In this document: piece by piece, positions 1 through 64,000 of the stretch | Numbering within the stretch: position 1 is the stretch's first letter | Layout: every line of letters starts with the position of its first letter | Assembly (NCBI GenBank): GCA_963770895.1 | Contig: CAVYRF010000001.1 | Span: forward strand, 384,001-448,000 | DNA from: an uncultured Acidobacteriota bacterium | Lineage (GTDB): Bacteria; Acidobacteriota; Thermoanaerobaculia; Multivoradales; UBA5704 | Length of the DNA: 64,000 nucleotides | Direction: 5' to 3' | The notes under the pieces: generated by a model | The model's input: only the letters and a program-made list of their open reading frames with translations | What the model was told of the DNA's origin: nothing | The model's database searches: none | Program-made: the position numbers and the translations under genes

Positions 1-630
1 GATGAGCACCGGGTTGTTCTTGGTCTTGCGCGACAGGATGCGCACCACGCGGCGGATCTCCGCGTCGCGGCCGATCACCGGGTCGAGCTTGTTGCGCCGC
101 GCTTCGGCGACCAGCTCGGTGCCGTACTTCGACAGCGCCTCGTAGGCGCCTTCGGGGGAGGCGCTGGTGACGCGCTGGTTGCCGCGCACCGCGGTGAGCG
201 CCGCGAGCAGCGCGTCGCGCGTCACGCCGTGGGCGGCGAGCAGGCGTCCGGCCGGCCCGCCCGAGCCCTCTTCGGCGAGCGCCAAAAGCAGGTGCTCGAC
301 CGAGACGTATTCGTCGCGCAGGCGCTTGGCTTCGTCTTCGGCGCGCGCCAGGTCCTGCTGCAGGCGCTGCGTGAGGTAGATCTTGCCGGGCTCGGCGCCC
401 GGCCCCGAAACGCTCGGGCGGCGCTCCAGCTCGCGCGCGGCGGCGTCGCGCAGCGCTTCGGCCGGGACCTCCATGCGCGCCAGCAGGCGCGGCGCCAGGC
501 CGTCCTGCTGATCGAGCAGCGCCAGCAGCAGGTGGTCGCTGTCCACTTGCTGCTGGCCGTGCCGCACGGCGAGACCCTGCGCGGCGTTGAGCGCTTCCTG
601 CGATTTTTGCGTCAAGCGATTGATATCCAT
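1..630 (-). CDS. clpB: ATP-dependent chaperone ClpB, N-terminal part (runs off the left edge)
   Basis: Not in the ORF track. Manual translation from ATG 630 gives [14 protein letters not shown]...[13 protein letters not shown]...[29 protein letters not shown]: Clp-N repeats and the start of AAA-1. Confidence 0.95.
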
Positions 631-762
631 GGTGTTGACCAGACCTCCATCCGTCCTGGGAAGCCCGCCGCGCGTCCCCTCGTCGAAAGGGGGGGCGCCG
701 GGCCGATGATCGAACGTCGCGCTGCCGGCCCGCGGTGTCGCGCGGGGCCGCTACGCGGGCCG

Positions 763-1770
763 CTATTCGCCGCGGGCGCGGAAGGGCGACGCTTCGCGCA
801 GCTGCTCGAACAGCTCGCGCTCGCGCTCGCTCAAGCTGTCGGGGACCATCACCTTGATCTCCGCGTACAGGTCGCCGCGCTCCTTCTGGCCGGCGCCGTG
901 GTGGGGCAGCCCGCGGCCGCGCAGGCGGATGCGGCGCCCCGACGAGGAGCCGGCCGGCACCTTGACGCGCACCGCGCCCTCCGGCGTTTCGACCTGCGCT
1001 TCGGCCCCCAGCGCCGCCTCCCAGGCGGCGACCGGCAGCGGGGTGTACAGGTCGCTGCCCTCGACGCGGAACCGCGTGTCGGGGGCGACGTCGAGCCGTA
1101 GGTAGAGGTCGCCGGGGGCGCCGCCGTCGCCGCCGCTCATGCCGCGGCCGGCCAGGCGGATGCGCTGCCCCGACCGCACCCCCGGAGGGATCTTGACCGA
1201 CAGGCTGCGGCGCTGACCGGTCGAGGGATCGGCGTAGCTCAGCTCGTGCGAGCCGCCGCGGATCGCCTCTTCGAGCGTCAGCGACAGCGCCGCTTCGGCG
1301 TCGGCGCCGCCGCGCTGGCCGCCAAAGTCGCCGCGTCCGCCGCCGCCCATGCCGCCGACACCGCCGCCGAAAGGTGAGCGCCGGCCGCCGCGCGCGCCGG
1401 CCGCGCCGAAGAGCATCTCGAAGAACGAGCTGAACCCCTCGCCGCCGGCGCCGCCGCCCATGTCCTGGAAATCAAACCCGCCGCCGCCCATGTTGCCGAA
1501 GTCGAAGCCCTGCCAGCCCGGCGGCGGACCGCCACCGGTCTGCTGGGCCTGCTTCCAGGCGGCGCCGTACTGGTCGTACTTCTGCCGCTTGTCGGGGTCC
1601 TTGAGCACCTCGTAGGCCTCGCCGACCTCCTTGAACTTGCGCTCGGCGTCCGGCCCCTTGTTGACGTCCGGGTGGAACTTGCGGGCGAGCTTGCGGTACG
1701 CCTTCTGGATCTCGTCCTGCGAGGCGTCCTTCTTGACCTTGAGGGTCTCGTAGTAATCCTTGTAATCCAA
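763..1770 (-). CDS. DnaJ-class co-chaperone (CbpA/DnaJ type II, no Zn finger)
   Basis: J-domain with HPD (KFHPDVN), G/F-rich linker, DnaJ C-terminal domain (VKIPPG..GDLYL); TTG start after a GGGAGA RBS. Confidence 0.93.
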
Positions 1771-1814
1771 AGGGTTCTCTCCCTCGCCTCACTCTACGGC
1801 CGAACAAACCGAAG

Positions 1815-1840
1815 TTTGAGTGATCGGCACTCACATTGTA
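1815..1840 (-). promoter_or_regulatory. HAIR-like (HspR) operator adjoining a TACAAT -10 element
   Basis: TTTGAGT-gatcggc-ACTCACA at 1815-1835 versus HAIR consensus CTTGAGT-N7-ACTCAAG; minus-strand TACAAT at 1835-1840; lies upstream of dnaJ-clpB. Confidence 0.7.
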
Positions 1841-2030
1841 GAACGGCCGCCGGCGCTTTTCCATTCCCGTCGCCCGCGACCCGCGCCGGGACCGGCGTCC
1901 GGCCGGCCGCGGGAGGGAGCGCGCGGCGGGTGCGAGCGGCCGCGGAGCGCTGCCCGCGGCGTGTCCGGTCGGCTGTCGGGCGCCGCGGGAGGCGTGAGCG
2001 TGCAGCTGCTGGGTGCCGCGGGGGGCTCGC

Positions 2031-2744
2031 TCACGCGGCGTCGCCCGGCTCGGGGTGGCTGGCCGGCGGCGGTTCAGCCGCCGGAGAGGTGGCCAGGAGG
2101 CCTTGCGGGTGGGCCAGGCGGGCGCCCAGCGGGGCGCCGGCGTCGGGGGTCAGGGTCAGCTCCAGGATGCCGCAGTTGTCCGGCACCGAGGCGCCCTCCC
2201 AGCCGCCGGCGGCTTCGGCCCACAGCGACAGCATGACGGCGCCGTGGGTCACCACCAGCAGCTGGCGGTCGTCGTGGAGCCGCGCCAGGGCAGCCAGCGC
2301 CGCTACGGTCCGCAGGCGCACGTCTTCCAGGCTCTCGCCGCCCGGCGGGCGCCACAGCCAGCGGCGCGCCGGGTCGTAGGCGGGGTCCTGGCGCGTCAGC
2401 AGCGCCAGGGCCTGGTACGGTTCGCCTTTCAGGCAGCCCAGGTCGCGCTCGTGCAGGCCGGCTGCGGTGGCCAGGGGGAGGCCCAGCCGGGCGGCGATGA
2501 TCGCACCGGTTTCACCGGCGCGCCGGAACGTGCTGGTCAGGATCTGCCGCGGCCGGAAGCGCGCCGCGACCTGGTGCGCCAGCTCCTGCGCCTGGCGCCG
2601 CCCGGCCTCGGTCAGCGGCACCTCGTCCGACGCCGAGAAGCGGCGGTCGCGATTGGCTTCGCTTTCGCCGTGCCGGACCAGGACCAGGTGGCGCGGCAGG
2701 GTGGCGGCATCCGCCCGCGGCGAGCCGGAACCGCGCCCCGTCAC
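2031..2744 (-). CDS. Histidine phosphatase family protein (start uncertain)
   Basis: LVLVRHGES, LTEAGRRQA, ERDLG, PGGES and VVTHG motifs. Confidence 0.88.
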   Translation of the reverse strand: MTGRGSGSPRADAATLPRHLVLVRHGESEANRDRRFSASDEVPLTEAGRRQAQELAHQVAARFRPRQILTSTFRRAGETGAIIAARLGLPLATAAGLHERDLGCLKGEPYQALALLTRQDPAYDPARRWLWRPPGGESLEDVRLRTVAALAALARLHDDRQLLVVTHGAVMLSLWAEAAGGWEGASVPDNCGILELTLTPDAGAPLGARLAHPQGLLATSPAAEPPPASHPEPGDAA

Positions 2745-2835
2745 GGACGCGGCCCGCCGTCTTGTGGCACGCGCGCAATGGAAGCGATGGACGCCACCGG
2801 CTGCAGGGAGCGACGGCGGCGGCCGGCGGCGAAGC

Positions 2836-3090
2836 CTACGGAGGGGTGAAGCCGAAGTGCTCGTAGTTCTTGGCGATGAAGGCCTTCCACTTGTCGGGCA
2901 CCTCTTCGCCGGGATAGATGGCCTGGACCGGGCACGCATCGACGCACAGCCCGCAGTCGATGCACTCTTCGGGGTGGATGTAGAGCATCTCCGTGTCGTC
3001 GCTCTTGCCGTAAATGCAGTCGACCGGACAGACGTCGACGCAGGCCGTATCCTTCACGCCGATGCAAGGTTCGGTGATGATGTGAGTCAT
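2836..3090 (-). CDS. Ferredoxin, FdxA-like dicluster type
   Basis: MTHIITEPCIGVKDTACVDVCPVDCI...CIDCGLCVDACP; AGGAGAGG RBS; minus-strand TATAAT at 3135-3140. Confidence 0.95.
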   Translation of the reverse strand: MTHIITEPCIGVKDTACVDVCPVDCIYGKSDDTEMLYIHPEECIDCGLCVDACPVQAIYPGEEVPDKWKAFIAKNYEHFGFTPP

Positions 3091-3144
3091 TTGCCTGAGA
3101 CCTCTCCTTCCGTGTCGCGCATTGCAGCGCAACCATTATAGCCG

Positions 3145-4443
3145 TCAAATCAGTTCGCCGCCGGCAAACCGCGCCGGCGAAAACGCCGCGGCCGGGTCCA
3201 CGGCGTCGGTGGTGCCGGCCGCCGCGGCCGCGCTGGCAGCGGCATCGGCGCCGGCGCCAACGTTCCTACCCACGGAGACCGCAGCAGCCGTTGCTTCACT
3301 GCCGGCCGCGCCAGCACCCGCGCCAACGGTCCTGCCCTCGGCATTCCTGGTCGCCGTTGCCTCCCCGTCGGCCGCGGTGCCGGACTCGCCGATCGCGAGC
3401 CGGGCGACCAGCCGCGCCGTCCAGGGCGCCAGCAGGATACCGCTGCGGAAGTGCCCCGTGGCGGCGATCGCCGGCCATCCCGGCAGCCAGCCGACGATCG
3501 GGAGGTCGTCCGGGGTGCCGGGCCGCAAGCCGGCCCAGACGGCCTCCAGGCGCGCGTCGGCCAGCGCCGGATAGGTTTGGGTGGCGCGCGCCAGGAGACC
3601 GGCGACCCCGGCCACGGTCGGGTGCGGCGTAAAGCCCGCTTCCTCGACCGTCGCGCCGACCAGGACGTCGTGGGCGCCGCGCCGCACGAAGTAGACCCGG
3701 TGCCGCCGCACCGCGCCGCTCCACGGCCAGGCGACGCCGCCCAGCCTCGCCATCTGGCCGCGCACCGGCCGCACCGGCAGCGGCGGCAGGCCCGGCACGC
3801 TGCCGCTCCACGCTCCGGCCGCCACCACCAGCAGGCCCGCCTGCACGCTGCCGGCGGAGGTTTCCAGCCGCACCGCCGGCGCCGCGCCCGCCACGCGCCT
3901 GACATCCAAGGTGCGCACCGCGTGCCGCACCGCGACGCCGCGCCGCGCCAGGGCGGCGGCCAGCGCCTGGCAGACCGCCACGTTGTCCACCCGGTGCTCG
4001 CCCGCCAGGTGCACCGCCCGCCGCACCTGCGGCGCCAGGCCCGGCGTCCGGCGGGGGAGGTCGGCCAGCTCGACCGGGGCCGCCGTTTCACCCAACCGGC
4101 GGGCGGCGTCCAGGGTGGCATCCAGCGCCGCGTCGTCTTCGTCGTCGAGCGCCAGCTGCAGCGAGCCGCTGCGGTCGTAGCCCACGTCCATACCCGTTTC
4201 GGCGGCCAGCGCCGGCGCCCACTCCTGCCAGAGGTCGCGCCCTTCGCGCGAGGCGGCGATGAGCGGCGGCGGCGCACCGGTCTCGAACAGCGGCCCCAGG
4301 ATGCCGCCGGCCGCGAACGACGCGGCGGCGCGTCCGTCCTGGCTGTCCAGAACCTCCACCCGCAGGCCGTCCGCGGCCAGCGCGCGCGCCACCGCCAGGC
4401 CGATGATGCCGGCCCCCAAAACCAGCGCGTCGGGGTGAGTCAT
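3145..4443 (-). CDS. Glycine oxidase ThiO-like FAD-dependent oxidoreductase (DAO family)
   Basis: GAGIIG Rossmann motif, ASFAAGGIL, PVRGQM, WAGLRPGTPD, TGHFRSGILLAP. Confidence 0.85.
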   Translation of the reverse strand: MTHPDALVLGAGIIGLAVARALAADGLRVEVLDSQDGRAAASFAAGGILGPLFETGAPPPLIAASREGRDLWQEWAPALAAETGMDVGYDRSGSLQLALDDEDDAALDATLDAARRLGETAAPVELADLPRRTPGLAPQVRRAVHLAGEHRVDNVAVCQALAAALARRGVAVRHAVRTLDVRRVAGAAPAVRLETSAGSVQAGLLVVAAGAWSGSVPGLPPLPVRPVRGQMARLGGVAWPWSGAVRRHRVYFVRRGAHDVLVGATVEEAGFTPHPTVAGVAGLLARATQTYPALADARLEAVWAGLRPGTPDDLPIVGWLPGWPAIAATGHFRSGILLAPWTARLVARLAIGESGTAADGEATATRNAEGRTVGAGAGAAGSEATAAAVSVGRNVGAGADAAASAAAAAGTTDAVDPAAAFSPARFAGGELI

Positions 4444-4456
4444 GAGGCCCACGCTG

Positions 4457-5836
4457 TCAGGCGCGTCCAGCGGCGCCGGCCCTGGCGGCTCCGGCGGCTT
4501 CGGCGGCGAAGGCGTGGTCGAAAGCGGCGACGGTGGCGGTGATCTCGGCATCGCCGTGGGCGGTGGAGACAAAGAGCGTCTCGTAGGCCGAGGGGGGGAG
4601 GTGGACTCCCTGGCGCAGCAGGTGGTGGAAGACGCGCGCGAAACGCTGGCGGTCGCTGCCGTCCACGTCCTCCAGCCGCTGCACCGGTTGGGAGGTGAAG
4701 AAAAGTCCGAGCATCGACCCCTGACGGGTCACCTGGCAGGGGATGCCGTGGCGGCGCGCCGCGTCCGCGATGCCGCCGGCGAGCGCGGCGCCGGTGGCTT
4801 CCAGCTGGCGATACGCCGCGCCGCCGCCGGCCGCCAGCTGGTCGAGCGCGGCGCTCCCCGCCGCCACCGCCAGCGGGTTGCCTGCCAGCGTGCCCGCCTG
4901 GTAGACCGGGCCCGCGGGAGCGATCCGCTGCATCAGGTCGCGGCGGCCGCCGTACGCCGCGAGCGGCAGACCGCCGCCGATCACCTTGCCCAAGGTCGTC
5001 AGGTCGGGCGTGATGCCGGCCAGCGTCTGGGCGCCGCCCCACGCGACGCGGAAGCCGGTCATCACCTCGTCAAAGATGAGCAGCGCTCCGTAGCGGTCGC
5101 AAAGCCGCCGCAGCCCGGCGAGAAACCCCGCGGCCGGCGGCACCAGCCCCATGTTGCCGGCGATCGGCTCGACGATCACCGCCGCGATGCCGTCGCCGGC
5201 TGCGCCCTCACCGCCGATGGCGCGGGCGGCGTGGCCTTCCACGGCGGTACCAGGAACCGCTTCTTTGCCGGCGGCGAACAGCGCTTCGACGGCTGCCAGG
5301 TCGTTGTAGGGGGCGACCAGGGTGTCGGCGGTGACCGCTGCCGGCACGCCGGGAGAGGACGGCACGCCGATCGTCGCCGCGCCCGAGCCGGCGGCGACCA
5401 GAAAGGGGTCGGCATGGCCATGGTAGCAGCCGGCAAACTTGACGACGCGGCGGCGGCCGGTGGCGGCGCGCGCCAGGCGCAGCGCCGACATGGTGGCTTC
5501 GGTGCCGGAGCACACCAGGCGCACCATCGGAACCGCCGGCAGCGCAGCGGCGATGCGCTCGGCCAGCTCCACCTCGGCCATGGTGGGGGCGCCGAAGGCG
5601 GTGCCGCGCCCCAGCGCCTGCTCGATCGCCGCGACCACCGCCGGGTGGCGATGGCCCAGGATCTGCGGCCCGTAGGCGCCGATGTAGTCGATGTAGCGCC
5701 GCCCGTCGGCCCCTTCCAGCCAGGCGCCCTGCGCGGCGCGCACGAACACCGGTTCGCCGCCGACGCCGCGAAACGCCCGCACCGGCGAGCTGACGCCGCC
5801 CGGCAGCACCCGTTCGGCGCGCTCCAGCAGGCTCAC
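4457..5836 (-). CDS. hemL: Glutamate-1-semialdehyde 2,1-aminomutase
   Basis: [45 protein letters not shown]; GTG start overlaps the hemB stop (GTGA). Confidence 0.96.
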
Positions 5837-6903
5837 TCGCTCCACCCGGCGGCCAGCAGGCGCGCCGCTTCGACGGCGCCGTAGGTGACGATGAGGTCGG
5901 CGCCGGCGCGGCGGATGGCGATCAGCGATTCCATCAGCACGCGGTCGTAGTCCAGCCAGCCGCGCTCCGCCGCCGCCTTGAGCATCGCGTATTCGCCGCT
6001 CACGTGGTACGCGGCCAGCGGCAGGTCGCACCGCTGGCGCAGCGCCGCCAGCACGTCCAGGTAGGGCAGCGCCGGCTTGACCATCAGCATGTCGGCGCCC
6101 TCTTCGACGTCGAGCGCCGCTTCGCGCATCGCCTCCCGCCCGTTGGCCGGGTCCATCTGGTAGGTCCGCCGGTCCCCGAACGACGGCGTCGAATCGGCCG
6201 CCTCGCGGAAGGGGCCGTAAAAGCCGCTGGCGAACTTGACGGCGTAGGAGAGGATCGGCGTCGCCTCGTGCCCGGCCGCGTCCAGCGCCGTGCGCACCGC
6301 CTGCACCCGGCCGTCCATCATGTCCGACGGAGCGATGATGTCGGCCCCGGCCGCCGCCAGCGACACCGCCTGGCGCCCCAGGTTGACCAGCGTCGCGTCG
6401 TTGTCGATCTCGAAATCCATCGCCGCCGCGGCAGCAGCGCTGGCGGCGGCCGGCGCCGCCGCACCCGACGCGCCCCCCGGAAGGTGGTTGGCGCTCCGCG
6501 GCTTGAGCACGCCGCAGTGGCCGTGGTCGGTGTACTCGCAAAAGCACAGGTCGACGATCTTCACCAGGTCGGGCACCTCGTGCCCGAGCGCCGCGAGCGC
6601 CCGCTGCACGATGCCGTCGTCCGCCCACGACGCGCTGCCGTCGGCGTCCTTTCGTTCGGGCAGACCGAACAGCATCACCCCGCGCACCCCTGCCTGCCGC
6701 GCCGCGGCCGCCGCCACCACCACCTGGTCGACCGAATGCCGGAACACCCCCGGCATCGACCCCACCGCGTCCGCCACCCCCTCGCCCGGACAGACGAACA
6801 GCGGCAGCACCATCTGCGCCGCCGCCAATCGCGTCTCCCGCACCATGCCGCGCAGCGCCGCGTTGGCCCGCAGCCGCCGCATCCTGATCGCCGGAAATCC
6901 CAT
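5833..6903 (-). CDS. hemB: Porphobilinogen synthase (Zn-type)
   Basis: [20 protein letters not shown] Zn site, [35 protein letters not shown]. Confidence 0.97.
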
Positions 6904-6909
6904 CCCGCG

Positions 6910-6938
6910 GTTCTATCGCGCCGGCCGCCAAAAGGCAA
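6910..6938 (-). promoter_or_regulatory. Possible sigma70 promoter giving a leaderless hemB mRNA
   Basis: TTGCCT-N17-TAGAAC, 6 nt before the ATG, with no SD; the -10 lacks the conserved final T. Confidence 0.35.
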
Positions 6939-7084
6939 ACGCGCGAGCGCAGGCGCCGGGCTGCCGACCTCAAGCTGGGTGAGCGGCCACACCCGGCGTC
7001 GCCGGCGACGGTGCGCCGCCGCCGCCGCCCTCGGTCACCATGGGAAGGCAGCTCGTCCTTGACGTCGGTTGCCACGAAAGTGCT

Positions 7085-10000
7085 TCATTCGAAGTAACCG
7101 CTGGCGTCGAGAAGCAGATGCACACTGGCAACGGAAGTCTGCCCGAAGAGCACCGTCACCGCCCCCGCGGGTCCCAGGGCGCAGATCGCATTGTTGGCGC
7201 GGATCTGGCCGGGCGCGAAGTTCATGGTTGAAGTACTGACGACGTCGCCAGCGGGGTAGACGCTCAGGTAGCCGGGCGCGGTGGCGCCGACAATCGTGAT
7301 GTTAAGGGCTACTGCCTTGGCGCTTGCCGGGATGCCGCACTGGCCGGCGAGCGTGAACGAACGCGCTTCGCCTCCCTGAAGGGCCGGCCCGCCGTAGGCG
7401 CCCGCGGTGCCGCGCGTGTCCACGATTCGGCACGGTTCGAGCGTGTGGAACGACGTATTGCAGCGGCCGCCCACGGTGATGACCGCGCTGCCGGACGCCG
7501 TGCCCTGGCAGAAGGCATCTGACACGGTGGCGATCGAGTATGACGTTGCCGTGCCAGGCATCACCGCCCGATCGTCCGGACTGGCGCCGATTCCAGTCTG
7601 CACGTTGCCATCGGACCAGGTGACTCGCCACGGTGCCTCACCGGTGAGAGCGGCCTGGATGCTCGCCTGCCCGCTCGGGCAGATCTGCTGCGAGCCGCTG
7701 ACGAGCGCGGTGGGCAAGCTTCTGACCAGCACCTTGGTGGTGGCCGGCTGCGAGCTGCAACCGCCCACCGTGGTCGTGACCCTGTAGGTCCCTGACGCGC
7801 CTGGCTGTGCCCCGGTCAGCAGCGGATTCTGACTGCTCGACGAGAAGCCGCCGGGCCCCTGCCACGAGTAGGAGGTGGCGCCCGCCACCGCACCGGCCGT
7901 CAGCTGAACGTCCTGGCCGGCACATGCCGGCCCGTTGTTGCCGGCCGTGGGCGGCGCCGTTGTGTTGACCGTGATGACTGCGGCGCCTGATGCGGTGCCC
8001 GTGCAGTAGCTGTCGGAAACGCTGGTAACGGTGTAGGTCGTGGTCGACGCGGGCTGCACGACCCGGCTTGCCGGGCTGGCGGCGGTCGCCGGCTCGCTGA
8101 CACCATCAGACCAGTTGACAGCCCAGGGTGCGGCACCCGTCAAGGCCGCCTGGACGGTACTCGACGCCCCGGCGCAGATTTGGGCGCTACCGCTCACCGC
8201 GGCTGTCGGCAGCGATCGGACGACAACATTGGTTGTCGTCGCCTGGGAGACGCAGCCGTTGACGGTGGCGGTGACGCTGTAAGCGCCTGATGCCGTGGCC
8301 GGCGCGGCGGCCAGCAAGGGATTTTGCGCCGAGGATGTATAGCCCCCTGGACCGGTCCACTGATAGGTCGCGTTGGCGATGTCTGCCGCGCTGAGCTGCA
8401 CATTCTGGCCGGCGCATGCCGGGCCGCTGTTCGCAGGCGCCGGCCCGGCGGGGGCGCTGACCACCACGGTCGCAGTGGCCGCGAGGCTGCAACTCCCTGC
8501 CTGCAGCGTCACTGTATAGACGCCCGAGGCGGCGGTCGTGGCCTGCGGCAGCGTCGGGTTTTGCAGGTTCGAACTGAAGCCGTTGGGGCCGCTCCATGAG
8601 TAGGTTGCTCCCGCGAGCCCCGTGGCGCTGAGTTGCAGGCTCTGCCCGGGGCAAAGCGGCGCATTGCTGGACACCGTGGGGGGCTCGACGAACTCGCACA
8701 GGAAGCCGAAGGCCCCGCTCAGCGTGGCGGCGCCGGCGCCGCCCGGATTGTTCACCGTCACATCCACCTGACCGGTGCCGTTCGGCGGCGTGATCGCGAA
8801 CAGACGACTGCTGCTCACAAAGATCACGCGCGCCGCCGGTGCGCCGCCAAAGGTGACCGTCGCACCCGCCTTGAATCCGCTGCCCAGGAGCATCACCTGG
8901 TCGCCGCCGCGGCTATCGCCGATGCCTGGAGCCACCGCCGTGATGCTCACGCCGCGCACGTCGTCGCTCGCGTTGGTGGGGTCCCGTCCGTTGTCAACCT
9001 CCGAACCGTCGCTCTCGCCGCCACCGTCCGAGTCGGCGACATGGGGGTCCGTGCCGTGGCGATATTCCTCGACATTGCTCAACCCGTCACCGTCAGGGTC
9101 CATATAGGCATCGCCGGCGTCATTGGGATTCAAGCCGTGCGCCGTCTCCCAGGCGTCCGGCATGCCGTCGCCATCGCTGTCCGTGACCTTCTGCACGCTG
9201 CCGCCATAGACCGCTTGGGACGCTGCGCCGTTGCTCACCAGGGCATAGACGTGATAGGTGCCGTCCGCCAGCGCGCTCATGTCCCAGGTATAGCTGGTCG
9301 GTCCGTTCACTCCGCCAAGTCCGGCGACGATCGGCACCCCATTGAAACCATTTCCCAGCTGGTCGTAGAAGAGATCGATCGTCGTGGCGCCATTGCCGTC
9401 GGCCAGGCTCCAGGCGAGGATGAAGCTGCTCGCCGAAGTGGCCGTGATGGTGACCGGACTGATCCAGGTGAAGCCCGGGCTGGCATCGCTCTCGAAAACC
9501 AGCCAGCTCCAGTAAGGGCCGGTCGTCACCACCGTCGGTGAAAACCTGCCGGCAAGCTGCGGGCCGGCGGCAGTCTCCATCGTGACCCGCAGGTTCTGGA
9601 GCGAATAGGGCCCTGGTCTCCCGCCGTGATAGAGCTGCTGGCCGCTGAACACCAGGGTCAGCGGCTGCGGGCCGCTCCCGGTTGGATCGATCGCCGTTTC
9701 CGCCGAAGCGACGACGGTGCCATCCGGCGCGGCGAGATCGCCGAAGGCGACATAGTGGCCGGCCCCCGGCACGTCGACGGTGAAAGACCAGTTCACGGAG
9801 TCGAAAAGCCCGTTGCCGTTGACGTCGGGAGCGCTTTCCGTGAAGCCGCCGTCGAGGACGACCTGCGGCGTGCCGACCGCGATGGTGCCGCTCTGGTAGC
9901 GCTGATACTGCCCCAGGTCCGACGATCCCGCCGCCGTGACGGCCAGGACGAATGCGCCGGGGGCGCCCAACGTCGTACTGCCGCCATACACGCCGTCGCC

Positions 10001-13000
10001 GGCCGCACCGTCGCCGTGCGCGCCGTCGTCGTACAGCGAAAACGTCTGCGCCGCCCCGCCGGCTACGGGCGTCAGCGTCACCGTGAGCACCGCTCCCGTC
10101 ATGGCCGTGCCGTTCTCGTCGAGCGTGGCGCTGACGTTGAGCGTATCCCCGACGAGGTACGACAACGCTGCAACGTTCACCCGCAAGCGGATCGGGGATC
10201 GCATGGCGACCGTCGCCGTCCAGGATGCTCCTGCGGGCGAGACATTGGGTCCCGTGCCGCCGTTGGCCGCGGCAACGTTGAGCGTCCATATTCCTGGTAC
10301 TGGTTGGTGAAGTATCAGCGTCTGGCGATTTTGTGTTGCCGACGATGTGACCTGATACTGGCTCGCCAGATTGTCCACCGAAAGCGCTGAATAGACGGTT
10401 CCGTTCGGATCCGCCACCGTCACCAGCGGATCGGCACCGTCGGTCAGGACGCTGAGCGTCAAGTCTGTCGCCCCATCCACCATCACTGGCACGGATGCCG
10501 ACGGCGTCGCCGCCGTCAAGGAACCGCCGAAAGTGGACGCGGGCCGCAGGTCGAAGGCCGGAGAAAGGGTTGCGTCGCGGCTGACGGATGAGGTCCCGGC
10601 GATACGATCGCGGCCGGCGCCGGCCTGGCAGACCGTGTTGTCGATCTCGGTGCAAAGCGTTGGCTTCACGGCGCCGTCGTACAGGGCCGCCCAGACCGCC
10701 GGATTGGCGATGACTTTGGAGTGCAGGACCGAATTGCTCTGCGGGGTCAACTGCAGAATCGCCAGGAGCAGGTCGACGATCTCCGACGGCGCCAGGCTGG
10801 GGAGAATGGAGACAACTTGCGCCGGCTGGACGTTGCCGCCCTGCTCGATCAACAGATCGGCCTGGTCGCCGGCTCCCGGCAACCACTCCTGGCTGGCCAG
10901 GTCGACGACGTCGTCGGACCCGCTGAAGGTCGTCGTCACCTGAGCGCTCGCGGTCACGCTCGCCGAAAGCGACAGGCTCGGAGCTGGCAGGTCGACGACG
11001 GTGTATTGCCGCTGGGTGCCGATTGGATAGATCCGCGTTGCCGGGCTGTTCCTCGGCGGGTACTTTTGATTGAAGATGCTTGCCTGCGCGGCATGGAAAT
11101 TGGGCAATGCGGCGTCCTGCCACCAGGTCGAGGGCAGGCAGGAGGCGACGTTGCCGGACTCGATCGTCAGCGCCTCTGCCTCGGGATGGAGGTACCACTG
11201 ATCGAATGCCAGCTCAAACGGCTGCGCTCCCAGATGAGGAGTGTCAAGGGTGAGGATCGCACCGACATTCTGCGGGCAGGCCAGCGTGCCGCCCGCGCCG
11301 CAAGCCGCATAGGCGCGTGCGATCATGCCGCCATAGCTATGACCGATCAGGATCAGCGACTGCGCGTTCGCCAGGTACGACCGCGTGGAGATATAGCCGG
11401 TGAGCGCTGCCACGTTGTCCTCGACACCTTCCTTGCCATTGAGCGTGTCGACCACGCACACGTGATCGTGGGGCGCGTCCGGTTGCGTGTCGTCGGGGCA
11501 CGAAGTGACCGCGGCAGACGCGCATGACGGCGAGGCGCCAAAAAAATCGTTCTGGATCTGGCATTCGATCTGCGCCACCGGCGGACTCTGGCCGCTGAAC
11601 TGAGAGCTGCGCCAGTACCCGGCGCCGGTGGCGCCTGCACTTGTCGGGGTATCGCACGGCGAGAAGTCGTAGCCCCGCAGCAGCAGCACGAACGGCGTGC
11701 CCACGGTCAGGATCGTGCCGAGCGGCGGGCCCATCCCCTCCGCGTCCGCCGCCTGCACGGAGACGGTATGGCCGCCGTCCGCCAATCCGCTGGTGGAGAC
11801 GATGAAGGTGGCCGAGGTGGCGCCTCCGGCCAGGGTCAGGGTCTGGCAGCTCGCCGAGCCGTCAAGGCAGAGCCTGGCGGCGTTCGCCGGCTTCGAGAAC
11901 GTGGCCACGACCGAGACCGTGCCGGCGCCCGAGGTCGGATTCGGCTGTGGATCGATGGCGGTCACCAGGACCGGGGCGGTGGTCGTGACGGTGATCTGGA
12001 TCGCCAGCGTGGTAGCGCACAGCGCATCGCTCATCTGCACCACGTCGACTCCCGCTGCGCTCCCCGCCGTATACGAAACGCCGGGCCCGGCGGTACCGGC
12101 CAGCGATCCGTTCGCCGGCTGCACCAGCGCCCACTGGTAGGATCCGGAACCGCCATATCCCTGGAGCTGCAGGGTCTGCCCGGCAAGAGCCGGAGGGTTC
12201 TTCGGCGACGCGGACAGCACGACGCCGGTGCAGTCGGTGGCGTTCACCACGACCGTGGCCGCCCCGGACGACGAGCCGCAGGTGCCGGTCAGCTGGAGCG
12301 TGTACATGCCCTGCACGTCGGGAACGAAGCTCGGCGCCGCCGTGGCTGCGCCGCTCAAAGTCGCGTTGGAACCCGGCGGCTTGGTGACGAACGTCCACAG
12401 CAGGGCGGGAGCACAGCCTGTCGAGGTCGCCGAGCCAGCGAGCGTCACGGCGGCCTCCACCTTCACGTTCTGGTTCTGCCCGGCGCTGACCGTCACCGGG
12501 CCGTACAGCTGCACACCACGAAGATAGAAGGTGTCGGTGATGCCATCGGACGGATCGACGTCGCAAGTGCCGTTCGCCGAAAATGGCGTCATCTGGTAGG
12601 TCTGTCCCGCGTGTAAGACGATCTGGTTCGCGCCCGAGAAGGTCTGGGTGATCTCTGTGTAGTTCGGATAGCCGAAGTACGAGCCGGCGCCGTCGCTGGT
12701 CGCCAGCAGCGTCGATCCGTCGCCGCTCCACACCTGGAAGTCGTTCGGCGGAATGCAGCTGCCGTTGCCGCAGATCGCCCAGAAATCCACCGAGGTGATC
12801 TGGAGGTCGATGTCCGGCACCACCGACACGTTGCCGTGACCGCAGTAGCCGCCGTCAAGTGGGCCGACGCTGAAGTCCGCGGCGATTCCGGGCGGGTGGG
12901 CGGCCACCACGAAATCGACGTTGCCCGCGGTGCCAAATTCCTGCCAGGCAGAAGCGTTGCCGCCGGGATCCACGACTCTGGCTTGCCAGTGATACTGCCC

Positions 13001-13801
13001 ATCCGCCAGGTTCCCCGAAGCCACACTCGCCACCGTTCCCGCGGGCACGAACCCGCTCGTCAGATTGGCCTTCCCCGTGAACGCCGTAGCGAAGGGCTGG
13101 AGCTCGATCTGCAGCTGTGCCGGGTCCACCTGCGATGCGCTTTCGACGCTGGCCGAGAAAATGACAAACTGCTCGGTGAGGCCCCGCCCCTCCGGGAATG
13201 GCGTTCCATCCGGCTTCTCCTGGACGAGGGAGAAAAAGTAGCTCTGGGGAGGCACGCCATAGATCTCGAAGAACTGGCCGGCGTACTGGCCCTGGTAGCT
13301 GCTTGCGGAAGCGAGCAGCGTGCCGGCGCCCTGTCCGGTTCCCCGCAGCACAAAGCTGTAACCAGTCCCGGGCACCAGGTTGATGCGATTGACTCCTACG
13401 AAGTTGACGCCGAACTCGGTGGTGAACGCGCCGTTGAAAAATTGCAGCTCATTGACGGCCGAGGTCGCGAGGAGTTGACCGGTGTCCTGACGCCGGACCT
13501 CGACGTAGAACTGCGTAGGCTGCGGGTTTTCTGCAAGAGACAGCCAGAGAAATATACTGTCCAGCTGCGCTTCATTCGTGGTGACGACCGTTGAAGTGAT
13601 CGTGCCGTTGAACCAGCCCGCGAGCGTCAGGTCGACGGTCGGTGCGTATCCCAGGCTCCCTTCAGCCATCCCGTCAGGAGTGCCTTGCGTTGCCCAGACT
13701 ACCGATCCAGTCTGCCCCAGGGCACTCCGCCAGGCTGGTGAGCAGAGCAGGCCCATCATCATCAACAACGGCGCCGAGGATCGGAGCAAGCGGTGGATCA
13801 T
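7085..13801 (-). CDS. Giant secreted multidomain surface protein (Ig/PKD-like domains, alpha/beta hydrolase, Ca-binding repeats, IPT/TIG, C-terminal PCRxxDTR domain)
   Basis: Signal peptide after a GAGGT RBS; LIGHSYGG nucleophile elbow and LDTPHLG; LYDDGAHGDGAAGDGVY; DSDGDGMPDAWE/DPDGDGLSNVEEY repeats; IPT domain; 3x GQxxQLxA...YxWxGPxG.xS..QNP; C-terminal FHTLEPCRIVDTRG...DASGYFE. Confidence 0.85.
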   Translation of the reverse strand: MIHRLLRSSAPLLMMMGLLCSPAWRSALGQTGSVVWATQGTPDGMAEGSLGYAPTVDLTLAGWFNGTITSTVVTTNEAQLDSIFLWLSLAENPQPTQFYVEVRRQDTGQLLATSAVNELQFFNGAFTTEFGVNFVGVNRINLVPGTGYSFVLRGTGQGAGTLLASASSYQGQYAGQFFEIYGVPPQSYFFSLVQEKPDGTPFPEGRGLTEQFVIFSASVESASQVDPAQLQIELQPFATAFTGKANLTSGFVPAGTVASVASGNLADGQYHWQARVVDPGGNASAWQEFGTAGNVDFVVAAHPPGIAADFSVGPLDGGYCGHGNVSVVPDIDLQITSVDFWAICGNGSCIPPNDFQVWSGDGSTLLATSDGAGSYFGYPNYTEITQTFSGANQIVLHAGQTYQMTPFSANGTCDVDPSDGITDTFYLRGVQLYGPVTVSAGQNQNVKVEAAVTLAGSATSTGCAPALLWTFVTKPPGSNATLSGAATAAPSFVPDVQGMYTLQLTGTCGSSSGAATVVVNATDCTGVVLSASPKNPPALAGQTLQLQGYGGSGSYQWALVQPANGSLAGTAGPGVSYTAGSAAGVDVVQMSDALCATTLAIQITVTTTAPVLVTAIDPQPNPTSGAGTVSVVATFSKPANAARLCLDGSASCQTLTLAGGATSATFIVSTSGLADGGHTVSVQAADAEGMGPPLGTILTVGTPFVLLLRGYDFSPCDTPTSAGATGAGYWRSSQFSGQSPPVAQIECQIQNDFFGASPSCASAAVTSCPDDTQPDAPHDHVCVVDTLNGKEGVEDNVAALTGYISTRSYLANAQSLILIGHSYGGMIARAYAACGAGGTLACPQNVGAILTLDTPHLGAQPFELAFDQWYLHPEAEALTIESGNVASCLPSTWWQDAALPNFHAAQASIFNQKYPPRNSPATRIYPIGTQRQYTVVDLPAPSLSLSASVTASAQVTTTFSGSDDVVDLASQEWLPGAGDQADLLIEQGGNVQPAQVVSILPSLAPSEIVDLLLAILQLTPQSNSVLHSKVIANPAVWAALYDGAVKPTLCTEIDNTVCQAGAGRDRIAGTSSVSRDATLSPAFDLRPASTFGGSLTAATPSASVPVMVDGATDLTLSVLTDGADPLVTVADPNGTVYSALSVDNLASQYQVTSSATQNRQTLILHQPVPGIWTLNVAAANGGTGPNVSPAGASWTATVAMRSPIRLRVNVAALSYLVGDTLNVSATLDENGTAMTGAVLTVTLTPVAGGAAQTFSLYDDGAHGDGAAGDGVYGGSTTLGAPGAFVLAVTAAGSSDLGQYQRYQSGTIAVGTPQVVLDGGFTESAPDVNGNGLFDSVNWSFTVDVPGAGHYVAFGDLAAPDGTVVASAETAIDPTGSGPQPLTLVFSGQQLYHGGRPGPYSLQNLRVTMETAAGPQLAGRFSPTVVTTGPYWSWLVFESDASPGFTWISPVTITATSASSFILAWSLADGNGATTIDLFYDQLGNGFNGVPIVAGLGGVNGPTSYTWDMSALADGTYHVYALVSNGAASQAVYGGSVQKVTDSDGDGMPDAWETAHGLNPNDAGDAYMDPDGDGLSNVEEYRHGTDPHVADSDGGGESDGSEVDNGRDPTNASDDVRGVSITAVAPGIGDSRGGDQVMLLGSGFKAGATVTFGGAPAARVIFVSSSRLFAITPPNGTGQVDVTVNNPGGAGAATLSGAFGFLCEFVEPPTVSSNAPLCPGQSLQLSATGLAGATYSWSGPNGFSSNLQNPTLPQATTAASGVYTVTLQAGSCSLAATATVVVSAPAGPAPANSGPACAGQNVQLSAADIANATYQWTGPGGYTSSAQNPLLAAAPATASGAYSVTATVNGCVSQATTTNVVVRSLPTAAVSGSAQICAGASSTVQAALTGAAPWAVNWSDGVSEPATAASPASRVVQPASTTTYTVTSVSDSYCTGTASGAAVITVNTTAPPTAGNNGPACAGQDVQLTAGAVAGATSYSWQGPGGFSSSSQNPLLTGAQPGASGTYRVTTTVGGCSSQPATTKVLVRSLPTALVSGSQQICPSGQASIQAALTGEAPWRVTWSDGNVQTGIGASPDDRAVMPGTATSYSIATVSDAFCQGTASGSAVITVGGRCNTSFHTLEPCRIVDTRGTAGAYGGPALQGGEARSFTLAGQCGIPASAKAVALNITIVGATAPGYLSVYPAGDVVSTSTMNFAPGQIRANNAICALGPAGAVTVLFGQTSVASVHLLLDASGYFE

Positions 13802-13974
13802 CGAAAGATTACCTCGCTGGGGCGGCACAATGGTCCAGAAAAAGGCACCTGCCCCGATAAACCTGCCGATCACCTGTCTGTCAGACTTTGTAGTTTATGC
13901 TAGAACACCGACAGCTTAAGAGTCAACGGGAATTGGGGGCGATATCCGCCGCTCACAGGCTGGAGCGAAGTGCC

Positions 13975-14151
13975 ATGGCGAATGCGCGCAGCATCGGGCG
14001 GCGCTGGTTGGTGGGCGCTGTGACGTTGGCGGCGGCGCTCGTCGCCTGGGGGGCTCTCCCGATTGGTGCAACGCGGGCGGCGGCCGGTCGATCCGGAGTC
14101 GTTGTTTCGCATCGCCAGCTGCCGTGCGGCAGTGGCCCGGCTGAGCTATGA
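13975..14151 (+). pseudogene. Short ORF that is almost only a signal peptide (possible remnant of a secreted-protein gene)
   Basis: MANARSIGRRWLVGAVTLAAALVAWGALPIGATRAAA then ~20 aa and a stop; GGAG RBS. Confidence 0.3.
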
Positions 14152-14209
14152 TTCAAGTCGGTTCTGTCGCGGCACTGGCTGCCGCTAGGGCGCATCTGTG
14201 ACTCAAGCC

Positions 14210-14554
14210 ATGCGAGCTAAGATCCCTCTATCCCCGGCGCGTTCGGAGCCTCCTCCCGAACTCGGCGGCGGCGATGGCGGCCTTGACGCCCTGCCGGGGG
14301 GCGACTTGGTGGCGGCGGGTATCCTGGACCTGGCGCGCGGTGCCGAAACCGCTGCTGCTCTCCTGGTATCGATCGGCGCCGAGCGTCTCCGCCGCAGCGG
14401 GCTTGTCGTGCCGGAGCCGGTTTTCCAGTCGCCGGAGCGGCGCCTCTACGATCGCCTGGCTAATGAGGATTCCGACAGCGCTCACTCCCGTTACAACGCC
14501 CTGATCCGCCGCCTGGTGAGCTGCGAGCGCGCGCTCGAATGCGCCAGGCGCTAG
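14210..14554 (+). CDS. Small helical hypothetical protein, partner of the downstream nucleotidyltransferase
   Basis: LPGGDLV..GI.DL...LLVSIG..RL...AHSRYNALIRRLVS; overlaps the next ORF by 16 nt; start uncertain. Confidence 0.7.
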   Translation: MRAKIPLSPARSEPPPELGGGDGGLDALPGGDLVAAGILDLARGAETAAALLVSIGAERLRRSGLVVPEPVFQSPERRLYDRLANEDSDSAHSRYNALIRRLVSCERALECARR

Positions 14555-15072
14555 ATCGCGATCGCCTGCTGAGCTTCCTGCGCTGCCTGGGCGCTGAGGC
14601 AAAGGAGGAGACCCGCCTTTACATCACCGGCGGCGGCACCGCCGTGTTGCTCGGCTGGCGCGCCAGCACGATCGACCTCGACATCAAGATCGAGCCCGAT
14701 AGCGACCGCCTGCTCCGCGCCATCCCTGCTCTCAAGGAGCGCCTGAACGTCAACGTCGAGCTGGCGGCACCGGACGACTTCATCCCCGAGCTGCCCGGCT
14801 GGCGAGAGCGCAGTCCCTGGATCGGCCGTGAGGGCCAGCTCTCCATCCGTCATTACGACCTGGTTGCCCAGGCCCTGTCGAAGATCGAGCGCGGCCACGC
14901 GCAAGACCTGCGGGACGTGCGGGAGATGCTGGCGCGAGCCCTGATTCATCGTCAGGAGCTGTCGGACGGCTTCGAGCAGATCGAGCGGCAGCTCTACCGC
15001 TATCCATCGATCGATCCAGAGTCGTTTCGCAGGGCAGTGACAGCAGCTGCCGCCGAGGACGATCGAACCTGA
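14539..15072 (+). CDS. Nucleotidyltransferase-fold protein (DUF6036-like)
   Basis: YITGGGTAVL..WRASTIDLD (GG...DxD) and SKIERGHAQDLRD motifs. Confidence 0.75.
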   Translation: MRQALDRDRLLSFLRCLGAEAKEETRLYITGGGTAVLLGWRASTIDLDIKIEPDSDRLLRAIPALKERLNVNVELAAPDDFIPELPGWRERSPWIGREGQLSIRHYDLVAQALSKIERGHAQDLRDVREMLARALIHRQELSDGFEQIERQLYRYPSIDPESFRRAVTAAAAEDDRT

Positions 15073-15108
15073 TGCCCGCGCCGACGACCTGCTCCTCGTG
15101 AGATCGGC

Positions 15109-15135
15109 CGCACCCGCACCCGCACCCGCACCCGC
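15109..15135. repeat. (CGCACC)4 hexamer microsatellite between convergent genes
   Basis: Direct reading: cgcacc x4 plus cgc. Confidence 0.8.
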
Positions 15136-15165
15136 GCACCACGCAGCCGCTCCAGGTTACGCGGC

Positions 15166-15741
15166 CTAATCCACAGCCGCGCTCGCCGTGACGATGGCTG
15201 CCGCCATGGCGAGCCTGTGATCGCTGTTCCAGGGCGGCCCGATGGCCTTGCGCAGCTGGAGGAAGTGAGCGTCGAGGTTGTCCACGCGCAACGCCTGGCT
15301 CGCCGCACCCAGCACGCTCTTGGGGTCGTACCAGTGGACGGGCAAACCCAGTGCCTGGGCCGCGGCGGCCAAGGCGTTGCGGTACATCACCCAGTCGGCG
15401 ACGTTTTGCGCGCGGTAGTCTTTGATTCGCTCGGCGATCGTGGGTGGCAGCGGTTGGCGCTGGCGAAGGGCGACACCCAGGATGCGCGGCACTGCCATCG
15501 CGACGGCTTCAAAGGCGAGTACCGCGTGCCTCTCTGCCGACGCGCGCACGCGTTCGACCAGCTCCACGGCCTGGTCGAGCGCCAGCCGTTGGCCTTCGGA
15601 ATGGTGCGGCAGCCTCGGCAGGTCCGCGTCCACCAGCTCCACTCGGCGGCGGTCGAGGAGCGTCCCCTCGCTCGCCGCGGTCACCAGCACCGCCCACCCG
15701 CCGTGATCCGAGACCCCGATGATGCCGCCGCTCTTCGACAT
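15166..15741 (-). CDS. Hypothetical protein, possibly RNase H-like fold
   Basis: Coherent 191-aa ORF with RBS (GAGGGA); starts IIGVSDHGGWAVLV; function not recognised. Confidence 0.7.
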   Translation of the reverse strand: MSKSGGIIGVSDHGGWAVLVTAASEGTLLDRRRVELVDADLPRLPHHSEGQRLALDQAVELVERVRASAERHAVLAFEAVAMAVPRILGVALRQRQPLPPTIAERIKDYRAQNVADWVMYRNALAAAAQALGLPVHWYDPKSVLGAASQALRVDNLDAHFLQLRKAIGPPWNSDHRLAMAAAIVTASAAVD

Positions 15742-15964
15742 GATGTTCCCTCACACCTGGCTTCGGCCGCCCGCCCCGATCCCAGCTCACCGGCCGGGGC
15801 CGCTGTCGCGGAAGATATGGCTGAGCGTAGCGCACCATGGGCCTTCCCGGACGCCCCAGTGCGATCCCTGCGTGCGACGATCTGCGGATGTCACTGGGGC
15901 CGGGCGCATTGCGTATCCCCAGGTGAAAGAATGGCGGCGTCACTTACCGATCGGGGGATGCGCG

Positions 15965-16330
15965 ATGCGAATGCGGGGCACGGCTTGGGTCGTGGGGTTG
16001 GTGCTGGCGCTGGCCGTGGCTGGTTGCGGCCACGGCGGGCCGACGGAACCGGCGAACACCGGCCAGCTGCTGGTCAAGGATTCCGGCTGCGCTTGCAGCA
16101 AGGGGCCGTTTCCTCCCATCCCGATCTATATCGACGGGGCGCAGGCGGGCAACCTGCCGGTGTTCGGCCAGGTGTCGTTCACGCTGGCGCCGGGAACGCA
16201 CACCTGGGCCTACAGCAGTCCGGCCATCGCAACGCCGGTCAACATCGTCGCCGGCGCCACGGTCACCGAGAACGTCTATTCGGTGATCGACTGCGACCAG
16301 GGCCAATGCCCCGATCCGGGCGACAGTTGA
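15965..16330 (+). CDS. Small Cys-containing lipoprotein
   Basis: Hydrophobic signal with lipobox LAVAG-C; beta-rich mature part. Confidence 0.75.
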   Translation: MRMRGTAWVVGLVLALAVAGCGHGGPTEPANTGQLLVKDSGCACSKGPFPPIPIYIDGAQAGNLPVFGQVSFTLAPGTHTWAYSSPAIATPVNIVAGATVTENVYSVIDCDQGQCPDPGDS

Positions 16331-16357
16331 GCCCGCTCCGCGGCCGGCGAGCGCGTT

Positions 16358-18286
16358 TCAGCGGCCGGCGGCGATGGCGTAGGGGGACGCTTTGGTGGCC
16401 TGTTCGTCGTAGACCAGAGGCAGGCGCGCGCGCAGCGGCTGGGGGAACTTGGCCCAGACGTCCAGGGGAAGGACGAGCCGCAGGCCCGGGCTGGTGTCGA
16501 GGCGCCGGCTCAGCTCCGCCGGGTCGGCCACGGCGTCCACCTGGCGGGCCAGGTCGAATTGGACGATCCCCTGCAGGGTTTCGCTCGGCCGGTAGGAGAC
16601 GACGGGACGCGTGCCCGGATCCAGGCGGGCGATGGCCGCAGTCAGGTCGTGCGGGTTCTTGAGGGGGTCGATGGCGGCCTTGATGGCCGTGTGGTAGACC
16701 AGGACCAGGGCCAGGTAGGGGAGCACCAGCCAGGCACCGCTCGGCGTGGTGGCGGCGCGCAGGTGGCGGATGCAACGCAGCCACAGCAGCGCGGTCCATG
16801 CGAGCGCGATCACGGCTGCGGTCGCCAGGAGTCCGCCCGTCAGCTGGGCCGCCAGGGGCGCCGCGGGGAAGGACCGGAACGCTCCGCGGCTGGCCTGCCA
16901 GGCGGCGATCCACAGGACGGGCGGCAGCAACCCGGCCAAGGCGAGCAGCGACAGGGCGGTCGGCCGATCCCACCGGGCACGCCGCCCGCCCGGTCCCTCG
17001 CCCTCCCCCGGTTCCGTGCTCTGGCCCGATCCCAGGCGGTCGAGCCACAGCCCGATCGGTACGGCCAGAGCGGGCAACAGCGGGACCAGGTAGACCGTGC
17101 GCTTGCTGGCAGCGATCGACAGCAGCAGGGTGCCCAGGAAGAAGCAGGCTAGCAGCAGGCGGCGCGGGGCGGCAGCCCAGGCCGGCGCCTCGCCGCTGTC
17201 GCCGCGGAGCACCGCGGGCAGCGCCAGGCTCCAGGGCAGCAGGACGGCGATGCCGGCCGGCAGGTAGTACCAGAAGGGGAGCCGATGGCCGTAGACGACG
17301 CCTGCCTTGGTGGGCAGGAGGCGGCCGATGGTGTTGCCGACCAGGCATTCGCGCAACGCTCCCCAGCCGGCGGCGTGCACCAGGGCGATCGCCCACGGCA
17401 GGGCAAACGCCGCAAACACGGGCATGCCGACCAGCAACACCGGCGCGAGCAGGCGCAGGGTTTCGCTCCAGGTGCGCCGATCCGTGTCCCCAGCTGCGGC
17501 CCCGGCAGCGCTGGCGGCTGCTTGGTCTCGCGCCGCGCGGCCCGTCCTGGACCTGCCGAAACCCGCCCCCGTCGCCAGCAGCCAGGCGACCGGCGGACCC
17601 GCGGCCAGGCCGAGCCCCACCATCCCCTTGGCCATGAAGGCCAGCGACACGGCGACGACGACCAGCAGAGTTGCGCCCCAGCTGCCCACCGCACCCCGGG
17701 CGCCCGACCGCGCCTGGCCGGCGCCGGGGGAGGGGAGGGTGCCGCTGCGGCCGCCAACGGCGGCGGCGCGGCGGCGGCCGTCCGCGGCGAGCAGGAGGGC
17801 GAAGCCGGCGTAGGCGAGGGTGACCGTGAGGACCAGCGGCGGATCGACGATGGCGCGGCGCATGTCTTCGCCGAATTCGGCCATCGAGGCCAGCGCTCCG
17901 GCGGCCAGCCAGCCGGCGCTGGCGCGATCTGTCAGCCAGCGGGCCAGCAGGAAGGTTGCCAGCAGGGTGAGGGTGGCGCAGGCCGCCGACGGCACGCGCG
18001 CCACGGTGTCGGAGACTCCGAAGGTGCGGTAGGCGGCCGCCTGCAGCCACCAGGTGAGCGGCGGTTTTTCGAGGAAGGGCTGGCCGTTCAGGCGCGGGAC
18101 CACCCAGTCGTGGGTGACCAGCATGGTCTTGCCGAACACCGCGTCGCGCGGCTCGTCGGGGGTCCAGAGCGTGTGCGACCCGATGCCGGCGAACGACACC
18201 ACCGCAGCGACCAGGGTGACCCAGGCCAGCTCTACCAGTCTGCCGCGTCCGGCGCGCGGCGTCGCCGCAGGTGCCTCGTGGTTCAA
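16358..18286 (-). CDS. ArnT/PMT (GT39/GT83)-like membrane glycosyltransferase
   Basis: LWTPDEPR, PRLNGQPFLEKPPL, AFMAKG, PFWYY, ASKRTVYLVP; many TM helices; TTG start after GAAAGGA. Confidence 0.9.
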   Translation of the reverse strand: MNHEAPAATPRAGRGRLVELAWVTLVAAVVSFAGIGSHTLWTPDEPRDAVFGKTMLVTHDWVVPRLNGQPFLEKPPLTWWLQAAAYRTFGVSDTVARVPSAACATLTLLATFLLARWLTDRASAGWLAAGALASMAEFGEDMRRAIVDPPLVLTVTLAYAGFALLLAADGRRRAAAVGGRSGTLPSPGAGQARSGARGAVGSWGATLLVVVAVSLAFMAKGMVGLGLAAGPPVAWLLATGAGFGRSRTGRAARDQAAASAAGAAAGDTDRRTWSETLRLLAPVLLVGMPVFAAFALPWAIALVHAAGWGALRECLVGNTIGRLLPTKAGVVYGHRLPFWYYLPAGIAVLLPWSLALPAVLRGDSGEAPAWAAAPRRLLLACFFLGTLLLSIAASKRTVYLVPLLPALAVPIGLWLDRLGSGQSTEPGEGEGPGGRRARWDRPTALSLLALAGLLPPVLWIAAWQASRGAFRSFPAAPLAAQLTGGLLATAAVIALAWTALLWLRCIRHLRAATTPSGAWLVLPYLALVLVYHTAIKAAIDPLKNPHDLTAAIARLDPGTRPVVSYRPSETLQGIVQFDLARQVDAVADPAELSRRLDTSPGLRLVLPLDVWAKFPQPLRARLPLVYDEQATKASPYAIAAGR

Positions 18287-18306
18287 GTGGCTGGTCCTTT
18301 CAGGGA

Positions 18307-20469
18307 TCAGGGACAGGTGGCGAACGCGGCGGTGTCCTGCAACGGCTGGAACGCGGTGTTGGCCGGGTTGGTGTAGACCCTGGAGACGTGGCTCTGCAGG
18401 TCGGTGACGGTGATGACGACGTTGACGTTGGTCAGGCCGCCGGCAAAGATCCAGTAGCTGCTGTTGACGGCGCAGCCGTTGAGCACCTTGATCACCGTTT
18501 CGACGTTGTCGGCGGCAAAGAACCACAGGTAGCCGGTGTCGGTGGTGAGCGGCACGGCGTGGGCGGTGCCGGTCTGACCACCGGGCAGGGTCCAGGCGGC
18601 GGTCACCTGGAAGCGGTTGGCGCCCAGGCAGAGGGTGGTGTCGCCGGCGGCGCAGGGGCCCGCGCCGCCGGCGGCGGCGGTCAGGACGGCGCCCCAGATC
18701 TGTTCGGAGCCGCCGCCGCGGCGGTCGGTCCAGGAGGGGGTGAACCTGCCGTTCCAGCCGCTCATGCCGTTGTAGTCGCCGTACTGGGTCTGGAGCTTGG
18801 CGCCGGCGGTGGTTTCATTGCTGGCGGCGGTGGTGACCCGCTGCGGCGCGCTCCAGGTCAGGCCGCCGTCGAGCGAGGACTGAAAGTACAGATTGGTCGA
18901 CAGGCGGCTGGGGTCGTCGATGGTGTCGTAGTAGGCGATGCCCAGCTGGCCGTCGGATTCGTCGACCGCCAGCCAGGGCGCGAACTGATCGTTGAGAGCA
19001 GCCTGGTCGTTGATCTTGACCGGCGCCGACCAGGTGGCGCCGCCGTCGGTCGAGCGCGCGAACCAGATGCGTCCCTTGCAGGGAGAAGCGGCGTTGCTGC
19101 CGGGCTCGTCGCCCGGCGCGGTGCAGCCGGCTTGACCGGAAAGATCCATCCAGGACAGGTAGACCTCGTTGCGCGTCGCGGTCTGCCAGGCGCCGCCGCT
19201 GGTGTAGATGAGCGCCTTGCGCGTGGAGATGGCGGGCAGGCTGACCTGGAAGGCGCCAAAGGTGTTGGCGATCGCCTGCGGCTGGCTGAACGTGGCGCCG
19301 CCGTCGGTCGATTTGACGACGAAAAGCTGCTGCTTGCCGGTGTGCGGCCAGAAGGCGAAGACGTCGCCGGCGGCGTTGGTCCGCACGTCGCCGCCGACGC
19401 CGCCGCCGGGGCCGTCGGGCGCCGCCAGCACGAGCGGCGCGGCCAGCCAGCCGGCGGCCGGCGTCCGGCGGTTGAACAGGACGGTGTCGCCGTCGTGCCA
19501 GATGACGTACAGGTTGTCCTTGTAAGGCGACGCCGCGCCGTGGTCGGCCCACAGCATGTCCTTGTCGGTGGCGGTGCCGCCGGCGGAGAGGGTGGAGTCG
19601 AACGTCCAGCTGGCGCCGTCGTCGGCCGACCGGTAGGAGCGCAGCTTGAGGACGAACTGCGGCAGCGCGATGCCGATCGTCGTCGTCCAGGCGGTGCCGT
19701 CCGAGGTCCAGTCGACGCCCGGATCGGAATCGTCGGTGTCGCTGTCGACCAGGGTCAGCAGGCTCTGGCCCCAGGTGGCGCCGCCGTCCTGGGAGTAGAA
19801 CATCTGCTCGGGGCCGACGCCGGTATTGGCGGCACCGACGACGTGATCGGGGCGGCGGCTGTCGATGCGGACCATCGATTCGTAGCGGGGCCCAGTCTGG
19901 GCGCCGGACGTCAGCTCCTCGTCGCTTTCGGTGCCGGCGGGGGCGGCGACGGCGGGGCTGACAGCGGCGGGCTTGGCGGCGGGCGCTGTCGCCGCGCGCG
20001 CGTGCGGCGCGACGATCGCCGGGCGCAGGTCGGGATGCGCTGCCATCCATTCGTGCGCCTCCTGCAGCACCAGCGGATAGCCGCCGGTCGGATCGCCGGC
20101 CGCATAGCGGTCCCGCGGGTGGCGCCGGCGCCACGCCACGCGCAGCCAGGGCGGCAGGCCCAGGCGGTCGCCGGCTTCGTCGGCGCGCAGCAGGCTGAAG
20201 TCCTGGCTGTCGCGGATGAGCCGATCGAGCGCGCTGCCGGCGGGCACCCGGTCCGCCGCCAGCTGCTGGTCGAGCATCGGCCACGCCGGGCGGTCGGGCG
20301 CTGCAGCAGCGGCGCTGCCGGCGCCGGCGGCGCCGGCGGCGCCAGCGCCGATCGTTGCGGCCGCCAGCGCGCCGCAGCACAGGGCAGCGGCGGCAGCGGT
20401 CGCAGCGGTGGCGACGGCGGCGGCATGCCATCCGCGGGAGTCGATGCCCATCGTGCGCGCGCCCTGCAC
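18307..20469 (-). CDS. Secreted BNR/Asp-box (sialidase-like) protein with a lineage-type C-terminal domain
   Basis: Asp boxes SQDGGATW, SADDGASW, STDGGATF, STDGGATW, SLDGGLTW; GDY motif; C-terminal TLCL..NRFQV...YLWFF..DNVE..IKVLNGC. Confidence 0.88.
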   Translation of the reverse strand: MQGARTMGIDSRGWHAAAVATAATAAAAALCCGALAAATIGAGAAGAAGAGSAAAAAPDRPAWPMLDQQLAADRVPAGSALDRLIRDSQDFSLLRADEAGDRLGLPPWLRVAWRRRHPRDRYAAGDPTGGYPLVLQEAHEWMAAHPDLRPAIVAPHARAATAPAAKPAAVSPAVAAPAGTESDEELTSGAQTGPRYESMVRIDSRRPDHVVGAANTGVGPEQMFYSQDGGATWGQSLLTLVDSDTDDSDPGVDWTSDGTAWTTTIGIALPQFVLKLRSYRSADDGASWTFDSTLSAGGTATDKDMLWADHGAASPYKDNLYVIWHDGDTVLFNRRTPAAGWLAAPLVLAAPDGPGGGVGGDVRTNAAGDVFAFWPHTGKQQLFVVKSTDGGATFSQPQAIANTFGAFQVSLPAISTRKALIYTSGGAWQTATRNEVYLSWMDLSGQAGCTAPGDEPGSNAASPCKGRIWFARSTDGGATWSAPVKINDQAALNDQFAPWLAVDESDGQLGIAYYDTIDDPSRLSTNLYFQSSLDGGLTWSAPQRVTTAASNETTAGAKLQTQYGDYNGMSGWNGRFTPSWTDRRGGGSEQIWGAVLTAAAGGAGPCAAGDTTLCLGANRFQVTAAWTLPGGQTGTAHAVPLTTDTGYLWFFAADNVETVIKVLNGCAVNSSYWIFAGGLTNVNVVITVTDLQSHVSRVYTNPANTAFQPLQDTAAFATCP

Positions 20470-20473
20470 CGGC

Positions 20474-21016
20474 TCACCGCTGGCGGCGGGAGCGGATGAC
20501 GATGGTTTCGGCGATGCGGTCGTGCAGGGTGCGGCGGTTGGCGTGGGTGAAGTACTGCAGGAAACCGAACCCGACTTCGGCGGCCGAGGCGGCGTAGCCC
20601 AGCGCGCGCTCCACGGAGTCCCACAGCGTCAGGCGCCGGTGCTCCAGCGAGACGACGCGGATTCCGAACAGCAGCTTGCCCAGGGTCTTGCCGTTGCCCC
20701 ACCAGCAGGACAGGCCGAAGTAGAGCACGAACCACAGCAGCCCATACCAATCGTGGAAGTCGAGGTTGATGTCGTAGTGCTCGCGCGGCACGACCCACCG
20801 GCGCCAGATCGGGTAGGTCGCCCAAGCGCCCAGGAAGAACAGCAGTCCCGCCGCCGCCACGTCGCAGGCGTAGGCGCCCAGCCGCGCGCCGAAGGATGCC
20901 AGCGGCGTGCCCTCCAGCTCGGTCATCCGGCCGGTGTCGTGCACGTGATAGGTGGACGGGCGCCGGCGGCGGCCCGCGGTGCCGGCGCTGGGCGGCGCTG
21001 GCGTGTCGGCCTCCAT
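20474..21016 (-). CDS. RDD family membrane protein
   Basis: ASFGARLGAYACD, GKTLGKLLFGIRVV, RRTLHDRIAETIV. Confidence 0.92.
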   Translation of the reverse strand: MEADTPAPPSAGTAGRRRRPSTYHVHDTGRMTELEGTPLASFGARLGAYACDVAAAGLLFFLGAWATYPIWRRWVVPREHYDINLDFHDWYGLLWFVLYFGLSCWWGNGKTLGKLLFGIRVVSLEHRRLTLWDSVERALGYAASAAEVGFGFLQYFTHANRRTLHDRIAETIVIRSRRQR

Positions 21017-21771
21017 CAGCTCCTCCCGGCGTGGGCGGCGATCGCCTGGACGTAGGACCGCGTGACGCCGGGCAGCCCGCTCATCAGCGCTTCCGAGAGC
21101 AGGGCGTGGCCGATCGACACCTCGTCGGGCTGCAGGTGCTGGACGAAGGTGCCCAGGTTGACCAGGTTGAGATCGTGTCCGGCATTGACGCGCAGGCCCA
21201 CGGCGCGCGCCGCGGCGGCAGCCCCCTGGTAGCGCTCCAGGGTGGCCGCCTGCGCCGGCGTGCCGTAGGCCTCCGCGTAGTCGAAGGTGTGCAGCTCGAT
21301 GGCGTGGGCGGCGACCTCCGCGGCGAGCTCCATGGGAGCGGGCTCCGGATCGACGAACAGGCTGATGCGGATGCCGCCGCCGACCGCGGCGATGGCGTCG
21401 CGCAGCCGCGGCACGTCCTGGCGGGCATGCCAGCCGTGGGTGGTGGTGATCTCGCCGGGCAGCACCGGCACGATGGTGAACTGCGTCGGGCGCACCTCCC
21501 CGACAAGCTGCAGCAGGTCGGGGCGCAGATCGCCTTCGATATTGAGCTCGATCGTGCCGCCGGCGACCTCCTCCAGGGCGGCCAGGCGGCGCACGTCGTC
21601 AAACGTGGCATGGCGCGCGTCGGCGCGCGGATGCAGGGTCAGACCCTGGCAGCCGGCGGCGATCACCGTGCGGGCGGCCGCGACGATGTCGGGAACCGCG
21701 GCGCCGCGGGAGTTGCGCACCAGCGCCACCTTGTTGAGGTTGACGCTGAGCTTGGTCGTTACCGCCATCAT
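21016..21771 (-). CDS. pdxJ: Pyridoxine 5'-phosphate synthase
   Basis: KLSVNLNKVALVRNSRG, GLTLHPRADARH, ELNIEG, VNAGHDL, EVSIGHAL. Confidence 0.95.
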   Translation of the reverse strand: MMAVTTKLSVNLNKVALVRNSRGAAVPDIVAAARTVIAAGCQGLTLHPRADARHATFDDVRRLAALEEVAGGTIELNIEGDLRPDLLQLVGEVRPTQFTIVPVLPGEITTTHGWHARQDVPRLRDAIAAVGGGIRISLFVDPEPAPMELAAEVAAHAIELHTFDYAEAYGTPAQAATLERYQGAAAAARAVGLRVNAGHDLNLVNLGTFVQHLQPDEVSIGHALLSEALMSGLPGVTRSYVQAIAAHAGRS

Positions 21772-22003
21772 CGGTCTCCGTCGGTCTCCGGGTTGCAAAG
21801 TCCTGCCGCCGTAGCGTATCAGCGCGCTCCCGCCGCCGGCCATCGCGGCGGGGGCCGGCCGTTGTCACATTGCTGGCAAGAGACTGTGCGATACTGCGCG
21901 AATCAGACAATTTGGCTGATGGATTGGCGGCAGGCGCTGTCTTGAGCCTCGGCTCGCGGTGCCTGGTTGAGGGCGGGTTGCCGCCTTCGGGGGGGACGCC
22001 GGC

Positions 22004-23644
22004 TTGCAGCGGGCTCTGGGAGTCTTCGTCGTGCGCCATTACCGGCTGTGTGCCTGGCTGGTTCTGGCCCTCATGGCGTGCAACGTGTTCGTGGGCCTGG
22101 CCACCACGCGCATCGACGATTCCGACGAGGCCCGCTACGGTGTCTCGGCGTTCGAGATGCTGCACAGCCGGTCGTTCCTGGTCACCACCTACGCCGGCCA
22201 GCCGGAGTACTGGAACCTCAAGCCGCCGCTCGGCTACTGGCTGATGGCCGGATCGTACTGGCTGGTCGGCCGCTCGGCCCTGGCGATGCGCCTGCCGTCG
22301 GCGCTGTTCGCCCTGGCGGCGGTGGCGCTGGCGATGGCTTTTTGCAAGCGCTGGTGCAACCGGCGTCAGGCCATCCTTGCCGGCCTGGTCCTGGCGACCG
22401 CCTTCGGCTTCCTGAGCCACCATGGCGCGCGCAGCGGCGATCTCGACGCGTGCCTGACGTTCACCTTCCTGCTGCTGGTGCTGCAGCTGCCGCGTCTGGG
22501 CGAGTCGCCGCGGCGCATCCTGGCGCTCGGCCCGATCCTTGGCTGTGCCTTCCTGCTCAAGAGCTTCGCCATCTTGCCGATGATCGCCGTCGTCGCCGTC
22601 CATTGCCTGGCCACGGGCACCTGGCGCAAGCTGCGAATCGGCCCCAGCCTGGCATCGCTCGGCGTGCTGCTGCTGATCGTGGCGGTCTGGGCGGCGGCGC
22701 GCTCGCACGCCGATCAGTCCTTCACCTTCGTCCAACGCATGGTACGCGAGGATCTCTTCGCGCGCTCGACCTCGGTGATCGACCGCGGGACCTCGTCGCC
22801 GTCTGCCTACGCGATGGCGCTGGCCGACCGTTTCGCGCCGTGGCCCCTGGCCGTCGCCGCGGCGGCCGCGCTGGCGTGGTGGAACCGGCGCCGGCGCGAT
22901 GCGGCGGTCACGCCTCAGGCGCGCCGGTGGCTGCGCAGCCGGCGCGGGCGTGAGGTGGAGATCCTCCTCTGGCTGTGGATCGCGCTGCCGCTGGCGATGT
23001 TTTCGCTGGCGCGCACGCAGCATCACTGGTATCTCGATCCCATCTACCCGGCCTGCGCGATCGTCACCGCGATGGCGGTGCTGTTCCTGATGCGCAGCAT
23101 CCCGCGGCAGTTCAAGGCCGCGGGACTGGTGGTCCTGGTGGCGCTCCCTCTCGCCCTGTGCGAAGCGCGGGTGCTGCACCGCGTGCTGGTGCGCGATCGC
23201 ATGCCGCCGTCGCAGCGGTTTCTCTACGCGCTCGAACGCGCCGCGGGCTCGCGCTGCCGCGAGCTGCGGACGACCTTCCCGTTGCGGCATTCGGAGCGCT
23301 TCATCCTGGAGGTGGTCGACGGCTTTCGCGTGGTGGAAGGTGCCAGCGGCGGCGACGCCATGCCCGCTGGCGGGGCCGGGCTGGCGGCCGCCGGCGGCAT
23401 GGCTGGCGGGCAGGTCGCGCGCCGGGAAACGCTGGCCCCGGGCGTCTGCGTCCTGGTCGCGCGGCATCCGCCCCGCCGCGGCGGCGGCAGGCACCATCGC
23501 CGCGGCCCCGGCCCACCTGCCGTGCCGGGGTGGGCGCTGCAAAAACAGAGCGACGCGTACGCCCTGTTCGCCGGCGGCCTGGGCGCGATCCCCTTCCCTC
23601 CGCCGGCCGGTGCCGCCGGCCCGCCGGCCGACAGCCTGCGCTAG
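22004..23644 (+). CDS. ArnT/PMT-like membrane glycosyltransferase
   Basis: DSDEARYG, NLKPPLGYW, RLPSA, ARSGDLD, FLLKS; TM-rich; start uncertain. Confidence 0.85.
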   Translation: MQRALGVFVVRHYRLCAWLVLALMACNVFVGLATTRIDDSDEARYGVSAFEMLHSRSFLVTTYAGQPEYWNLKPPLGYWLMAGSYWLVGRSALAMRLPSALFALAAVALAMAFCKRWCNRRQAILAGLVLATAFGFLSHHGARSGDLDACLTFTFLLLVLQLPRLGESPRRILALGPILGCAFLLKSFAILPMIAVVAVHCLATGTWRKLRIGPSLASLGVLLLIVAVWAAARSHADQSFTFVQRMVREDLFARSTSVIDRGTSSPSAYAMALADRFAPWPLAVAAAAALAWWNRRRRDAAVTPQARRWLRSRRGREVEILLWLWIALPLAMFSLARTQHHWYLDPIYPACAIVTAMAVLFLMRSIPRQFKAAGLVVLVALPLALCEARVLHRVLVRDRMPPSQRFLYALERAAGSRCRELRTTFPLRHSERFILEVVDGFRVVEGASGGDAMPAGGAGLAAAGGMAGGQVARRETLAPGVCVLVARHPPRRGGGRHHRRGPGPPAVPGWALQKQSDAYALFAGGLGAIPFPPPAGAAGPPADSLR

Positions 23645-23873
23645 CGTGCGGGGCACTCACGGCCACTCGCGGCCGGGGTCATTCCGGCCCCCGGCTTGGC
23701 AAGACGCCCCCTGCCCGCCCCCGGCCCGATCGCGCGGCGCGCCGCAGGCGTGACCGCGGTCGGGGCAACCCACGGCCGCCGACCCTTGCCTGGATGCCGG
23801 CGCCACCTGCCCCTATCCCAGAGGGGTTGTTCAGCGGCTGATAGAATGAGAAGCAAAGGGAGGATCATCCGGG

Positions 23874-26555
23874 ATGATACGAGATTCCTGTCGCCGCGGC
23901 CGCCGGCGGGAGCTGGTGGCCGCCGGGGCGTTGGCTGGTCTGTTGCTCGGCGCAGGGCTGCTGTTTGCGCCCGGCGTTTTCACGGTGGCTGGCGTTGCGG
24001 CGGCCGCGGCGCCGTCCAAGGCGGCGGCACCGCCGCAGCCGCCGGTCGGGAGGGTGGAGAAGCTGGCGACGGACCCCACCTACGAGGCGCTGCGCGCGGC
24101 GCGGCCGGACGGGCGGACGGTGGCGGTGCACGGCTTCGCCTTCGAGCGCGACGCCTTCCACATCGAGTTTCAATCGGGCACCGTGCACTTCCTGGCGCCG
24201 GTTGCCGGGCGGACGATCGGCGCCGTGTTCCTCGGCCAGGGGACGCTGCGCCTGAAGCCGGCGTCGGCGGCCGAACGGCGGCAGCTGCAGCTGAACCTGG
24301 GGGCGGGCGCGGACTTCGAGGTGCTCAACGACAGCTTCGACCAGATGGTGCTGCTGTTCGGCGACGACACCGATGCCGAGATCAGCCAGGCGGGGCCGAT
24401 CGAGCAGCACGCTCCCGACGCCCAGGCCAGGCAGGTGTACGAGCGGTGGCTGGAACGCCAGCGGCGCGATTTTCATCGCAATTTGCAGGTGCGGCTGCTG
24501 CGCCACCTGCTCAACCATCCCGGCCTGACCAGCGGCGTCTTCCTGGCCCTGGTGCAGGGCAAGACCCTGCCGCCGGCGCTGCTGGCCGTCGATCCCGACG
24601 GCGCCGGCCAGCTCCTGGGCGTTGGCCGGTTTGGCCGCGAGCACACGCTGCTCGACGTGGTGGACCCGCATTCCACGGGCATCTGGTATCTGTCCGACAG
24701 CGCCGCCGAGATCGCGTCGGGCCGCCGTCCACCGGTGGCGGCCGCCGCCAGGGCGCTGCACTATTGGGTGGCGACGACGGTCGGCCGCTCGACCGACCTG
24801 GCCGGCCTGACCACGATCGAGCTGCGGGTGCTGGCGCCCGGCCTGCGGGTGCTCCCCATCGACTTGATGCCCAAGCTGCGCATCGCCTCCGCCAGCTATG
24901 GCGAGCTGCCGGCGGCGGCTGCCGCGGCGCCCGGCGCCGATACGGCCGACCATCCGGCGGAGCCGGCCGAGCCGGTGGTGATCAAGAACGTGGCGGTGGT
25001 GCAGGAGGACGCCAACGGGGACGGCGGCGACGCCGCGGTGATCTTCCCCGAACCGCTGGCCAAGGGCGCGCTCGTCCAGCTCCGCATCGCCTACCAGGGA
25101 GACGGCGTGCTGCGGGACGCCGGCGAAAAGAACTACTACGTCACGTCGCGCGAGCGCTGGTACCCCAACATCGGCACGTTCGAAGACCCCGCGCTCTACG
25201 ACCTGGTCTACCGCGTGCCCGCCGGCAACCAGGTGGTGTCGGTGGGCCACAAGGTCAGCGATCAGACCGCCGGCGACCAGGACGTGTCGGCATGGACGAC
25301 CGGGCCGGTGCGTGTCGCCGGCTTCAACTACGGCAAGTTCAAAAGCGTCGAGCGCCGCGACGAGACGAGCGGCATCGACGTCCAGGTCTTCACCAATCCC
25401 GGCACCCCCGACGCCCTGCGGGAGCTCAATAGAATGATGGCCAGCTCCGGCAACCGCGAGCTGGCCCGCATGGGCAACGACGATCCCGGCATCTACAACG
25501 CGGCGCCGCAGGCGACCCTGGGCAACATCAGCACCGGCCGCCTGGCGGAGTCGGCCCTGGCCGACGGCATCAATTCGGCGCGCGTCTACTACGCCTACTT
25601 CGGGCCGCCGGCGGTCAAGCAGGTGGCCATCACCCAGCAGTCAGAAGCTAGTTCCGGGCAATCGTGGCCGTCGCTGATCTTCATGCCCTACCTGTCCTTC
25701 CTGGACGGCACCCAGCGCCAGCGCATCGGCCTGGGCAACCGCGGCATGGTGGATTTCGTCGATCGCGTGGGGTATCACGAGTTCGCCCACCAGTGGTGGG
25801 GGCACCTGGTGGCCGCCGCCAGCTACCGCGACGTCTGGCTGGAGGAGGGCTTCGCCGAGTTCTCGTCGGCGCTCGCCATCCAGCATGCCGAGGGCTGGCC
25901 CGCCTACGATCACGCCTGGAGCGAGGCGCGCAAACAGATCTTCGCCACGCGGCCGCACAACGCCGTCGCCCCCATCGACGCCGGACCGATCACCCAGGGC
26001 TTCCGGCTGATCACCGAGCGCACCCCCAGCGCCTACCAGCCGCTGGTCTACGAAAAGGGCGCCTACGTGCTGCACATGCTGCGCATGCTGCAGTGGGACA
26101 GCGCCTCGCCCGCACCCGACCATCGCTTCATCGAAATGATGCACGACTACGCCTCGTCGTTCGCCAACCAGCAGGCGACCACCGCCGATTTCCAGAAGGT
26201 CGTCGAGCGCCACATGGCGCCCACCATGAACGCCACCGGCAACGGCAAGATGGACTGGTTCTTCAAGCAGTGGGTCTACGGCACCGCGGTGCCCCGCCTG
26301 ACCGCCGACCTGCACCTGCAGCCCGCCGGCGACCAGGTCCACATCACCGGCAAGGTCACGCAAGCCGAAGTCCCCGCCGACTTCCGCTCCCTGGTGCCCC
26401 TCTACCTCAACCTGGACAAGGGCGAAGTAGTGCGCGTCGGCCTGCTGCCGATGGTCGGCAGCGTCACGGTGCCGGTCGACGTCACCGTCAAATCCCCCAA
26501 GCCCGCCCGCGGCGTCAGCATCAACGCCCACAGCGAGGTGCTCGCCCGCGAGTGA
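23874..26555 (+). CDS. Secreted M1-family zinc aminopeptidase
   Basis: Signal peptide; HEFAHQWWG...WLEEGFAEF (HExxH-x18-E); YEKGAYVLHMLR. Confidence 0.92.
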   Translation: MIRDSCRRGRRRELVAAGALAGLLLGAGLLFAPGVFTVAGVAAAAAPSKAAAPPQPPVGRVEKLATDPTYEALRAARPDGRTVAVHGFAFERDAFHIEFQSGTVHFLAPVAGRTIGAVFLGQGTLRLKPASAAERRQLQLNLGAGADFEVLNDSFDQMVLLFGDDTDAEISQAGPIEQHAPDAQARQVYERWLERQRRDFHRNLQVRLLRHLLNHPGLTSGVFLALVQGKTLPPALLAVDPDGAGQLLGVGRFGREHTLLDVVDPHSTGIWYLSDSAAEIASGRRPPVAAAARALHYWVATTVGRSTDLAGLTTIELRVLAPGLRVLPIDLMPKLRIASASYGELPAAAAAAPGADTADHPAEPAEPVVIKNVAVVQEDANGDGGDAAVIFPEPLAKGALVQLRIAYQGDGVLRDAGEKNYYVTSRERWYPNIGTFEDPALYDLVYRVPAGNQVVSVGHKVSDQTAGDQDVSAWTTGPVRVAGFNYGKFKSVERRDETSGIDVQVFTNPGTPDALRELNRMMASSGNRELARMGNDDPGIYNAAPQATLGNISTGRLAESALADGINSARVYYAYFGPPAVKQVAITQQSEASSGQSWPSLIFMPYLSFLDGTQRQRIGLGNRGMVDFVDRVGYHEFAHQWWGHLVAAASYRDVWLEEGFAEFSSALAIQHAEGWPAYDHAWSEARKQIFATRPHNAVAPIDAGPITQGFRLITERTPSAYQPLVYEKGAYVLHMLRMLQWDSASPAPDHRFIEMMHDYASSFANQQATTADFQKVVERHMAPTMNATGNGKMDWFFKQWVYGTAVPRLTADLHLQPAGDQVHITGKVTQAEVPADFRSLVPLYLNLDKGEVVRVGLLPMVGSVTVPVDVTVKSPKPARGVSINAHSEVLARE

Positions 26556-26672
26556 AGCTCATGGGAGCCGCGACTTACGTGCTAAGCTGCGCCAACCAGC
26601 TCTTACAGCAGGTATGCGTCTCGGACACGAGAGTGCAGCGGCCCACCGGTCGCGGAGGAGTTTTGGCGCCAG

Positions 26673-27200
26673 ATGCGCAAATGGCTTGCAACCCTAGCAG
26701 GGGCGATGATCAGCGGGGTGGTAGTTTGGTACTTGACCAACGCCACCAGCATTCAAAATCTGGCGAGGAAGCCCGCTGACCCTGCCGGAGCTGAAAGAGG
26801 CGCGACGGCCATGGTACCCGCGCCTTCCCCAGCTCCCCAGCCCATCGAGCCTCCCCATGAAGTCTCGCCGCCCACGGACCCCGGCAAGGCAATCGCCACA
26901 AGACCGCGCGACAAGGGGGCGAGGGAACGGTTCTCCCGAAGCTTGACGCTGCATGACGGCGAACAGGAGGTTCTCCTCGACGGCCAGGCTTCCATTGGGG
27001 CTGACTTCACCGCCGTCGGCGGACTTAGAGTGGCAACCCTGCATGTGGGTTCCCCGGGAAAGGAAATCTCCAACCATGCGATCCTCAGTGCCGGCGAGCG
27101 CTTTGAGATCCATGCTTCGGGGCGGAACTATTACGTGTATGTCACCAAGCTCGATCTCGCGGCCATGACCATGCAGGTTACCATCGAAGAACAGCTTTGA
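26673..27200 (+). CDS. Hypothetical membrane-anchored protein
   Basis: N-terminal TM, Pro-rich linker, beta-rich C-terminus; visibly more A/T at third codon positions than the flanks. Confidence 0.7.
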   Translation: MRKWLATLAGAMISGVVVWYLTNATSIQNLARKPADPAGAERGATAMVPAPSPAPQPIEPPHEVSPPTDPGKAIATRPRDKGARERFSRSLTLHDGEQEVLLDGQASIGADFTAVGGLRVATLHVGSPGKEISNHAILSAGERFEIHASGRNYYVYVTKLDLAAMTMQVTIEEQL

Positions 27201-27219
27201 GCCTTATGGGGAAAGGACT

Positions 27220-28194
27220 ATGCGCCACTTTCGCGGAATATTGGTGACACTGATTGTCTTCGCTCTGCTCTCGATGACCGCACGGCGGGCGGCGGCCCAG
27301 AAAGGTCTCTACCAAGGCATCGACAGCTTGGCGGCCGCCATCCTTGAGAAAGTAACGCAGGAACAGAAACATAGAGTCGCCGTCCTTCCCTTCCACGAGA
27401 TGACCGGCCGCACGAGCGTTCTCGACTCTTATCTTTCGGAAGCCCTGCTGACCGAGCTGGTCCGCGCCGGCAAGGTCGAAGTTATCGAGCGCGCCATGCT
27501 CGATCGGTTGCTCGGCGAGATCAAGCTCGGCCAGACAGGGATCATTGACTCGGAGACGGCCAGGCGGGTCGGCAAGGTGGCGGGAGTCGACGCGATCGTA
27601 ACCGGCACAATTACGGAGCTGCGCACTTACCTTGCGGTGAACTGCCGCCTCATCGACACCCAGACGGGCCAGGTGTTTGCCGCGGCGCAAACCTGGATCA
27701 ACAAAGACAGCGACGTGATGGCCTTGCTGAACCAGCGCGACTCCGGCGGAGCGGAGCCGGCGACCGCTGAACGAGAACCGTCGAAAAAGACCGTGCCCAT
27801 TGCGCCGCCTCCGCTGCCACAAGCCGTCATCGAGCGCGATTGCATATTCCAATTAAAGGGCTGCACCCTCTTTGGTTCAACGCTCAAATGCGACATCCTC
27901 ATTACCGACAAGGGAGTCGACAGGACGCTAATCTTTGGCAAAAACGACCGCACAAGGATTATCGACGACAGCGGCCGAGAATATCGCGGCATTTCGTTTT
28001 CGATTGGCTCGCACAGCAACGACTACGCAGCACGAGGAAGTCTCACGACGGATGTTCCGATCAGGGGACAGCTTCAATTCGGCGGCTTGAGCGCGGCAGT
28101 ACGGAAGCTGTCGCTGCTTGAGTTTCACTACACCATGGACTACAACCATGGCATCTATAGCGGAGTAATCAGGTTTACAAACATCGCTCTCTGA
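27220..28194 (+). CDS. Secreted FlgO/CsgG-like domain protein
   Basis: Signal peptide; RVAVLPF...LSEALLTELV...VIERAMLDRLLGE...GKVAGVDAIVTGTI...RLIDTQTG. Confidence 0.8.
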   Translation: MRHFRGILVTLIVFALLSMTARRAAAQKGLYQGIDSLAAAILEKVTQEQKHRVAVLPFHEMTGRTSVLDSYLSEALLTELVRAGKVEVIERAMLDRLLGEIKLGQTGIIDSETARRVGKVAGVDAIVTGTITELRTYLAVNCRLIDTQTGQVFAAAQTWINKDSDVMALLNQRDSGGAEPATAEREPSKKTVPIAPPPLPQAVIERDCIFQLKGCTLFGSTLKCDILITDKGVDRTLIFGKNDRTRIIDDSGREYRGISFSIGSHSNDYAARGSLTTDVPIRGQLQFGGLSAAVRKLSLLEFHYTMDYNHGIYSGVIRFTNIAL

Positions 28195-28262
28195 GCGCGG
28201 CTCACCCCTCATGCCAAGCGAAGTAACCGTGCGGGGCGGCGGCGGCTTGTCCTTCGCCATCG

Positions 28263-29273
28263 TCAGCACGAGTAGACGAGCCGGGCGATCACGGCATCCC
28301 AGGCGCGGCTCACGGCCAGCAGGTGCGCGGGCTGCTGCTCGGCGGGGGTGATGCCGCTGCGCACGTGGTCGACCAACCGATGCAGCGCAACGCGATTGGC
28401 CTGGTCGCGCTGCCACCAGAAAAACGCCCCCACGGTCGGCGGGGGGGATGCCGGTGCCAGGTCCGTCCAGGCAGGCAAGGCATTCACGCCGGCGCTGGCC
28501 GCTCCCGTGGCGATGGCGCCTCCCAGCGCTGCGATGGCAGGGATCCAGAGGACCGGACCGCTGGCCTCGCCCAGGAAGAGTGTCCCTTCTTCGAAGGTCG
28601 CCGTGACGCGATGGCTCACCCAGGCGCCGGAGCCGTCGTCGTCGGCCGTATCGAGGCGCAGGCACTGCAACGTGATGGCCACGCCGGCGACAGAGCCGTC
28701 GATGGACAGCAGCGGCATGTCTGACGGCGCGGCGGCGTCCGTCGCGGCGCCATGCAACCGCAGCGCCGCGAGCCCGCCCAGTGCCCGGGCGATCAGGTCG
28801 AGGCCCGAGTAGAGAGCGCGCGAATTGGTGGCCAGCGACAGGTGGCGGAGGCGCGTGCGCTGGCGCAGGGCGGCACAATGGGCGAGGAACCGCTGCGGCA
28901 GCTCGCAGTCCCCGTAGTGGGAGTTGACGTGCAGGACGAGGCGCCGGCCGACCGCCTCACCGAGGAGCGCCGCGAGCGCCGCCTCGGTCAGCGGGTGCTC
29001 GATCAGCACGTGGGCGCCGCGGCGGAGGAAGCCCAGGGCCAGGTCGCAGCCGGCTTGGCCGCTCACCGCGACGCAGGCCAGATCGACGCTGCCCGCCGGC
29101 ACCTGCCGCGGCTCCCGATAGAGCGGCACACCGAGCTGGGAGGCCAGGTGCCGCGACCGCTCCGAGCCGCGGGCGAGCAGGCCGACGAGCCGCAGCCCGT
29201 CCGGGTGCGGCCAGGGGCTGAGGGCGCGCAGGTAGGCCGAGCCGTACAGCGTGCCGCAGAGGAGGACCCGCAT
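28263..29273 (-). CDS. Thiazolinyl imine reductase-like oxidoreductase (Irp3/YbtU/PchG type, Gfo/Idh/MocA fold)
   Basis: RVLLCGTLYG..YL, GLLARGSERSR.LA..LGVPLY, DLACVAV, HVLIEHPL, HVNSHY, LYSGLDL, GPVLW. Confidence 0.85.
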   Translation of the reverse strand: MRVLLCGTLYGSAYLRALSPWPHPDGLRLVGLLARGSERSRHLASQLGVPLYREPRQVPAGSVDLACVAVSGQAGCDLALGFLRRGAHVLIEHPLTEAALAALLGEAVGRRLVLHVNSHYGDCELPQRFLAHCAALRQRTRLRHLSLATNSRALYSGLDLIARALGGLAALRLHGAATDAAAPSDMPLLSIDGSVAGVAITLQCLRLDTADDDGSGAWVSHRVTATFEEGTLFLGEASGPVLWIPAIAALGGAIATGAASAGVNALPAWTDLAPASPPPTVGAFFWWQRDQANRVALHRLVDHVRSGITPAEQQPAHLLAVSRAWDAVIARLVYSC

Positions 29274-29296
29274 GGCGCTCTCGGTGGCGGTGCCGC

Positions 29297-30046
29297 TCAG
29301 GCCGGCAGGCCGGCACACGCCAGGTAGACCGCGTCCTCCTCGCCCGCCGGCAGGTCGAGGAGCCGGTTGACCTCCTGGTCCAGGAAGCCGCCGATCACCA
29401 CTGCCGCCAGGTCCATGGCGGTCGCGACCAGGCAGAGGTTCTGGCCGACGTGGCCGGCCTCGAGCCAGACGTAGCGGTAACCACGCTGGCCGTATTTCCA
29501 GGTGGTGCGCGCAAAGATCGCGGTCAGGCAGACAAACAGGTTGGCGTCGCGCAGCAGATCCTGCCCCAGCGCCAGGTTGGCAAGCTCGGCGTGCAGCGCG
29601 CCGCGCCGGCGCAGTGCGAGCTGGTGCGTCCAGGGGTCGTAATGGTAGAGCCCGTCGGCGAGCCCCTCCACGCGCTGCGCGGCGACGTAGAGCTCCAGCG
29701 GGTGCAGGGCGCCGGCCGAAGGGAACGGGCGGTCGTCCGCCACCGCGCCCTCGACCTGCAACATGCCCTTGACCCCGAATGCGGCGTGCAGCAGGCGACC
29801 CAGGGTCGCGAGCGGCAGCTCTCCCTGCCGGAAGTCGCGCCGCGAGCGCCGGCCGGCCAGGGTCTCGCCGAGCGGCCGCGGGAGAGCGAAGTCGCGGCCG
29901 GAAAGCTGCACGCGCTCGGCACCCAGGTAGAGGCGCCGCTGCCCAGGGCGATCCTGCCCGGCTGCGAGATCCGGCAGCTTGGCGCGGCTGTTCGAGGAGT
30001 TGAGGTGGTAGAGGCGGGCGAGATCCACTTCGCGGGTGCTGGGCAT
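29297..30046 (-). CDS. SagB/ThcOx-family FMN-dependent azoline dehydrogenase
   Basis: LYHLNS, RRSRRDF, PSAGALHPLE, WKYGQRGYRY, EAGHVGQN; alternative start at 30067 overlapping the YcaO stop. Confidence 0.93.
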   Translation of the reverse strand: MPSTREVDLARLYHLNSSNSRAKLPDLAAGQDRPGQRRLYLGAERVQLSGRDFALPRPLGETLAGRRSRRDFRQGELPLATLGRLLHAAFGVKGMLQVEGAVADDRPFPSAGALHPLELYVAAQRVEGLADGLYHYDPWTHQLALRRRGALHAELANLALGQDLLRDANLFVCLTAIFARTTWKYGQRGYRYVWLEAGHVGQNLCLVATAMDLAAVVIGGFLDQEVNRLLDLPAGEEDAVYLACAGLPA

Positions 30047-30066
30047 CGTCGCGTCCCTTCGGGGCA

Positions 30067-32547
30067 TCAGGCGAGGGGGTGCGGCTGGGGATTGACGCCG
30101 CGCGGGCCGAGCAGCGCCGCGAGGCGCGGGTTGGCCAGCCGCCGCAGGCGCTCGCCGAAGTGGATCGGCTGCACGTCGGTGCCTAGCGCCCGGGCGACCC
30201 GGAAGGGACTCAGCGCCACGTCCGGCGAGGTGACGTCGACGATCGCCACCCGCACCCCCGCCGCTGCCAGCCTCTCCGCGCAACCCGCCAGGGTCGGCGC
30301 GGCGGCGACCGGCAGGTCGGCCAGACGCAGCGGCTCGCCGCCGCCCACGCGCAACGTGTCGAGCAGCGGCAGGCGCTCGACAGGCGCGTAGTAGAGGGCA
30401 TGATCGTCGAGGCTCTGCACCTGGTCCGGCGAGGCGGGCGCGCGCTGGCCGCTGCGCATCAGCCCGGCGATGTAGGGGCCGACGTGCGCCAGTTCGAGCA
30501 GCGCCTTGCGCGCCGCCACCTGAGGGTCGACGTGGGTGGCCAGTGCCACCGCTGCGGCGGGCCAGCGCTCGCCGTCGCCCAGGCCCAGGCTCGCCACGGT
30601 CGGGATCCCCAGCCCGACGTCCAGGAGGTAGAGCTCCACGGCGACGCCGCGTTCGCCGAGCAGGCGCACGACCTCGGCCGCCGCCCCTTCGAATCCGCCG
30701 TCGTCGAAGCGCAGCGCGCGCCCGGGCAGCTGGCACAGCCAGCTCAGCATGAAGGCGTCCCGCTCCACCAGCTCGAAGAGAGCCCGCACTGCCGCGTCCT
30801 CGAGATCGCCGCCCGCCGCCAGGCCGTTGGAGGAGACCTGGCAGAAGAGCTCCTCGCGCGGCACCGCGAAGTTGAAGTAGGCCGTCAGCGCCGGCAGCCA
30901 GACCGCTTCCCGGTTGTCGATCCAGAAACCGCGCACCCAATGCTGGGGTCGGTCGGGGTCGAAGCGCGCGAACGGGAAGTCGGGTTCCTCGTAACGGCTC
31001 TCCTCGTAGAGGCAGAGCCGGCGGGGGTCGAGGGCCAGGTCGCCCAGCTCGTTGAACGACGCCACTTTCAGGTCCTGCTTGCGGTAGCGGGACGCCGAAT
31101 AGCGCTCGATCGCCTCGCCTGCCGCGCTCAACATCGCCTCGACCTCGGTGAGCCCCTTGCCCGAGCCGACCGGCGGGTCCGGGATGCCGCGCACCCGCCC
31201 ACCCTCCGTGTAGGCCGCGAGGATCGCCGTTGCCGTCCGCGGCAGCTCCGGCAAGGAGGGATCGGCCGGGTGCGCCTGGCCACAGGCCAGGGCGCGCAGG
31301 ACACCGGTGCGTGGATCGACCCATCCTGCGAGGAGCGCCTGCAGCTCCGCGACGCTCTGCACGCGCGCCAGGCTGCCCGAGGGGCCGGGCTGGCCCGGCC
31401 GGCCATCCTGGCCCGCCGCTGCCGGCGGTGCGACGGCGCCCCCCGGATTGCGGGAATCCTGCGCAGCCCCGCCGCAAACGTGGCACCAGGGCATCCTGAC
31501 CACCCCGTGGTGCGTGACGTCGGTTGTGATCAGGTTGTGGACGATGACGCGCCCTTGCAGGTGCGAGTGGGTGAAGGTGGTGAGCAGCTTCAGCGCTTCG
31601 ATGGCCATCAGCTGGCCGGCCACCGGCGCCATGGGCGCCAGGTAGCTGCGCGCGCGGCGCGCGGCCGGCGCTGCCACCAGCGACGCGTCGACCTCGTGCG
31701 CGACGAGAGGATGGTCGGCGGCGCCCAGGCGGCGCAGGCGGAAGCAATTCCAGCAGGCGGTCTGGCCGGGTACGACGGCCGGCCCGATCCAGGCTTCGAA
31801 GCCTTCGAGATGGCCGTACAACGAGCGCACGCCGACGCGGTGAGCGTACTCGGCCGCTTGCTGCAACCAGAACAGATCGTCGGCGGTGAGGCCGGTGACG
31901 ATCAGGTCCCAGGCGCCACCGGCCGGGCCGGGAGCGGCGGCAGGGCCGTCCCCGCGCAGGCATTCCAGGCTTTCCGCGCTCACCGCGCACCGGGGTGCGA
32001 CGTCGCGCACCAGCTCCCGTATCACCTCACGGCGCAAACGGCCGCGATGGTGCGGGCGCAGCAGGCGTACCGCCAGCAGGTCGTCGGGCTCCACGGTGGC
32101 ATCGTCCAGCAGGTGCAGCGCACCGACGCCGGCAGCGGCCAGCTCGCACGCGGCCACCGCTCCCCACGGCTCGAGCCCGACCAGTAAGACCCGGGCCTGG
32201 CGCAGGCCCTCGCCGGCCTCGGCGGGGGCGAGGCCGACGCCCTGGAAGAATCGCTCCTGGGCTGCGCCGGCGGCTTCGGGCTCACCGGCGGTATCCGCCG
32301 CCGATTCGACGAGCCCCTTCTGGCGCAGCAGCTCGAGAAGGCCGTGCACGCTTGCCGGCGAGTAGCCGGGCAAGGCTCCGGCCACCTCGTCGAGATCGCG
32401 GCTGCCGTCGAGCAGCGGCAGCAGCTGGCTGACAAAGACGCTGATATCGGGGCCGTCGAGCTGGAAGCTCCCGAGGTCCGACCGAAGGACCACCGCCTGC
32501 GCCATGGGCGTGATGCTGGCGGACGGGCTCAGGCGTACCTTGCTCAT
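30067..32547 (-). CDS. Fused RRE/E1(ThiF-like)-YcaO azoline-forming cyclodehydratase (TOMM C-D fusion)
   Basis: N-terminal RRE-like region (LLPLLDGSR..DEV...LLELLRQKGLVE); IGPAVVPGQTACWNC; PWCHVCG; GSGKG; EAIERY; SSNGLAAG; ELVERD; C-terminal PQPHPLA; alternative GTG start at 32559. Confidence 0.95.
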   Translation of the reverse strand: MSKVRLSPSASITPMAQAVVLRSDLGSFQLDGPDISVFVSQLLPLLDGSRDLDEVAGALPGYSPASVHGLLELLRQKGLVESAADTAGEPEAAGAAQERFFQGVGLAPAEAGEGLRQARVLLVGLEPWGAVAACELAAAGVGALHLLDDATVEPDDLLAVRLLRPHHRGRLRREVIRELVRDVAPRCAVSAESLECLRGDGPAAAPGPAGGAWDLIVTGLTADDLFWLQQAAEYAHRVGVRSLYGHLEGFEAWIGPAVVPGQTACWNCFRLRRLGAADHPLVAHEVDASLVAAPAARRARSYLAPMAPVAGQLMAIEALKLLTTFTHSHLQGRVIVHNLITTDVTHHGVVRMPWCHVCGGAAQDSRNPGGAVAPPAAAGQDGRPGQPGPSGSLARVQSVAELQALLAGWVDPRTGVLRALACGQAHPADPSLPELPRTATAILAAYTEGGRVRGIPDPPVGSGKGLTEVEAMLSAAGEAIERYSASRYRKQDLKVASFNELGDLALDPRRLCLYEESRYEEPDFPFARFDPDRPQHWVRGFWIDNREAVWLPALTAYFNFAVPREELFCQVSSNGLAAGGDLEDAAVRALFELVERDAFMLSWLCQLPGRALRFDDGGFEGAAAEVVRLLGERGVAVELYLLDVGLGIPTVASLGLGDGERWPAAAVALATHVDPQVAARKALLELAHVGPYIAGLMRSGQRAPASPDQVQSLDDHALYYAPVERLPLLDTLRVGGGEPLRLADLPVAAAPTLAGCAERLAAAGVRVAIVDVTSPDVALSPFRVARALGTDVQPIHFGERLRRLANPRLAALLGPRGVNPQPHPLA

Positions 32548-32618
32548 AGGCGGGCTCACATCCAGAATGCATTCCCCGGCCGGCGTGACCGGTAGGCTTC
32601 CTGGACCGTTTCGCGGCG

Positions 32619-32652
32619 GGCCCGCGCGCCGATCCAGGGTTGCGCGCGGGCC
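32619..32652 (-). terminator. GC-rich stem-loop between the precursor and cyclodehydratase genes (stabiliser or partial terminator)
   Basis: Perfect 11-bp inverted repeat GGCCCGCGCGC-N12-GCGCGCGGGCC; no U-tract on the transcribed strand. Confidence 0.55.
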
Positions 32653-32682
32653 GTGTTTCTCACCGTGAGGATACTTCGGACC

Positions 32683-33135
32683 TCACTTGGAGGACGAGCA
32701 TTGAGCGCACGGGGTGCACTGGGCGCACGGCGTACATGGGGTGCACTGGGCGGCGTACTGCGTACATGGGGTGCACTGGGCGGTGCACTGCGTACATGGA
32801 GTGCACTGGGTGGTGCACGGCGTACAAGCGGTGCACGGCGCGCACAGGGGGGTCGCATGGGCCTGGTAACAGGGCTGGCAATTGACGCAGTTCTGACACA
32901 GCGCTTGGATGCACGAATTGCAGAGAATGCAGGCGGGAGGAGTGCATGTGAGGCACGGTGGGTGACACGGCCAGCACGCCGCTACCCAACACGGGTGCGC
33001 GACCACGCAGGGCTTCTGGGTCGCCTGCGTCAACGCGTCGACCTTATGTTGCAGGCCGTTGACCGCAGCGTGCAGCTCGGTCAGGACAACATGAAGATCC
33101 TTGGGAGGGTTTGGATCGTGGGGCTCATCGGCCAT
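32683..33135 (-). CDS. Cys-rich RiPP (TOMM/LAP) precursor peptide, 150 aa, 28 Cys
   Basis: AGGAG RBS; 42-aa Cys-free leader with an amphipathic helix; core of C-x2/x3-C repeats; first gene of the YcaO operon. Confidence 0.88.
   Translation of the reverse strand: MADEPHDPNPPKDLHVVLTELHAAVNGLQHKVDALTQATQKPCVVAHPCWVAACWPCHPPCLTCTPPACILCNSCIQALCQNCVNCQPCYQAHATPLCAPCTACTPCTTQCTPCTQCTAQCTPCTQYAAQCTPCTPCAQCTPCAQCSSSK
32731..32826. repeat. 30-bp coding tandem repeat (3 copies plus a partial) in the precursor core
   Basis: Units start cgtaca at 32731, 32761, 32791 and 32821; they encode QYAAQCTPCT, QCTAQCTPCT and PCTTQCTPCT. Confidence 0.9.
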
Positions 33136-33282
33136 TCGATTTCTCCTGAACCACGGGTAAGTGGACGTCACACCAGCCACGCCGGCCGGGAAATGGGCAG
33201 CCTTGGGACAGTCGTATCGTGGGCTTCGGCTGTTGCCGCACAGCCGGCCCAAGGCGTTTAAAGAGCTGAAGGTAACAATCGG

Positions 33283-33311
33283 ATTATAGCAAAAGCAGCG
33301 ATACCGCTCAA
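33283..33311 (-). promoter_or_regulatory. Sigma70 promoter of the RiPP operon
   Basis: TTGAGC-N17-TATAAT with extended -10 (TGc) in an AT-rich patch, ~148 nt upstream of the precursor ATG. Confidence 0.8.
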
Positions 33312-33369
33312 GCGTGAACTTTGCAGCTTGTGGCCGGACGCACTCGGGAAAGTGCTCCTGGCGCCGCGG

Positions 33370-34836
33370 CTACGGCTTGGGCGGCAGCGATTGCGATGCG
33401 GCCTGGATGGCGCGCTCGAGCAGCTCGTCGCGGCCGGCGGCGATCCCCTGGCGGGTGGGAGCGACGGGGATCGTGGGGAGGATGCCGACGCCGTGGTGGC
33501 GCGAGCCGTCCTGTTTGTCGACCCGCATGCCCGTCCAATGGATGCGATAGCCACCGGGCAGGGTAAAGGGGTTCACGTCGCCGTTGGTGCCGGCGGTCGG
33601 GCCGCCGACGATCTCTCCCAGGTGGTAGTGCTCGACGATCCCCATGCAGCTCTCGGCGTAGCTGATGGCGCGGCCGTCGGTCACGAACACCAGGCGCGCC
33701 GTGAGCCGGACCGGGAGTGGCTCCAAGGTCCAGGCGCTTTCCCAATAGGTCACCCCCTGGCGGTCGGGGCGGATGGTGACCGGTATGCGCCAGCGCGCCG
33801 AGTGGAAGGTCTCGCCCACCAGGTGCTGCAGGAAGAGCGGCGAGAGCGTCGGATAGCCGCGAAAGTCGATCACGATGGCGCGCGCCTTCGCCAGGCGGTC
33901 GAGCGCCGCGGTGAAGTCCTGGTCCTGGATTCGCTGCACGTCGAGATACATCACGCCCGGAGCCACCTCGGCGATCGGGGCCGGGCGTCGCTCCGCGATC
34001 GCGCCGGGACCCTGGATCGGCAGCGAACGGTCGACGGTCACCGTCGCCGTCTCGCCGGTCAGGTGAGCGACCGACAGCCGCACGCTCGCCGACGGCCCCC
34101 TGAGCAGCCGCTCCACGGAGACGTACCGCAGAAACTGCGGCGTGGCAGCCGACGTCAGCTCCTGCTCGGCGGCAATCACCTCGGCTGCCGGACGGCCGTC
34201 GATCGCCGTCACGACGTCGCCGGGCTGGATGCCGGGGGCGTGCGCCGCATCGACCGCGGTCACCACCAGCTGCCCTTCGACCCAGCTCCAAGAGAGCGGC
34301 AGATGGAACGTCGCGGAGGTGGCGGAGATCAGGGTGACCAGGCCGTGGCCGTCGTGCAGCGCCGCGACCATCCGCCGCAAGGTATCGCGGAAAGCTACCG
34401 CGTCGCGATCAGTCGCGGCGCCACGCAAAGCCCGCCGCAGCTCCGCCGGCCAATCCGTCCCCGTCACGTCGAAATAGGGGTAGAAGTGCTGGAAGACATT
34501 CCAGGCCAGGATTACGTCGGCAAGCCGCGTCGCGCGATCGTCGCCCGAAGGGAAGAATCCGTCCGGCTTCTCGGGTGCCGGCGCCAGCACCCCGGCCGGC
34601 ACCTCCGGCAGCGTCCCCTTTTCATCGGCATAGAGCGTCAGCGGCACCGCCGCCGACACGCCGCCGCCCAGATCGACAGTCACCGGCTTGCCAGGCGGCG
34701 GCCAGTCGAGCGCCAGAGGCTTGCCATCCGGGTAGGTCTGCGGCCCCGTCACGTCGACGCGCTCGCTCAGGTAGAGCCCGCGCGCCACGTCCATGCCGGC
34801 ACCGACCCCGAAGTGGCGCCATCCCAGGACGCGCAC
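33370..34836 (-). CDS. S41-family peptidase with PDZ domain, apparently lacking its N-terminus
   Basis: WNVFQHFYPYF, L.DGHG, PDZ (PGDVVTAIDG), IDFRGYP, AISYAES, TAGTNG, HGVGILP; no signal peptide or clear start. Confidence 0.82.
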   Translation of the reverse strand: MRVLGWRHFGVGAGMDVARGLYLSERVDVTGPQTYPDGKPLALDWPPPGKPVTVDLGGGVSAAVPLTLYADEKGTLPEVPAGVLAPAPEKPDGFFPSGDDRATRLADVILAWNVFQHFYPYFDVTGTDWPAELRRALRGAATDRDAVAFRDTLRRMVAALHDGHGLVTLISATSATFHLPLSWSWVEGQLVVTAVDAAHAPGIQPGDVVTAIDGRPAAEVIAAEQELTSAATPQFLRYVSVERLLRGPSASVRLSVAHLTGETATVTVDRSLPIQGPGAIAERRPAPIAEVAPGVMYLDVQRIQDQDFTAALDRLAKARAIVIDFRGYPTLSPLFLQHLVGETFHSARWRIPVTIRPDRQGVTYWESAWTLEPLPVRLTARLVFVTDGRAISYAESCMGIVEHYHLGEIVGGPTAGTNGDVNPFTLPGGYRIHWTGMRVDKQDGSRHHGVGILPTIPVAPTRQGIAAGRDELLERAIQAASQSLPPKP

Positions 34837-35003
34837 CTTTCCCGGTGGCGCGGCCAGCAGCTCCGCAGGGATGGGTCTGGGCAGGTTCGCAGAGGTTGCG
34901 CCGGGGGTGGGGCCGATGGCGGGCCGGCTCCGCTTCGGGCTCCGCTGCCGCGGACGCGAGGCCGCCCCGCCGCCGACGCTATCTGAGCGGCGGGACCGAG
35001 CGC

Positions 35004-36134
35004 ATGGAGCAATACCTGTCGGCGGCGCGGGAGCATGTCTCCCGGCGCTGCGCGGCGGATCGCGAGTGGCTCTACCGCAAACCCTTCGACGCCAATGCCG
35101 GCAATGCTGCGTTCTTCGACGAGATGTACTCGGTGATGAACCTGCTGCGGGCGATGGCCATCACGCCCGGCGGCAGGGTGCTCGAAGTCGGCAGCGGCCC
35201 CGGATGGGTGACCGAGATCCTGCTGGCGTTGGGTTATGAGGTCCATGCCCTCGAACCCAGCGAGGAGATGATCGCGATCGCCGCCGAGCGCGTCGCGGCC
35301 GCCCGCGGTCATTTCCATCTCGGCGACAGCCCGCCCGTCACCTTCCACGCCGAACCGCTCGAAACCTGCTCGCTTCCCAGCGAAGCCTATGACGCGGTGC
35401 TCTTCCATGCCTCGCTGCACCATGTCGTGGACGAAGATCGCGGCCTGGCCCAGTGTTTCCGCCTGCTGCGGCCGGGCGGCGTCCTGGGAGCGAGCGAAGG
35501 GGCCTGGATCCCCGGCGACCGCAAGCTGGAAGCCCAGCTCGACCAGGAGATGCAGCGCTTCGGCACACTCGAAAACCCCTACACCGTGGAATACCTCGAC
35601 TTCCTGCTCCGCCGCCACGGCTTCGTGGACGTTCGGCGCTACTTTGCCGTCAACGGCCTGCTGCCAGAGGCGATGGGGCGCCGCCCGGTGGCCGCGGTCG
35701 CCACCTCCCGTCCCTGGGACGGCAACAACCTGACGGCCCGCAAGCCCTCGCTCCATCGCGCCACCACCCTCGACGGCGGCACCGCCCGAACGCGCGCCCG
35801 GATCACCGTATTGGCGACCACCCTCGATCGACCCACCGGCGCCGCCCACCTCCAGGTGCGCCTGGCCAACCGCGGCGACACGGCCTGGCTGGCAAACGCT
35901 CCGCGCGTGGGTTGGGTGGCCGTCGCCCTGCGCCAGGGCGAACCGGGCAGCCCCGATCTCGTCGAGGCGGGCGGCCGCCACCCCCTGCCGCGCACCCTGG
36001 CCCCCGGCGAACAGATCGTCCTCGACCTCGACTTCCGCCTGCCTCCCGCACGCGCCGCCGGCCCCTGGCTTCTCGATCTCGTGAACGAAGGCATGTTCTG
36101 GTTCTCCGAGCGCGGCAGCCCGCCGTCCCCGTGA
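35004..36134 (+). CDS. Class I SAM-dependent methyltransferase with C-terminal Ig-like domain
   Basis: VLEVGSGPGW, YDAVLFHASLHH, LRPGG; C-terminal VRLANRGDTAW...LAPGE...LDLVNEGMFWF. Confidence 0.88.
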   Translation: MEQYLSAAREHVSRRCAADREWLYRKPFDANAGNAAFFDEMYSVMNLLRAMAITPGGRVLEVGSGPGWVTEILLALGYEVHALEPSEEMIAIAAERVAAARGHFHLGDSPPVTFHAEPLETCSLPSEAYDAVLFHASLHHVVDEDRGLAQCFRLLRPGGVLGASEGAWIPGDRKLEAQLDQEMQRFGTLENPYTVEYLDFLLRRHGFVDVRRYFAVNGLLPEAMGRRPVAAVATSRPWDGNNLTARKPSLHRATTLDGGTARTRARITVLATTLDRPTGAAHLQVRLANRGDTAWLANAPRVGWVAVALRQGEPGSPDLVEAGGRHPLPRTLAPGEQIVLDLDFRLPPARAAGPWLLDLVNEGMFWFSERGSPPSP

Positions 36135-36170
36135 TCTTCAACCCGCCGCCCTGAAGCAACCGCGCGCGCG

Positions 36171-38048
36171 TCAGCTACAGGGCAACGCCGCTGTGTCCTG
36201 CACCGGTGCCGCGGCGGTGCCGTCCGTGTTGGCGTAGGACTTGTGAGCGCCGGTCTGCAGGTCGGTCACCACGGCGGTGAAGCCGACGTTGGTGCCGGCG
36301 GCGTAGAACAGCCAGTATTTCTGGTTGACGCTGCAGCCGTCGATGACCTTGATCAGCATCTCCGGGTTGTCGGCGCTGAAGAACCAGAAGAGACCGCCCT
36401 GCGCAACGCCCAGGCTGTTGAGGGCGATCGCGTGGCCGTTGCCCGCGCTGCCGCCGCCCTCCGCGGTCTTGTAGCTGGCCGTGATCTGAAAACGGCCATT
36501 GATGCACAGAGTGGTGCCGTTGGCGGTACAGGTGGCGGCCTCGGGCAAGGCATCGATCGCGGTCGGCGGGGGGCTCTGCTCGGCGCTCGCGGGGCGCCGG
36601 TCGCCCGCTTCGAGGTGGGCGCTGGTCGCCGCGGCGACGTCGCCAGCGGCGGCGTCTGGAGCAGCGGGCGCGGCGTCTCCCTGGGCGTCGCACGTGAAGG
36701 CGGCGGTGTCCTGTTGCGGCGGCGCGGCGGTCTCGTCGGTGTTCTGGTAGGTCTTGGTGCGAGGAGTCTTGGTGTCCTTGACGCTGACGGTGAAGCCGAC
36801 GTTGGTGGTCGCCGAGTAGAACAGCCAGAAATGTTGGTTGACCGAGCAGCCGTTGATGACCTTGATCAGCATCTCCGGGTTGTCGGCGTCAAAGAACCAG
36901 AACAGGCCACCTTCGGTGACGCCCAGGCTGGCGAGCGGGATCGCCTGGCCGTTGCCGGCGAGCCCGCCGCTCTGCGCCGTCTTGTAGGCGACGCCGATCT
37001 GCCAGCGCTTGTCGCCCGGCTTGTCGTCGATGCACAGGGTTGTCGCCGTCGCCACGCAAGCCGCGTTGTGGGGCAGTTCCACACGGCCCACCTTGTTGCC
37101 GCTCACCTCGGTGAACCACATGTTGCCGTCGGGCCCGGCGGTGATGCCGCCCGGACTGGAGTGCGCCGTGGGCACCGGATACTCCGTGACCTTGCCGGCG
37201 GTGGTCACCATGCCGATCTGATTGGCCTCGAACTCGGTGAACCAGAGGTTGCCATCGGGTCCGGCGGTGATGAAAACGCTACCCGCCGTCGAGGTCGGCA
37301 GCGGAAACTCGGTGATCACGCCCGCCGGGGTGATGCGCCCTAGGTTGTTGCCGGAGAGCTCGGTGAACCAGACATTGCCGTCGGGGCCGAGGGTGATCCC
37401 GGTTGGCGCGGGTTGGGCGCCGGCGTCGGGTAGCGCGAACTCGTGGAAGACGCCGGCCGTCGTGAGCCGCCCGACCTTGCCGGTGTTCTGCTCGGTGAAC
37501 CAGAGGTTGCCGTCGGCTCCCACCGTGATGCCGGCGGGTCCGGCGCCGCCGGTCGGCACGGCGAACTCCTTGCACGCGCCGGCGGTCGTGATGCGTCCGA
37601 TCTTGCTACCGTTGAGCTCGGTGAACCAGAGGTTGCCGTCGGGGCCGGCCACGATGTCCGCCGGTCCGGCCTGAGAGGTGGGTACGTCGAAGAGCGTCAC
37701 GGCGCCGGCGGTCGTGATGCGTCCGATCTGATTGCCTTCGTAGGCCGCGAACCACAGATTGCCGTCGGGCCCCGCCGTGATGCCGCCCGAAACCGGGCTC
37801 GACAGCGCGCTCGCGACCGGAAACTGATTGACCACCGTGCCGGCGGTGGTGATGCGGCCGACGGCGTTGCCCTCGAGCTCGGTGAACCAGAGGTCGCCGT
37901 CCGGACCGGCGGCGATGCCGGCCGGCGACACGCCGCTCGTCGGTACCGGAAACTCGTTGATCGTGATGGCGCCGGCGGGCGCCGCCGCGAGGGTCGCCAG
38001 GATGACTGCGAACACCGCCGCACGGATGTCGTCGCTGAAGGTTGCCAT
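36171..38048 (-). CDS. Secreted Vgb (virginiamycin B lyase)-like beta-propeller with two tandem lineage-type C-terminal domains
   Basis: Signal peptide; 7 repeats of GITAGPDGNLWFTE..GNxIGRIT; 2x TLCI...GLFWFF.ADNPEMLIKVI.GCSVNQ..WLFY. Confidence 0.88.
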   Translation of the reverse strand: MATFSDDIRAAVFAVILATLAAAPAGAITINEFPVPTSGVSPAGIAAGPDGDLWFTELEGNAVGRITTAGTVVNQFPVASALSSPVSGGITAGPDGNLWFAAYEGNQIGRITTAGAVTLFDVPTSQAGPADIVAGPDGNLWFTELNGSKIGRITTAGACKEFAVPTGGAGPAGITVGADGNLWFTEQNTGKVGRLTTAGVFHEFALPDAGAQPAPTGITLGPDGNVWFTELSGNNLGRITPAGVITEFPLPTSTAGSVFITAGPDGNLWFTEFEANQIGMVTTAGKVTEYPVPTAHSSPGGITAGPDGNMWFTEVSGNKVGRVELPHNAACVATATTLCIDDKPGDKRWQIGVAYKTAQSGGLAGNGQAIPLASLGVTEGGLFWFFDADNPEMLIKVINGCSVNQHFWLFYSATTNVGFTVSVKDTKTPRTKTYQNTDETAAPPQQDTAAFTCDAQGDAAPAAPDAAAGDVAAATSAHLEAGDRRPASAEQSPPPTAIDALPEAATCTANGTTLCINGRFQITASYKTAEGGGSAGNGHAIALNSLGVAQGGLFWFFSADNPEMLIKVIDGCSVNQKYWLFYAAGTNVGFTAVVTDLQTGAHKSYANTDGTAAAPVQDTAALPCS

Positions 38049-38319
38049 AGCGCTCGTCTCCAAGGTCCTCGTGGAGGGGAATACCTGGTTGGCGACCTCG
38101 AGAGTTCGCCGCGGTTGACGCGAAGCAACGTCAAGGTAACACACGGTGCCCGGCCCGGCGTGGCGAGGCAAAGGGTGCGCCTGCCGGCTGCGGTGATGGC
38201 GGCGAGCTGGCCGGTTTTGAAGCGGCTTCAGGACCGGAGGCTCCGCCAGCAGACGCTGCCCGCCAGCTGGTGGCCAGGTGGGCGTCGGGATCGGTGGGCT
38301 CTCGGCCTACGCTTGCGCT

Positions 38320-41300
38320 TCAGGGGCTCGCGCCGGCAGCTGGCGCCGGCGCCTGGGCCGCCTGGGCCGCGGAGATCTTGATGGTGGAGAAGGGCGAGAG
38401 GGTGAGCGTGCCGGGGTCGGCGAAGAACCAGCGCACCACCTGGCCGGCGAGGTTCGACATGCCGGCCGGGCGCGCGGCGCTGGCACGCAGGCGGGCCAGG
38501 CGCTCGACGGGATGGTCGACCGGCACGGCGTTGCCGGCGTCGTCGACGGCGAAGCCGCCGACCGCCTCGGCGAGGTCGGCGAGCGCGGTGCTGTCGGCGG
38601 AGGAGGTCTCGGGCTGGTCCCAGACGCGCACGGTGCCGTCGTTGTCGACGGTCATGACGCGCGAGCCGTCGGGGCTGAAGGTGGCTCTGGTCACCCAGCC
38701 CTGGGGGGGCGCGTGCCAGAGCGGTTCGGCGAGCTGGTGGCAGGAATCGACGTCCCAGACCTGGGCGAAGCCGTCGGCCGAGCGGGCGAGGAATCGCTGG
38801 CCGTCGGCGCTGAGCTCGGCGACGAAAGGGGTTTCGGCGACCGGGGGATAGACCTGGGAGGCGAGTTGAATGCGGCAGAGGAGCCGCCCGTTCGCGATCT
38901 CCCGCACCTCGACCTCGCCACGCCCGAGCGTGGCGATCATTCGCGTCGCGTCCTGGCTGAAGCTCAGGGTCTGGAACCCGCTGTCGAACGGCACGGAGCT
39001 GCCCGTCGGCTTGCCGCTTGGCGCGAAGAACCTGAGCACATGGTCGGCAGCGAGGATGGCGATGAGCCTGGCATGGGGGCTCCAGAGTCCCACGATTGGG
39101 TTCGCCAGCTCGACGTGGCCGACCATGCGGCCCGTTTGCGTTGCCCACACCTGGAGTCCGGACTTCGCCCAGGTGAGGACAAAGCGGCCCTCGTCGTCGA
39201 TCTCGGGTCTTTTGTCGTCAAGTTGGCGTGTCGCCGGGATCTCTTTGCCGCTGCGCGCATCCCAGCTTTGGATCTGCCAACCGACCGCCCACCAGGGCCC
39301 CAGCGCCAGGAGCCGCTCGCCGTCCGCGCTCACCTGAGCCGAGGACAGCTCTCGCACCTGAGGCACCTTGATCACCGCGCTGAGGCTGCGACCCGTCCTG
39401 GCATCCCAGGCCTGCAGGGTGTTCCGCTGCGGGTCGGCCGCGACCACGGCCAGCCGTCCATCCGCCAGCAGGTTGGCCGACAGCACCGGCAGCCCGCCAG
39501 GAGACACGACGCTGCTTTCCCCGGTCGCGAGGTCCCAGAGCCGCACGGTTCCATCCTGGGTGACGGCGATCGCCTCGGCGCCCCGGCTGCCGAACAGGGC
39601 GTAGCGGACCGGCTGCGCCAGGAGCTGCGGGCGGGCGTATCGGTCGGGGCGCATGTCCCAGATCTCGGCCGTTCCGTCATCCGCGGCGCTCACCGCCTTG
39701 CGTCCGTCGCGGCTCCAGCCGACGACGTTGACGGGACCCTTGTGCCGCAGGGCTTGCATCGCAGTTTCGCCGGTGCGGGCATCCCACAGCCACGCGGCGG
39801 AGTCGCGCGAGCCGGTCAGCACCCATCGGCCGTCCGGGCTGAAGTGCGCCGTGGACACCAGCCTGTCGTGCGGGATCGGCCGCGGCGGCGACCCGGGGGC
39901 GTCGAGGTTCCACAAACGCACGACGCGGTCGGCGCAGACGGTGAGCAGCGTGTGGTCGTCGGGACTGAACTCGGCCCAGGTGACAGGCGCCTTGTGATCG
40001 TGAGTGGAAACCACTCGCAGCGTCGTGAGGTCCGCGATCCGCACCGTACCCTGGGCGCCGACGGTGAGCAGGCGGTCGCCCCGGTGGTTGAAGGCCACCA
40101 GGGTCGCATCCTTGCCGAGAGACGAGAGCTCCCCCCGGGCGGCGCCGGCGCGCCGATCGAACAGGAGCGGTGCTTCGGCGGTCGGCAGGACGACGAGCAG
40201 CGGGGGCTCGCCGATCACGGTATTGCCGGTGGCGGCGAACCGCTTGCCGTCCGGGCTCAAGGCCGCAACATGGTAGGGAGGGGTCAGACGCTCCTGGGTT
40301 CGAGCATCCCATAGCGTGGTGCCTTCGTACGAGCTGATCATGAGCCGGTCGCCGCGCGAGCTCCACGCCACGCCGTCCACGGGAGGGTAGACCTTCATCT
40401 CGCGACCGAGGGGGGCGCCGCTCCTGCCGTCCCAGATCCGTGCCACGCCATCCTGGCAGCCGGTGAGCACCCGGTCGCCGTCGGGGCTGAACGCGGCCGA
40501 GGTCGCCGCGCCGCCATGGCGCATCACGGCCAGGGGGGCGCCGTCGCGCACCCGCCAGAGTCGCGCGGTGCCGTCAAGCGAGGCCGTCAGCAGGCGCTCC
40601 CCGTCCGGGCTGAGCTCGGCGGCGGTGACCGCCCGGTCGTGCCGCACCCTCAGCACCGGCAGCGGCCAGCTCTCGTGCAGCAGGATGCCGAGGGCGCGGT
40701 GGCGGGCGTCGTCGCTGTCCTCTGGGCGCGACCTCATGATCGAGGCGAGGTAGGCCAGAGCCTGCGCGGCGCGGCCTTTTTCGATCAGGTTTCCCGCCGA
40801 ATCGAAGAGCGCCCGCTCGGCGCGCCGCTGGGCGCTATCCGCGGCTTTCTCAGCCGCCTGGCTGTGCCGCCACAGGACGGCGGCGGCGATCGCCAAAACG
40901 ACGGTGGCGACCAGCACCCAGCCGAGCACCAGCGCCAGCTTGCGGCTGCGCGCGAGCAGGCGGCGCGTCTCGCGCTCGCGCTCGCCGGCCTGCTGCGCCA
41001 GGCGGTCGGCCTCGCGCGCGTCTTCTTCCGCCTGGCGGCGGGCCTCGCGCTGGCGGCGCAGCTCGCGGCTCTCGCCGATGACCTCGGTCAGCACGTCGTG
41101 GGTGAGCTCGACCCAGTCGACGCCGTGGCGCTCCTCGATGCGCAGCAGGCGCCGGTCGCGCAGGGTGAGCAGGGCGGCGGCCGTGACGCCCGGCACGGCG
41201 ACGGCGTTGTCCCACGCGACGCTGTCGCGGTAGCCGGAGCGGGTGAGCAGACGGTCCTCGATGAAGGTGCGCATCTCGGGGGTGAGCCCGGCCAGGCTGG

Positions 41301-42429
41301 CCTCGTAGAAGCGCGTCAGGATCTCCTTCCACGAACCGGAGAGCAGGTCGAAGGTGATGGTGGCCTCGCCGCGGTCCCGCCGCCGGTTGTTGAGCTCGCG
41401 GCAGACCAGGCTGAGCAGGGTGGGGTCGACCGTGAGCTCGGCGAGCGGCGGCGGGCCGTCCGCGCCGGCCTGCCGCCCGGCAAGGCCCTGGCGTTCCGCC
41501 GCCGCGCCACCGGCGCCGGCCGTCTCCTCATGCTCCGCCGCCGCGGCGCCCGCCCCGTCCGCACCGCCCGCCTGGGCCCGGCCGGCGCCCGAGACGAAGC
41601 GCACGACCTTCTCCGCCACCTCCGGCGCGATGAGGTGGCCGCCGGCGCAGGTCACGACGCGCAGCGCCGCTTCGCCGGTCATGTGCCGCAGCGCCAGCCG
41701 GCTGGCTCCGAGCGAGCGCATGCGGGCGCGCAGGGTGTCGAGGTCGGCCAGGAAGTCCTGGCGCAGGCAGACCAGGATCTTGTAGTCGTGCCGTTCGGGC
41801 GAGAAGTCCGCGGCGAGCGCCGGCGCGGCGTCGAGGCGCGCCTTGACCGCCGCGGGCGGGCGGCCCTCGACCAGGTCGGCGAGCTCGGCGAGGAACGCCT
41901 CGCGGCCGGGGTCCTTTCTGCCCAGGGTGAAGATCTCCTCGAACTGGTCGAAGACCAGCAGCGGCACGACGATGCGGTTGGCCGCGCTCCAGAAGTTGGC
42001 GCCCGCGCGGTGGAGCGACTCCCAGAGGGTCTCGCCGGGCGGCAACGGCGGCGCCTCGACCCGCGCGTCCGCCGCCGCGGCAAGGATCGCGTCCCGCACC
42101 TGGTCGACCAGCCCCCGCTCGGCGGGGCCGCGCTCGCCCGCCCAGGCCAGCCGGATGGCGACCGGCAGCACCTCCTGCCGGCGCAGCCGCGGGAAGAGGC
42201 CGGCCTGGAGGAGCGAGGTCTTGCCCAGCCCGGAACGGCCGTAGACCACGGTGGCACGGGTCGATTCCCGCATCACCGTGCGGCGCAGCTCCTCGATCTC
42301 GTCTTCGCGGCCGAAGAAGAAGGCCTGGTCCTGCTCGCGGAACGACGGCAGCCCCGGCCAGGGATTGTCGCGATCGACCTGCCCGCCCTGGGCGGCAAGG
42401 GACGCCGGCGCCGGCGCGGCCTCCGTCAC
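38320..42429 (-). CDS. nSTAND1-like NTPase, TM helix, WD40-repeat protein
   Basis: NPWPGL.SF...FFGRE, Walker A GRSGLGKTS, Walker B LVFDQFEE, ELTHD, one TM, many FSPDG...TAS.DGT.R.W repeats; GTG overlaps the TIR stop. Confidence 0.9.
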   Translation of the reverse strand: MTEAAPAPASLAAQGGQVDRDNPWPGLPSFREQDQAFFFGREDEIEELRRTVMRESTRATVVYGRSGLGKTSLLQAGLFPRLRRQEVLPVAIRLAWAGERGPAERGLVDQVRDAILAAAADARVEAPPLPPGETLWESLHRAGANFWSAANRIVVPLLVFDQFEEIFTLGRKDPGREAFLAELADLVEGRPPAAVKARLDAAPALAADFSPERHDYKILVCLRQDFLADLDTLRARMRSLGASRLALRHMTGEAALRVVTCAGGHLIAPEVAEKVVRFVSGAGRAQAGGADGAGAAAAEHEETAGAGGAAAERQGLAGRQAGADGPPPLAELTVDPTLLSLVCRELNNRRRDRGEATITFDLLSGSWKEILTRFYEASLAGLTPEMRTFIEDRLLTRSGYRDSVAWDNAVAVPGVTAAALLTLRDRRLLRIEERHGVDWVELTHDVLTEVIGESRELRRQREARRQAEEDAREADRLAQQAGERERETRRLLARSRKLALVLGWVLVATVVLAIAAAVLWRHSQAAEKAADSAQRRAERALFDSAGNLIEKGRAAQALAYLASIMRSRPEDSDDARHRALGILLHESWPLPVLRVRHDRAVTAAELSPDGERLLTASLDGTARLWRVRDGAPLAVMRHGGAATSAAFSPDGDRVLTGCQDGVARIWDGRSGAPLGREMKVYPPVDGVAWSSRGDRLMISSYEGTTLWDARTQERLTPPYHVAALSPDGKRFAATGNTVIGEPPLLVVLPTAEAPLLFDRRAGAARGELSSLGKDATLVAFNHRGDRLLTVGAQGTVRIADLTTLRVVSTHDHKAPVTWAEFSPDDHTLLTVCADRVVRLWNLDAPGSPPRPIPHDRLVSTAHFSPDGRWVLTGSRDSAAWLWDARTGETAMQALRHKGPVNVVGWSRDGRKAVSAADDGTAEIWDMRPDRYARPQLLAQPVRYALFGSRGAEAIAVTQDGTVRLWDLATGESSVVSPGGLPVLSANLLADGRLAVVAADPQRNTLQAWDARTGRSLSAVIKVPQVRELSSAQVSADGERLLALGPWWAVGWQIQSWDARSGKEIPATRQLDDKRPEIDDEGRFVLTWAKSGLQVWATQTGRMVGHVELANPIVGLWSPHARLIAILAADHVLRFFAPSGKPTGSSVPFDSGFQTLSFSQDATRMIATLGRGEVEVREIANGRLLCRIQLASQVYPPVAETPFVAELSADGQRFLARSADGFAQVWDVDSCHQLAEPLWHAPPQGWVTRATFSPDGSRVMTVDNDGTVRVWDQPETSSADSTALADLAEAVGGFAVDDAGNAVPVDHPVERLARLRASAARPAGMSNLAGQVVRWFFADPGTLTLSPFSTIKISAAQAAQAPAPAAGASP

Positions 42430-43823
42430 GCCGAGGCGCCCTTCCTCTCCTGCTGCTGGTACTTCCGGTAGAGATCCCGCAGCCGCTCGACGAAGGATGG
42501 GTCGGCCTGCCCGGCAGGCAGGCGCGTCCAGTGGAGGGCGCGGAACAGCTCGGGCAGCGCCGCCTCGCTCGCCGAGACGTCGTCGACCGCCACCGGCAGG
42601 ATGAACGGCCGGTTGGGCGGGAAGAGCGGCGCCAGGTCGACCGCCTCGTTCCATTCGCGGCGGAAGAAGCGCGGGGCGTCGGTCAGGGTGTGGCGCGAGA
42701 GGACCGGCACGAACAGGCTGGAACCCTGGATGGCGCGCCGGATCTTGAGGCGGTAGTCGTCGCCCCCTTCGAGCGCCTGCTTGTCGAACCAGACGTCCAG
42801 GTTGCGGGACGCGAGGGCGTCGTGGATGGCGCGCGCCGCCTCCAGGTCCTCGCTCGCATAGGAGAGGAAGATGGCGCCGGGCTGCATCTCGGCGCGGCCC
42901 GGGCGCGGCGCCCCGGCGGCGGGGTCGCCGGCGGCGGAGGCGCCGGGCGCGGGCGCGGGATGCGCTTCGCCCCAGCGCCGCGCCAGCTCTTCGACGAACA
43001 GCGCGGCGCCGCCGGGGAAGACCTGGATGCCGGGACCGAAGTGGTGCAGGAAGAGCGCCAGGCCTTCTTCGCCGACTCCCGCTCGGTCGGCGAACACGTC
43101 GGTCTTGCCGCGCCGCGCCGACAGGCGCGCGCCGGTCCCGATGCGCAGGAAAAAGCGCGTCAGCCAGTCGGGGAAGTTGGTGCCGAGCACCAGCAGCGGC
43201 CGCTCGGCCAGCTCGTCGAGGACGCGCGGCCGCGTGTCCTCGGTCTGCAGGGAGTGGACGAACTCCAGCCGGTCCTCCTCGGTCAGCGCATATTCGCTCG
43301 ACAGCGCCGAGAGCTTGCCGAAAAGATGAAGGACGGCGGCGTCGCGCTCGCCGATGTCGCCGGGATCCACCGCCCCCGGAGAATACGAGAAGACCTCGGT
43401 GCGCGGCTCGCCGTCGAACCGCACCTGGTCGAGCGCCGCCTTGAGCAGCGAATCGAAGGTGGTCGAGATGAACAGCCGCAGCCGGGGAATGCCGGCGAGC
43501 AGCAGCAGCGGGCGCGGCAGCGGCAGCTCCTGCGGCGGGGGCATCGCCGACTTGAGCGCGGAGTAGAGGTACTGGACGTTGCCGCCGCGCGCCAGAAACC
43601 GGTAGGCCACCGCGTCGAGCTCGGCGCCGGCCGGATAGGCGTCGACCTCGACCTTGAGCCGCGCCGCCAGGCGCTCGGCGAGCAGCCGGTTGAGCGGCAC
43701 GTCACCGCCCGCTAGCGGCAGCGTGAGCAGGCCCTGGCCGACCACGGTCACCACGCGCCCCTCTTCGATGTACTCCAGGAGCTGTTCCCAGAAGAGCTCG
43801 AGGTCCGCCGCGGAAGCGCTCAT
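42426..43823 (-). CDS. SIR2-like (SIR2_2) plus C-terminal TIR domain protein
   Basis: GRVVTVVGQG, FISTTFD, LHLFG, LLVLG.NF.DWL; TIR: IFLSYASED, VWFDK..LEGGDD, FFRREW, FILPV. Confidence 0.88.
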   Translation of the reverse strand: MSASAADLELFWEQLLEYIEEGRVVTVVGQGLLTLPLAGGDVPLNRLLAERLAARLKVEVDAYPAGAELDAVAYRFLARGGNVQYLYSALKSAMPPPQELPLPRPLLLLAGIPRLRLFISTTFDSLLKAALDQVRFDGEPRTEVFSYSPGAVDPGDIGERDAAVLHLFGKLSALSSEYALTEEDRLEFVHSLQTEDTRPRVLDELAERPLLVLGTNFPDWLTRFFLRIGTGARLSARRGKTDVFADRAGVGEEGLALFLHHFGPGIQVFPGGAALFVEELARRWGEAHPAPAPGASAAGDPAAGAPRPGRAEMQPGAIFLSYASEDLEAARAIHDALASRNLDVWFDKQALEGGDDYRLKIRRAIQGSSLFVPVLSRHTLTDAPRFFRREWNEAVDLAPLFPPNRPFILPVAVDDVSASEAALPELFRALHWTRLPAGQADPSFVERLRDLYRKYQQQERKGASA

Positions 43824-43836
43824 GGAGTGTGCGACA

Positions 43837-43865
43837 AAAATATGCCGGGCGCGGCGTTCCGTCAA
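43837..43865 (-). promoter_or_regulatory. Sigma70 promoter for the TIR-STAND operon
   Basis: TTGACG-N17-TATTTT, 13 nt upstream of the ATG; a plus-strand TATGCT near 43880 may serve the divergent operon. Confidence 0.55.
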
Positions 43866-43935
43866 TCCAGGGCACGCGCTATGCTGCCCGCCATCCGTCC
43901 AACCCGTTTCCTCGACCTGACCTGCAGGAGGGAGC

Positions 43936-44898
43936 ATGCCGCACGTCACTTTCGTCCATGGCATCGCCAACAAGCCGCCCGCCGACCAGCTGCTCGACGT
44001 CTGGCGCCGCGGCCTCGCCGCGAGCGACGGCATCGACCTGGGCGCCCAGGGGTTCACCTCCTCGATGGTGTATTGGGCCGACGTGATGTACGCCAGCCCG
44101 CTCGCCGAGGCCGCGGTCGAGCGCGCCACCAACGAGGCCGCGAGCGAGGCGCTGGAGCCCGAGCCGGTGGATCTCGGCCTCGACGAGATGGACGCCGGGG
44201 AACGGTCCTGGGTCGCCGGGCTCGCCGCCAAGCTGGCCGTGCCGCTCGCCGTCGACGACGTGGTGGCCGCCGCCGCCCCGGGGCCGCTGCGCGACACCCT
44301 GGAGCGCATCCCGCTGCCGTGGCCGATCAAGGAGCGCATCATGAAAAGGTTCCTGCGCGACGTCCACCACTACCTCTTCGACGTCGACTACAGCCCGCGG
44401 CCGGGGGACACCTACCGGGTGCAGGAGGTGATCCGCGGGCGCATGATCGCGGCGCTGGCGGAGGGCGCCTCGCAACCGCCGCCGCATGTCGTGGTCAGCC
44501 ACAGCATGGGGACGGTGATCGCCTACGACTGCCTGATGCGGGTCGCCGCCGCCCCGGCCGTCGACGGCCTGATGACCCTCGGCAGCCCGCTCGGTCTCGA
44601 CGAGATCCAGGACAAGCTGAAGCCCGAATGGAGCCGCGACGACGGCTTTCCGCTCGCCAAGCTGCGCGGCCGCTGGGTCAACGTCTTCGACCGCCTCGAC
44701 CCGGTGGCCGGTTTCGATCCCGAGATCGCCAACGACTATCGCCGGGCGGGCCGCGCGGCGGTGGAAGACCTCAACGAGCAGAACCACGGCGCCTGGCGGC
44801 ACGACGTCAGCAAGTACCTGGCGGGGCCCGGGCTGCGCGGCAAGCTGGGCGAGCTGCTCGGGCTCACCGGTGCCGCGGCATCCGCGGCGGAAAGCTGA
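43936..44898 (+). CDS. Alpha/beta hydrolase fold protein
   Basis: FVHGI, VVSHSMG nucleophile elbow, TLGSPLG, WVNVFDRLDPV, late His (WRHDVSKYL); AGGAGG RBS. Confidence 0.88.
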   Translation: MPHVTFVHGIANKPPADQLLDVWRRGLAASDGIDLGAQGFTSSMVYWADVMYASPLAEAAVERATNEAASEALEPEPVDLGLDEMDAGERSWVAGLAAKLAVPLAVDDVVAAAAPGPLRDTLERIPLPWPIKERIMKRFLRDVHHYLFDVDYSPRPGDTYRVQEVIRGRMIAALAEGASQPPPHVVVSHSMGTVIAYDCLMRVAAAPAVDGLMTLGSPLGLDEIQDKLKPEWSRDDGFPLAKLRGRWVNVFDRLDPVAGFDPEIANDYRRAGRAAVEDLNEQNHGAWRHDVSKYLAGPGLRGKLGELLGLTGAAASAAES

Positions 44899-44909
44899 GG
44901 CGCGGCGCC

Positions 44910-46616
44910 ATGAGCTGGAACGAGGAGGACTACCTGGCGCGGCTCGCCGCGGCCATCGAGCGCTTTGACCGCGCCGGCGCCACCCGCCTGGTCGACGAGC
45001 TGGCCGCGGCGCTCGACCAGGGCGAGGCGCCGTCGCCCGCGGCGGCCCGCACGACGCTGCAGTCGCTGCGCCGCAAGTGCCTTTTCGACCTGATGGAGCG
45101 CGCCGCGGTGGCGCTGCGCCAGGCGGGACGGGACGAGGCGCAGATCCGCCGCCAGCATGCCCAGGCGCTGATCGACCAGGGGAAGCTGACGGCGGCGATC
45201 GACCTGCTCGAAGGGCTCGTCGCCCGCACCGCCGGGGACCCCGCCGAAAACGGCGAGGCGCGCGGCCTGCTCGGCCGCGCCTGCAAGCAGCTGTACATTG
45301 GCGCGGTCGGCGGTGCCGCCGGCGGCAGCGAGCCCGCCCGGTCCGGCGCCGGCGCGCGGCGCGCGGCGCAGCGGCACCTGGCGCGCGCCGTCGAGGCCTA
45401 CCGCACGGGCTACGTCGCCGACCCCGCGGGCCGCCTCTGGCACGGCATCAATACCGTGGCGCTGGTCTGCCGGGCGGGCCGCGACGGCGTGGAACTCGCG
45501 GCCGCCCCCGACCCCATGGCGCTGGCGCGCGAGATCCTGGCGCGGATCGGCGGCCCGCGCCAGGCGGTGGCGGCGTGGGACGTGGCGACCGCGGCCGAGG
45601 CCTGCGTCGCCCTCGGCCGGCCCGAGGAGGCCCTGCTGTGGATCGGCGAATACGTGCAGCGGCCGGAGGCCGACGCCTTCGAGCTCGCGAGCACCCTGCG
45701 CCAGCTGACCGAGGTCTGGCAGCTGAACCTGGCGACGCCGCCGGGCTCGCTGCTGCTGCCGCTCCTGCAATCGAACCTCCTGGTGCGCAAGGGGGGCCGG
45801 GTGGAGCTCGCGCCCGGAGAGCTGGGCCAGGCCATCGACCGCAGCCGCGAGGCCGCCGGCGCGGCCGAGCAGGCGACCGGCGAGCAGCTCGAGAAGATCC
45901 TCGGCCGCGACGGGGTGGTGACGCTCAAGTGGTACCAGACCGGCCTCGAGCGCTGCCGCACGGTGGCGCAGGTGCGCACCCGGCTCGACGAAGGCGTCGG
46001 CACCGGCTTCCTGGTGCGCGGCGGCGACTTCGCGGCCGGCCTTGCCGGGCAGATCCTGCTGCTGACCAACGCCCACGTGGTGAGCGCCGATCCCGCGGTG
46101 CAGAAAGAGCACGGGTCGCTCGATCCCGGCGACGTCCAGATCGTCTTCGAGGCGCTCCCCGGCACCGCCGGGCAGAGCTACCGCGCCGCCCGCCTGCTCT
46201 GGACCTCCCCTCCCGAGGAGCTCGACGCCACCCTCCTCGCGCTCGACCCGCCGCTGCCCGCCTCGGAGTGCTTCCCGCTCGCCCGCCGCCTGCCGGTCGC
46301 CGACGGCCAGCAGAAGGTCTACGTCATCGGCCATCCCGGCGGCCGGTCGCTGTCGATCTCCTTGCACGACAACCTGTTGCTCGACCACGACGGCGAGCGT
46401 CTGATCCACTACCGCGCGCCGACCGAGGGGGGCAGCTCCGGCAGCCCGGTGTTCAACCAGCAATGGGACCTGCTCGGCCTCCATCACGCGGGCGGCTTCG
46501 CCGTGGCCCGGCTGCGGGGCCAGACCGGCACCTACGCCGCCAACGAGGGAATCTGGATCCAGCGCATCATCCAGGAGCTCCAGAAGGCGGGGCTGCAGGA
46601 AATCTGCGCTCCTTAG
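44910..46616 (+). CDS. TPR/helical N-terminal domain plus trypsin-like serine protease
   Basis: AQALIDQG, EARGLLGRACKQ, WHGIN, W..ATAAEA; protease GTGFL, LTNAHV, ELD, IGHPGG, TEGGSSGSPVF. Confidence 0.9.
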   Translation: MSWNEEDYLARLAAAIERFDRAGATRLVDELAAALDQGEAPSPAAARTTLQSLRRKCLFDLMERAAVALRQAGRDEAQIRRQHAQALIDQGKLTAAIDLLEGLVARTAGDPAENGEARGLLGRACKQLYIGAVGGAAGGSEPARSGAGARRAAQRHLARAVEAYRTGYVADPAGRLWHGINTVALVCRAGRDGVELAAAPDPMALAREILARIGGPRQAVAAWDVATAAEACVALGRPEEALLWIGEYVQRPEADAFELASTLRQLTEVWQLNLATPPGSLLLPLLQSNLLVRKGGRVELAPGELGQAIDRSREAAGAAEQATGEQLEKILGRDGVVTLKWYQTGLERCRTVAQVRTRLDEGVGTGFLVRGGDFAAGLAGQILLLTNAHVVSADPAVQKEHGSLDPGDVQIVFEALPGTAGQSYRAARLLWTSPPEELDATLLALDPPLPASECFPLARRLPVADGQQKVYVIGHPGGRSLSISLHDNLLLDHDGERLIHYRAPTEGGSSGSPVFNQQWDLLGLHHAGGFAVARLRGQTGTYAANEGIWIQRIIQELQKAGLQEICAP

Positions 46617-46771
46617 CCGCCGGTGAGGCATTTCCCGCGGCAGGTTGCGGCGGCGGCCGGGAGCTCCCGAGTTTGGAGGCGCAGAACACCCAGGCGAGAT
46701 CTTATTTGAAGAAATTATCAACGCTGTATAGTGTGTAAAGGTAAGCCCTTGCTCGCTGTGAGGGGTTCAGG

Positions 46772-48475
46772 ATGAGAGCGGTCGTACAACTTCTTGGCGT
46801 TTTCCTCGAGTGGTCGAAGGGCGTGCGGCGCTCGCGCTCGTCGGTAGTGCTGGCCAGTTTGGCGGGGGGCGTCTCCGGTCTTGCCAGCACGGCGGTGATC
46901 GCGGTCATCAATGCCGCTCTCAACGGCCCCGCTGGCTCCCGGCCGGCGCTGGCGCGGGAGCTGGCGGCGCTGTGCGTGGTGATTCCGCTCAGCGGCTTCC
47001 TGTCACAGGTCCTGCTCGCGCGGCTGACGGCCCAGGCGGGATATGAGCTGCGGATGACGCTGTCGCGGCGGATACTCGCTGCACCGTTCCGGCTGCTGGA
47101 GGAGATCGGCGCGCACCGCCTGCTGGCGACTCTCAACGAAGACATCCTGGCGGTGACCAACGCGGTCTCCACCCTGCCGGTGCTGGCTATGCAGCTCACT
47201 GTCCTGGCGGGATGCCTGGTCTATCTCGGGTGGCTCTCCGGGCCGCTGCTGCTGTGGCTGCTCGGCTACATGGCGATCGGCCTGGCCACGTACCAGCTGC
47301 CGCTGCGGCGGGCGGTGAGCTACTACCGGCGGATGCGCGGGGAGTCGGATTCGATGTTCCGGGCCTTCCGCGCGCTCACCGAAGGGGCGAAGGAGCTCAA
47401 GCTCAATCGCGAGCGGCGGGAGGTCTTCCGCGACCAGCAGCTGGAGCCTTCGCTGGCGGGGCTCCGGCGCTACGGCGTGCTGGCCAGCACGTTCACCGTG
47501 GCCGCCGCGCACTGGGGGCAGATCCTGTTCTTCGTCTTCATCGGGCTGAGCCTGTTCGTGCTGCCCGGCTTTGTCAGCGTCAGCCACCAGGCGCTGAGCG
47601 GGTATGTCCTGGCGGTCCTCTACATGATCTCGCCGCTGGCGGTGATCCTGAACAACGTGCCGACCTTGGGGCGGGCCTGGATCGCTGCCGAGACGGTGCA
47701 GCGCCTGGGGCTCTCCCTGACCGACCAGCAGCCCGAGAAGGCGGCGGCGGCGCGGCCCTGCCCCGGCTGGAACCGCCTCGAGCTGCGCGGCGTGACGCAT
47801 GTCTACGGCGCCGACGGCGAGGAGCGCTTCCGCCTGGGTCCCCTGGACCTGACCCTCCAGCCGGGCGAAGTGCTATTCCTGATCGGCGGCAACGGCAGCG
47901 GCAAGACGACGCTGGCCAAGCTCCTCATCGGCCTCTATGAACCGGAGGAGGGGGAGATCCGCCTCGACGGCCGGCCGGTGACGGAGGAGACCCGGGACGA
48001 GTACCGGCAGCGCTTCTCGGTGGTCTTCTACGACTTCTTCCTGTTCGATCGCCTGTTCGGCATCGACCCTGCGTATCTGCGGGCTCACGGGGGGGACTAC
48101 CTGGCCCGGCTCCATCTCGCCCACAAGGTTCGCCTGGAGGGGGACCGGCTGTCGACCCTCGACCTGTCGCAGGGGCAGCGCAAGCGGCTGGCCCTGCTTG
48201 CCGCCTATCTGGAGGACCGACCGATCTACGTTTTCGACGAGTGGGCGTCGGACCAGGACCCCACCTTCAAGCAGATCTTCTACCACCAGCTGTTGCCGGA
48301 GCTGAAAGCGCGGGGCAAGACCGTCATCGTGATCACTCACGACGATCGCTATTTCGATGCCGCGGACCGGATCGTCAAGCTGGAGCAGGGCCAGGTGGAG
48401 TACGACACTTGCGATCGAGCCCCCTTCACGACCGAGCAACGCGTCGGCGACGAAGTGGCGAGCGCTCCCTGGTAG
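46772..48475 (+). CDS. Cyclic-peptide ABC exporter (SyrD/PvdE/YojI family)
   Basis: TMD plus GAKELKL, GGNGSGKTT, LSQGQRKRLAL, FDEWASDQDP, ITHDDRYF. Confidence 0.95.
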   Translation: MRAVVQLLGVFLEWSKGVRRSRSSVVLASLAGGVSGLASTAVIAVINAALNGPAGSRPALARELAALCVVIPLSGFLSQVLLARLTAQAGYELRMTLSRRILAAPFRLLEEIGAHRLLATLNEDILAVTNAVSTLPVLAMQLTVLAGCLVYLGWLSGPLLLWLLGYMAIGLATYQLPLRRAVSYYRRMRGESDSMFRAFRALTEGAKELKLNRERREVFRDQQLEPSLAGLRRYGVLASTFTVAAAHWGQILFFVFIGLSLFVLPGFVSVSHQALSGYVLAVLYMISPLAVILNNVPTLGRAWIAAETVQRLGLSLTDQQPEKAAAARPCPGWNRLELRGVTHVYGADGEERFRLGPLDLTLQPGEVLFLIGGNGSGKTTLAKLLIGLYEPEEGEIRLDGRPVTEETRDEYRQRFSVVFYDFFLFDRLFGIDPAYLRAHGGDYLARLHLAHKVRLEGDRLSTLDLSQGQRKRLALLAAYLEDRPIYVFDEWASDQDPTFKQIFYHQLLPELKARGKTVIVITHDDRYFDAADRIVKLEQGQVEYDTCDRAPFTTEQRVGDEVASAPW

Positions 48476-48478
48476 GGG

Positions 48479-50638
48479 TCAGTAGGCCAGGGCCGTGCGC
48501 GACTCGAGGTGCCGCTCGATCTCCTCGCGGCCCCGCCAGACCGGCCGCAGGCGCTTCTCGGAGATCAGCGCGAGCTGGTCGCTGTGGTGTTTCGAGCCCG
48601 GTTGCGAGGCGTTCCCATAAGACAAGACCTCCGCCGCCCGGAGCGGGTGGGAGAGCTCGACGACCGCAATATAGGTCTCGCCCCCGGTGGCCTGGTAGCG
48701 GCCGTCCTTGGCAAGCTCGTAGTCGAGCGTCCGCAGAGAACCGACGGAATTGGGGCCGCCGTTGCCGGGCAGGTCCACGTCGCCGATCCGGAGCCGGTTG
48801 ACTTCCCCGAAGGGGACGTCCAGCCGGCCGAACCTCTTCCTCAGGTCCCGCGCCACGTCGGCGAGGATCTGCGCCGCCTCGACGGGCTTGAGGATCCCGC
48901 GCGGTGTGGTCAGGGGCTCGTTCTCTTGCCAGACCGTGGAGAAGTTGGTCGGCCGCGTGGATGGGCGCCGGCGCCGCATCTCCATCACCCAGACCTCGAA
49001 GAGGGTGGCGCCGCGGCTGTCCGCGTCCAGGGCGCGGTCCCACCTGGCGAGGACCTCGGCGGCCTCGCGGGCGTCCGGGTCGGCGCTGGCCCGTGCGGCT
49101 CGCACGAGGTCGTCCAGCCAGCGGTCGGCGAGCTCGCAGTGGGTCGAATGCTTGTAGGCCACCAGGTCGTCGAAGCTGATGTGGTCGTTCGCCCGCAGCA
49201 GCTGGATCGCTCTTTCCGCTCGCAGGCTCTCCCCCACCACGCCCAGCTCGCGCGGCGCGATATAGGGCGGAAACCGCGCCGGATCAAGCACCGGCGGAAA
49301 GGTGGTCAGCCAGGGCGGATCGTTGGCGTTCTGCAGCCACCCGGTCGGCGGGTCGAGGACGCGCGGCAGCTCTTCGTAGGGATGAGTTCGCGTCCACAGG
49401 TTGGACGCGGTGTCTCCGGGGACCAGCCCGGCCCAGAATTTCAGGTCCCCATGGCTCCGCACCGGGATCCGGCCGCCGAAGAGGTGAAGGATGTGCCCCT
49501 GATCGTCGGCGTAGATCACCGAGAACATGGGGGACTGCAAGCGCCGCAGCGCCCCTTCGAACTCCCGGAGGTTGCTGGCCCGTGCCATGTCCCAGTACTG
49601 CTCGACGATCCCCGTGGTGTCCAGGCCGGCGACCCGCAGGGCCACGGCCCGACCGCCGTCCTGCCAGATCACCGGGCCATGGATGGAGCGCAGGATCGGG
49701 AGCGGCTCGTCCTTGAGCGAGCCGTCCGGCTGCCGCACCTTGAGCGTCCGGGTTTCCCGTTCGAAGGCGCGGCTCCCTCCCTCCCAGGCGTACCCTCCCG
49801 GGCGTAGGTCCAGCAGGTACAGGTTGTAGGCGGCGAGAAGATTGACCGTGTGCCCCCAGCCGAGGTGGTCGTTGAAGCCGACCGCCAGGATGGGAAAGCC
49901 GACTATGGTTGCTCCCGTGATATCGACGCCGGGCGCATCGAGCTGAGATTCGTACCAGGTCACGGGGCCGTTCCACTCCACGTGGGGGTTGATGAGCAGC
50001 AAAGCGTGGCCGTCGCGGGTGTGCCCTGGAGCCACCGCCCAGGCCATCGAGCCGAGGCTGGAGGTTTCCCGGGACGCCGCCAGGCCTTCCTCGATCTCCC
50101 GGCGGATGGACAGCGGGCTTGCAAGGAACGTGAAGTGGAGGGTGTGCTGGACGTGGGCGAGGACGTCGACGGCATCGACCGGCAGCACGGCCCTCACGTC
50201 AGGCCCGAGGCGATCGCCGTGTTCACGGCCGTAGGCGTTGATCCCCGCCGCGAAAGCGTCGAGGCAGACGCTCATCGAGGGGGACTGGTCCGCGTACCAG
50301 CGCCGGGCGCGCTCCGGGATGTCGTTGATCTGCACCCAGCGGTCCTGGTCGAGGTACCTGGCGCCCCAGTACTCGGCTGCCCGCCCGCGCGCCGCGCCGT
50401 AGGAGCGCAGGAGCAGGTCGCCATGGCTCGCCATCTGGGCCCAGCCGTAGGCGTAGAAGAGCTGGCGGGAATCGGTGGCGAAGATATGGGGCACGCCCCA
50501 GGTGTCCCAGAGGATCTCGGCGTGGGGCGGAGCGGCCAGCGAAGCGGTCCGTGCGCCGGGAGAGCACGCGGTGGCCGCGAACAGGAGCGGAACCCAGAGC
50601 AATCTGGCGGCGGCGCGGAATCCTCCCTGGCTCCCCAT
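48479..50638 (-). CDS. Ntn-hydrolase acylase (penicillin/cephalosporin acylase, PvdQ-like), probable lipoprotein
   Basis: ILWDTWGVPHI, GSMAWAV beta-chain start, LLINPH, LGWGHTVN, WLQNANDPPW, YGNASQPGS; LFAATA-C lipobox. Confidence 0.92.
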   Translation of the reverse strand: MGSQGGFRAAARLLWVPLLFAATACSPGARTASLAAPPHAEILWDTWGVPHIFATDSRQLFYAYGWAQMASHGDLLLRSYGAARGRAAEYWGARYLDQDRWVQINDIPERARRWYADQSPSMSVCLDAFAAGINAYGREHGDRLGPDVRAVLPVDAVDVLAHVQHTLHFTFLASPLSIRREIEEGLAASRETSSLGSMAWAVAPGHTRDGHALLLINPHVEWNGPVTWYESQLDAPGVDITGATIVGFPILAVGFNDHLGWGHTVNLLAAYNLYLLDLRPGGYAWEGGSRAFERETRTLKVRQPDGSLKDEPLPILRSIHGPVIWQDGGRAVALRVAGLDTTGIVEQYWDMARASNLREFEGALRRLQSPMFSVIYADDQGHILHLFGGRIPVRSHGDLKFWAGLVPGDTASNLWTRTHPYEELPRVLDPPTGWLQNANDPPWLTTFPPVLDPARFPPYIAPRELGVVGESLRAERAIQLLRANDHISFDDLVAYKHSTHCELADRWLDDLVRAARASADPDAREAAEVLARWDRALDADSRGATLFEVWVMEMRRRRPSTRPTNFSTVWQENEPLTTPRGILKPVEAAQILADVARDLRKRFGRLDVPFGEVNRLRIGDVDLPGNGGPNSVGSLRTLDYELAKDGRYQATGGETYIAVVELSHPLRAAEVLSYGNASQPGSKHHSDQLALISEKRLRPVWRGREEIERHLESRTALAY

Positions 50639-50685
50639 GGCGGGAAAAGACGGTATCATGAAAATTATGAGGTGCAAAAGTTAGC

Positions 50686-53190
50686 ATGCCTTTCTCTGTT
50701 CTTTTGCCGGAGCGCGGCCCCCGCGGCCTTTTGGAGGCCACCCTGGAGTCGGTCCAGGCCCAGACCTCGGGCGCCCGGGAGCTGATCCGGGTGGGCGCTG
50801 ACCACAATGCCGGCATCGCTCGGGCGCGCGCCCCCTTCCTCCTCTTTCTCGAAGCCGGCAACCTGCTCCATCCGCGCTGCCTGCAATGGATGGAGGAGGC
50901 CCTGGATGGGGGGGCGGTGGACGCCGTCCTCTGCGGCTGGCGCTTCGTGGACGCGGCAGGGCACCCGGGACCGGAGCACCCCTGCCCAGCCGAAGAGGAC
51001 CTTTTCCCGCCACTCGCCGCCCACCCGCTCTTCCCGGCCGCCGCCTGCCTGGTGCGGAAGAGCCGGGTCGAGGAGGCGGGCGGCTTCGATCCCGACCTGC
51101 CGGCCTGCGGCGCCTGGGCGCTCTGGCAGCGGATCGCCCGTTCCGGAGCCCGCTTCGGGCGGCTGGCCGAGCCGCTCGTGGGTTGCCGCCTGCGGCCGCA
51201 AGCGGCAGAGGCGCTATGGCTGGAGGGCCTGGAGGTGATCGCCCGCGCCCATGCCGCGGACCCGCGGGTCCCCTTTCCCACGCCGGTCCACGCGGCAGGC
51301 CGGCCGCCTGCCGAGCTGGGGCCGGCCCGCCTGCGCTTCGCGGCCTGGTGTGCCGGCCTGGCCCTCGGCCAGGGGAGCGATCCGCGCGCCATCCTCGGCC
51401 GCCTGGGGGGGCCGTCCGAGCTCCTGGCAGGCGGGCTCGATCCCGCGTCGATCGCGCGGGCTTTCGCTGCCGCGATCCCCCTTGGCGCCGGCAGGACCGA
51501 GGACGCCTGGGGCTCCCTTTGGCCGGAGATCGAGGAGCGGCTGGAAGGCTTTCTGGCCGTGCTCGAGACGCTGACCCGGGTGCAGCGGCTCGGCCGGCGG
51601 GTCCGCTCCGTCCTCGAAGGCCGGGCGGCGGCGGCGGCGAGCTCCCGCCCCCTCGATCTCGGGCGGCTGCGCGCGGTCACCTGGGAGCTGACCATGCCGC
51701 TCGCGGACCTCGCCATCCCCTCCGCCGGGACCGAGTACTTGCGCTGCGACCTGACCCTGGAGGGAGAGGCCCTGGGCGCCGTCGATCTCCCGGTGGTGGG
51801 AGACCGGGTCGCCGCGGCGGTACTCGCCGACGCGGCGGCCGCCGCCTTCGCCCGGCCGATCGCCGAGCGCTTCCAGGCGCGCTCGGGACGCCCGTCCGGC
51901 TGGGACCGTCTCCTCGCGGAAATCCGGCCCCTCGACGCTGCGTCCGTCGAGAGACCGCGGGACGGCTGGCTCGCCGTGGAGGTCGGCTCGCCCCTTCCCG
52001 GGGTTGCGGCGGCGGCGCCGTTTCAGCTCGCGGTCCGCCTGGGCGGGGCCGCCGTCGGCGTCCTCGATCTCCCCGCCGGCCGCTTCCGCCCCGCGGAGCT
52101 CTGGCGGGTGATCGCAGAGACCGCCGGTGGCGAGCTCCGCCGTGCCGCCGTGCGCGAGGGGATCCTCGGCCGGCCGCTCGACAGCCCGGGATCGCTGCGC
52201 CAGCGGTTGGCGGCGCTGGCGGCGCGGCGGAGCGCGGCAGGAAGCGACGCTCCCGGCGGCGTCGTGCTCGCGCGCCACCGCGGCGCCAGCGGGACCGCCG
52301 CCGCGCGGCGGGCGGACCTTCCGGCCGCCGCCCTGGACGATCTATTCGCGTCCGCCGAGGCCGCCGGAGAGCCCGTCGCGCGGACCCCCGGAGGGAATCC
52401 CGGGGGGCGGGTCGCGTACGCCCCGGATCTGCTCTGGAGCGGCTGTGGCGAGGCGGTGGCGGAGCCGCCGGGAGCGGAGCGCCCTGCCGCGGCCAGGCGG
52501 CTTCCCATCCTGCTCTACCACAGTGTGGCACCGGAGGGGCCTTCCTCTCTGGGGCGCTACCGGGTCTCTCGCGAGGGGTTCGCGGAGCACCTCGCGTACC
52601 TCAAGGACCTCGGCTGCTATACGCCGCGGCTGGCCGACTGGGGCCGGGCCGTGATGGCCGGCCGGCCGCTTCCCGGGCGTCCCGTGCTGCTGACCTTCGA
52701 CGACGGCTATCGCGACTTCGCGCTCTTCGCCTGGCCGCTGCTGCGCCAGCACGGCTTCCGCGCCCTGGTGTTCCTGGTGGCGGAGCAGGTGGGGAAGACG
52801 AGCCGGTGGGACGAGTCGTACGGCGAACCCCTGCCGCTGCTCGGCTGGGAGGAGATCCGGACGCTGCGCGACGAGGGGGTCGAGCTCGGCTCGCACTCGG
52901 CCACGCATCCGGCGTTGACGGGGCTCTCCCCGGCCGAGGTGGTCCGGGAGGCGGCGCGCTCGCGTGCCCTGCTCACCCGCGGCCTCGGCCGCGCCGTCGA
53001 GGCCTTCGCCTACCCCCATGGCGACTACAACCCCACGATCCTCCACCTGGTGGGGGCCTGCGGCTACCTCTACGGCTTCACCGCCAGGCCGGAGCCGGCC
53101 GGCGTCGACGATCCACTCCTGGCGCTGCCACGGATCGAGATCGCCGGCGGCGACGGCCCCGCCGAGCTGGCCAGCAAATTGATCTGGTGA
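50686..53190 (+). CDS. Degenerate GT2-like domain fused to a NodB polysaccharide deacetylase
   Basis: N-terminus resembles GT2 (SVLLP, TLESVQAQT, NAGI..A, GGFDPDL) but has FLEAGN instead of FLDxDD; C-terminal PILLYH, LTFDDG, GSHSATH, FAYPHG, LPRI. Confidence 0.8.
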   Translation: MPFSVLLPERGPRGLLEATLESVQAQTSGARELIRVGADHNAGIARARAPFLLFLEAGNLLHPRCLQWMEEALDGGAVDAVLCGWRFVDAAGHPGPEHPCPAEEDLFPPLAAHPLFPAAACLVRKSRVEEAGGFDPDLPACGAWALWQRIARSGARFGRLAEPLVGCRLRPQAAEALWLEGLEVIARAHAADPRVPFPTPVHAAGRPPAELGPARLRFAAWCAGLALGQGSDPRAILGRLGGPSELLAGGLDPASIARAFAAAIPLGAGRTEDAWGSLWPEIEERLEGFLAVLETLTRVQRLGRRVRSVLEGRAAAAASSRPLDLGRLRAVTWELTMPLADLAIPSAGTEYLRCDLTLEGEALGAVDLPVVGDRVAAAVLADAAAAAFARPIAERFQARSGRPSGWDRLLAEIRPLDAASVERPRDGWLAVEVGSPLPGVAAAAPFQLAVRLGGAAVGVLDLPAGRFRPAELWRVIAETAGGELRRAAVREGILGRPLDSPGSLRQRLAALAARRSAAGSDAPGGVVLARHRGASGTAAARRADLPAAALDDLFASAEAAGEPVARTPGGNPGGRVAYAPDLLWSGCGEAVAEPPGAERPAAARRLPILLYHSVAPEGPSSLGRYRVSREGFAEHLAYLKDLGCYTPRLADWGRAVMAGRPLPGRPVLLTFDDGYRDFALFAWPLLRQHGFRALVFLVAEQVGKTSRWDESYGEPLPLLGWEEIRTLRDEGVELGSHSATHPALTGLSPAEVVREAARSRALLTRGLGRAVEAFAYPHGDYNPTILHLVGACGYLYGFTARPEPAGVDDPLLALPRIEIAGGDGPAELASKLIW

Positions 53191-53234
53191 TTAAGCAATT
53201 CCAGATGCTACGCTAGCGGTCAGGGAGAACCACG

Positions 53235-55664
53235 ATGAGGCACCTGGGCCGAGACCTGCACGTCGCACTCCTCAGACTCCGCAAGAAGCCATTGAGCAGC
53301 CTGGTGATCGTCCTCACCCTGGCGCTCTGCATCGGCACCGGCACGGCGCTGCTCACCGTCATCAAGGGGGCCCTGCTGGATCCGTGGCCCTACGTGGGGC
53401 AGGACCGGATCCTGGCCATGCGGGGCAACTATCCGAAACTGAGCCAGCCGGCGAAGAGCTCCTGGTCGGTCCCCGACTACCTGGACCTGAGCCAGCAGAA
53501 GGGGATCTTCGACGGCATTCTCGCGGGGATGTCCCACGACGTGAACCTCACCGACGGCAGCCAGCCGGAGCATCTGCACGCGGTGCAGATGACCGCCGAA
53601 GGCTTCCACATGCTCGGGGTCACGCCGCTCCTGGGGCGTTACTACACGTCCGAGGAGGATCGCCCGGGAGGGGAGAAGGTGGTGGTCATGGCCTACGGCC
53701 TCTGGCAGCGCCGCTATGGCGGCGACCCCCAGATCGTCGGCAAGAGCCTGCGCGTGGAGGGAGACAGCTACCAGATCATCGGCGTCATGCCCGATCGGTT
53801 CCGGTGGTGGGACGCCAGCCTCTGGTTCCCGCTGGGGCTCGACCTGACCCTCACCGACCGCTCGCAGCGAAACCTGTACGCCCAGGCGCGCCTCCGCCCG
53901 GGTGTGAGCCTGGAGCAGGCGCAGGCACAGCTCGCAAGCCTGGCCCGCCGGATCGAAAGCGACCACCTGGGCACCAACCCTGAATACGAGCATTTCAGCT
54001 TCCGGCTGATCCATCTCCGGGACGAGGTGCTGCGCGATCTTCGGCTCTCGCTCGTCGTGCTGCTGGCCTTCATGATCGTGGTGTACCTGATGGCCTGCGC
54101 CAACATCGCCAACCTGCTGCTGGCCGAGGCCGCGGCGCGCCGCCGGGAGATGGCCGTGCGCACGGCCCTGGGCGCCGGCCCCGGGCAGCTCGTGCGGCAG
54201 ATCATGGTGGAGTGCCTCGTCTTCACCCTGCCGGGGGCCGCGCTGGGGCTCGGCCTCGCCGTCGTGATCGTGAGGTCGGTCCTGACGCTGATCCCCTACG
54301 GCTATATCCCGGCGGAGGCGGTGATCGAGGTCGGCCCGTCGGCGGTGGCCTTCAGCCTCGTCCTGGCGCTGGTCGCTGCCGGGCTCTGCGGCCTGGGGCC
54401 GGCGCGGGAGGCGAGCCGCACGGCCAACCTCGCGGCGCTGCGGGAGGGGGGGCAGCGGTCGATCGGCACGCAGCAGGTCCGCCGCTTCCAGGACCTCCTG
54501 GTGGTCGGCGAGGTGGTGATGGCCCTGATGGTGTTGGCCGCCGCGGGCCTGATGATTCAGAGCTACGTCCGCCTCACGGCTGTCTCCCCGGGCTTCGATC
54601 CCAAGGGGGTCCTGACGATGCGGACGACCCTGTCGGCGGACCGCTACACACAGGACGCCCAGGTGGCGAGCTTTGTCCAGGAGCTGCTGCGGCGGGCCCG
54701 CGCCATCCCGGGCGTCCAGGCGGCCGGGGCCGTCAGCTCGGTGCCGCTGACCGGCGGCCCCAGCCGGGTGGTGCTGCTCGAGGGTCGGTCGGCGGCCGAG
54801 CTCGGCTTCATCCCCGAGGCCAACACGCGAGTGGCGACCGCCGGCTACTTCCAGGCCCTGCGGATCCCGCTCCTCCAGGGGCGGACTTTCGGCGATCAGG
54901 ACGTGCAGGGCTCCCAGCCGGTCGTGGTCATCAACCAGACCATGGCGCAACGGTTCTGGCCGGGCCAGAGCCCGCTCGGCAAGCGGATACAGCTCGCCGA
55001 CGCCCTCCCCACCGACCCCTGGCTCACCGTGGTGGGGGTCGCCGGCGACGTGCGCGAGGACCGCCTCGAGACCGAGCCGCGGCCGCAGCTCTATCTCCCC
55101 TTCCCCCAGCGGCCGTTCCGGGGGCGTGACCTGGTGCTCACCGCGCGCTCCAGCCAGAGACCCGAGTGGCTCTCGCGGACGTTGCGGGACACGGTGCTCG
55201 CCCTCGACCCGAACCAGCCGGTCTACGAAGTGCAGACCCTGGAAGAGATCGTCGCCAATTCTCTCGGCGCCAAGCGGCTCACCCTGGTCCTCCTGTCGAT
55301 CTTCGGCCTCACCTCGCTGCTGCTGGCCGGGTTGGGGATCTTCGCCGTGCTCGCCCACCTGGTCAACAACCGCCAGCAGGAGATCGGGGTGCGCATGGCC
55401 CTGGGAGCGCAGGTCCAGACGGTGGTCGGCCAGTTCGTGGCACACGGCCTCCGCCTGGCGGCGATCGGCACCGCCATCGGTCTCCTCTCCGCCTTCTTCT
55501 CCTCCCAGGTGCTGGCCAGCCTGGTCTACGGGGTCAGCACCAGCGATCCCCTGACCTTCGCCGGCATCGCGCTCCTGTTCGGGGCCATCGCCGCTCTCGC
55601 CAGCTACATACCGGCCCGGCGGGCGGCGCAGGTCGATCCGGTCGTGACGCTCAACGGCGGTTAG
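53235..55664 (+). CDS. ABC permease, ADOP (duplicated MacB/FtsX) type
   Basis: TLALCIG, ACANIANLLL, EMAVRTALGA, PGFDP, EIGVRMALGA, PARRAAQVDP. Confidence 0.93.
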   Translation: MRHLGRDLHVALLRLRKKPLSSLVIVLTLALCIGTGTALLTVIKGALLDPWPYVGQDRILAMRGNYPKLSQPAKSSWSVPDYLDLSQQKGIFDGILAGMSHDVNLTDGSQPEHLHAVQMTAEGFHMLGVTPLLGRYYTSEEDRPGGEKVVVMAYGLWQRRYGGDPQIVGKSLRVEGDSYQIIGVMPDRFRWWDASLWFPLGLDLTLTDRSQRNLYAQARLRPGVSLEQAQAQLASLARRIESDHLGTNPEYEHFSFRLIHLRDEVLRDLRLSLVVLLAFMIVVYLMACANIANLLLAEAAARRREMAVRTALGAGPGQLVRQIMVECLVFTLPGAALGLGLAVVIVRSVLTLIPYGYIPAEAVIEVGPSAVAFSLVLALVAAGLCGLGPAREASRTANLAALREGGQRSIGTQQVRRFQDLLVVGEVVMALMVLAAAGLMIQSYVRLTAVSPGFDPKGVLTMRTTLSADRYTQDAQVASFVQELLRRARAIPGVQAAGAVSSVPLTGGPSRVVLLEGRSAAELGFIPEANTRVATAGYFQALRIPLLQGRTFGDQDVQGSQPVVVINQTMAQRFWPGQSPLGKRIQLADALPTDPWLTVVGVAGDVREDRLETEPRPQLYLPFPQRPFRGRDLVLTARSSQRPEWLSRTLRDTVLALDPNQPVYEVQTLEEIVANSLGAKRLTLVLLSIFGLTSLLLAGLGIFAVLAHLVNNRQQEIGVRMALGAQVQTVVGQFVAHGLRLAAIGTAIGLLSAFFSSQVLASLVYGVSTSDPLTFAGIALLFGAIAALASYIPARRAAQVDPVVTLNGG

Positions 55665-55796
55665 GCCCGGTCCAGCCGGGTCTCGCAGCGATCCATCCTC
55701 CCCCAGGTGGCAACGGCCTGGGGGACGACGCCCCCTCCCCCTAAATCTCCAGCGCCAGTAGCGCGAGCGCCGCCGCGGGACGGTGTCTGATCGCTG

Positions 55797-55825
55797 TTGA
55801 CTTCCTATAGATATTTTGTTTTATT
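55797..55825 (+). promoter_or_regulatory. Possible promoter of the GT-GT-carbamoyltransferase-NRPS operon
   Basis: TTGACT-N17-TTTATT with upstream TG in an AT-rich patch, 9 nt before the ATG. Confidence 0.4.
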
Positions 55826-55834
55826 CACATACGC

Positions 55835-57166
55835 ATGTCTATTAGAGTGCTTTTAACGAATCTCGGTTCTGTCGGCGATGTCCAGCCTCTCTTCGCGCTG
55901 GCCGCGGAGATGCGGTCGCAGGGTCACCGCCCTGTCCTTGCCCTCGCGCCGCTCTTCAGGTCCCGGGTCCGTGAGCTCGATTTCGACTACACCCCTCTGG
56001 GACCGGACCTCGACTTCCCCGAGATCGACCGCCGGGCGATCGGCGCCCTGCTGCGGGGAGTGGATCCCTTGGAGGTCATGCGCGATTCTCTCGCCCTCCT
56101 CGACTCGATGCTCCCCGACCTGCTCGCGACGACTCTCGCGCTGAGCCTTGACGCCGACGTCCTGGTGAGCGGTCATCTCCAGCCGGCGGCCCAGATGGTC
56201 CATGAGCTGACGCAGATCCCTTTCGTCTCGGTGCAGGTCAACCACTTCGGGGGGCGCCGGGCAGCGGGGGAGAGGGAGGCGCTCGCGCACGTGATCAACG
56301 CCTTCCGGCGCCGGCATGGCCTCGCGCCGCTCTCCGATCCCATGCACAGCGACGCGAACTCGCCGCAGCTAGCCCTCTACGCGATCAGCCGTCACCTCGG
56401 CCTCACGACCGAGGGCTGGCCGGAGCACCACCACGTCACCGGCTTTTTCTTCCTGGAAGAGGGCGGCTGGGCACCCCCGTCCGACCTAGCGGATTTCCTG
56501 ACGGGCGGTGAGCCGCCGGTCGTGCTTTCGTTCAGCAGCCTGTCCCACGAAGACCCGGGGGCGGTGACGGATCTGCTCGTCGCGGCGATGCGCCGCGCGG
56601 GATGCCGGGCGATCCTCCAGCGAGGGTGGAGCGGTCTGGGGGAGGGCAGCATGCCGGCCGGGATCAAGGTCGCGGGCTTCGTTCCCCATGCCTGGCTCTT
56701 CCCGCGCGCCGCCTGCGTCGTCCACCACGGCGGAGCCCAGACCTCGGCGGCGGTGTTCCGCGCCGGCGTGCCCGCGGTGGTCGTGCCCCACGTCCGCGAT
56801 CAACCGATCTGGGCGGAGCTCAGCCGCGACCTGGGGGTTTCCGGCCCTCCTCTCTCCTCCGCGGAGCTCAGTGCGGAGAGCCTCGCCGCGCGGATCAGCG
56901 AAACTCTTTCCAATCCTCGCCATCGCCAGGCGGCGGCCGACCTGGGCGCCAGGGTGCGCGCCGAACAGGGCGTGGCGCGGGCGCGGCATCTCATCGAGCG
57001 ATTGGTCGGCAAGGTCGGCCTCTGCCAGCAGGCGACGGCCGGCGAGGATCTGGCCGGCGTGGCGCGCGGACGACAGCCGGCGCGGCGTGCTGCCTACCTG
57101 GCACAGCGCCGGGAGCTGCGGCGGGAAGCCTCGCGGTCCGGCTTCCGCGAGGAATCGATCCCATGA
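55835..57166 (+). CDS. Family 1 glycosyltransferase (GT28-N/UDPGT; natural-product type)
   Basis: GSVGDVQP, GHRPV, FVPHAWLFPR, VHHGG, P..RDQPIW. Confidence 0.92.
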   Translation: MSIRVLLTNLGSVGDVQPLFALAAEMRSQGHRPVLALAPLFRSRVRELDFDYTPLGPDLDFPEIDRRAIGALLRGVDPLEVMRDSLALLDSMLPDLLATTLALSLDADVLVSGHLQPAAQMVHELTQIPFVSVQVNHFGGRRAAGEREALAHVINAFRRRHGLAPLSDPMHSDANSPQLALYAISRHLGLTTEGWPEHHHVTGFFFLEEGGWAPPSDLADFLTGGEPPVVLSFSSLSHEDPGAVTDLLVAAMRRAGCRAILQRGWSGLGEGSMPAGIKVAGFVPHAWLFPRAACVVHHGGAQTSAAVFRAGVPAVVVPHVRDQPIWAELSRDLGVSGPPLSSAELSAESLAARISETLSNPRHRQAAADLGARVRAEQGVARARHLIERLVGKVGLCQQATAGEDLAGVARGRQPARRAAYLAQRRELRREASRSGFREESIP

Positions 57167-58530
57167 GGGCCTCTGAATCTCCGGTTCCGGAGGACCTGTC
57201 GCCCGAGCAAGTGCATGGAGATCGTCTGCGGGTGGCGCTCCTCACGGTGGAGTACGGGCCCGACCTGAGCGGTGGCGTGGGCACCCACGCGCGCGAGATC
57301 GCCACCGGGCTGGCCCGGCAAGGGCACGAGGTGGACGTCCTGGCGCTCGGCTCGGGTGCGTCCGGCGCAGTGGCGGAAGATGGCGTCAACGTTCATCGGG
57401 TCTCCCCGGAAGGCGGGGCGGCGGGAGCCGCCCGGGTCTCAATGGCACGGGCGATCGATGTCTTCAACGCCGAGCTGCTGACGTATGGCCGCAAGCTGCT
57501 CACCTCGCGGGCGCATCGCCCCGACCTCCTGCAGTTCTACAACTGGCTGACCTTCCCGGCCGCCTGGCGGCTGGGAGAAGAGCTGGGAATCCCCGTGCTG
57601 GGGCGTTTCTCTTTTCTCTCCGAGCCGATCGAGCGCTTTTGGGGGCAGACCCCCGACCCCGAGATCGTGGAGCGCGAGCGGCAGGTGTTTCAGCAGCCGC
57701 TTCCCCTGATCGCGGTCAGCCGTTCGATGGCGGACCTGATCGCCAGGACCCATGGGGTCCCAGAGGCCCGGATGGACGTGATCCGCAACGGCATCGACGA
57801 GCGGTCGATCGCGCGCACCAGGCTCCCTGTCGCGGCCCGCGAGCGGCTGCGGCGCACCATCGCCAGGGAGGACGAGCCGATCCTTCTCTTCGCCGGGCGG
57901 CTCAATCCGCAGAAGGGGATCGCGCCGCTCCTGGAGTCGGCCGGCGAGGTGGTCGCCGCCGAGCCGCGGGCTCGCTACCTGATCGTCGGGGAGCCTGACT
58001 CGCGGGACTTCCGGCGGGCGATCGATGGGATGCTCGACCGGCGTTCGGGTCTGCGCGAACGGGTCACATTTCTCGGCAGGGTCCCGCGCAAGCAGCTCGA
58101 GATGCTCTATCAGGTCGCCGATATGGCGGTGATGCCGTCGATCTATGAGCCTTTCGGTTGGGTGGCCGTCGAGGCCATGGCGGCGGGCCTGCCTGTCGTG
58201 GCCACGCCGGCGGGGGGTACGGCGGAGATCGTCGTGCATCGTCACACCGGGCTTCTGGTTCCTGTCCGCGAGAGCGCCGCGGGCAGCCACACGCTGGATG
58301 CCGGCGAGCTCGCCGCGGCCCAGCTGGAGGTGTTGCGAGATCGGGACCTGGCGCGCCAGTTGGGGGAGGCGGGGCGCCGGCGCGTCCTGACGGAATTCAC
58401 CTGTGAGCGGATGGTCCAGGCGACGATCCGGACCTATCGCGCAGTGGTCGCCGAGGGTGGCGATCGCCGCCTGATGTCCATTCCACATGTCACTACGCCC
58501 ACCGACCGAGAACCCAGGACCCAGGCATGA
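57163..58530 (+). CDS. Family 4 glycosyltransferase
   Basis: EY.P..SGGVG, NGID, FAGRL..QKG, PSIYEPFG..AVEAM; ATGA overlap with the upstream GT. Confidence 0.92.
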   Translation: MRASESPVPEDLSPEQVHGDRLRVALLTVEYGPDLSGGVGTHAREIATGLARQGHEVDVLALGSGASGAVAEDGVNVHRVSPEGGAAGAARVSMARAIDVFNAELLTYGRKLLTSRAHRPDLLQFYNWLTFPAAWRLGEELGIPVLGRFSFLSEPIERFWGQTPDPEIVERERQVFQQPLPLIAVSRSMADLIARTHGVPEARMDVIRNGIDERSIARTRLPVAARERLRRTIAREDEPILLFAGRLNPQKGIAPLLESAGEVVAAEPRARYLIVGEPDSRDFRRAIDGMLDRRSGLRERVTFLGRVPRKQLEMLYQVADMAVMPSIYEPFGWVAVEAMAAGLPVVATPAGGTAEIVVHRHTGLLVPVRESAAGSHTLDAGELAAAQLEVLRDRDLARQLGEAGRRRVLTEFTCERMVQATIRTYRAVVAEGGDRRLMSIPHVTTPTDREPRTQA

Positions 58531-60593
58531 TCATTGTTGGCTTTTCCGGAGGCCCGAACGCCATCCACGAGAAGATCTTCGAGGTCTTCCCCGCGGCCAT
58601 GCACGACTCGGCGGCGGTGCTTTTGCGTGACGGCGAGGTCGTGGCGGCCATCGAGCAGGAGCGCCTGGACCGGATCAAGCACTCCAACAAGGCGCCCCTG
58701 GATGCGATCCGCTTCTGCCTCGACTCGGCGGAGCTGCGCGTCGGGGACGTGGACCGCTGGGTTTTCTACGGTGAGCAGGCCTACTGGGACCGGCTGCTCC
58801 AGACCTATTACCTGGAGCACTTCGACGCGCCCCGGCTATTGGATGCCCGGACGTTTCTGCGCTCGATCCTGGCGCGGGAGCTGGGGGCGGAGATCCCCGC
58901 CGGGCAACCGCTGTTCGTCGGCCACCACCTGGCCCACGCGATGAGCGCGGCAGCCATGTCCGGCTTTGCGGAGAGCCTGGTGGTGACCCTCGACGGCGAG
59001 GGAGACCAGATCGCCGGCACCGTCTACACCGCCCTGGGCACCCAGCTCGAGCTTCTGGAAACCATTCCCGAGGAGCGCTCCCTGGGCTACTTCTACCTGC
59101 GGGTGATCAACTTCCTCGGCTTTCGCATGTTCGACGAATACAAGGTCATGGGGCTCGCTCCCTATGGCGATCCCGGGCGCTATGAAAAGCTTTTCAAGAG
59201 TCTCTACACGCTGGCGCCGGGGGGGCGGTATACCGTCGCCGCCAAGCCGGCGCCGAGGCTCTTCGAGATCGCGCCGCCGCGCCGTCCCGGGGAGCCGATC
59301 GCGCAGGTGCACATGGACATCGCCGCCGCCCTGCAGAGCTCGCTCGAGGAGATCGTCTTCCACGTGCTGCGCCACTACCGGGAGGCCGCCGGGCGGCGCC
59401 ATCTCTGTCTGGCCGGAGGGGTGGCCCACAACTGCACCTTGAACGGCAAGCTCCTGCGCTCGGGCCTCTTCGAAGATGTCTTCGTGCAGCCGGCTTCGCA
59501 CGACGCCGGCTGCGCGCTCGGCGCCGCCCTCACGGTGCACGCGCGGGAGACCGGCTGCAGGCCCGGGCGGCGTCTCTCCCACGTCTACTGGGGGAGCAAT
59601 CTGGGCGATGCCGCGAAGGTGGCGGACGAGCTGTCGCTGTGGGAACGCTTCCTCGCCATCGAGCGGGTTGCCGACGTGTGTGCCACGGCCGCCGAGCTCC
59701 TGGCGCGCGGCCTGGTCCTCGGGTGGGTGCAGGGGCGTTCGGAGTTCGGTCCCCGCGCCCTGGGCAACCGCAGCATCGTCGCGGACCCGCGGCCGGCGCG
59801 GAACAAGGATCTGATCAATGCCATGGTCAAGAAGCGGGAGGCCTTCCGGCCCTTCGCGCCGTCCGTGCTCGAGGAGCGAGCGCATGAGTTCTTCGAGCTG
59901 CCCGCGGGCGTCGATCGGCTCCCTTTCATGGTGTACACGGTCGGCGTGCGGGAGGAGAAGCGGGGGCTCCTCGGGGCCGTCACGCACGTCGACGGTTCGG
60001 CGCGCATCCAGACGGTGTCGCGGCACACCAACGAGCGCTACTGGCGGCTCATCGATGAGTTCGGCCGGCGGACCGGCGTGCCCGTGGTGCTCAACACATC
60101 GTTCAACAACAACGCGGAGCCGATCGTCGATTCGGTGCGCGACGCGGTGGCCTGCTTCCTGACCACCCAGCTCAATGGCCTGGTGGTGGGCGATTTCGTG
60201 ATTCACAAGCGGCAAGTCTCCCCGGTCGATTACCTGCGGCTGGTGCCGACGCTGCCGCGCCACGTCGAGGTTGCGGAGCACCGCGCCTACTCTCCCGAAT
60301 CCGGTTGGGAGAGCCGCTGCCGGATCGCGAGCAACGCCGCGGGGAGACAAGGTCAGGCGATCTCGAAACCGATGCACGACCTCCTCGCGAGGATCGACGG
60401 ACGATCCTCGTTGGAGAGCCTGCTGGCCGCGGATGGGCCTTTCAGCGGCCGCATGGAGGACCTGATCCAAGAGACCCTGGGTCTCTGGAGCAGCCGCCTG
60501 TTGGGTCTGGCTCCCGCCACCGTGGTGGGGACGGAGCAGGCCGCCGGGATGGCCGCGGTCGTGGGAGGTGAGCATGAACGTTGCCCTCCATGA
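58527..60593 (+). CDS. O-carbamoyltransferase (NodU/CmcH/TobZ family)
   Basis: HDSAAVL, EQERLDRIKH, HHLAHA, DGEG, EYKVMGLAPYG, GGVAHN, EFGPRALGNRS, KKREAFRPFAP, LNTSFN. Confidence 0.96.
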   Translation: MIIVGFSGGPNAIHEKIFEVFPAAMHDSAAVLLRDGEVVAAIEQERLDRIKHSNKAPLDAIRFCLDSAELRVGDVDRWVFYGEQAYWDRLLQTYYLEHFDAPRLLDARTFLRSILARELGAEIPAGQPLFVGHHLAHAMSAAAMSGFAESLVVTLDGEGDQIAGTVYTALGTQLELLETIPEERSLGYFYLRVINFLGFRMFDEYKVMGLAPYGDPGRYEKLFKSLYTLAPGGRYTVAAKPAPRLFEIAPPRRPGEPIAQVHMDIAAALQSSLEEIVFHVLRHYREAAGRRHLCLAGGVAHNCTLNGKLLRSGLFEDVFVQPASHDAGCALGAALTVHARETGCRPGRRLSHVYWGSNLGDAAKVADELSLWERFLAIERVADVCATAAELLARGLVLGWVQGRSEFGPRALGNRSIVADPRPARNKDLINAMVKKREAFRPFAPSVLEERAHEFFELPAGVDRLPFMVYTVGVREEKRGLLGAVTHVDGSARIQTVSRHTNERYWRLIDEFGRRTGVPVVLNTSFNNNAEPIVDSVRDAVACFLTTQLNGLVVGDFVIHKRQVSPVDYLRLVPTLPRHVEVAEHRAYSPESGWESRCRIASNAAGRQGQAISKPMHDLLARIDGRSSLESLLAADGPFSGRMEDLIQETLGLWSSRLLGLAPATVVGTEQAAGMAAVVGGEHERCPP

Positions 60594-63500
60594 GCCTCGC
60601 AGTTTTCATGAGCTCCTGCGGGCGCGCGCCGCCGGCGACCCCGGCCGCTGGGCCTATTCGTTCCTGGCCGAGGGCGAAACGGAGTCGGCGCGGCTCACCT
60701 ACGGAGAGCTGGATGCACAGGCGCGCGCCATCGCCGTGCGGCTGCTCCAGGCAACTTCCCCAGGCGACCGGGCGCTGCTGCTCTATCCCCCGGGGCTGGA
60801 GTTCGTCGCCGCCTTCTTCGGCTGCCTCTACGCGGGGGTGGTGGCGGTGCCCGCCTATCCGCCGCGCTCCCACCGGCGTTCCGGCCGGTTGGCCGCCATC
60901 GTCCAGGATGCCCGCCCCGCGACCGTCCTCACCACCGCGGCTCTCGCCGCGCGCTGGGCGGCGGCGGAGGGGCGGCCGGCGGAGCTGCGGAGCCTGGGCT
61001 GGATCGCCACCGACGAGCTGCCCGCGGACCTGGCCGCCGGCTGGCGGGAGCCGCGGACCGGCCGCCCGTCCCTGGCCTTCCTGCAGTACACCTCGGGCTC
61101 GACCTCCACTCCCAAGGGGGTGATGGTGAGCCACGGCAACCTGCTCGCCAACCAGGAGATGATCCGGCTCGCTTTCGGGCAGTCGGAGGCTTCGGTGATC
61201 GTCGGCTGGCTACCCGTCTACCACGACATGGGGCTGATCGGTAACGTCCTGCAGCCGCTGTACGTGGGCGCTCCGTGCGTCCTGATGCCGCCGCTGGCGT
61301 TCCTGCAGAGCCCGGCGCGCTGGCTGCGGGCGGTGTCGCGGTATCGCGCCACCACCAGCGGCGGTCCCAGCTTCGCCTACGAGCTTTGCGCGCAGCGCGT
61401 CTCCGCGGAGGTCCGGCGGGACTTCGACCTGAGCTCCTGGCGGGTGGCCTTCAACGGCGCGGAGCCGGTGCGGGCGGACATCCTCGACCGCTTCGCCGAG
61501 GCCTTCGCTCCCTGCGGCTTCCAGCGGCAGGCCTTCTATCCGTGCTACGGCCTGGCGGAGGCGACGCTCTTCGTCAGCGGCGGCGAGATCCAGGCACCGC
61601 CCGTGGTGCGGGAGCGCGAGGGGCGCCCGCTGGTGGGCTGCGGGCGGTCCTGGGACGGGCAGCGGATCGTGGTGGTCTCCCCCGAGACGCTGGCGCCGTG
61701 CGGCGAGGCAGAGGTGGGGGAGATCTGGGTCGCCGGCCCCAGCGTGGCGCAGGGCTACTGGGGGCGCCCGGAAGCCAGCGGGGAGGCCTTCGGCGCCTGC
61801 CTGGCCGGCGGCGAGGGCCCCTTCCTGCGCACCGGGGACCTGGGCTTCCTGGCGGCCGGCGAGCTGTTCGTGACCGGACGTATCAAGGACCTCATCATCG
61901 TCCGCGGGCGCAACCACTACCCGCAGGACCTGGAGCTCACGGCCGAACGCAGCCTCCCCGGCCTGCGGCCGGGCGGCGGCGGCGCCTTCACGGCGGAGGT
62001 GGCAGGGGAGGAGCGCCTGGTGGTGGTCCACGAGGTAGAGCGGGGCGCCCACGTCGACCCGCTGGCGGCGTTGCAGGCCATCCGTGAGGCGATCGCCGAA
62101 GAGCACGACGTCCACGTGCACCGGGTGGTACTGATCCGGGCCGGCTCCCTGCCCAGGACCTCCAGCGGCAAGGTCCAGCGCTACGCCTGCCGGCAGGCCT
62201 TCCTGCACGGCGCTTTGGAGACCTTCGCCGATGCCGCGCCGGTGCCGGAGGGCGGGGCGCCGCAGCGCCGCGATCCGCTGGAGGAGCTGCTGCGGGATCG
62301 GATCGCCCGCGCCCTGCAGGTGGAGCCGTCCCAGGTCAGTCTCCAGCGCTCGCTGCCGTCCCTCGGCTTCGACTCGCTGATGGCGGCCAACCTGAAGGCC
62401 GAGCTGGAGGCCGAGCTGGGCGTCGCCGTGCCCCTGGTGCCGCTGCTCGAGGCCCGCGGCCTGACCGAGGTCGTCGACCTCCTGCGCGCCGAGGGCGCCG
62501 TGCCCGCGGCGGCGATCCCCCTCGCACCGGGGGCGGCCGCGGACAGCGGAGGCCTGCCCGCGTCCCACGGCCAGAAGGCCCTCTGGTACCTGCAGCGGCT
62601 GGCTCCCGAGAGCGCGGCCTACAACGTCGCCGCCGCGGCGGTCCTCGACGCCGAGCCGGATGCCGTCCTTCTGCAGCGGGCGTTGCGCGCCCTGGCGGAC
62701 CGCCACCAGGCCCTGCGCACGCTGTTCCCGAGCGAGCGCGGCGAGCCGGTCCAGCAGGTCCAGGCCACGCTGGAGCCGGACTGCGCCGCCGTGGACGCCC
62801 GCGGCTGGAGCGACGGCGAGCTGAGCGCCCGCATGGATGCCGAGGTGCTGCGCCCGTTCGTCCTGGACGCCGGGCCGCTGCTGCGCGTCCGGCTCTATCG
62901 CCGCCCCGCCGGCCGGCCGGTGCTGCTGCTGGTGGTCCACCACGTCGTGGCGGATTTCTGGTCGCTCTGCAACCTCGTGACCGAGCTGGGGCTCCTGCTC
63001 GGCGAGCTGGCGGGCGGCGAGCCTGCCGGCCTGGCGCCCCTGCCGCTGACCTACGGCGACTGGGCGCGGTGGCAGCAGCGAATGCTCGCCGAGCGCGGCG
63101 AGGAGCTGTGGGAGGGCTGGCGCCGGCGCCTGGCCGGGCTGTCCGCTCTCGCCCTCCCCGTCGACGAGCCCTCGCCCGCCGTGCAGAGCTTCCGCGGCGC
63201 GGGCCGCCGCCTGCATGTCGGCGGGGAGACCGCGGCGGCCGTGCGGTCGCTGGGGCGCGCACGCGGCGCCACGCTCTACATGACGCTCCTCGCCGCCTTG
63301 CAGACCGCCCTTCTCCGCTGGACCGGCCAGGAGGACGTCGCCGTGGGCTCGCCCTGCTCCGGGCGCGGCGACCGCCGGCTGTTCCCGCTCGTGGGGTACT
63401 TCGTCAACCTCCTCGTGCTGCGCTCCGATCTGAGCGGCGATCCCCCCTTCGGCGGGCTCCTGGAGAAGACCCGGCGGGTGGCGCTCGACGCCTTCGCCGG

Positions 63501-64000
63501 GCAGGAGTACCCGTTCGCCCTCCTCGCCGAACGGCTGCAGCCGGCCCGCGACGCCGGGCGCTCGACGCTGGTGCAGGTGAGCTTCAACTTCCTGCGCGGG
63601 ACGCCGCAGGGGCTGGAGGCGTTCGCCGTGGGGGCCGTCGGCGCGCGGGCGCGCGCCGGTTCCTGGACGCTGGAGGTGGCGCCGCTCGCGCCCCGCACGG
63701 CGCAGTTCGAGCTGGCGCTGGTGGCCGCGGAGGTGGAGGGCGGGCTGGCGCTCCTCCTCCAGTACGGCACCGACCGCTTCGACGGCGCCACGGCGGCGCG
63801 CCTGCTCGGCCATCTCGGCTCGCTGCTCGACGGCGTCGCCGCCGGCGCGGATACGCCGCTGAGCGAGCTGCCGCTGCTGACCGCGGCGGAGCGGGAGCAC
63901 CTGGTCGCGGAGCAGAGCCGCACCGCGGTGGAGGTGCCGCGGGGATTGTGCGCCCACGATCCATTCTTCGCCTGGGCCGGACGCGCGCCGGGCGCCACGG
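60574..64000 (+). CDS. NRPS loading protein: FAAL-ACP-condensation-(adenylation start); runs off the right edge
   Basis: Not in the ORF track. Manual translation from ATG 60574 (GGAGG RBS): FLQYTSGSTSTPKG, WLPVYHDMGLIG, CYGLAEATL, RTGDLG, PRTSSGK; ACP LGFDSL (~62360); C domain HHVVADF (~62940), VGYFVN. Confidence 0.95.
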   Translation, partial: MNVALHEPRSFHELLRARAAGDPGRWAYSFLAEGETESARLTYGELDAQARAIAVRLLQATSPGDRALLLYPPGLEFVAAFFGCLYAGVVAVPAYPPRSHRRSGRLAAIVQDARPATVLTTAALAARWAAAEGRPAELRSLGWIATDELPADLAAGWREPRTGRPSLAFLQYTSGSTSTPKGVMVSHGNLLANQEMIRLAFGQSEASVIVGWLPVYHDMGLIGNVLQPLYVGAPCVLMPPLAFLQSPARWLRAVSRYRATTSGGPSFAYELCAQRVSAEVRRDFDLSSWRVAFNGAEPVRADILDRFAEAFAPCGFQRQAFYPCYGLAEATLFVSGGEIQAPPVVREREGRPLVGCGRSWDGQRIVVVSPETLAPCGEAEVGEIWVAGPSVAQGYWGRPEASGEAFGACLAGGEGPFLRTGDLGFLAAGELFVTGRIKDLIIVRGRNHYPQDLELTAERSLPGLRPGGGGAFTAEVAGEERLVVVHEVERGAHVDPLAALQAIREAIAEEHDVHVHRVVLIRAGSLPRTSSGKVQRYACRQAFLHGALETFADAAPVPEGGAPQRRDPLEELLRDRIARALQVEPSQVSLQRSLPSLGFDSLMAANLKAELEAELGVAVPLVPLLEARGLTEVVDLLRAEGAVPAAAIPLAPGAAADSGGLPASHGQKALWYLQRLAPESAAYNVAAAAVLDAEPDAVLLQRALRALADRHQALRTLFPSERGEPVQQVQATLEPDCAAVDARGWSDGELSARMDAEVLRPFVLDAGPLLRVRLYRRPAGRPVLLLVVHHVVADFWSLCNLVTELGLLLGELAGGEPAGLAPLPLTYGDWARWQQRMLAERGEELWEGWRRRLAGLSALALPVDEPSPAVQSFRGAGRRLHVGGETAAAVRSLGRARGATLYMTLLAALQTALLRWTGQEDVAVGSPCSGRGDRRLFPLVGYFVNLLVLRSDLSGDPPFGGLLEKTRRVALDAFAGQEYPFALLAERLQPARDAGRSTLVQVSFNFLRGTPQGLEAFAVGAVGARARAGSWTLEVAPLAPRTAQFELALVAAEVEGGLALLLQYGTDRFDGATAARLLGHLGSLLDGVAAGADTPLSELPLLTAAEREHLVAEQSRTAVEVPRGLCAHDPFFAWAGRAPGAT

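Follow-up and report, generated by a model that had tools for sequence, protein, structure and literature searches.

The window, by which we mean the whole 64,000-nucleotide (nt) stretch of DNA that was analyzed, contains a compact, self-contained four-gene RiPP cassette, and its host is a Thermoanaerobaculia (Acidobacteriota) soil bacterium. The sequencing runs that contain words of the locus DNA are soil metagenomes, with small word shares, and no RNA run is among those listed. On the minus strand, the gene order is precursor, fused E1-YcaO, SagB, and reductase, with the following features:

33283..33311, minus strand: promoter-like site, TTGAGC-17 nt-TATAAT with a TG extension (10/12 consensus match)
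32683..33135, minus strand: precursor gene (150 amino acids [aa]), with a leader conserved in sister loci and a Cys-rich core
32711..32836, no strand assigned: tandem DNA repeat within the precursor core (period, 30 nt; 4.3 copies; 86% matches; score, 168)
30067..32547, minus strand: fused E1-like/leader-binding and YcaO cyclodehydratase (826 aa), with the conserved start MSKVRLSPSAS
29297..30067, minus strand: SagB-type FMN dehydrogenase of the azoline oxidase type (256 aa; TIGR03605)
28263..29273, minus strand: Irp3-like NAD(P)-dependent reductase with a Gfo/Idh/MocA fold (336 aa; TIGR01761, PF21390)

The original prediction envisaged four co-oriented genes behind a promoter, with 23 nt between the SagB stop and the reductase ATG, and this layout was recovered: all four genes lie on the minus strand at the predicted coordinates, and the same 23-nt distance is read from the sequence. 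The ATG of SagB overlaps the stop codon of the YcaO gene (TGATG). The promoter is a candidate recognized by its consensus match, situated 5' of the precursor and approximately 150 nt upstream of its ATG; a consensus scan returned 3 promoter-like sites in the region, versus a mean of 0.2 in shuffled sequences. Terminator-like sites after the reductase were not enriched (2 found versus 1.8 expected in shuffles). An S41 peptidase just upstream and a methyltransferase beyond it were considered as cluster members and were excluded from the cassette because neither has a counterpart in the five sister loci.

The precursor, whose ATG is located 7 nt after aggaga, comprises a 42-aa leader (PKDLHVVLTELHAAV...K) and a 108-aa core. 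It had been described as Cys rich, and its core carries 28 cysteines, mostly in CxxC spacing, with a distance of 3 in 18 of the 27 Cys-to-Cys gaps. The tandem repeat corresponds to a unit of 10 aa, CTPCTQCTAQ-like. Proline directly precedes 12 of the 28 cysteines, and proline before cysteine is a poor context for some cyclodehydratases, a point that weighs against the cyclization proposed below. The gene is single copy within the genome, its leader is conserved across the five sister loci, and no family in Pfam or NCBIfam matched it at E values up to 0.01. In all 15 precursors read (those adjoining Thermoanaerobaculia and gammaproteobacterial reductases), cysteine makes up 22 to 31% of the core and a spacing of 3 dominates; indels between related precursors are located between Cys-Xaa-Xaa units.

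The E1-YcaO, for which the open reading frame list offers an alternative start (GTG at 32559, yielding 830 aa), passes the cutoffs of TIGR03604 (235.5 bits; cutoff, 219.25) and, at residues 247 to 421, TIGR03882 (85.3 bits; cutoff, 36.9), and it also matches PF02624 (228 bits) and PF00899 (ThiF; 63 bits). As anticipated, its C terminus (NPQPHPLA) fits PxPxP, which we take to be the mark of an azoline-type YcaO. Its nearest solved relatives are LynD (E = 1.1e-36), TruD, and MusD, with E values from 1.1e-36 to 1.1e-27. The predicted SagB dehydrogenase scores 155.3 bits against TIGR03605 (cutoff, 78.4), and its solved relatives include McbC and the cyanobactin oxidase CyaGox, the latter being the closest (E = 6.6e-18) after one uncharacterized nitroreductase. 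Assessed as a LAP locus, the cassette has a neighboring precursor whose leader precedes a Cys/Ser/Thr-rich core, an azoline-type YcaO cyclodehydratase, a fused E1-like/leader-binding partner, and a SagB-type FMN dehydrogenase.

Over profile positions 5 to 338 of 350, the reductase matches the curated thiazolinyl imine reductase model TIGR01761 with 205 bits (cutoff, 188.8; E = 2.3e-60), and it exceeds the threshold of PF21390 (Irp3-like_C; 35.3 bits; threshold, 27); the next best NCBIfam match reaches 22.5 bits. Its sequence matches in the PDB are to Irp3/YbtU only. The ten best Foldseek matches of its AF2 model (pLDDT, 86.3) are all Irp3 (E of about 1e-24; TM, 0.80 to 0.83), and sugar dehydrogenases begin at 1e-14, ten orders behind. 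The profile comparison proposed for 28263-29273 thus places the enzyme with the thiazolinyl imine reductases and not among the sugar dehydrogenases. The motifs CGT.YG, ARGS.RS, EHP, and NxxY, on which the prediction had been based, are all present, as LCGTLYG, ARGSERS, EHP, and NSHY, and the EHP histidine is kept in 23 of 23 aligned rows. We assume that His101 and Tyr128 of Irp3 are its proposed catalytic residues, with the tyrosine as the general acid. The window reductase has the NxxY tyrosine, and the residue equivalent to the tyrosine of Irp3 NTFY is phenylalanine in L038, L040, and the YcaO-linked relatives L024, L033, L037, and L023; if the tyrosine is the general acid, the mechanism in those relatives must differ in part.

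The siderophore enzymes Irp3/YbtU (yersiniabactin; PDB 4GMF, 4GMG, 5KVQ, and 5KVS) and PchG (pyochelin) have the same fold as the window reductase, the same pairing of PF01408 with PF21390, and the motifs CGTxYG, RGSxRS, EHP, and NxxY in common with it, and identity to Irp3/YbtU is approximately 29% over the full length. By analogy with Irp3/PchG, the expected reaction would be the NADPH-dependent reduction of a thiazoline C=N to a thiazolidine. In contrast to these enzymes, the window reductase is some 30 to 40 residues shorter, without their 4-residue insert and C-terminal tail, and has DDGS and RDxAN motifs of its own. Its gene company also differs, with a YcaO and a ribosomal precursor in place of Cy-domain NRPS, salicylate synthase, and thioesterase genes, and its substrate is presumably a leader-bound peptide rather than a carrier-protein thioester.

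In the family tree, YbtU and an NRPS-linked Streptomyces fusion belong to a 21-row clade (SH-aLRT, 100), the window reductase falls in a separate 27-row group (support, 93), and all YcaO-linked reductases lie outside the clade that contains YbtU and the Streptomyces enzyme; the tree gives no resolution at its deep backbone. The view of the window enzyme as an Irp3/PchG-type reductase therefore holds for its motifs, family model, and fold but not for orthology, since it belongs to separate, shorter clades. Without an orthologous relationship to Irp3/PchG, the enzyme could have another substrate and could even run its reaction in the other direction. Gammaproteobacterial relatives score 152 to 172 bits against TIGR01761, under the cutoff of 188.8. 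At E values up to 1e-20, this model had no match in 400 other Acidobacteriota genomes or in the 399 other Gammaproteobacteria genomes scored, near emptiness that we ascribe to the rarity of the reductase family. A plasmid search with the sub-clades P0056 and P0030 returned distant NRPS-type relatives only, with at most 39% identity.

Related loci were sought in genome contigs with a 4-sequence alignment as the query; a single reductase protein used as the query against these contigs found none. The four-gene set, and no other gene, recurs in 5 other Thermoanaerobaculia loci, with identities of 40 to 47% for the precursor, 57 to 65% for the YcaO domain, 49 to 65% for SagB, and 41 to 53% for the reductase. 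The flanks of these cassettes are unrelated, with the exception of the near-identical L024 and L025. Twelve gammaproteobacterial loci, mostly from Pseudoalteromonas, have a second arrangement, in which the precursor and E1-YcaO are followed directly by the reductase, without SagB, and no SagB over the cutoff was found across the whole P. citrea and Marinomonas genomes. Their precursors are as long as 511 aa with up to 131 cysteines, and cores in the relatives extend to 485 residues.

Across the related genome loci, YcaO is directly upstream of the reductase in 17 of 17 cases, and the reductase frame is intact and full length in 17 of the 18 loci read, the 18th ending at a contig end. Two more representatives of the window clade have a YcaO or SagB C terminus in frame before the reductase. 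A third reductase clade adjoins YcaO in 49 of 80 soil metagenome contigs; the 31 contigs without a YcaO match all end early on at least one side, and wherever both flanks reach 5.5 kb or more (11 of 11 contigs), YcaO is present. The precursors of this clade are of the Nif11 type and end in a conserved ...SEVPGF. Some of them contain no cysteine and only a conserved serine, suggesting that the reductase family may lack thiazoline specificity. The pairing of reductase and YcaO is not a chance neighborhood, and co-occurrence of the two, on which the prediction depended, was the rule in the genome loci and in every well-flanked contig. The related loci form one family with three architectures, and several of its members reside in culturable marine bacteria.

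We favor, with a probability of roughly 60%, a reading drawn from sequence and homology in which the YcaO makes thiazolines, SagB oxidizes some of them, and the reductase converts others to thiazolidines. The E1-like part of the cyclodehydratase would bind the conserved helical leader of the precursor, and the YcaO, judging from its family and from its LynD/TruD relatives, would use ATP to cyclize cysteines of the CxxC-repeat core to thiazolines. As a member of its flavoprotein family, SagB would then oxidize part of the rings to thiazoles, and the Irp3-like reductase would transfer hydride from NAD(P)H to the C=N of other thiazolines, yielding thiazolidines. This last step is proposed because the enzyme is homologous to the thiazolinyl imine reductases of siderophore pathways and because its gene is strictly linked to YcaO, and from the same analogy we infer a thiazolidine-containing product of a ribosomal peptide. 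For one operon to encode both an oxidase and a reductase of the same ring is uncommon, which counts against this reading, and the combination calls for site selectivity.

More tentatively, and at slightly under even odds, the siderophore-reductase-related clades may form a set dedicated to RiPPs that, together with YcaO, installs azolidine rings, a modification undescribed for RiPPs. The substrates of such clades would include Nif11-type peptides that have a single conserved site at one extreme and poly-CxxC proteins with as many as 131 cysteines at the other, and the large poly-CxxC substrates could become poly-thiazolidine or poly-thiazoline chains, possibly metal-binding polymers. Neither a protease nor an exporter is conserved in the cassette, which, together with the very long poly-Cys substrates in relatives, raises the suspicion of a metal-binding or redox-buffering protein; we speculate that the product is a modified protein of this kind rather than a small secreted antibiotic.

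The strongest competing explanation, which we consider unlikely at about the level of one chance in four, is that the reductase does belong to the ribosomal pathway, as a genuine tailoring enzyme, but catalyzes a different chemistry. It might reduce oxazolines or amidines made by the YcaO; it might reduce the ring twice in succession, so that the ring opens and leaves a reduced amide and a free thiol; it might convert the ring to a peptide aldehyde by opening it; or it might stand in for SagB, in cassettes that lack the latter, by oxidizing thiazolines to thiazoles with NAD(P)+. Several features are compatible with such alternatives: the position of the enzyme outside the Irp3/PchG clade, without the insert and tail of that clade and with its own DDGS and RDxAN motifs; the phenylalanine in place of the NxxY tyrosine in several relatives; the third-clade Nif11-type precursors ending in ...SEVPGF, some of which have no cysteine at all; and the gammaproteobacterial cassettes that do without SagB. 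However, the closest characterized enzymes, by both sequence and fold, are all thiazoline reducers, and cysteine dominates the precursors beside the window-clade and gammaproteobacterial reductases. In the window cassette, moreover, SagB is already present, and a second oxidase would be redundant.

It is very improbable that the reductase instead serves an NRPS pathway encoded elsewhere in the genome and adjoins YcaO by chance. The genome is NRPS rich, with at least 113 condensation-domain matches reported and one clear heterocyclization (Cy) domain (C2:3908234-3909649; 35% identity to HMWP2 Cy1; motif DYLIADAWS), and the window reductase is its only TIGR01761-class gene. But this Cy domain, the only one in the genome, is on contig C2 and the reductase on contig C1, where it follows SagB by 23 nt in the same operon. 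Among the 111 of 297 candidates scored, no condensation domain was reported within the window, in agreement with the earlier statement that the operon contains no NRPS, and the nearest one listed (C1:463170) is approximately 15 kb past the window end. The reductase is thus encoded apart from Cy-domain NRPS and salicylate genes, in contrast to the YbtU and Streptomyces loci, and the NRPS-linked reductases occupy a clade of their own. Conservation of the four-gene unit amid changing flanks, the YcaO directly upstream in every related genome locus, and a Marinomonas carrier genome with no Cy match for the query used likewise argue against an NRPS role, and the conserved unit and the Marinomonas genome lend support to the original proposal that the reductase acts on the ribosomal peptide. 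Least probable of all is that the protein takes no part in peptide maturation and is either a generic Gfo/Idh/MocA dehydrogenase of sugars or other compounds or a relic that has lost its activity: the N-terminal Rossmann domain (PF01408) is common to the whole superfamily and the family tree lacks resolution at its deep backbone, but the full-length TIGR01761 match above its cutoff, the distant rank of sugar dehydrogenases in the fold search, the intact frames in related loci, and the conserved cofactor and EHP motifs all speak against it.

A large class of ribosomal natural products is recognized by thiazole and thiazoline rings; for thiazolidine, the reduced ring, the sources known so far are non-ribosomal siderophores, yersiniabactin and pyochelin among them. 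To our knowledge, reductases of the thiazolinyl imine type are known so far only from siderophore assembly lines. If the favored reading is true, thiazoline reduction would be a new enzymatic modification in ribosomal peptide chemistry, ribosomal and non-ribosomal routes would have drawn on related reductases to carry out the same chemistry on the ring, and biotechnology would gain a leader-guided enzyme with which to introduce metal-binding rings of distinct conformation into gene-encoded peptides. With the relatives, what was seen once in an uncultured soil bacterium extends to a family, and the minimal version with YcaO and reductase in cultured Pseudoalteromonas and Marinomonas strains makes the idea of ribosomal azolidines directly testable. 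In a literature search that covered main texts and only a minority of subscription journals, we encountered no description of thiazolidines in ribosomal peptides or of a YcaO paired with a thiazolinyl reductase, and the words "reductase" and "thiazolidine" are absent from the main text of the 2015 TOMM landscape paper and the 2010 NHLP/Nif11 paper. Sections of two RiPP/NRPS reviews (PMC9811515, PMC8842026) place thiazolidines only on the NRPS side.

Besides the siderophore reductases, two known systems come closest to the cassette. The cyanobactin enzymes LynD/TruD/MusD, the closest solved E1-YcaO relatives, and CyaGox carry out azoline formation with ATP followed by FMN-dependent oxidation. 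Unlike cyanobactin pathways, the window cassette has no PatA/PatG proteases, macrocyclization, or short cassette-type core, and its reductase is without a counterpart in them. The heterocycloanthracin/sonorensin TOMM (LAP) of Bacillus, in the sections of Haft 2009 (PMC2674419) that describe it, shares with the window precursor a conserved leader and a Cys-Xaa-Xaa core, with cores that, like those of window-type precursors, vary by insertions and deletions of Cys-Xaa-Xaa units. Maturation in both involves a fused docking/cyclodehydratase protein (TIGR03882 with TIGR03604) and SagB, according to the same sections (PMC2674419). In contrast to that system, as far as these sections (PMC2674419) describe it, the window precursor is encoded inside the operon instead of far away and in a different phylum, and it matches neither the leader model nor any other NCBIfam model. 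The window cassette also has the additional reductase, and among its relatives are cores as long as 485 residues and loci that lack SagB, neither of which belongs to the heterocycloanthracin/sonorensin systems as described there.

Between 28263 and 33311 on the minus strand, the window (G+C, about 70%) contains four consecutive genes, and every feature of the operon described in the original prediction is present:

33311-33283, minus strand: a good sigma-70-like promoter site with an extended -10, predicted from sequence
32683-33135, minus strand: precursor gene, a 150-residue open frame whose ATG is preceded by an aggaga box
30067-32547, minus strand: fused E1-like/YcaO gene, its start set at the ATG that lines up with the start shared by all relatives
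29297-30067, minus strand: SagB-type dehydrogenase gene, overlapping the YcaO stop (TGATG)
28263-29273, minus strand: reductase gene of 336 residues, starting 23 nt past the SagB stop

The E1-YcaO protein exceeds the cut-offs of both TIGR03604 (235.5 bits against 219.25) and TIGR03882 (85.3 against 36.9), matches PF02624 (228 bits) and PF00899 (63 bits), and ends in NPQPHPLA; among proteins of solved structure, it is closest to LynD, TruD, and MusD, which are azoline-forming heterocyclases of cyanobactin pathways. The SagB protein scores 155.3 bits against TIGR03605 (cut-off, 78.4), and CyaGox and McbC are among its relatives of solved structure. Over its full length, the reductase matches TIGR01761, the curated model of thiazolinyl imide reductases (E = 2.3e-60; 205 bits against a cut-off of 188.8), with the next-best NCBIfam family at 22.5 bits. 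It consists of a Gfo/Idh/MocA Rossmann domain and an Irp3-like C-terminal domain, the latter above the Pfam threshold, and contains the motifs CGTxYG, RGSxRS, EHP, and NSHY. Only two distinct matches occur among PDB sequences at E <= 0.001, both of them Irp3/YbtU (E = 2.4e-29), and the ten best Foldseek matches to an AlphaFold2 model (12 sequences; mean pLDDT, 86.3) are all Irp3 chains (TM, 0.80-0.83; E of about 1e-24). The cluster is of the known LAP/TOMM type, which standard tools would flag. Within the literature searched, three features are new: the reductase, the ring predicted to result, and the very large poly-CxxC substrates. A full-text search, with most subscription journals and supplements outside its scope, turned up neither a ribosomal thiazolidine nor any account that pairs a YcaO with a reductase of this family.

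The window precursor joins a 42-residue leader without Cys to a 108-residue core with 28 Cys, in which neighboring Cys lie exactly 3 residues apart in 18 of 27 gaps and a 30-nt tandem repeat is present in 4.3 copies; it has no match among Pfam or NCBIfam models. In all 15 readable precursors, a leader with the shared motif K-[DE]-L-x-[IV]-x-[ILV]-T-[EAQ]-L precedes a long core of 22-31% Cys, spaced mostly at 3. Thermoanaerobaculia precursors have 127-157 residues and 24-35 Cys, and those of Gammaproteobacteria have 235-511 residues and 46-131 Cys. The longest, from Pseudoalteromonas aurantia (L032:5950-7485, plus strand; 511 aa, 131 cysteines), is far larger than usual RiPP precursors and is largely built of dozens of tandem CAQCYQCAPQ and CAQCFQCATQ units. 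Relatives' precursors differ mainly by insertions and deletions between CxxC units, the same pattern that Haft, in an excerpt of PMC2674419, describes for heterocycloanthracin in Bacillus.

Upstream of the precursor, gammaproteobacterial cassettes carry a conserved fourth gene encoding a 373-aa protein (L033:5328-6449, plus strand; counterparts in loci L028, L029, L031, L032, L035, L036, and L040). Eight of the 12 gammaproteobacterial loci have this gene; of the remaining 4, 2 are truncated upstream of the YcaO gene. The window's genome has no counterpart. The protein is without a Pfam match; its N-terminal ~50 residues are similar to the leader of the precursor (33% identity over 46 aa; E = 4e-4), and the remainder is near THAP4-like heme-binding beta-barrel proteins in a language-model atlas (score, 0.90). 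This protein may serve as an additional substrate with a leader of its own.

The window's own genome (8.16 Mb in 3 contigs) has a single gene of the reductase kind. Among 60 relatives, one further genome exceeds the TIGR01761 cut-off and carries all four genes in identical order; another reaches 164.5 bits. The reductase of the latter is 34% identical, and its neighborhood holds a different YcaO together with genes for a methyltransferase, an S53 peptidase, and a class-V aminotransferase. A search of one genome per species, with patterns from a 4-sequence alignment, yielded 17 loci, a sample biased to close relatives because the patterns derived from the window's clade. In all 17, a YcaO gene ends just upstream of the reductase. 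Five are Thermoanaerobaculia loci ordered precursor, E1-YcaO, SagB, reductase; the other 12 are gammaproteobacterial (eight Pseudoalteromonas, Marinomonas spartinae, Algicola, a Methylococcaceae MAG, and one other MAG), and in these the reductase gene comes straight after E1-YcaO, SagB being absent. The entire genomes of P. citrea and M. spartinae contain no SagB above the cut-off, and within Pseudoalteromonas the reductase occurs in 13 of 140 species genomes. Two representatives of the window's clade have the C-terminus of YcaO or SagB in frame ahead of the reductase; one has a frameshifted tail, so both are read as adjacency, not as proven fusions.

When the six Thermoanaerobaculia loci were compared all against all, exactly the four cassette genes were common, and the flanks were unrelated except between the two closest genomes. 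Therefore, the S41-family peptidase directly upstream (33370-34836, minus strand) and the class I methyltransferase divergent from it (34575-36134, plus strand), neither of which is kept beside the cassette in five sister genomes, are not part of the operon.

Among 1.84 billion representative proteins, the reductase family comprises 482 clusters at E <= 0.001 and 78 at E <= 1e-30. A FastTree phylogeny of 160 rows combined 142 representatives (the best 150 less 8 of under 280 residues) with 18 locus proteins, and an IQ-TREE quick tree of 99 rows combined 85 hand-picked representatives covering every FastTree clade with 14 others (11 of the 18 locus proteins, the window protein, a Klebsiella plasmid YbtU, and an NRPS-linked Streptomyces fusion). 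One 21-row clade (SH-aLRT, 100) holds both YbtU and the Streptomyces enzyme; its members have 354-393 residues or carry a fused methyltransferase, thioesterase, or kinase domain (representatives P0054, P0101, P0118, P0144, P0140, and P0121 carry methyltransferase, thioesterase plus methyltransferase, or APH-type kinase fusions). The window protein lies in a separate 27-row group (support, 93) that includes the Thermoanaerobaculia clade and the gammaproteobacterial clade (support, 100), and the reductase of the 164.5-bit relative is part of a third clade (22 rows; support, 99). The tree has no outgroup and its deep backbone is poorly supported, so the order of the NRPS and YcaO contexts is not read from it. 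Unlike the NRPS-clade reductases, the YcaO-linked proteins are without a 4-residue insert and a C-terminal tail of ~30-40 residues, and they carry DDGS and RDxAN motifs of their own. The window reductase is a paralogue, not an orthologue, of the NRPS enzymes.

A metagenome scan with the third-clade alignment returned 80 loci, with YcaO in 49, a methyltransferase in 46, an S53 peptidase in 33, and SagB in 1. Wherever both flanks of the reductase reach at least 5.5 kb (11 loci), YcaO is present, and all 31 loci without it end early on at least one side. Together with the related locus L023, these loci (L041-L120) represent a widespread soil cluster type (e.g., L099:9120-9338, minus strand; L116:7502-7720) of Irp3-like reductase, S53 peptidase, SAM methyltransferase, mostly stand-alone YcaO, and Nif11-leader precursor (...SEVPGF), and an adenylation-like gene adjoins YcaO in seven of them. 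Of the 81 loci, 14 have a small frame ending in ...SEVPG[FY] next to these genes, and one such frame scores above the cut-off for a Nif11-like leader (51.9 bits against 32.3). Some of these frames have a core without Cys, so Ser may be the modified residue in this cluster type.

The reductase very probably belongs to a ribosomal pathway (probability, about 0.9). According to excerpts of published accounts, trans-acting reductases turn NRPS thiazolines into thiazolidines (PMC8842026), thiazolidines occur in yersiniabactin and pyochelin (PMC9811515), and Irp3, also named a thiazolinyl imine reductase in PDB titles, is such an enzyme, with hydride transfer before protonation (PMC7465668). In the operon, YcaO would cyclize core Cys to thiazolines, SagB would oxidize some of these, and the reductase would reduce others to thiazolidines, the product toward which we lean. 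The thiazolidine of pyochelin is N-methylated, and methyltransferase fusion is frequent in NRPS-clade reductases; a methyltransferase fused in that clade or separate next door in the third clade (46/80) is a parallel favoring the proposed mechanism. Alternatively, the reductase may reduce oxazolines or amidines or carry out a double reduction to a reduced amide. These chemistries are retained because the window enzyme is a paralogue, the NxxY tyrosine is replaced by Phe in several relatives, the pairing of an oxidase with a reductase in one operon calls for site selectivity, Pro precedes 12 of the 28 Cys of the window precursor, and some third-clade substrates have no Cys. In SagB-less cassettes, the reductase may have an oxidative role.

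Service to an NRPS rather than to a ribosomal peptide is unlikely. In the window's genome, NRPS genes are extremely numerous, with at least 113 reported condensation-domain matches (e.g., C1:897801-1043000, C2:239876-263401, and C2:3900789-3950153; open frames of up to ~12,700 aa), and there is one clear heterocyclization (Cy) domain (C2:3908234-3909649), but this, the genome's only one, lies on contig C2, whereas the operon is on contig C1. Sister genomes also have Cy domains, distant from the cassette. The cassette carrier M. spartinae has no Cy match to an HMWP2 Cy1 query at E <= 1e-15, which, with the operon structure and conserved synteny, argues against an NRPS role. The reductase does not group with sugar dehydrogenases, the first of which enters the Foldseek ranking at E = 3e-14; the TIGR01761, Pfam, PDB, Foldseek, and motif evidence all favors the Irp3-type assignment originally made.

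Convergent with the operon end is a CsgG/FlgO-like lipoprotein gene (27220-28194, plus strand), in a stretch of lower G+C (26001-28000; 0.62). Farther upstream of the operon, 36171-38171 (minus strand) encodes a 666-aa secreted-looking protein with a strong match to the virginiamycin B lyase-family beta-propeller (PF24684; 388 bits) and two similar modules in its C-terminal part.

Follow-up and report, generated by a model that had tools for sequence, protein, structure and literature searches.

A YcaO Operon from an Uncultured Acidobacteriota Bacterium That Encodes Both a SagB-Type Azoline Dehydrogenase and an Irp3-like Thiazolinyl Imine Reductase

The systems for the biosynthesis of microcin B17 (McbBCD) and streptolysin S (SagBCD) each combine a leader-bearing, Cys-rich precursor with an E1-like protein, a YcaO protein, and a SagB/McbC-type FMN dehydrogenase that carries a Lys-Tyr pair, which in McbC is the catalytic pair Lys201/Tyr202 (excerpts of PMC6395948). 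The reductases Irp3/YbtU from the yersiniabactin pathway and PchG from the pyochelin pathway (TIGR01761) function in NRPS settings, and the known Irp3-type enzymes use thiazolines as substrates (excerpts of PMC7465668 and PMC10127202). A nonribosomal precedent for both kinds of tailoring is provided by sorangibactin, where some azolines are oxidized and others are reduced within one pathway. The product contains an oxazole and two thiazolidines in one molecule; the thiazolidines need the Irp3-like enzyme SrbI, and the oxazoline is oxidized by the cytochrome P450 SrbH (excerpts of PMC10127202). In the reviews and literature searched, peptide thiazolidines were reported only from nonribosomal assembly lines (excerpts of PMC9811515), and no primary report of a ribosomal thiazolidine or of a YcaO-linked reductase was found in the full-text literature searched.

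We have analyzed a 64-kb stretch of DNA (the window; 64,000 nucleotides) from an uncultured Acidobacteriota bacterium and found a compact operon of four genes that has all of the microcin B17 and streptolysin S components listed above. It differs from those systems by the addition of an NAD(P)H reductase gene after SagB, by a precursor of the very long and repetitive type (28 Cys, and up to 131 in relatives), and by having no conserved protease, exporter, or immunity gene. It differs from sorangibactin in that the pathway is ribosomal, the oxidase is SagB rather than a P450, and the rings would number in the dozens rather than three. With modest confidence, we regard the operon as a RiPP system of the TOMM/LAP kind that is supplemented with a reductase otherwise known from nonribosomal siderophore pathways, and whose thiazolines would be split between thiazole and thiazolidine.

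Operon Layout and Gene Products

The operon is found on the minus strand in the order promoter-like site, precursor, fused E1-YcaO cyclodehydratase, SagB, reductase, and terminator-like hairpin. The promoter-like site (33283..33311, minus strand; TTGAGC-17 nt-TATAAT with a TG extension) lies 148 nt 5' of the precursor ATG. It was called as a consensus match only, with 10 of 12 positions agreeing, and the region contains three such sites where 0.2 is expected from shuffled sequences. At the other end, a hairpin with a T-rich tail (28185..28197, minus strand) is located 66 nt past the reductase stop; this is a pattern match only, and it is weak evidence for a terminator because two such hairpins were found in the region with 1.8 expected. 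A GC-rich hairpin with an 11-bp stem (32619..32652, minus strand) sits between the precursor and YcaO genes, within an intergenic stretch of 141 nt that has a predicted fold of -64.2 kcal/mol (z = -2.4), and it is a possible attenuator.

The precursor gene (32683..33135, minus strand) encodes a peptide of 150 amino acids, which is composed of a helical leader of ~42 residues (PKDLHVVLTELHAAVNGLQHKVDAL) that carries a conserved motif and a core of ~109 residues. The core contains 28 Cys, with CxxC spacing in 18 of the 27 gaps, and 12 Cys-Thr dipeptides. Homologues were located upstream of YcaO at 10 genome loci and 13 metagenome loci, and a search of Pfam, NCBIfam, and the protein Atlas for the precursor family returned no match.

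The second gene (30067..32547, minus strand) encodes the cyclodehydratase, which is 826 residues long from the ATG at 32547 and 830 residues from the GTG at 32559. Its YcaO half matches PF02624 (228 bits) and the SagD-type model TIGR03604 (235.5 bits; cut-off 219.25), and the E1-like (ThiF/ocin leader-binding) partner fused at the N-terminus matches TIGR03882 (85.3 bits; cut-off 36.9) and PF00899 (63 bits). The C-terminus ends in NPQPHPLA, a PxPxP sequence that we take to be the motif of azoline-forming YcaO proteins, and N823, P826, H827, and P828 are invariant among 18 homologues. This protein is the only YcaO encoded in the genome.

The preliminary description of this DNA had noted that an azoline oxidase and an azoline reductase are adjacent in one operon. 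The two genes were indeed found side by side on the minus strand as the final two of the four, SagB first, and a gap of 24 bp separates the stop codon of the former from the start codon of the latter. SagB (29297..30046, minus strand) is 249 residues long from the ATG at 30046, which is preceded at 7 nt by a Shine-Dalgarno-like AAGGGA and agrees with the starts of the homologues; an alternative start, the in-frame ATG at 30067, shares bases with the stop codon of YcaO (TGATG). The protein scores 155 bits against TIGR03605 (curated NCBIfam cut-off 78.4). The description of SagB as intact was borne out, since RRSRR (residues 73-77), PSAGAL (116-121), and the catalytic pair K191-Y192 are all present (numbered from the ATG at 30067; subtract 7 for the ATG at 30046), and the Lys-Tyr pair is found in 32 of 33 homologues. 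PDB matches were obtained to CyaGox/ThcOx, McbC, and BmdC, and the protein aligns with CyaGox and McbC. RRSxR, PSxGxL, Lys-Tyr, and EAGH are retained.

The reductase (28263..29273, minus strand; 336 residues from the ATG at 29273, beginning MRVLLCGT) has the NAD(P)-binding Gfo/Idh/MocA fold. It scores 205 bits against TIGR01761 (curated cut-off 188.8), for which it is the only match above cut-off in the genome, and it also matches PF21390 (Irp3-like_C, 35 bits; cut-off 27) and PF01408. An alignment with Irp3 (4GMF) using phmmer gave an E-value of 2e-29 over residues 2-330, and it placed the motifs E92-H93-P94 and N117-S-H119-Y120 at His101 and Tyr128 of Irp3, which we take to be the proposed catalytic residues. 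For the AlphaFold model (pLDDT 85.2), Irp3 chains occupy each of the top ten places among the PDB matches (TM 0.79-0.84; identity only ~29%), with E-values from 1e-23 to 6.5e-22 and the next family at 2.4e-13, so that Irp3 is predicted to be closer than other Gfo/Idh/MocA enzymes by about ten orders of magnitude in E-value. This copy therefore resembles Irp3/YbtU and PchG in its HMM score, a TM of about 0.8, and the aligned His and Tyr, but its setting is a YcaO/RiPP operon rather than an NRPS, and its substrate would thus be a peptide still joined to its leader instead of a thioester on a carrier protein.

Distribution of the Two Enzymes among Related Loci

The comparison set was composed of 90 related loci, 67 of which bear the reductase. 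YcaO, SagB, and the reductase occur together in 24 loci, which make up the clade of the window. YcaO and the reductase are found without SagB in 31 loci, chiefly from Proteobacteria, and at least four loci contain YcaO and SagB without the reductase. In the remaining 12 reductase-bearing loci, the reductase is part of a different cluster with a Nif11 leader and a YcaO. The order precursor-YcaO-SagB-reductase is common to the 24 loci of the clade and to L094, and its recurrence in 24 other loci puts the adjacency of SagB and the reductase far beyond chance. The single locus that looks frameshifted is L045, where SagB is frameshifted and the reductase is truncated.

Whether homologous loci keep both genes, the check named in the preliminary description, depends on how widely homologous loci are defined: in the clade, 24 of 24 loci (plus one relative genome) retain SagB and the reductase, but this does not hold for the wider family. 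SagB is absent from 43 of the 67 reductase-bearing loci, and given the SagB-bearing loci that lack the reductase, the family as a whole can do without either enzyme, whereas their pairing is confined to the clade. No hidden SagB was detected in the 31 reductase-only loci by tblastn or with a purpose-built SagB HMM, and a TIGR03605 match over cut-off was found in none of five whole proteobacterial genomes with the YcaO-reductase pair, which suggests that the reductase works on unoxidized YcaO products in these Proteobacteria. Reductase-only versions occur in cultured strains of Pseudoalteromonas, Shewanella, and Marinomonas, among them Pseudoalteromonas rubra, Shewanella abyssi DSM 17171, and Marinomonas spartinae CECT 8886, where the modified protein would have 200-500 residues. 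The operon itself has a patchy distribution: of 60 relatives searched, one had an orthologue of SagB, and the nine genomes from the same genus had none. Recurrence in at least five related loci was limited to the four operon genes when conserved protease, exporter, or immunity genes were sought around the operon, and neither the S41 peptidase upstream nor the CsgG-like lipoprotein downstream is conserved.

The reductase goes with YcaO and not with NRPS. In 55 of the 67 reductase-bearing loci, from Acidobacteriota and several proteobacterial families, it directly follows a full-length E1-YcaO or a SagB. No NRPS domain was found within the 64-kb window, and membership of the reductase in an NRPS cluster was rejected for this reason. 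Together with the 55 loci, this absence indicates that the enzyme is best treated as a separate RiPP-linked subfamily.

All 67 YcaO-linked homologues of the reductase share His93, Asn117, and His119. The alignment had confirmed the named Irp3-like residues in this copy, but as a description of the family it holds for the His and not for the Tyr. The position equivalent to Tyr128 is Tyr in 19 of the 24 reductases of the clade and Phe in 42 of the 43 outside it; the Tyr thus occurs in only 19 of the 67 enzymes, every one in the SagB-bearing clade. The YcaO-linked subfamily differs from Irp3 in having mostly Phe at this position and an invariant His119 of its own. Since the Tyr128 equivalent varies, the acid catalyst may differ from that of Irp3, as may the substrate.

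For 11 pairs of close loci from the clade, the dN/dS values of SagB (0.10-0.22) and the reductase (0.09-0.28) were like those of YcaO (0.075-0.25), and within the clade the identity drops to 47% for SagB and 40% for the reductase. The retained motifs and the purifying selection make both enzymes look active.

The precursors also differ in composition. Cys is followed by Thr for 22% of Cys in 11 precursors from the both-enzyme clade and for 10% in 19 reductase-only precursors, a comparison of clade against clade that amounts to one independent contrast. It gives no conclusion on the fate of individual residues for that reason, and a prediction of oxidized and reduced residues from precursor composition was dropped. 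The highest Cys counts, up to 131, are found notably in the reductase-only loci. In the SagB-only sister loci, the cores are Cys-only repeats, such as CHPICHPVCHPC, and those of L071 and L072 contain neither Ser nor Thr. It is therefore very likely that the SagB lineage has thiazolines as its substrates, and these are also the rings that Irp3-like enzymes reduce.

Proposed Reactions and Alternative Explanations

The pairing of a YcaO and a Cys-rich precursor with one ring-oxidizing and one ring-reducing enzyme suggests that the product is probably a ribosomal peptide with both thiazole and thiazolidine rings. The following chemical steps and their site selectivity are predictions from the gene identities, operon structure, key residues, purifying selection, and linkage given above. 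The conserved helical leader of the precursor would be bound by the E1-like half of the cyclodehydratase, and many of the 28 core Cys, possibly with adjacent Thr, would be converted to azolines by the YcaO half at the expense of ATP. SagB and the reductase would then compete for the rings, with SagB using FMN to oxidize some azolines to aromatic thiazoles and the Irp3-like enzyme using NAD(P)H to reduce the C=N bond of others to thiazolidines. The result would be a polyheterocyclic peptide of ~110 residues with two or three ring oxidation states, in which the local sequence would serve as the selector. The division of azolines among several oxidation states that was put forward in the preliminary description is plausible. 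Where competing enzymes share an intermediate, one of them could be left with little work.

It is conceivable, although unlikely, that both enzymes are active and that the division is by ring type, with SagB oxidizing (methyl)oxazolines derived from Thr or Ser and the reductase taking the thiazolines derived from Cys, a division of Cys- and Thr-derived rings already raised in the preliminary description. The 12 Cys-Thr dipeptides in the core and the higher Cys-Thr fraction of the both-enzyme precursors would fit such a division, as would the use of thiazolines by the known Irp3-type enzymes (excerpts of PMC7465668 and PMC10127202). However, the compositional difference is the single clade contrast noted above, and the Ser/Thr-free cores of the SagB-only loci L071 and L072 make it very likely that this SagB lineage accepts thiazolines.

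We consider it improbable that either SagB or the reductase is catalytically inactive throughout the clade and is retained because the synthetase complex needs it to assemble or to stay stable, which would leave a single tailoring state. A structural role for such subunits is indicated by the microcin B17 synthetase, where inactivation of the dehydrogenase destabilizes the complex (excerpts of PMC6395948), and the variable Irp3-like Tyr would be compatible with a loss of function in the reductase. Against this, both proteins keep their catalytic and cofactor motifs with dN/dS values as low as those of YcaO, and lineages with a single activity have simply dropped the other gene.

We attach the same low probability to a different reduction, in which stable thiazolidines are not formed and the enzyme acts on another YcaO-derived electrophile or reduces a thiazoline toward ring opening (a reduced amide or backbone cleavage). 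The Phe that replaces the Irp3 Tyr in most family members, the family-specific His119, and precursors whose size greatly exceeds that of the known Irp3 substrates are consistent with such chemistry. The YcaO is nevertheless of the azoline-forming SagD type, with the E1-like fusion and the C-terminal PxPxP, and the reductase exceeds the curated cut-off of the thiazolinyl reductase model and has a fold closest to Irp3.

Much less probable is a reductase that really serves a nonribosomal pathway in trans, next to SagB by accident. The genome contains 113 matches to NRPS condensation domains and one true heterocyclization (Cy) domain, which has the motifs FPLTEVQQAYWIGR and DYLIADAWS and is part of an NRPS of 7035 residues, and there is no second TIGR01761 reductase. 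This NRPS is encoded on another contig, the window has no NRPS gene, and YcaO or SagB directly precedes the reductase in the 55 loci; the reductase may still have an additional role in that pathway in trans.

The preliminary description also offered a redox switch, in which the two enzymes would reversibly interconvert ring oxidation states so that metal is captured and released. This reading is hardly credible and found no support. In its favor, the CxxC-rich core and the thiazoline/thiazolidine chemistry have a likeness to metal-binding siderophores, which is a resemblance only. Against it, no gene for a transporter, a receptor, or a metal-related function is a conserved neighbor of the operon among the related loci, one-enzyme lineages are common, and the formation of an aromatic azole is by general chemistry effectively irreversible for a hydride reductase (we know of no aromatic azole that is a substrate for Irp3-type hydride reduction).

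Implications for the Family

The split of thiazolines between thiazole and thiazolidine has a wider counterpart that we propose more tentatively. The YcaO-adjacent Irp3-like enzymes may be the first ribosomal azoline reductases, and they may define a widespread new RiPP family in which giant CxxC-repeat precursors (24 to 131 Cys) would become poly-thiazolidine chains, with the window representing a mixed thiazole/thiazolidine type with a core of ~110 residues. Some lineages have the reductase alone, some the oxidase alone, and some both, which amounts to a natural omission experiment. The products of these three regimes should be distinguishable by mass, since the expected shift per ring is -18 Da for an azoline, -20 Da for an azole, and -16 Da for an azolidine. 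Should the predicted activity of the reductase hold, it would provide a third ring oxidation state for ribosomal peptides, and the state of the rings could be engineered simply through edits to the gene-encoded core. The extreme precursors, in which a single protein has as many as 131 Cys, also prompt the question of what use would be made of so heavily heterocyclized a product. If these enzymes are the first ribosomal azoline reductases, the product could be a siderophore-like or metallothionein-like metal ligand that is made on the ribosome.

Operon organization in the window

The G+C content of the window is ~71% and the raw ORF lists are crowded with shadow frames; the genes of the region were resolved by using third-position G+C profiles together with profile searches. 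The five main features are all found on the minus strand. A promoter-like site, TTGAGC-17-TATAAT (33311-33283, 10 of 12 matches), is followed by a precursor of 150 aa (32683-33135), a fused E1-like/YcaO cyclodehydratase (30067-32547; TIGR03604, 235.5 bits, cut-off 219.25; TIGR03882, 85.3 bits, cut-off 36.9), a SagB-type dehydrogenase (29297-30046; TIGR03605, 155 bits, cut-off 78.4), and an Irp3-like reductase (28263-29273; TIGR01761, 205 bits, cut-off 188.8). A GC-rich hairpin separates the precursor from the YcaO gene, and a weak terminator-like hairpin (28197-28185, minus strand) is found 3' of the reductase. Two observations back the start of SagB at position 30046: a Shine-Dalgarno-like AAGGGA and the start positions of its homologues. 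The preliminary description had placed an azoline oxidase next to an azoline reductase in one operon. Its coordinates and gene calls were found to be correct, with both models above their curated cut-offs at those positions, and the pairing of the two genes in one operon is confirmed. The YcaO is the only one in the 8.16-Mb genome, which holds no other SagB match and no other TIGR01761 match above cut-off.

The plus-strand genes beyond the operon, a CsgG-like lipoprotein and a 175-aa ORF, are convergent with it. Just upstream are a class I methyltransferase (34575-36134, plus strand) and a Vgb-lyase-family beta-propeller protein (36171-38171, minus strand, 388 bits), neither of which is conserved in related loci. 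A STAND NTPase with WD40 repeats (1444 aa) adjoins a SIR2-like/TIR-domain protein (647 aa) at 38320-44369 (minus strand), and this pair resembles anti-phage defence genes. A frame of 2269 aa (7085-13894, minus strand) with PKD, TIG, Ig-like, and bacterial TSP3 repeats and a PGAP1-like hydrolase domain is probably a giant surface protein.

Integrity of the two redox enzymes

SagB was found to align with the cyanobactin oxidase CyaGox/ThcOx, McbC, and BmdC, and it retains the motifs RRSRR, PSAGAL, W-K-Y, RGYRY, and EAGH. The catalytic pair of McbC is Lys201/Tyr202 (PMC6395948), and the Lys-Tyr pair of SagB is present in 32 of 33 homologues.

Residues 2-330 of the reductase align with Irp3 (E 2e-29). 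AlphaFold, run with 20 homologues, produced a model of pLDDT 85.2. Irp3 chains take all ten top places among its PDB matches (TM 0.79-0.84, E ~1e-23), with the next family at 2.4e-13. His101 and Tyr128 of Irp3, its proposed catalytic residues, align with His93 (of EHP) and Tyr120 (of NSHY), respectively. Hydride transfer is followed by protonation by a general acid (PMC7465668). All 67 YcaO-linked reductases compared share His93, Asn117, and His119. Tyr occupies position 120 in 19 of the 67, every one of which falls in the SagB-bearing clade (19 of its 24 members); the residue in the 43 reductases outside that clade is Phe in 42 and Phe or Trp in all. The prevalence of Phe, together with the invariance of His93 and His119, suggests that the conserved acid of the YcaO-linked subfamily may be His119 or His93 rather than an Irp3-type Tyr. 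The restriction of Tyr120 to reductases that coexist with SagB could mark a changed handling of substrate, in a pattern that is confounded with phylogeny.

Distribution of the redox genes among homologous loci

Homologous loci were collected in two scans. The first, of one genome per species with an alignment of reductase homologues, returned 49 loci; the second, of metagenome contigs with an alignment of E1-YcaO proteins and thus blind to both redox genes, returned 41. The 90 loci were typed by tblastn with the proteins of the window and then checked with HMMs from the SagB and reductase alignments. Type A, with precursor, E1-YcaO, SagB, and reductase ordered as in the window, accounts for 24 loci (10 genome and 14 metagenome), several of the latter being near-identical to one another or to genome loci. 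In type B (27 genome and 4 metagenome, 31 in all) the reductase directly follows E1-YcaO, with no SagB by tblastn or HMM; SagB above cut-off was also absent genome-wide from five of five type B genomes searched. The sources of type B are Pseudoalteromonas, Shewanella, Marinomonas, Endozoicomonas, Burkholderiaceae, Undibacterium, Methylococcaceae, Hellea, Phenylobacterium, and Lysobacterales. Type C consists of four metagenome loci and no genome locus (L068, L072, L074, and L075) with E1-YcaO and SagB and without the reductase, the 1.7-5.2 kb of sequence past SagB holding unrelated genes. Both redox genes are thus kept in type A, but one or the other is missing from types B and C. Four more SagB-bearing contigs stop less than 1 kb past SagB and were left untyped. 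The other 15 metagenome loci are uninformative: three contigs end inside YcaO, one has 1.07 kb downstream with neither redox gene, and eleven carry more distant YcaOs with neither redox gene.

In type D (12 genome loci and no metagenome locus; L038, L040-L044, and L046-L051, from Acidobacteriaceae) the reductase lies within a different cluster that lacks SagB. In the one such cluster annotated, a stand-alone YcaO is accompanied by two Nif11-leader peptides, a methyltransferase, a pro-kumamolisin-type protease, and an AMP-ligase; this type (for example L043:9989-15347) is a second RiPP context for an Irp3-like reductase.

The reductase tree was built from 44 of 50 rows, six rows shorter than 300 aa being left out. 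Type A forms one clade (support 95/82) that is sister to the 25 type B rows, with type D outside by midpoint rooting. In a quick tree of 57 full-length E1-YcaO rows, type C is one clade; it shares an unresolved group with type A subclades, and the main type B clade lies elsewhere. Since the reductase is common to types A and B and SagB to types A and C, the simplest reading of these unrooted trees is a loss of the reductase in type C. Eleven pairs of type A loci show purifying selection on both redox genes, with dN/dS of 0.10-0.22 for SagB and 0.09-0.28 for the reductase, compared with 0.075-0.25 for YcaO. In one type A locus from Thermoanaerobaculia (L045:9181-10492), the frame of SagB is lost at the C-terminus and the reductase match ends after 168 aa, through either decay or assembly errors. 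The operon is patchy: a SagB orthologue was found in one of 60 relatives of the window's genome searched (L094, which keeps YcaO, SagB, and reductase together) and in none of nine same-genus genomes searched. No export, cleavage, or immunity gene conserved with the operon was found in the related loci compared.

NRPS genes are very abundant in the genome (113 condensation-domain matches, some frames exceeding 10,000 aa) and has one genuine heterocyclisation (Cy) domain on another contig, in an NRPS of 7035 aa (G000 C2:3901916-3923023), so that its sole reductase might serve an NRPS pathway in trans. However, this is unlikely as its main role because the linkage of the reductase to YcaO is conserved across loci.

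Precursors and predicted chemistry

A helical leader motif, L-x-[LIV]-x-[LIV]-T-E-L, followed by a CxxC-rich core is common to the precursors of types A, B, and C, which had no match in Pfam, NCBIfam families, or Atlas. The mean core is 114 aa with 30 Cys in the 11 type A precursors examined and 267 aa with 63 Cys in the 19 of type B. Type C precursors, from seven contigs (three near-duplicate pairs and L075), have cores of ~45-60 aa with 13-17 Cys. The core in the window has 28 Cys, with CxxC in 18 of 27 gaps and 12 Cys-Thr dipeptides. A type B frame of 518 aa from Pseudoalteromonas aurantia (L016:5929-7482) is the family's most extreme member and reaches the type B maximum of 131 Cys, mostly in QCxQC repeats.

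Just upstream of the precursor, reductase-only loci encode a protein of ~370 aa (L010:5187-6308 and 18 other proteobacterial loci) with a leader-like N-terminus, then a few Cys; the remainder is a domain of unknown family, whose only match is a weak, sub-threshold one to a THAP4-like heme-binding barrel (E 0.0016). This protein may serve the same YcaO as a second, folded substrate.

We propose that YcaO would make thiazolines, which the reductase would turn into thiazolidines. In type B this reduction would be the only tailoring step; in the type found in the window, a share of the rings would instead be oxidised to thiazoles by SagB. Type C cores such as CHPICHPVCHPC are without Ser or Thr, an argument for thiazolines as substrates of the SagB lineage, in which case both enzymes would be competing for one kind of ring. 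A non-ribosomal precedent for oxidised and reduced rings in one molecule is sorangibactin, in which one enzyme oxidises and another reduces to give an oxazole and two thiazolidines (PMC10127202). The earlier suggestion that the azolines are split into several oxidation states is plausible and in part supported: both enzymes look intact and are under purifying selection, and their pairing is confined to the type A clade. Nothing was found in favour of a reversible redox switch for metal capture and release.

In the full-text literature searched, whose coverage leaves out most subscription journals, neither a YcaO-linked reductase nor a ribosomal thiazolidine was found in a primary report; it yielded only reviews mentioning NRPS thiazolidines and unrelated chemistry, and for YcaO with Cys-rich precursors of Pseudoalteromonas only a different system. 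The operon is best filed as a TOMM/LAP type to which the siderophore-type reductase family has contributed a reductive tailoring enzyme, and the window exemplifies the regime with oxidase and reductase side by side.

What the first reader, a model, noticed from the sequence alone, without database searches (positions are those of the whole stretch)
32683..33135. Unusual precursor: 28 Cys in a 108-aa core with no Gly and no acidic residues
Seen: a 42-aa leader (helix DLHVVLTELHAAVNGLQHKVDAL) followed by a core with 28 Cys mostly spaced C-x2-C or C-x3-C, about 15 Thr, abundant Pro/Gln/Ala and no G, D, E, R, F or M. The first half is hydrophobic and non-repetitive (CWVAACWPCHPPC); the second is CTPC repeats. 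Established: many azole-RiPP cores (microcin B17, streptolysin S) are shorter and Gly-rich. Inference: a very long poly-heterocyclic product, or a metallothionein-like chain converted to N,S-chelating rings as in pyochelin/yersiniabactin, i.e. a ribosomal metallophore or metal buffer.
Basis: partly seen in the sequence, partly recalled or inferred. Interest (0 to 1): 0.85.

Follow-up and report, generated by a model that had tools for sequence, protein, structure and literature searches.

The report
Giant cysteine-rich azole-peptide precursor with thiazoline reductase
This is a real gene for an unusually long, cysteine-packed precursor peptide that always sits in front of three enzymes predicted to turn its cysteines into sulfur-nitrogen rings, one of them a ring-reducing enzyme so far known only from iron-carrier (siderophore) pathways.

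Summary
Window 32683-33135 (-) encodes a 150-aa peptide. Its 42-aa leader is predicted helical. Its 108-aa core has 28 Cys and no G/D/E/R/F/M.

It heads a four-gene cassette on one strand:
- the precursor;
- a fused RRE/E1-like/YcaO cyclodehydratase;
- a SagB-type dehydrogenase;
- an Irp3/PchG-type thiazolinyl imine reductase (TIGR01761, 205.9 bits against a cut-off of 188.8).

All 7 genomic loci with enough flank (this window plus six Acidobacteriota/Thermoanaerobaculia genomes) carry the same four genes in the same order. Their flanks are unrelated, with no conserved transporter, protease or immunity gene.

The precursor family is very rare: 5 hits among 1.84 billion representative proteins. 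Its leader is conserved (MADE..PKDLxIxxTELHSA..L..KLDK). Its cores are variable and repeat-expanded, hold 14-40 Cys and are almost uncharged.

Best reading: a new variant of linear azole peptide (TOMM/LAP) biosynthesis giving a ~100-residue poly-thiazole chain, probably with thiazolidines. Six full-text searches found no such modification described for ribosomal peptides. A metal-binding role is plausible but untested. The scan held no earlier finding on this family.

The parts
33283..33311 (-). Promoter-like site (TTGAGC, 17-nt spacer, TATAAT with upstream TG), about 148 nt upstream of the precursor ATG.
   Evidence: 10 of 12 hexamer matches. Two promoter-like sites were found in 28000-33600, against a mean of 0.2 in 50 shuffles. 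This is a consensus match only. Related soil-metagenome contigs differ at 33285 inside the -10 hexamer.
33142..33147 (-). Ribosome-binding site AGGAGA, 6 nt before the ATG.
   Evidence: Read from the sequence. Invariant in the 4 aligned upstream regions (window, L006, L007, L008).
33010..33135 (-). Leader region of the precursor (residues 1-42). Conserved family motif MADE..PKDLxIxxTELHSA..L..KLDK, predicted helical.
   Evidence: Alignments. AlphaFold2 helix 14-39, block pLDDT 74-90. Codon differences among L006-L008: 18 synonymous against 2 non-synonymous.
32683..33009 (-). Core region of the precursor (residues 43-150, then the stop codon): 28 Cys, 15 Thr, 15 Pro, no G/D/E/R/F/M.
   Evidence: Predicted disordered, pLDDT below 50. 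No Pfam or NCBIfam family matched.
32711..32836 (.). 30-bp tandem repeat, 4.3 copies. It encodes the C-T-P-C / C-T-Q-C decapeptide repeats of the core's second half.
   Evidence: Tandem Repeats Finder: score 168, 86% matches.
32619..32652 (-). 11-bp perfect G+C stem-loop in the 135-nt spacer between the precursor and the cyclodehydratase gene. No T tract follows. Possibly a transcript-stabilising or attenuating hairpin (inference).
   Evidence: MFE fold of the 161-nt spacer region is -73 kcal/mol, z-score -2.56 against shuffles. The homologous loci have spacers too short for such a hairpin (about 24-80 nt; coordinates).
30067..32547 (-). Fused cyclodehydratase. N-terminal RRE-like leader-binding domain (about 32299-32538), then an E1/ThiF-like domain, then a YcaO domain (about 30196-31164). 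The C-terminus carries a P-x-P-x-P motif. An alternative GTG start lies at 32559.
   Evidence: PF02624 YcaO 228 bits and PF00899 ThiF 63 bits. TIGR03604 235.5 bits (cut-off 219.25) and TIGR03882 85.3 bits (cut-off 36.9). Profile against solved structures: LynD 8.4e-32, TruD 2e-31, MusD 2.1e-28; residues 4-83 against PbtF 5.6e-7. C-terminal NPxPHP is invariant in 4 of 4 sequences.
29297..30067 (-). SagB-type FMN dehydrogenase (azoline to azole). Its ATG at 30067 overlaps the cyclodehydratase stop codon (TGATG). A second ATG at 30046 matches the homologues' length.
   Evidence: TIGR03605 155.6 bits (cut-off 78.4) and PF00881 96 bits. A Lys-Tyr pair is present. The start/stop overlap was read.
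28263..29273 (-). Thiazolinyl imine (imide) reductase homologue, Irp3/YbtU/PchG family. Predicted NADPH-dependent reduction of thiazoline to thiazolidine.
   Evidence: TIGR01761 205.9 bits (cut-off 188.8), PF01408 and PF21390 Irp3-like_C. Profile against Irp3/YbtU structures 4gmf/4gmg: E about 1e-37 over the full length. The EHP His and the HY Tyr align with the corresponding Irp3 residues. It is the only TIGR01761 match in this genome, and in 1 of 401 genomes sampled from the phylum.
28185..28197 (-). Terminator-like hairpin with a T-rich tail, about 66 nt after the reductase stop codon. Candidate end of the operon.
   Evidence: 5-bp stem. Three terminator-like sites were found against 1.6 expected, so this is weak.

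Best explanation
The ORF is the precursor (A) gene of a self-contained four-gene RiPP cassette of the thiazole/oxazole-modified-microcin / linear azol(in)e peptide (TOMM/LAP) kind. The proposed route has four steps.

1. The conserved helical leader (MADE..PKDLxIxxTELHSA..) is recognised by the N-terminal RRE-like domain of the fused cyclodehydratase. This is inferred; binding is not shown.
2. The YcaO domain uses ATP to cyclodehydrate many of the 28 core cysteines, and possibly some of the 19 Thr/Ser, to azolines. This is inferred from family membership.
3. The SagB-type flavoprotein oxidises part of the azolines to azoles.
4. The Irp3/PchG-type reductase uses NAD(P)H to reduce other thiazolines to thiazolidines.

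The product would be a roughly 100-residue, almost uncharged chain carrying a ring at about every third residue, in mixed oxidation states.

No exporter, leader protease or immunity gene travels with the cassette. The product therefore either stays in the cell, perhaps with its leader attached, or relies on unlinked host functions.

My probabilities:
- Real precursor of this cassette: about 0.9.
- Heterocyclisation of Cys: about 0.8.
- Thiazolidine formation by the reductase: about 0.55.
- Biological role (a guess): metal or soft-metal chelation or buffering about 0.3; antimicrobial or membrane-active LAP about 0.3; something else about 0.4.
For: Gene reality: RBS, promoter-like site and synonymous-dominated divergence of the leader.

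Context: the precursor, the RRE/E1/YcaO fusion, SagB and the TIGR01761 reductase lie on one strand. The cyclodehydratase stop overlaps an in-frame SagB ATG (TGATG).

Conserved module:
- The same four genes in the same order occur in 7 of 7 loci with flanks: window, L006, L007, L008, L019, L020, L021.
- A metagenome fragment (L011) carries the YcaO C-terminus, SagB and the reductase N-terminus.
- Flanks differ between loci.
- Identities to the window fall in step in the three enzymes. Cyclodehydratase: 59-60% (L006-8), then 52-53% (L019-21). SagB: 61%, then 50-53%. Reductase: 47-49%, then 41-46%.

Enzyme competence:
- TIGR03604, TIGR03882, TIGR03605 and TIGR01761 all score above their curated cut-offs.
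- The cyclodehydratase profile matches LynD, TruD and MusD, and its N-terminus matches PbtF.
- The C-terminal PxPxP is invariant.
- The SagB protein has a Lys-Tyr pair.
- The reductase aligns over its full length to Irp3, with the EHP His and the HY Tyr conserved in 4 of 4 sequences.

The reductase belongs to the cassette and not to an NRPS. It is the only TIGR01761 match in this genome, and only 1 of 401 genomes sampled from the phylum has one, namely this genome.

Precedent for an oxidase and a thiazoline reductase in one pathway: sorangibactin, with SrbH and SrbI (passages of PMC10127202).

Leader/core architecture: helix 14-39 confident, core disordered.
Against: No chemistry was observed; every modification is inferred from homology and gene order.

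The residue before Cys is never Gly (0 of 359 Cys in 13 family cores). It is Pro in 127 and Gln in 80. This is unlike the Gly-flanked sites of the best-studied LAP substrates (a recalled point), so the extent of processing is uncertain.

All characterised TIGR01761-family reductases act on carrier-protein-bound thiazolinyl intermediates of NRPS lines (passage, and recall). Activity on a free ribosomal peptide has no precedent.

An oxidase and a reductase competing for the same azolines could mean that one of them has another substrate.

No transporter, protease or immunity gene is conserved, which is unusual for a bioactive secreted LAP.

An NRPS cluster lies about 27 kb away in this window. 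A trans role for the reductase there cannot be formally excluded for this one genome.
Confidence: 0.75

Rival explanations
1. This is a conventional secreted LAP antibiotic or cytolysin, of the microcin B17 / streptolysin S / heterocycloanthracin type. Cys are converted to thiazoles, the leader is removed and the product is exported by unlinked host proteases and transporters. The reductase plays only a minor or site-specific tailoring role.
For: The cyclodehydratase, the SagB dehydrogenase and a leader-plus-Cys-rich-core precursor are the defining LAP set. All characterised LAPs I recall are antimicrobial or cytolytic. The core is very hydrophobic and nearly uncharged, which would suit membrane activity. 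In this window only, an S41/PDZ peptidase gene lies directly upstream on the same strand.
Against: No ABC transporter, immunity or protease gene is conserved with the cassette in 7 loci. The S41 peptidase gave no tblastn match in any of the six other full loci. The cores evolve by lineage-specific repeat expansion with conserved composition and not conserved sequence, which is unlike a ligand shaped for one target. The reductase is strictly co-inherited.
Confidence: 0.3
2. The product is a ribosomally made metal chelator or metal buffer. The regularly spaced thiazoline, thiazolidine and thiazole nitrogens, plus any unmodified thiols, bind Cu, Zn, Fe or other soft metals, as the thiazoline/thiazolidine rings of pyochelin and yersiniabactin do. 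It would work either inside the cell or at its surface.
For: The cassette contains the reductase type so far tied to thiazolidine-containing metallophores: Irp3/YbtU and sorangibactin SrbI (passage). Cys content is 24-30% with dominant CxxC spacing (193 of 346 spacings). The family selects for composition and repeat number and not for sequence. The lack of export and protease genes fits an intracellular buffer.
Against: No metal-uptake, efflux or metal-sensor gene is conserved beside the cassette. No operator-like inverted repeat or riboswitch lies upstream. Heterocyclisation removes thiolates, which are the best soft-metal ligands. Acidic and His ligands are rare: 6 D/E and 40 His in 1359 core residues. 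No metal data exist.
Confidence: 0.3
3. It is an unmodified cysteine-rich protein (metallothionein-like or disulfide-rich) that merely lies next to a YcaO operon, or it is a non-coding shadow ORF of GC-rich repetitive DNA.
For: High-GC genomes produce long spurious ORFs. One spurious Cys-rich ORF did turn up as a weak match (L022). No Pfam or NCBIfam family matches the peptide. The protein-language-model atlas gave no usable hit.
Against: The RBS is invariant. The leader is under purifying selection, 18 synonymous against 2 non-synonymous codon differences. In 7 of 7 loci the gene is immediately upstream of the same three enzymes, in different genomic neighbourhoods. The leader/core architecture and an RRE-bearing cyclodehydratase are present.
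Confidence: 0.05

Closest known systems
[quoted passage not shown]
   Same: A leader-plus-core precursor directly upstream of an E1-like/RRE + YcaO cyclodehydratase and a SagB-type FMN dehydrogenase. The core is rich in Cys, Thr and Ser. TIGR03604, TIGR03882 and TIGR03605 all score above cut-off.
   Different: The core is far longer and richer in Cys: 108 aa with 28 Cys here, and 46-154 aa with 14-40 Cys across the family. Gly never precedes Cys, whereas Pro or Gln do in 207 of 359 cases. The leader matches no known precursor model. An Irp3/PchG-type reductase is a fixed cassette member. No transporter, immunity or protease gene is conserved. Comparison with the sizes of known LAP cores is from recall.
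Cyanobactin-type fused heterocyclases (LynD, TruD, MusD; PatD)
   Same: These are the best solved-structure matches of the cyclodehydratase: 4v1t 8.4e-32, 4bs9 2e-31, 7u58 2.1e-28. The single-chain arrangement of N-terminal leader-binding domain, E1-like domain and YcaO domain is the same. The leader's L-T-E-L-H-S-A segment resembles the cyanobactin L-A-E-L-S-E-E recognition sequence (recalled, not tested).
   Different: No PatA/PatG-type protease or macrocyclase genes were found. There are no short cassette cores flanked by recognition sequences. The E1-like part still matches ThiF/MoeB/MccB.
Thiazolinyl imine reductases of NRPS siderophore pathways (Irp3/YbtU of yersiniabactin, PchG of pyochelin, SrbI of sorangibactin)
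   Same: Full-length homology (E about 1e-37 to 4gmf/4gmg). TIGR01761 scores above its cut-off and the Irp3-like C-terminal domain is present. The aligned His (EHP) and Tyr (HY), which I recall as the proposed catalytic acids His101 and Tyr128 of Irp3, are conserved in 4 of 4 sequences. Sorangibactin also combines an azoline oxidase with this reductase (passage in PMC10127202).
   Different: No NRPS, Cy domain or carrier protein is in the cassette in any of 7 loci. The presumed substrate is a ribosomal peptide. Identity to NRPS-type relatives is only about 33-37%. Longer fused forms found in the database are reductase-methyltransferase fusions, not RiPP enzymes (2 of 2 hits).
Metallothioneins and other Cys-rich metal-binding peptides
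   Same: Cys content is about 26%, the sequence is low-complexity, and no stable fold is predicted.
   Different: No metallothionein family matched. CxxC dominates instead of the CxC/CC clusters I recall for metallothioneins. Lys, Asp and Glu are almost absent. A conserved leader and obligatory linkage to modification enzymes are present.

Membership tests
TOMM / linear azol(in)e-containing peptide (LAP) biosynthetic cluster | An azoline-forming YcaO cyclodehydratase | tested here: met
   PF02624 228 bits. TIGR03604 SagD-family 235.5 bits against a cut-off of 219.25. The C-terminal PxPxP (NPQPHP) is invariant in 4 of 4 sequences; the significance of that motif is recalled.
TOMM / linear azol(in)e-containing peptide (LAP) biosynthetic cluster | An E1-like partner or leader-binding (RRE) domain | tested here: met
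   Fused in the same chain: ThiF 63 bits, TIGR03882 85.3 bits against a cut-off of 36.9, and residues 4-83 against PbtF 8t19 at 5.6e-7. Leader binding itself is not shown.
TOMM / linear azol(in)e-containing peptide (LAP) biosynthetic cluster | A SagB-type FMN dehydrogenase | tested here: met
   TIGR03605 155.6 bits against a cut-off of 78.4. A Lys-Tyr pair is present.
TOMM / linear azol(in)e-containing peptide (LAP) biosynthetic cluster | An adjacent precursor with a leader and a Cys/Ser/Thr-rich core | tested here: met
   The precursor is adjacent in 7 of 7 loci.
TOMM / linear azol(in)e-containing peptide (LAP) biosynthetic cluster | Azol(in)e rings actually present in the mature product | not testable with these tools
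   This needs mass spectrometry or NMR of the product.
Thiazolinyl imine reductase (TIGR01761; Irp3/YbtU/PchG) | Family HMM above the curated cut-off and full-length similarity to the solved enzyme | tested here: met
   205.9 bits against 188.8. E about 1e-37 over profile positions 2-319 against 4gmf/4gmg.
Thiazolinyl imine reductase (TIGR01761; Irp3/YbtU/PchG) | Proposed catalytic His and Tyr conserved | tested here: met
   The EHP His and the HY Tyr align with the Irp3 residues at positions 101 and 128 of chain 4gmf_A (counted from the alignment). They are invariant in 4 of 4 cassette reductases. Their catalytic role is recalled; the two source papers were not held.
Thiazolinyl imine reductase (TIGR01761; Irp3/YbtU/PchG) | Works with an NRPS heterocyclisation (Cy) module and a carrier-bound substrate | tested here: not met
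   No NRPS gene lies in the cassette in 7 of 7 loci. This genome has a single TIGR01761 match. The only NRPS in the window is about 27 kb away.
Known RiPP precursor families (NHLP/Nif11 leaders, heterocycloanthracin, SagA-like, thiopeptide) | A match to a curated precursor model | tested here: not met
   0 Pfam and 0 NCBIfam families at E <= 0.01 for P0001.
Cyanobactins | PatA/PatG-type subtilisin proteases or macrocyclase in the cluster | tested here: not met
   No such domains were found among the cassette or flanking genes scanned. Only some flanking ORFs were scanned: 8 for L006-L008, 10 for L019-L021, 8 around the cassette in the window and 10 elsewhere in the window.
Metallothionein | A match to a metallothionein family and a stand-alone gene | tested here: not met
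   No family match. The gene is always linked to modification enzymes.

The most novel reading that the evidence does not exclude
This is a ribosomal counterpart of pyochelin/yersiniabactin chemistry. A YcaO enzyme makes dozens of thiazolines along a ~100-residue gene-encoded chain. A recruited Irp3/PchG-type reductase converts a subset to thiazolidines, a ring not described in RiPPs, while SagB oxidises others. The result is a polymer-like N,S-chelator that is retained by the cell as a metal buffer or store. That would explain why no exporter, protease or immunity gene accompanies the cassette, and why the cores evolve by repeat expansion.
Probability: 0.2. Interest if true: 0.9.

Novelty: new variant of a known kind. 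Interest (0 to 1): 0.7.

Why it matters
If the reductase acts on the peptide, this would be the first ribosomal peptide pathway found to make thiazolidines. That would bring a tailoring step known only from non-ribosomal siderophore assembly lines into RiPP chemistry. It would also provide a free-standing imine reductase that works on genetically encoded substrates, which is useful for peptide engineering.

The precursors would be among the largest and most Cys-dense azole-peptide substrates known, at 14-40 potential rings.

The minimal four-gene cassette can be tested directly by heterologous expression.

It also adds a defined RiPP family to the soil Acidobacteriota (class Thermoanaerobaculia), a group with few characterised natural products. 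It raises the testable idea of a gene-encoded poly-heterocycle used as a metal binder.

Tried and rejected
**Complex prediction.** I submitted cyclodehydratase residues 1-440 with leader residues 1-48, both as alignments. The score was 0.00 and the tool gave no verdict. This is not evidence either way.

**Protein atlas.** The look-up of the precursor gave no usable hit.

**Expression.** The sequencing-run search listed no RNA holder. Six DNA or unknown-type runs from 3 studies hold parts of the stretch, five of them labelled soil metagenome. Laying four of them showed near-identical contigs over the precursor in X1 and X3, and only fragments in X2 and X6. No insertion or deletion appeared in the repeat region, and no piece spanned the whole stretch.

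**Regulatory RNA or operator.** 0 Rfam matches at E <= 1 in 32400-33500. 0 inverted repeats in 33100-33400.

**Nearby genes as cassette members.** The S41/PDZ peptidase (33370-34836), the methyltransferase (34980-36134) and the CsgG-like, M1-peptidase, Vgb-lyase-like and WD40 genes gave no tblastn match in any of the six other full loci. The window's methyltransferase matches the methyltransferase part of a reductase-methyltransferase fusion (P0034) only at the generic SAM motif, E 0.002.

**Fused forms of the reductase.** The 'longer' search gave 2 hits, both reductase-methyltransferase fusions. None was fused to YcaO or SagB.

**NRPS at 60568-64000 as the reductase's partner.** I considered this and rejected it, because six other genomes carry the cassette without such a neighbour. 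A regex for the HHxxxDG or DxxxxDxxS motifs in its C domain found neither, which is uninformative.

**G636/L022.** This weak precursor match (E 4.9e-4) is a spurious Cys-rich ORF without the enzymes. I dropped it from all counts.

**P0009.** This hit is a low-complexity repeat protein without the leader. I dropped it from the family.

**Papers on Irp3 catalysis.** PMC5046821 and PMC3491095 are not held, so the residue roles are recalled.

**Earlier scan notes.** Three look-ups returned nothing on this family. The other YcaO notes listed concern unrelated systems and did not change my reading.
Full report
**1. Observation**

The minus strand of window 32683-33135 translates to a 150-residue peptide followed by a stop codon.
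- The first Cys is residue 43, so the split is a 42-aa leader and a 108-aa core.
- The core holds 28 Cys, 15 Thr, 15 Pro, 14 Ala and 11 Gln, and no G, D, E, R, F or M.
- 18 of the 27 Cys-Cys spacings are CxxC.
- The second half of the core is encoded by a 30-bp tandem repeat of 4.3 copies at 32711-32836.

The ORF is a gene, not a GC-rich shadow frame.
- An AGGAGA site sits 6 nt before the ATG and is invariant in the four upstream regions aligned.
- A promoter-like TTGAGC-17-TATAAT with an upstream TG lies at 33311-33283. Two such sites occur in the 5.6-kb region, against 0.2 expected.
- Among three homologous loci the 23 leader codons compared differ by 18 synonymous and 2 non-synonymous changes.

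AlphaFold2 on a 9-sequence alignment predicts one confident helix, residues 14-39 (block pLDDT 74-90). The whole core scores below 50. This is the pattern expected of a leader-plus-core precursor.

**2. Surroundings**

Three genes follow the precursor on the same strand.

(a) 30067-32547 is a fused cyclodehydratase.
- Pfam: YcaO (228 bits) and ThiF (63 bits).
- NCBIfam: TIGR03604 SagD-family (235.5 bits, cut-off 219.25) and TIGR03882 leader-peptide-binding domain (85.3 bits, cut-off 36.9).
- A four-sequence profile matches the solved fused heterocyclases LynD (8.4e-32), TruD and MusD.
- Its first ~80 residues match the 86-residue chain of PbtF at 5.6e-7. I recall PbtF as the leader-recognition (RRE) domain of a thiopeptide F protein.
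- The C-terminus ends in an invariant N-P-x-P-H-P. This is the PxPxP hallmark of azoline-forming YcaO enzymes (recalled).

(b) 29297-30067 is a SagB-type FMN dehydrogenase (TIGR03605 155.6 bits, cut-off 78.4). It has a Lys-Tyr pair. Its upstream ATG overlaps the cyclodehydratase stop codon as TGATG.

(c) 28263-29273 is a thiazolinyl imide/imine reductase.
- TIGR01761 scores 205.9 bits against a cut-off of 188.8, with the Irp3-like C-terminal domain.
- A profile aligns over its full length to the yersiniabactin enzyme Irp3/YbtU (4gmf/4gmg, E about 1e-37).
- The His of E-H-P and the Tyr of H-Y align with Irp3 positions 101 and 128. Both are invariant in the four cassette reductases. That these are the proposed catalytic acids is my recollection; the two structural papers are not held.

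A G+C-rich 11-bp hairpin lies in the 135-nt spacer after the precursor. A weak terminator-like site follows the reductase.

**3. Relatives**

The precursor family is very rare.
- 3 hits in the 5.8-billion-protein index.
- 5 hits at E <= 0.001 among 1.84 billion representatives read exhaustively. One of these, P0009, is a leaderless low-complexity protein that I discard.
- A pattern scan of one genome per 185,579 species found 3 loci: L006-L008, titled by the tool as Acidobacteriota and Thermoanaerobaculia MAGs.
- A profile search of 401 genomes of the class found 6 matches. Five are real: the own genome, G036 (the same locus as L006), G460, G475 and G786. One is spurious (G636).
- Among 61 close relatives, 2 have the precursor.

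tblastn with the window's proteins shows the precursor, cyclodehydratase, SagB and reductase in the same order and orientation in all 7 loci with flanks: window, L006, L007, L008, L019, L020 and L021. A 1.8-kb metagenome fragment (L011) holds the YcaO C-terminus, SagB and the reductase N-terminus.

Identities to the window fall in parallel for the three enzymes.

| Protein | L006-L008 | L019-L021 |
|---|---|---|
| Cyclodehydratase | 59-60% | 52-53% |
| SagB | 61% | 50-53% |
| Reductase | 47-49% | 41-46% |

This is what co-inheritance as one module predicts.

The flanks are unrelated between lineages.
- L006/L008: deoxyhypusine-synthase-like and dehydrogenase genes.
- L019: an acyl-CoA-ligase-type gene.
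- L020: amine oxidase and disulfide oxidoreductase genes.
- L021: HEAT and zinc-ribbon genes.
- None of the flanking ORFs scanned is a transporter, leader protease or immunity protein shared between loci.

The window's S41 peptidase, methyltransferase and CsgG-like genes have no counterpart in the other loci.

TIGR01761 occurs once in this genome. In an even sample of the phylum it occurs in 1 of 401 genomes, namely this one. The reductase therefore belongs to the cassette and not to a siderophore NRPS.

**4. The family's rules**

Thirteen precursors (the window, six metagenome proteins and six genomic loci) share the leader MADE..PKDLxIxxTE[LI][HQ]SA..[LI]..K[LVI][DE]. A variable linker and a core of 46-154 residues with 14-40 Cys follow. 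Summed over the 1359 core residues:
- Cys is 26%, Pro 14% and Gln 12%.
- D+E total 6.
- K+R total 14, one per core in 12 of the 13 and two in L020.
- CxxC accounts for 193 of 346 spacings.
- The residue before Cys is Pro in 127, Gln in 80 and Leu in 48 of 359 cases, and never Gly.

Gly is present in most other members (0-10 per core). 'No Gly' is therefore a peculiarity of this member, whereas 'no acidic residues' is a family trait.

Different lineages have expanded different repeat units: CTPCTQCTAQ here, and PCYHTGPQPLCQ-type and APCVQPCV-type units elsewhere. Composition and ring spacing appear to be what is conserved, not a specific sequence.

**5. Mechanism**

Shown:
- gene order and co-inheritance;
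- family membership of the three enzymes above curated thresholds;
- conservation of the hallmark residues inspected;
- the leader/core architecture.

Inferred:
- the leader docks on the N-terminal RRE-like domain;
- the YcaO domain converts Cys (perhaps also Thr/Ser) to azolines using ATP;
- SagB oxidises some azolines to azoles;
- the Irp3/PchG-type enzyme reduces other thiazolines to thiazolidines using NAD(P)H.

Coexistence of an azoline oxidase and this reductase type in one pathway has an NRPS precedent in sorangibactin, with SrbH and SrbI (passages of PMC10127202).

Because no export, protease or immunity gene is linked, the product may remain cell-associated. Its role is open.
- The reductase type, the Cys density, the regular spacing and the polymer-like evolution point towards metal chelation.
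- LAP precedent and the hydrophobic, uncharged core point towards a membrane-active or antimicrobial peptide.
- I give each about 0.3.

**6. Comparison with what is known**

The cassette meets every sequence-testable criterion of a TOMM/LAP cluster. It differs from known ones in four ways:
- a novel leader family;
- an exceptionally long, Gly-poor, Pro/Gln-flanked poly-Cys core;
- the obligatory thiazoline reductase;
- the lack of accessory genes.

The reductase meets the sequence criteria of TIGR01761 but fails the contextual one, partnership with an NRPS Cy module.

The peptide is not a metallothionein, cyanobactin, NHLP/Nif11 or heterocycloanthracin-type precursor by any model tested.

**7. 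Is it in print?**

Six full-text searches of the held library found no description of a YcaO/RiPP pathway with a thiazoline reductase or a thiazolidine product.

| Terms | Papers found |
|---|---|
| 'thiazolinyl imide reductase' + YcaO | 0 |
| thiazolidine + RiPP + cyclodehydratase + reductase | 2 reviews |
| 'thiazoline reductase' + RiPP | 4; by title, listed abstract or the passage read, none describes a RiPP-pathway thiazoline reductase |
| at least two of YcaO / PchG / Irp3 / YbtU / thiazolinyl | 23, of which 15 were listed; none relevant by title or abstract |
| thiazolidine + YcaO | 4; the two reviews and two others, none relevant by title or abstract |
| azoline + reductase + azolidine | 0 |

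The passages I read in the two reviews treat thiazolidines as NRPS features only. A seventh search, on Acidobacteria + YcaO + cysteine-rich + precursor, returned one paper that I saw only as a listing.

Subscription-only literature and supplements were not searchable, so prior description cannot be excluded.

**8. Verdict**

This is a real and well-delimited RiPP precursor. It defines a rare Thermoanaerobaculia family of giant poly-Cys azol(in)e peptides.

The cassette's incorporation of a siderophore-type thiazoline reductase is the unusual element and can be tested directly.

It is a new variant of a known kind. Interest is 0.7.

Noticed in passing
window 46772-64000: A separate biosynthetic region. 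It holds an ABC ATPase (46772-48475), a penicillin-amidase-family acylase (48479-50677), a MacB/FtsX-type permease (53235-55664), an EryCIII-like glycosyltransferase (55835-57166), a carbamoyltransferase (58527-60593) and an NRPS that starts with AMP-binding, carrier and condensation domains and runs off the window (60568-64000). It looks like a glycosylated or carbamoylated lipopeptide cluster.
   Followed up: partly
window 36171-38171 (-): A 666-aa protein with a virginiamycin-B-lyase-family propeller (388 bits). It is followed by two tandem copies of a ~110-aa Cys-bounded domain of unknown family; both copies contain GGLFWFF..DNPEMLIKVI.GCSVNQ (read in the translation).
   Followed up: no
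window 38320-42654 (-) and 7085-13873 (-): Two very large genes. One is a 1444-aa protein whose C-terminal two-thirds read as WD40-like repeats (not scanned against families). The other is a 2262-aa protein with TIG/Ig-like/PKD/TSP3 repeats and a PGAP1-like hydrolase segment.
   Followed up: no
L006 about 9806-9900, L007 and L008 equivalent upstream regions: Upstream of the precursor genes of L006-L008 there are several copies of a short GACAYGTC-type palindrome (for example CTGACATGTCACCGACACGTCAGC). These are candidate regulator sites. They are absent from the window's upstream region. A GGCCGGCGTGGC element about 30 nt before the RBS is shared by all four loci.
   Followed up: no
window 33370-34836 (-) and 34980-36134 (+): An S41/PDZ peptidase gene lies directly upstream of the precursor on the same strand, with a divergent class-I SAM methyltransferase beside it. 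Neither is conserved with the cassette elsewhere. They could still serve as a strain-specific leader protease and a strain-specific tailoring enzyme.
   Followed up: partly
window 33282-33348: Contigs of related strains in three runs, two of them labelled soil metagenome, differ from the window at many positions just upstream of and inside the promoter-like -10 box (for example 33285). The precursor coding region is nearly identical in run X1.
   Followed up: no
L022 9870-10082 (-): A spurious 70-aa Cys-rich ORF (CTPCTRRCTPC...) in an unrelated genome matched the precursor profile weakly (E 4.9e-4) but has no cassette. It shows that GC-rich repeats can mimic the core.
   Followed up: yes
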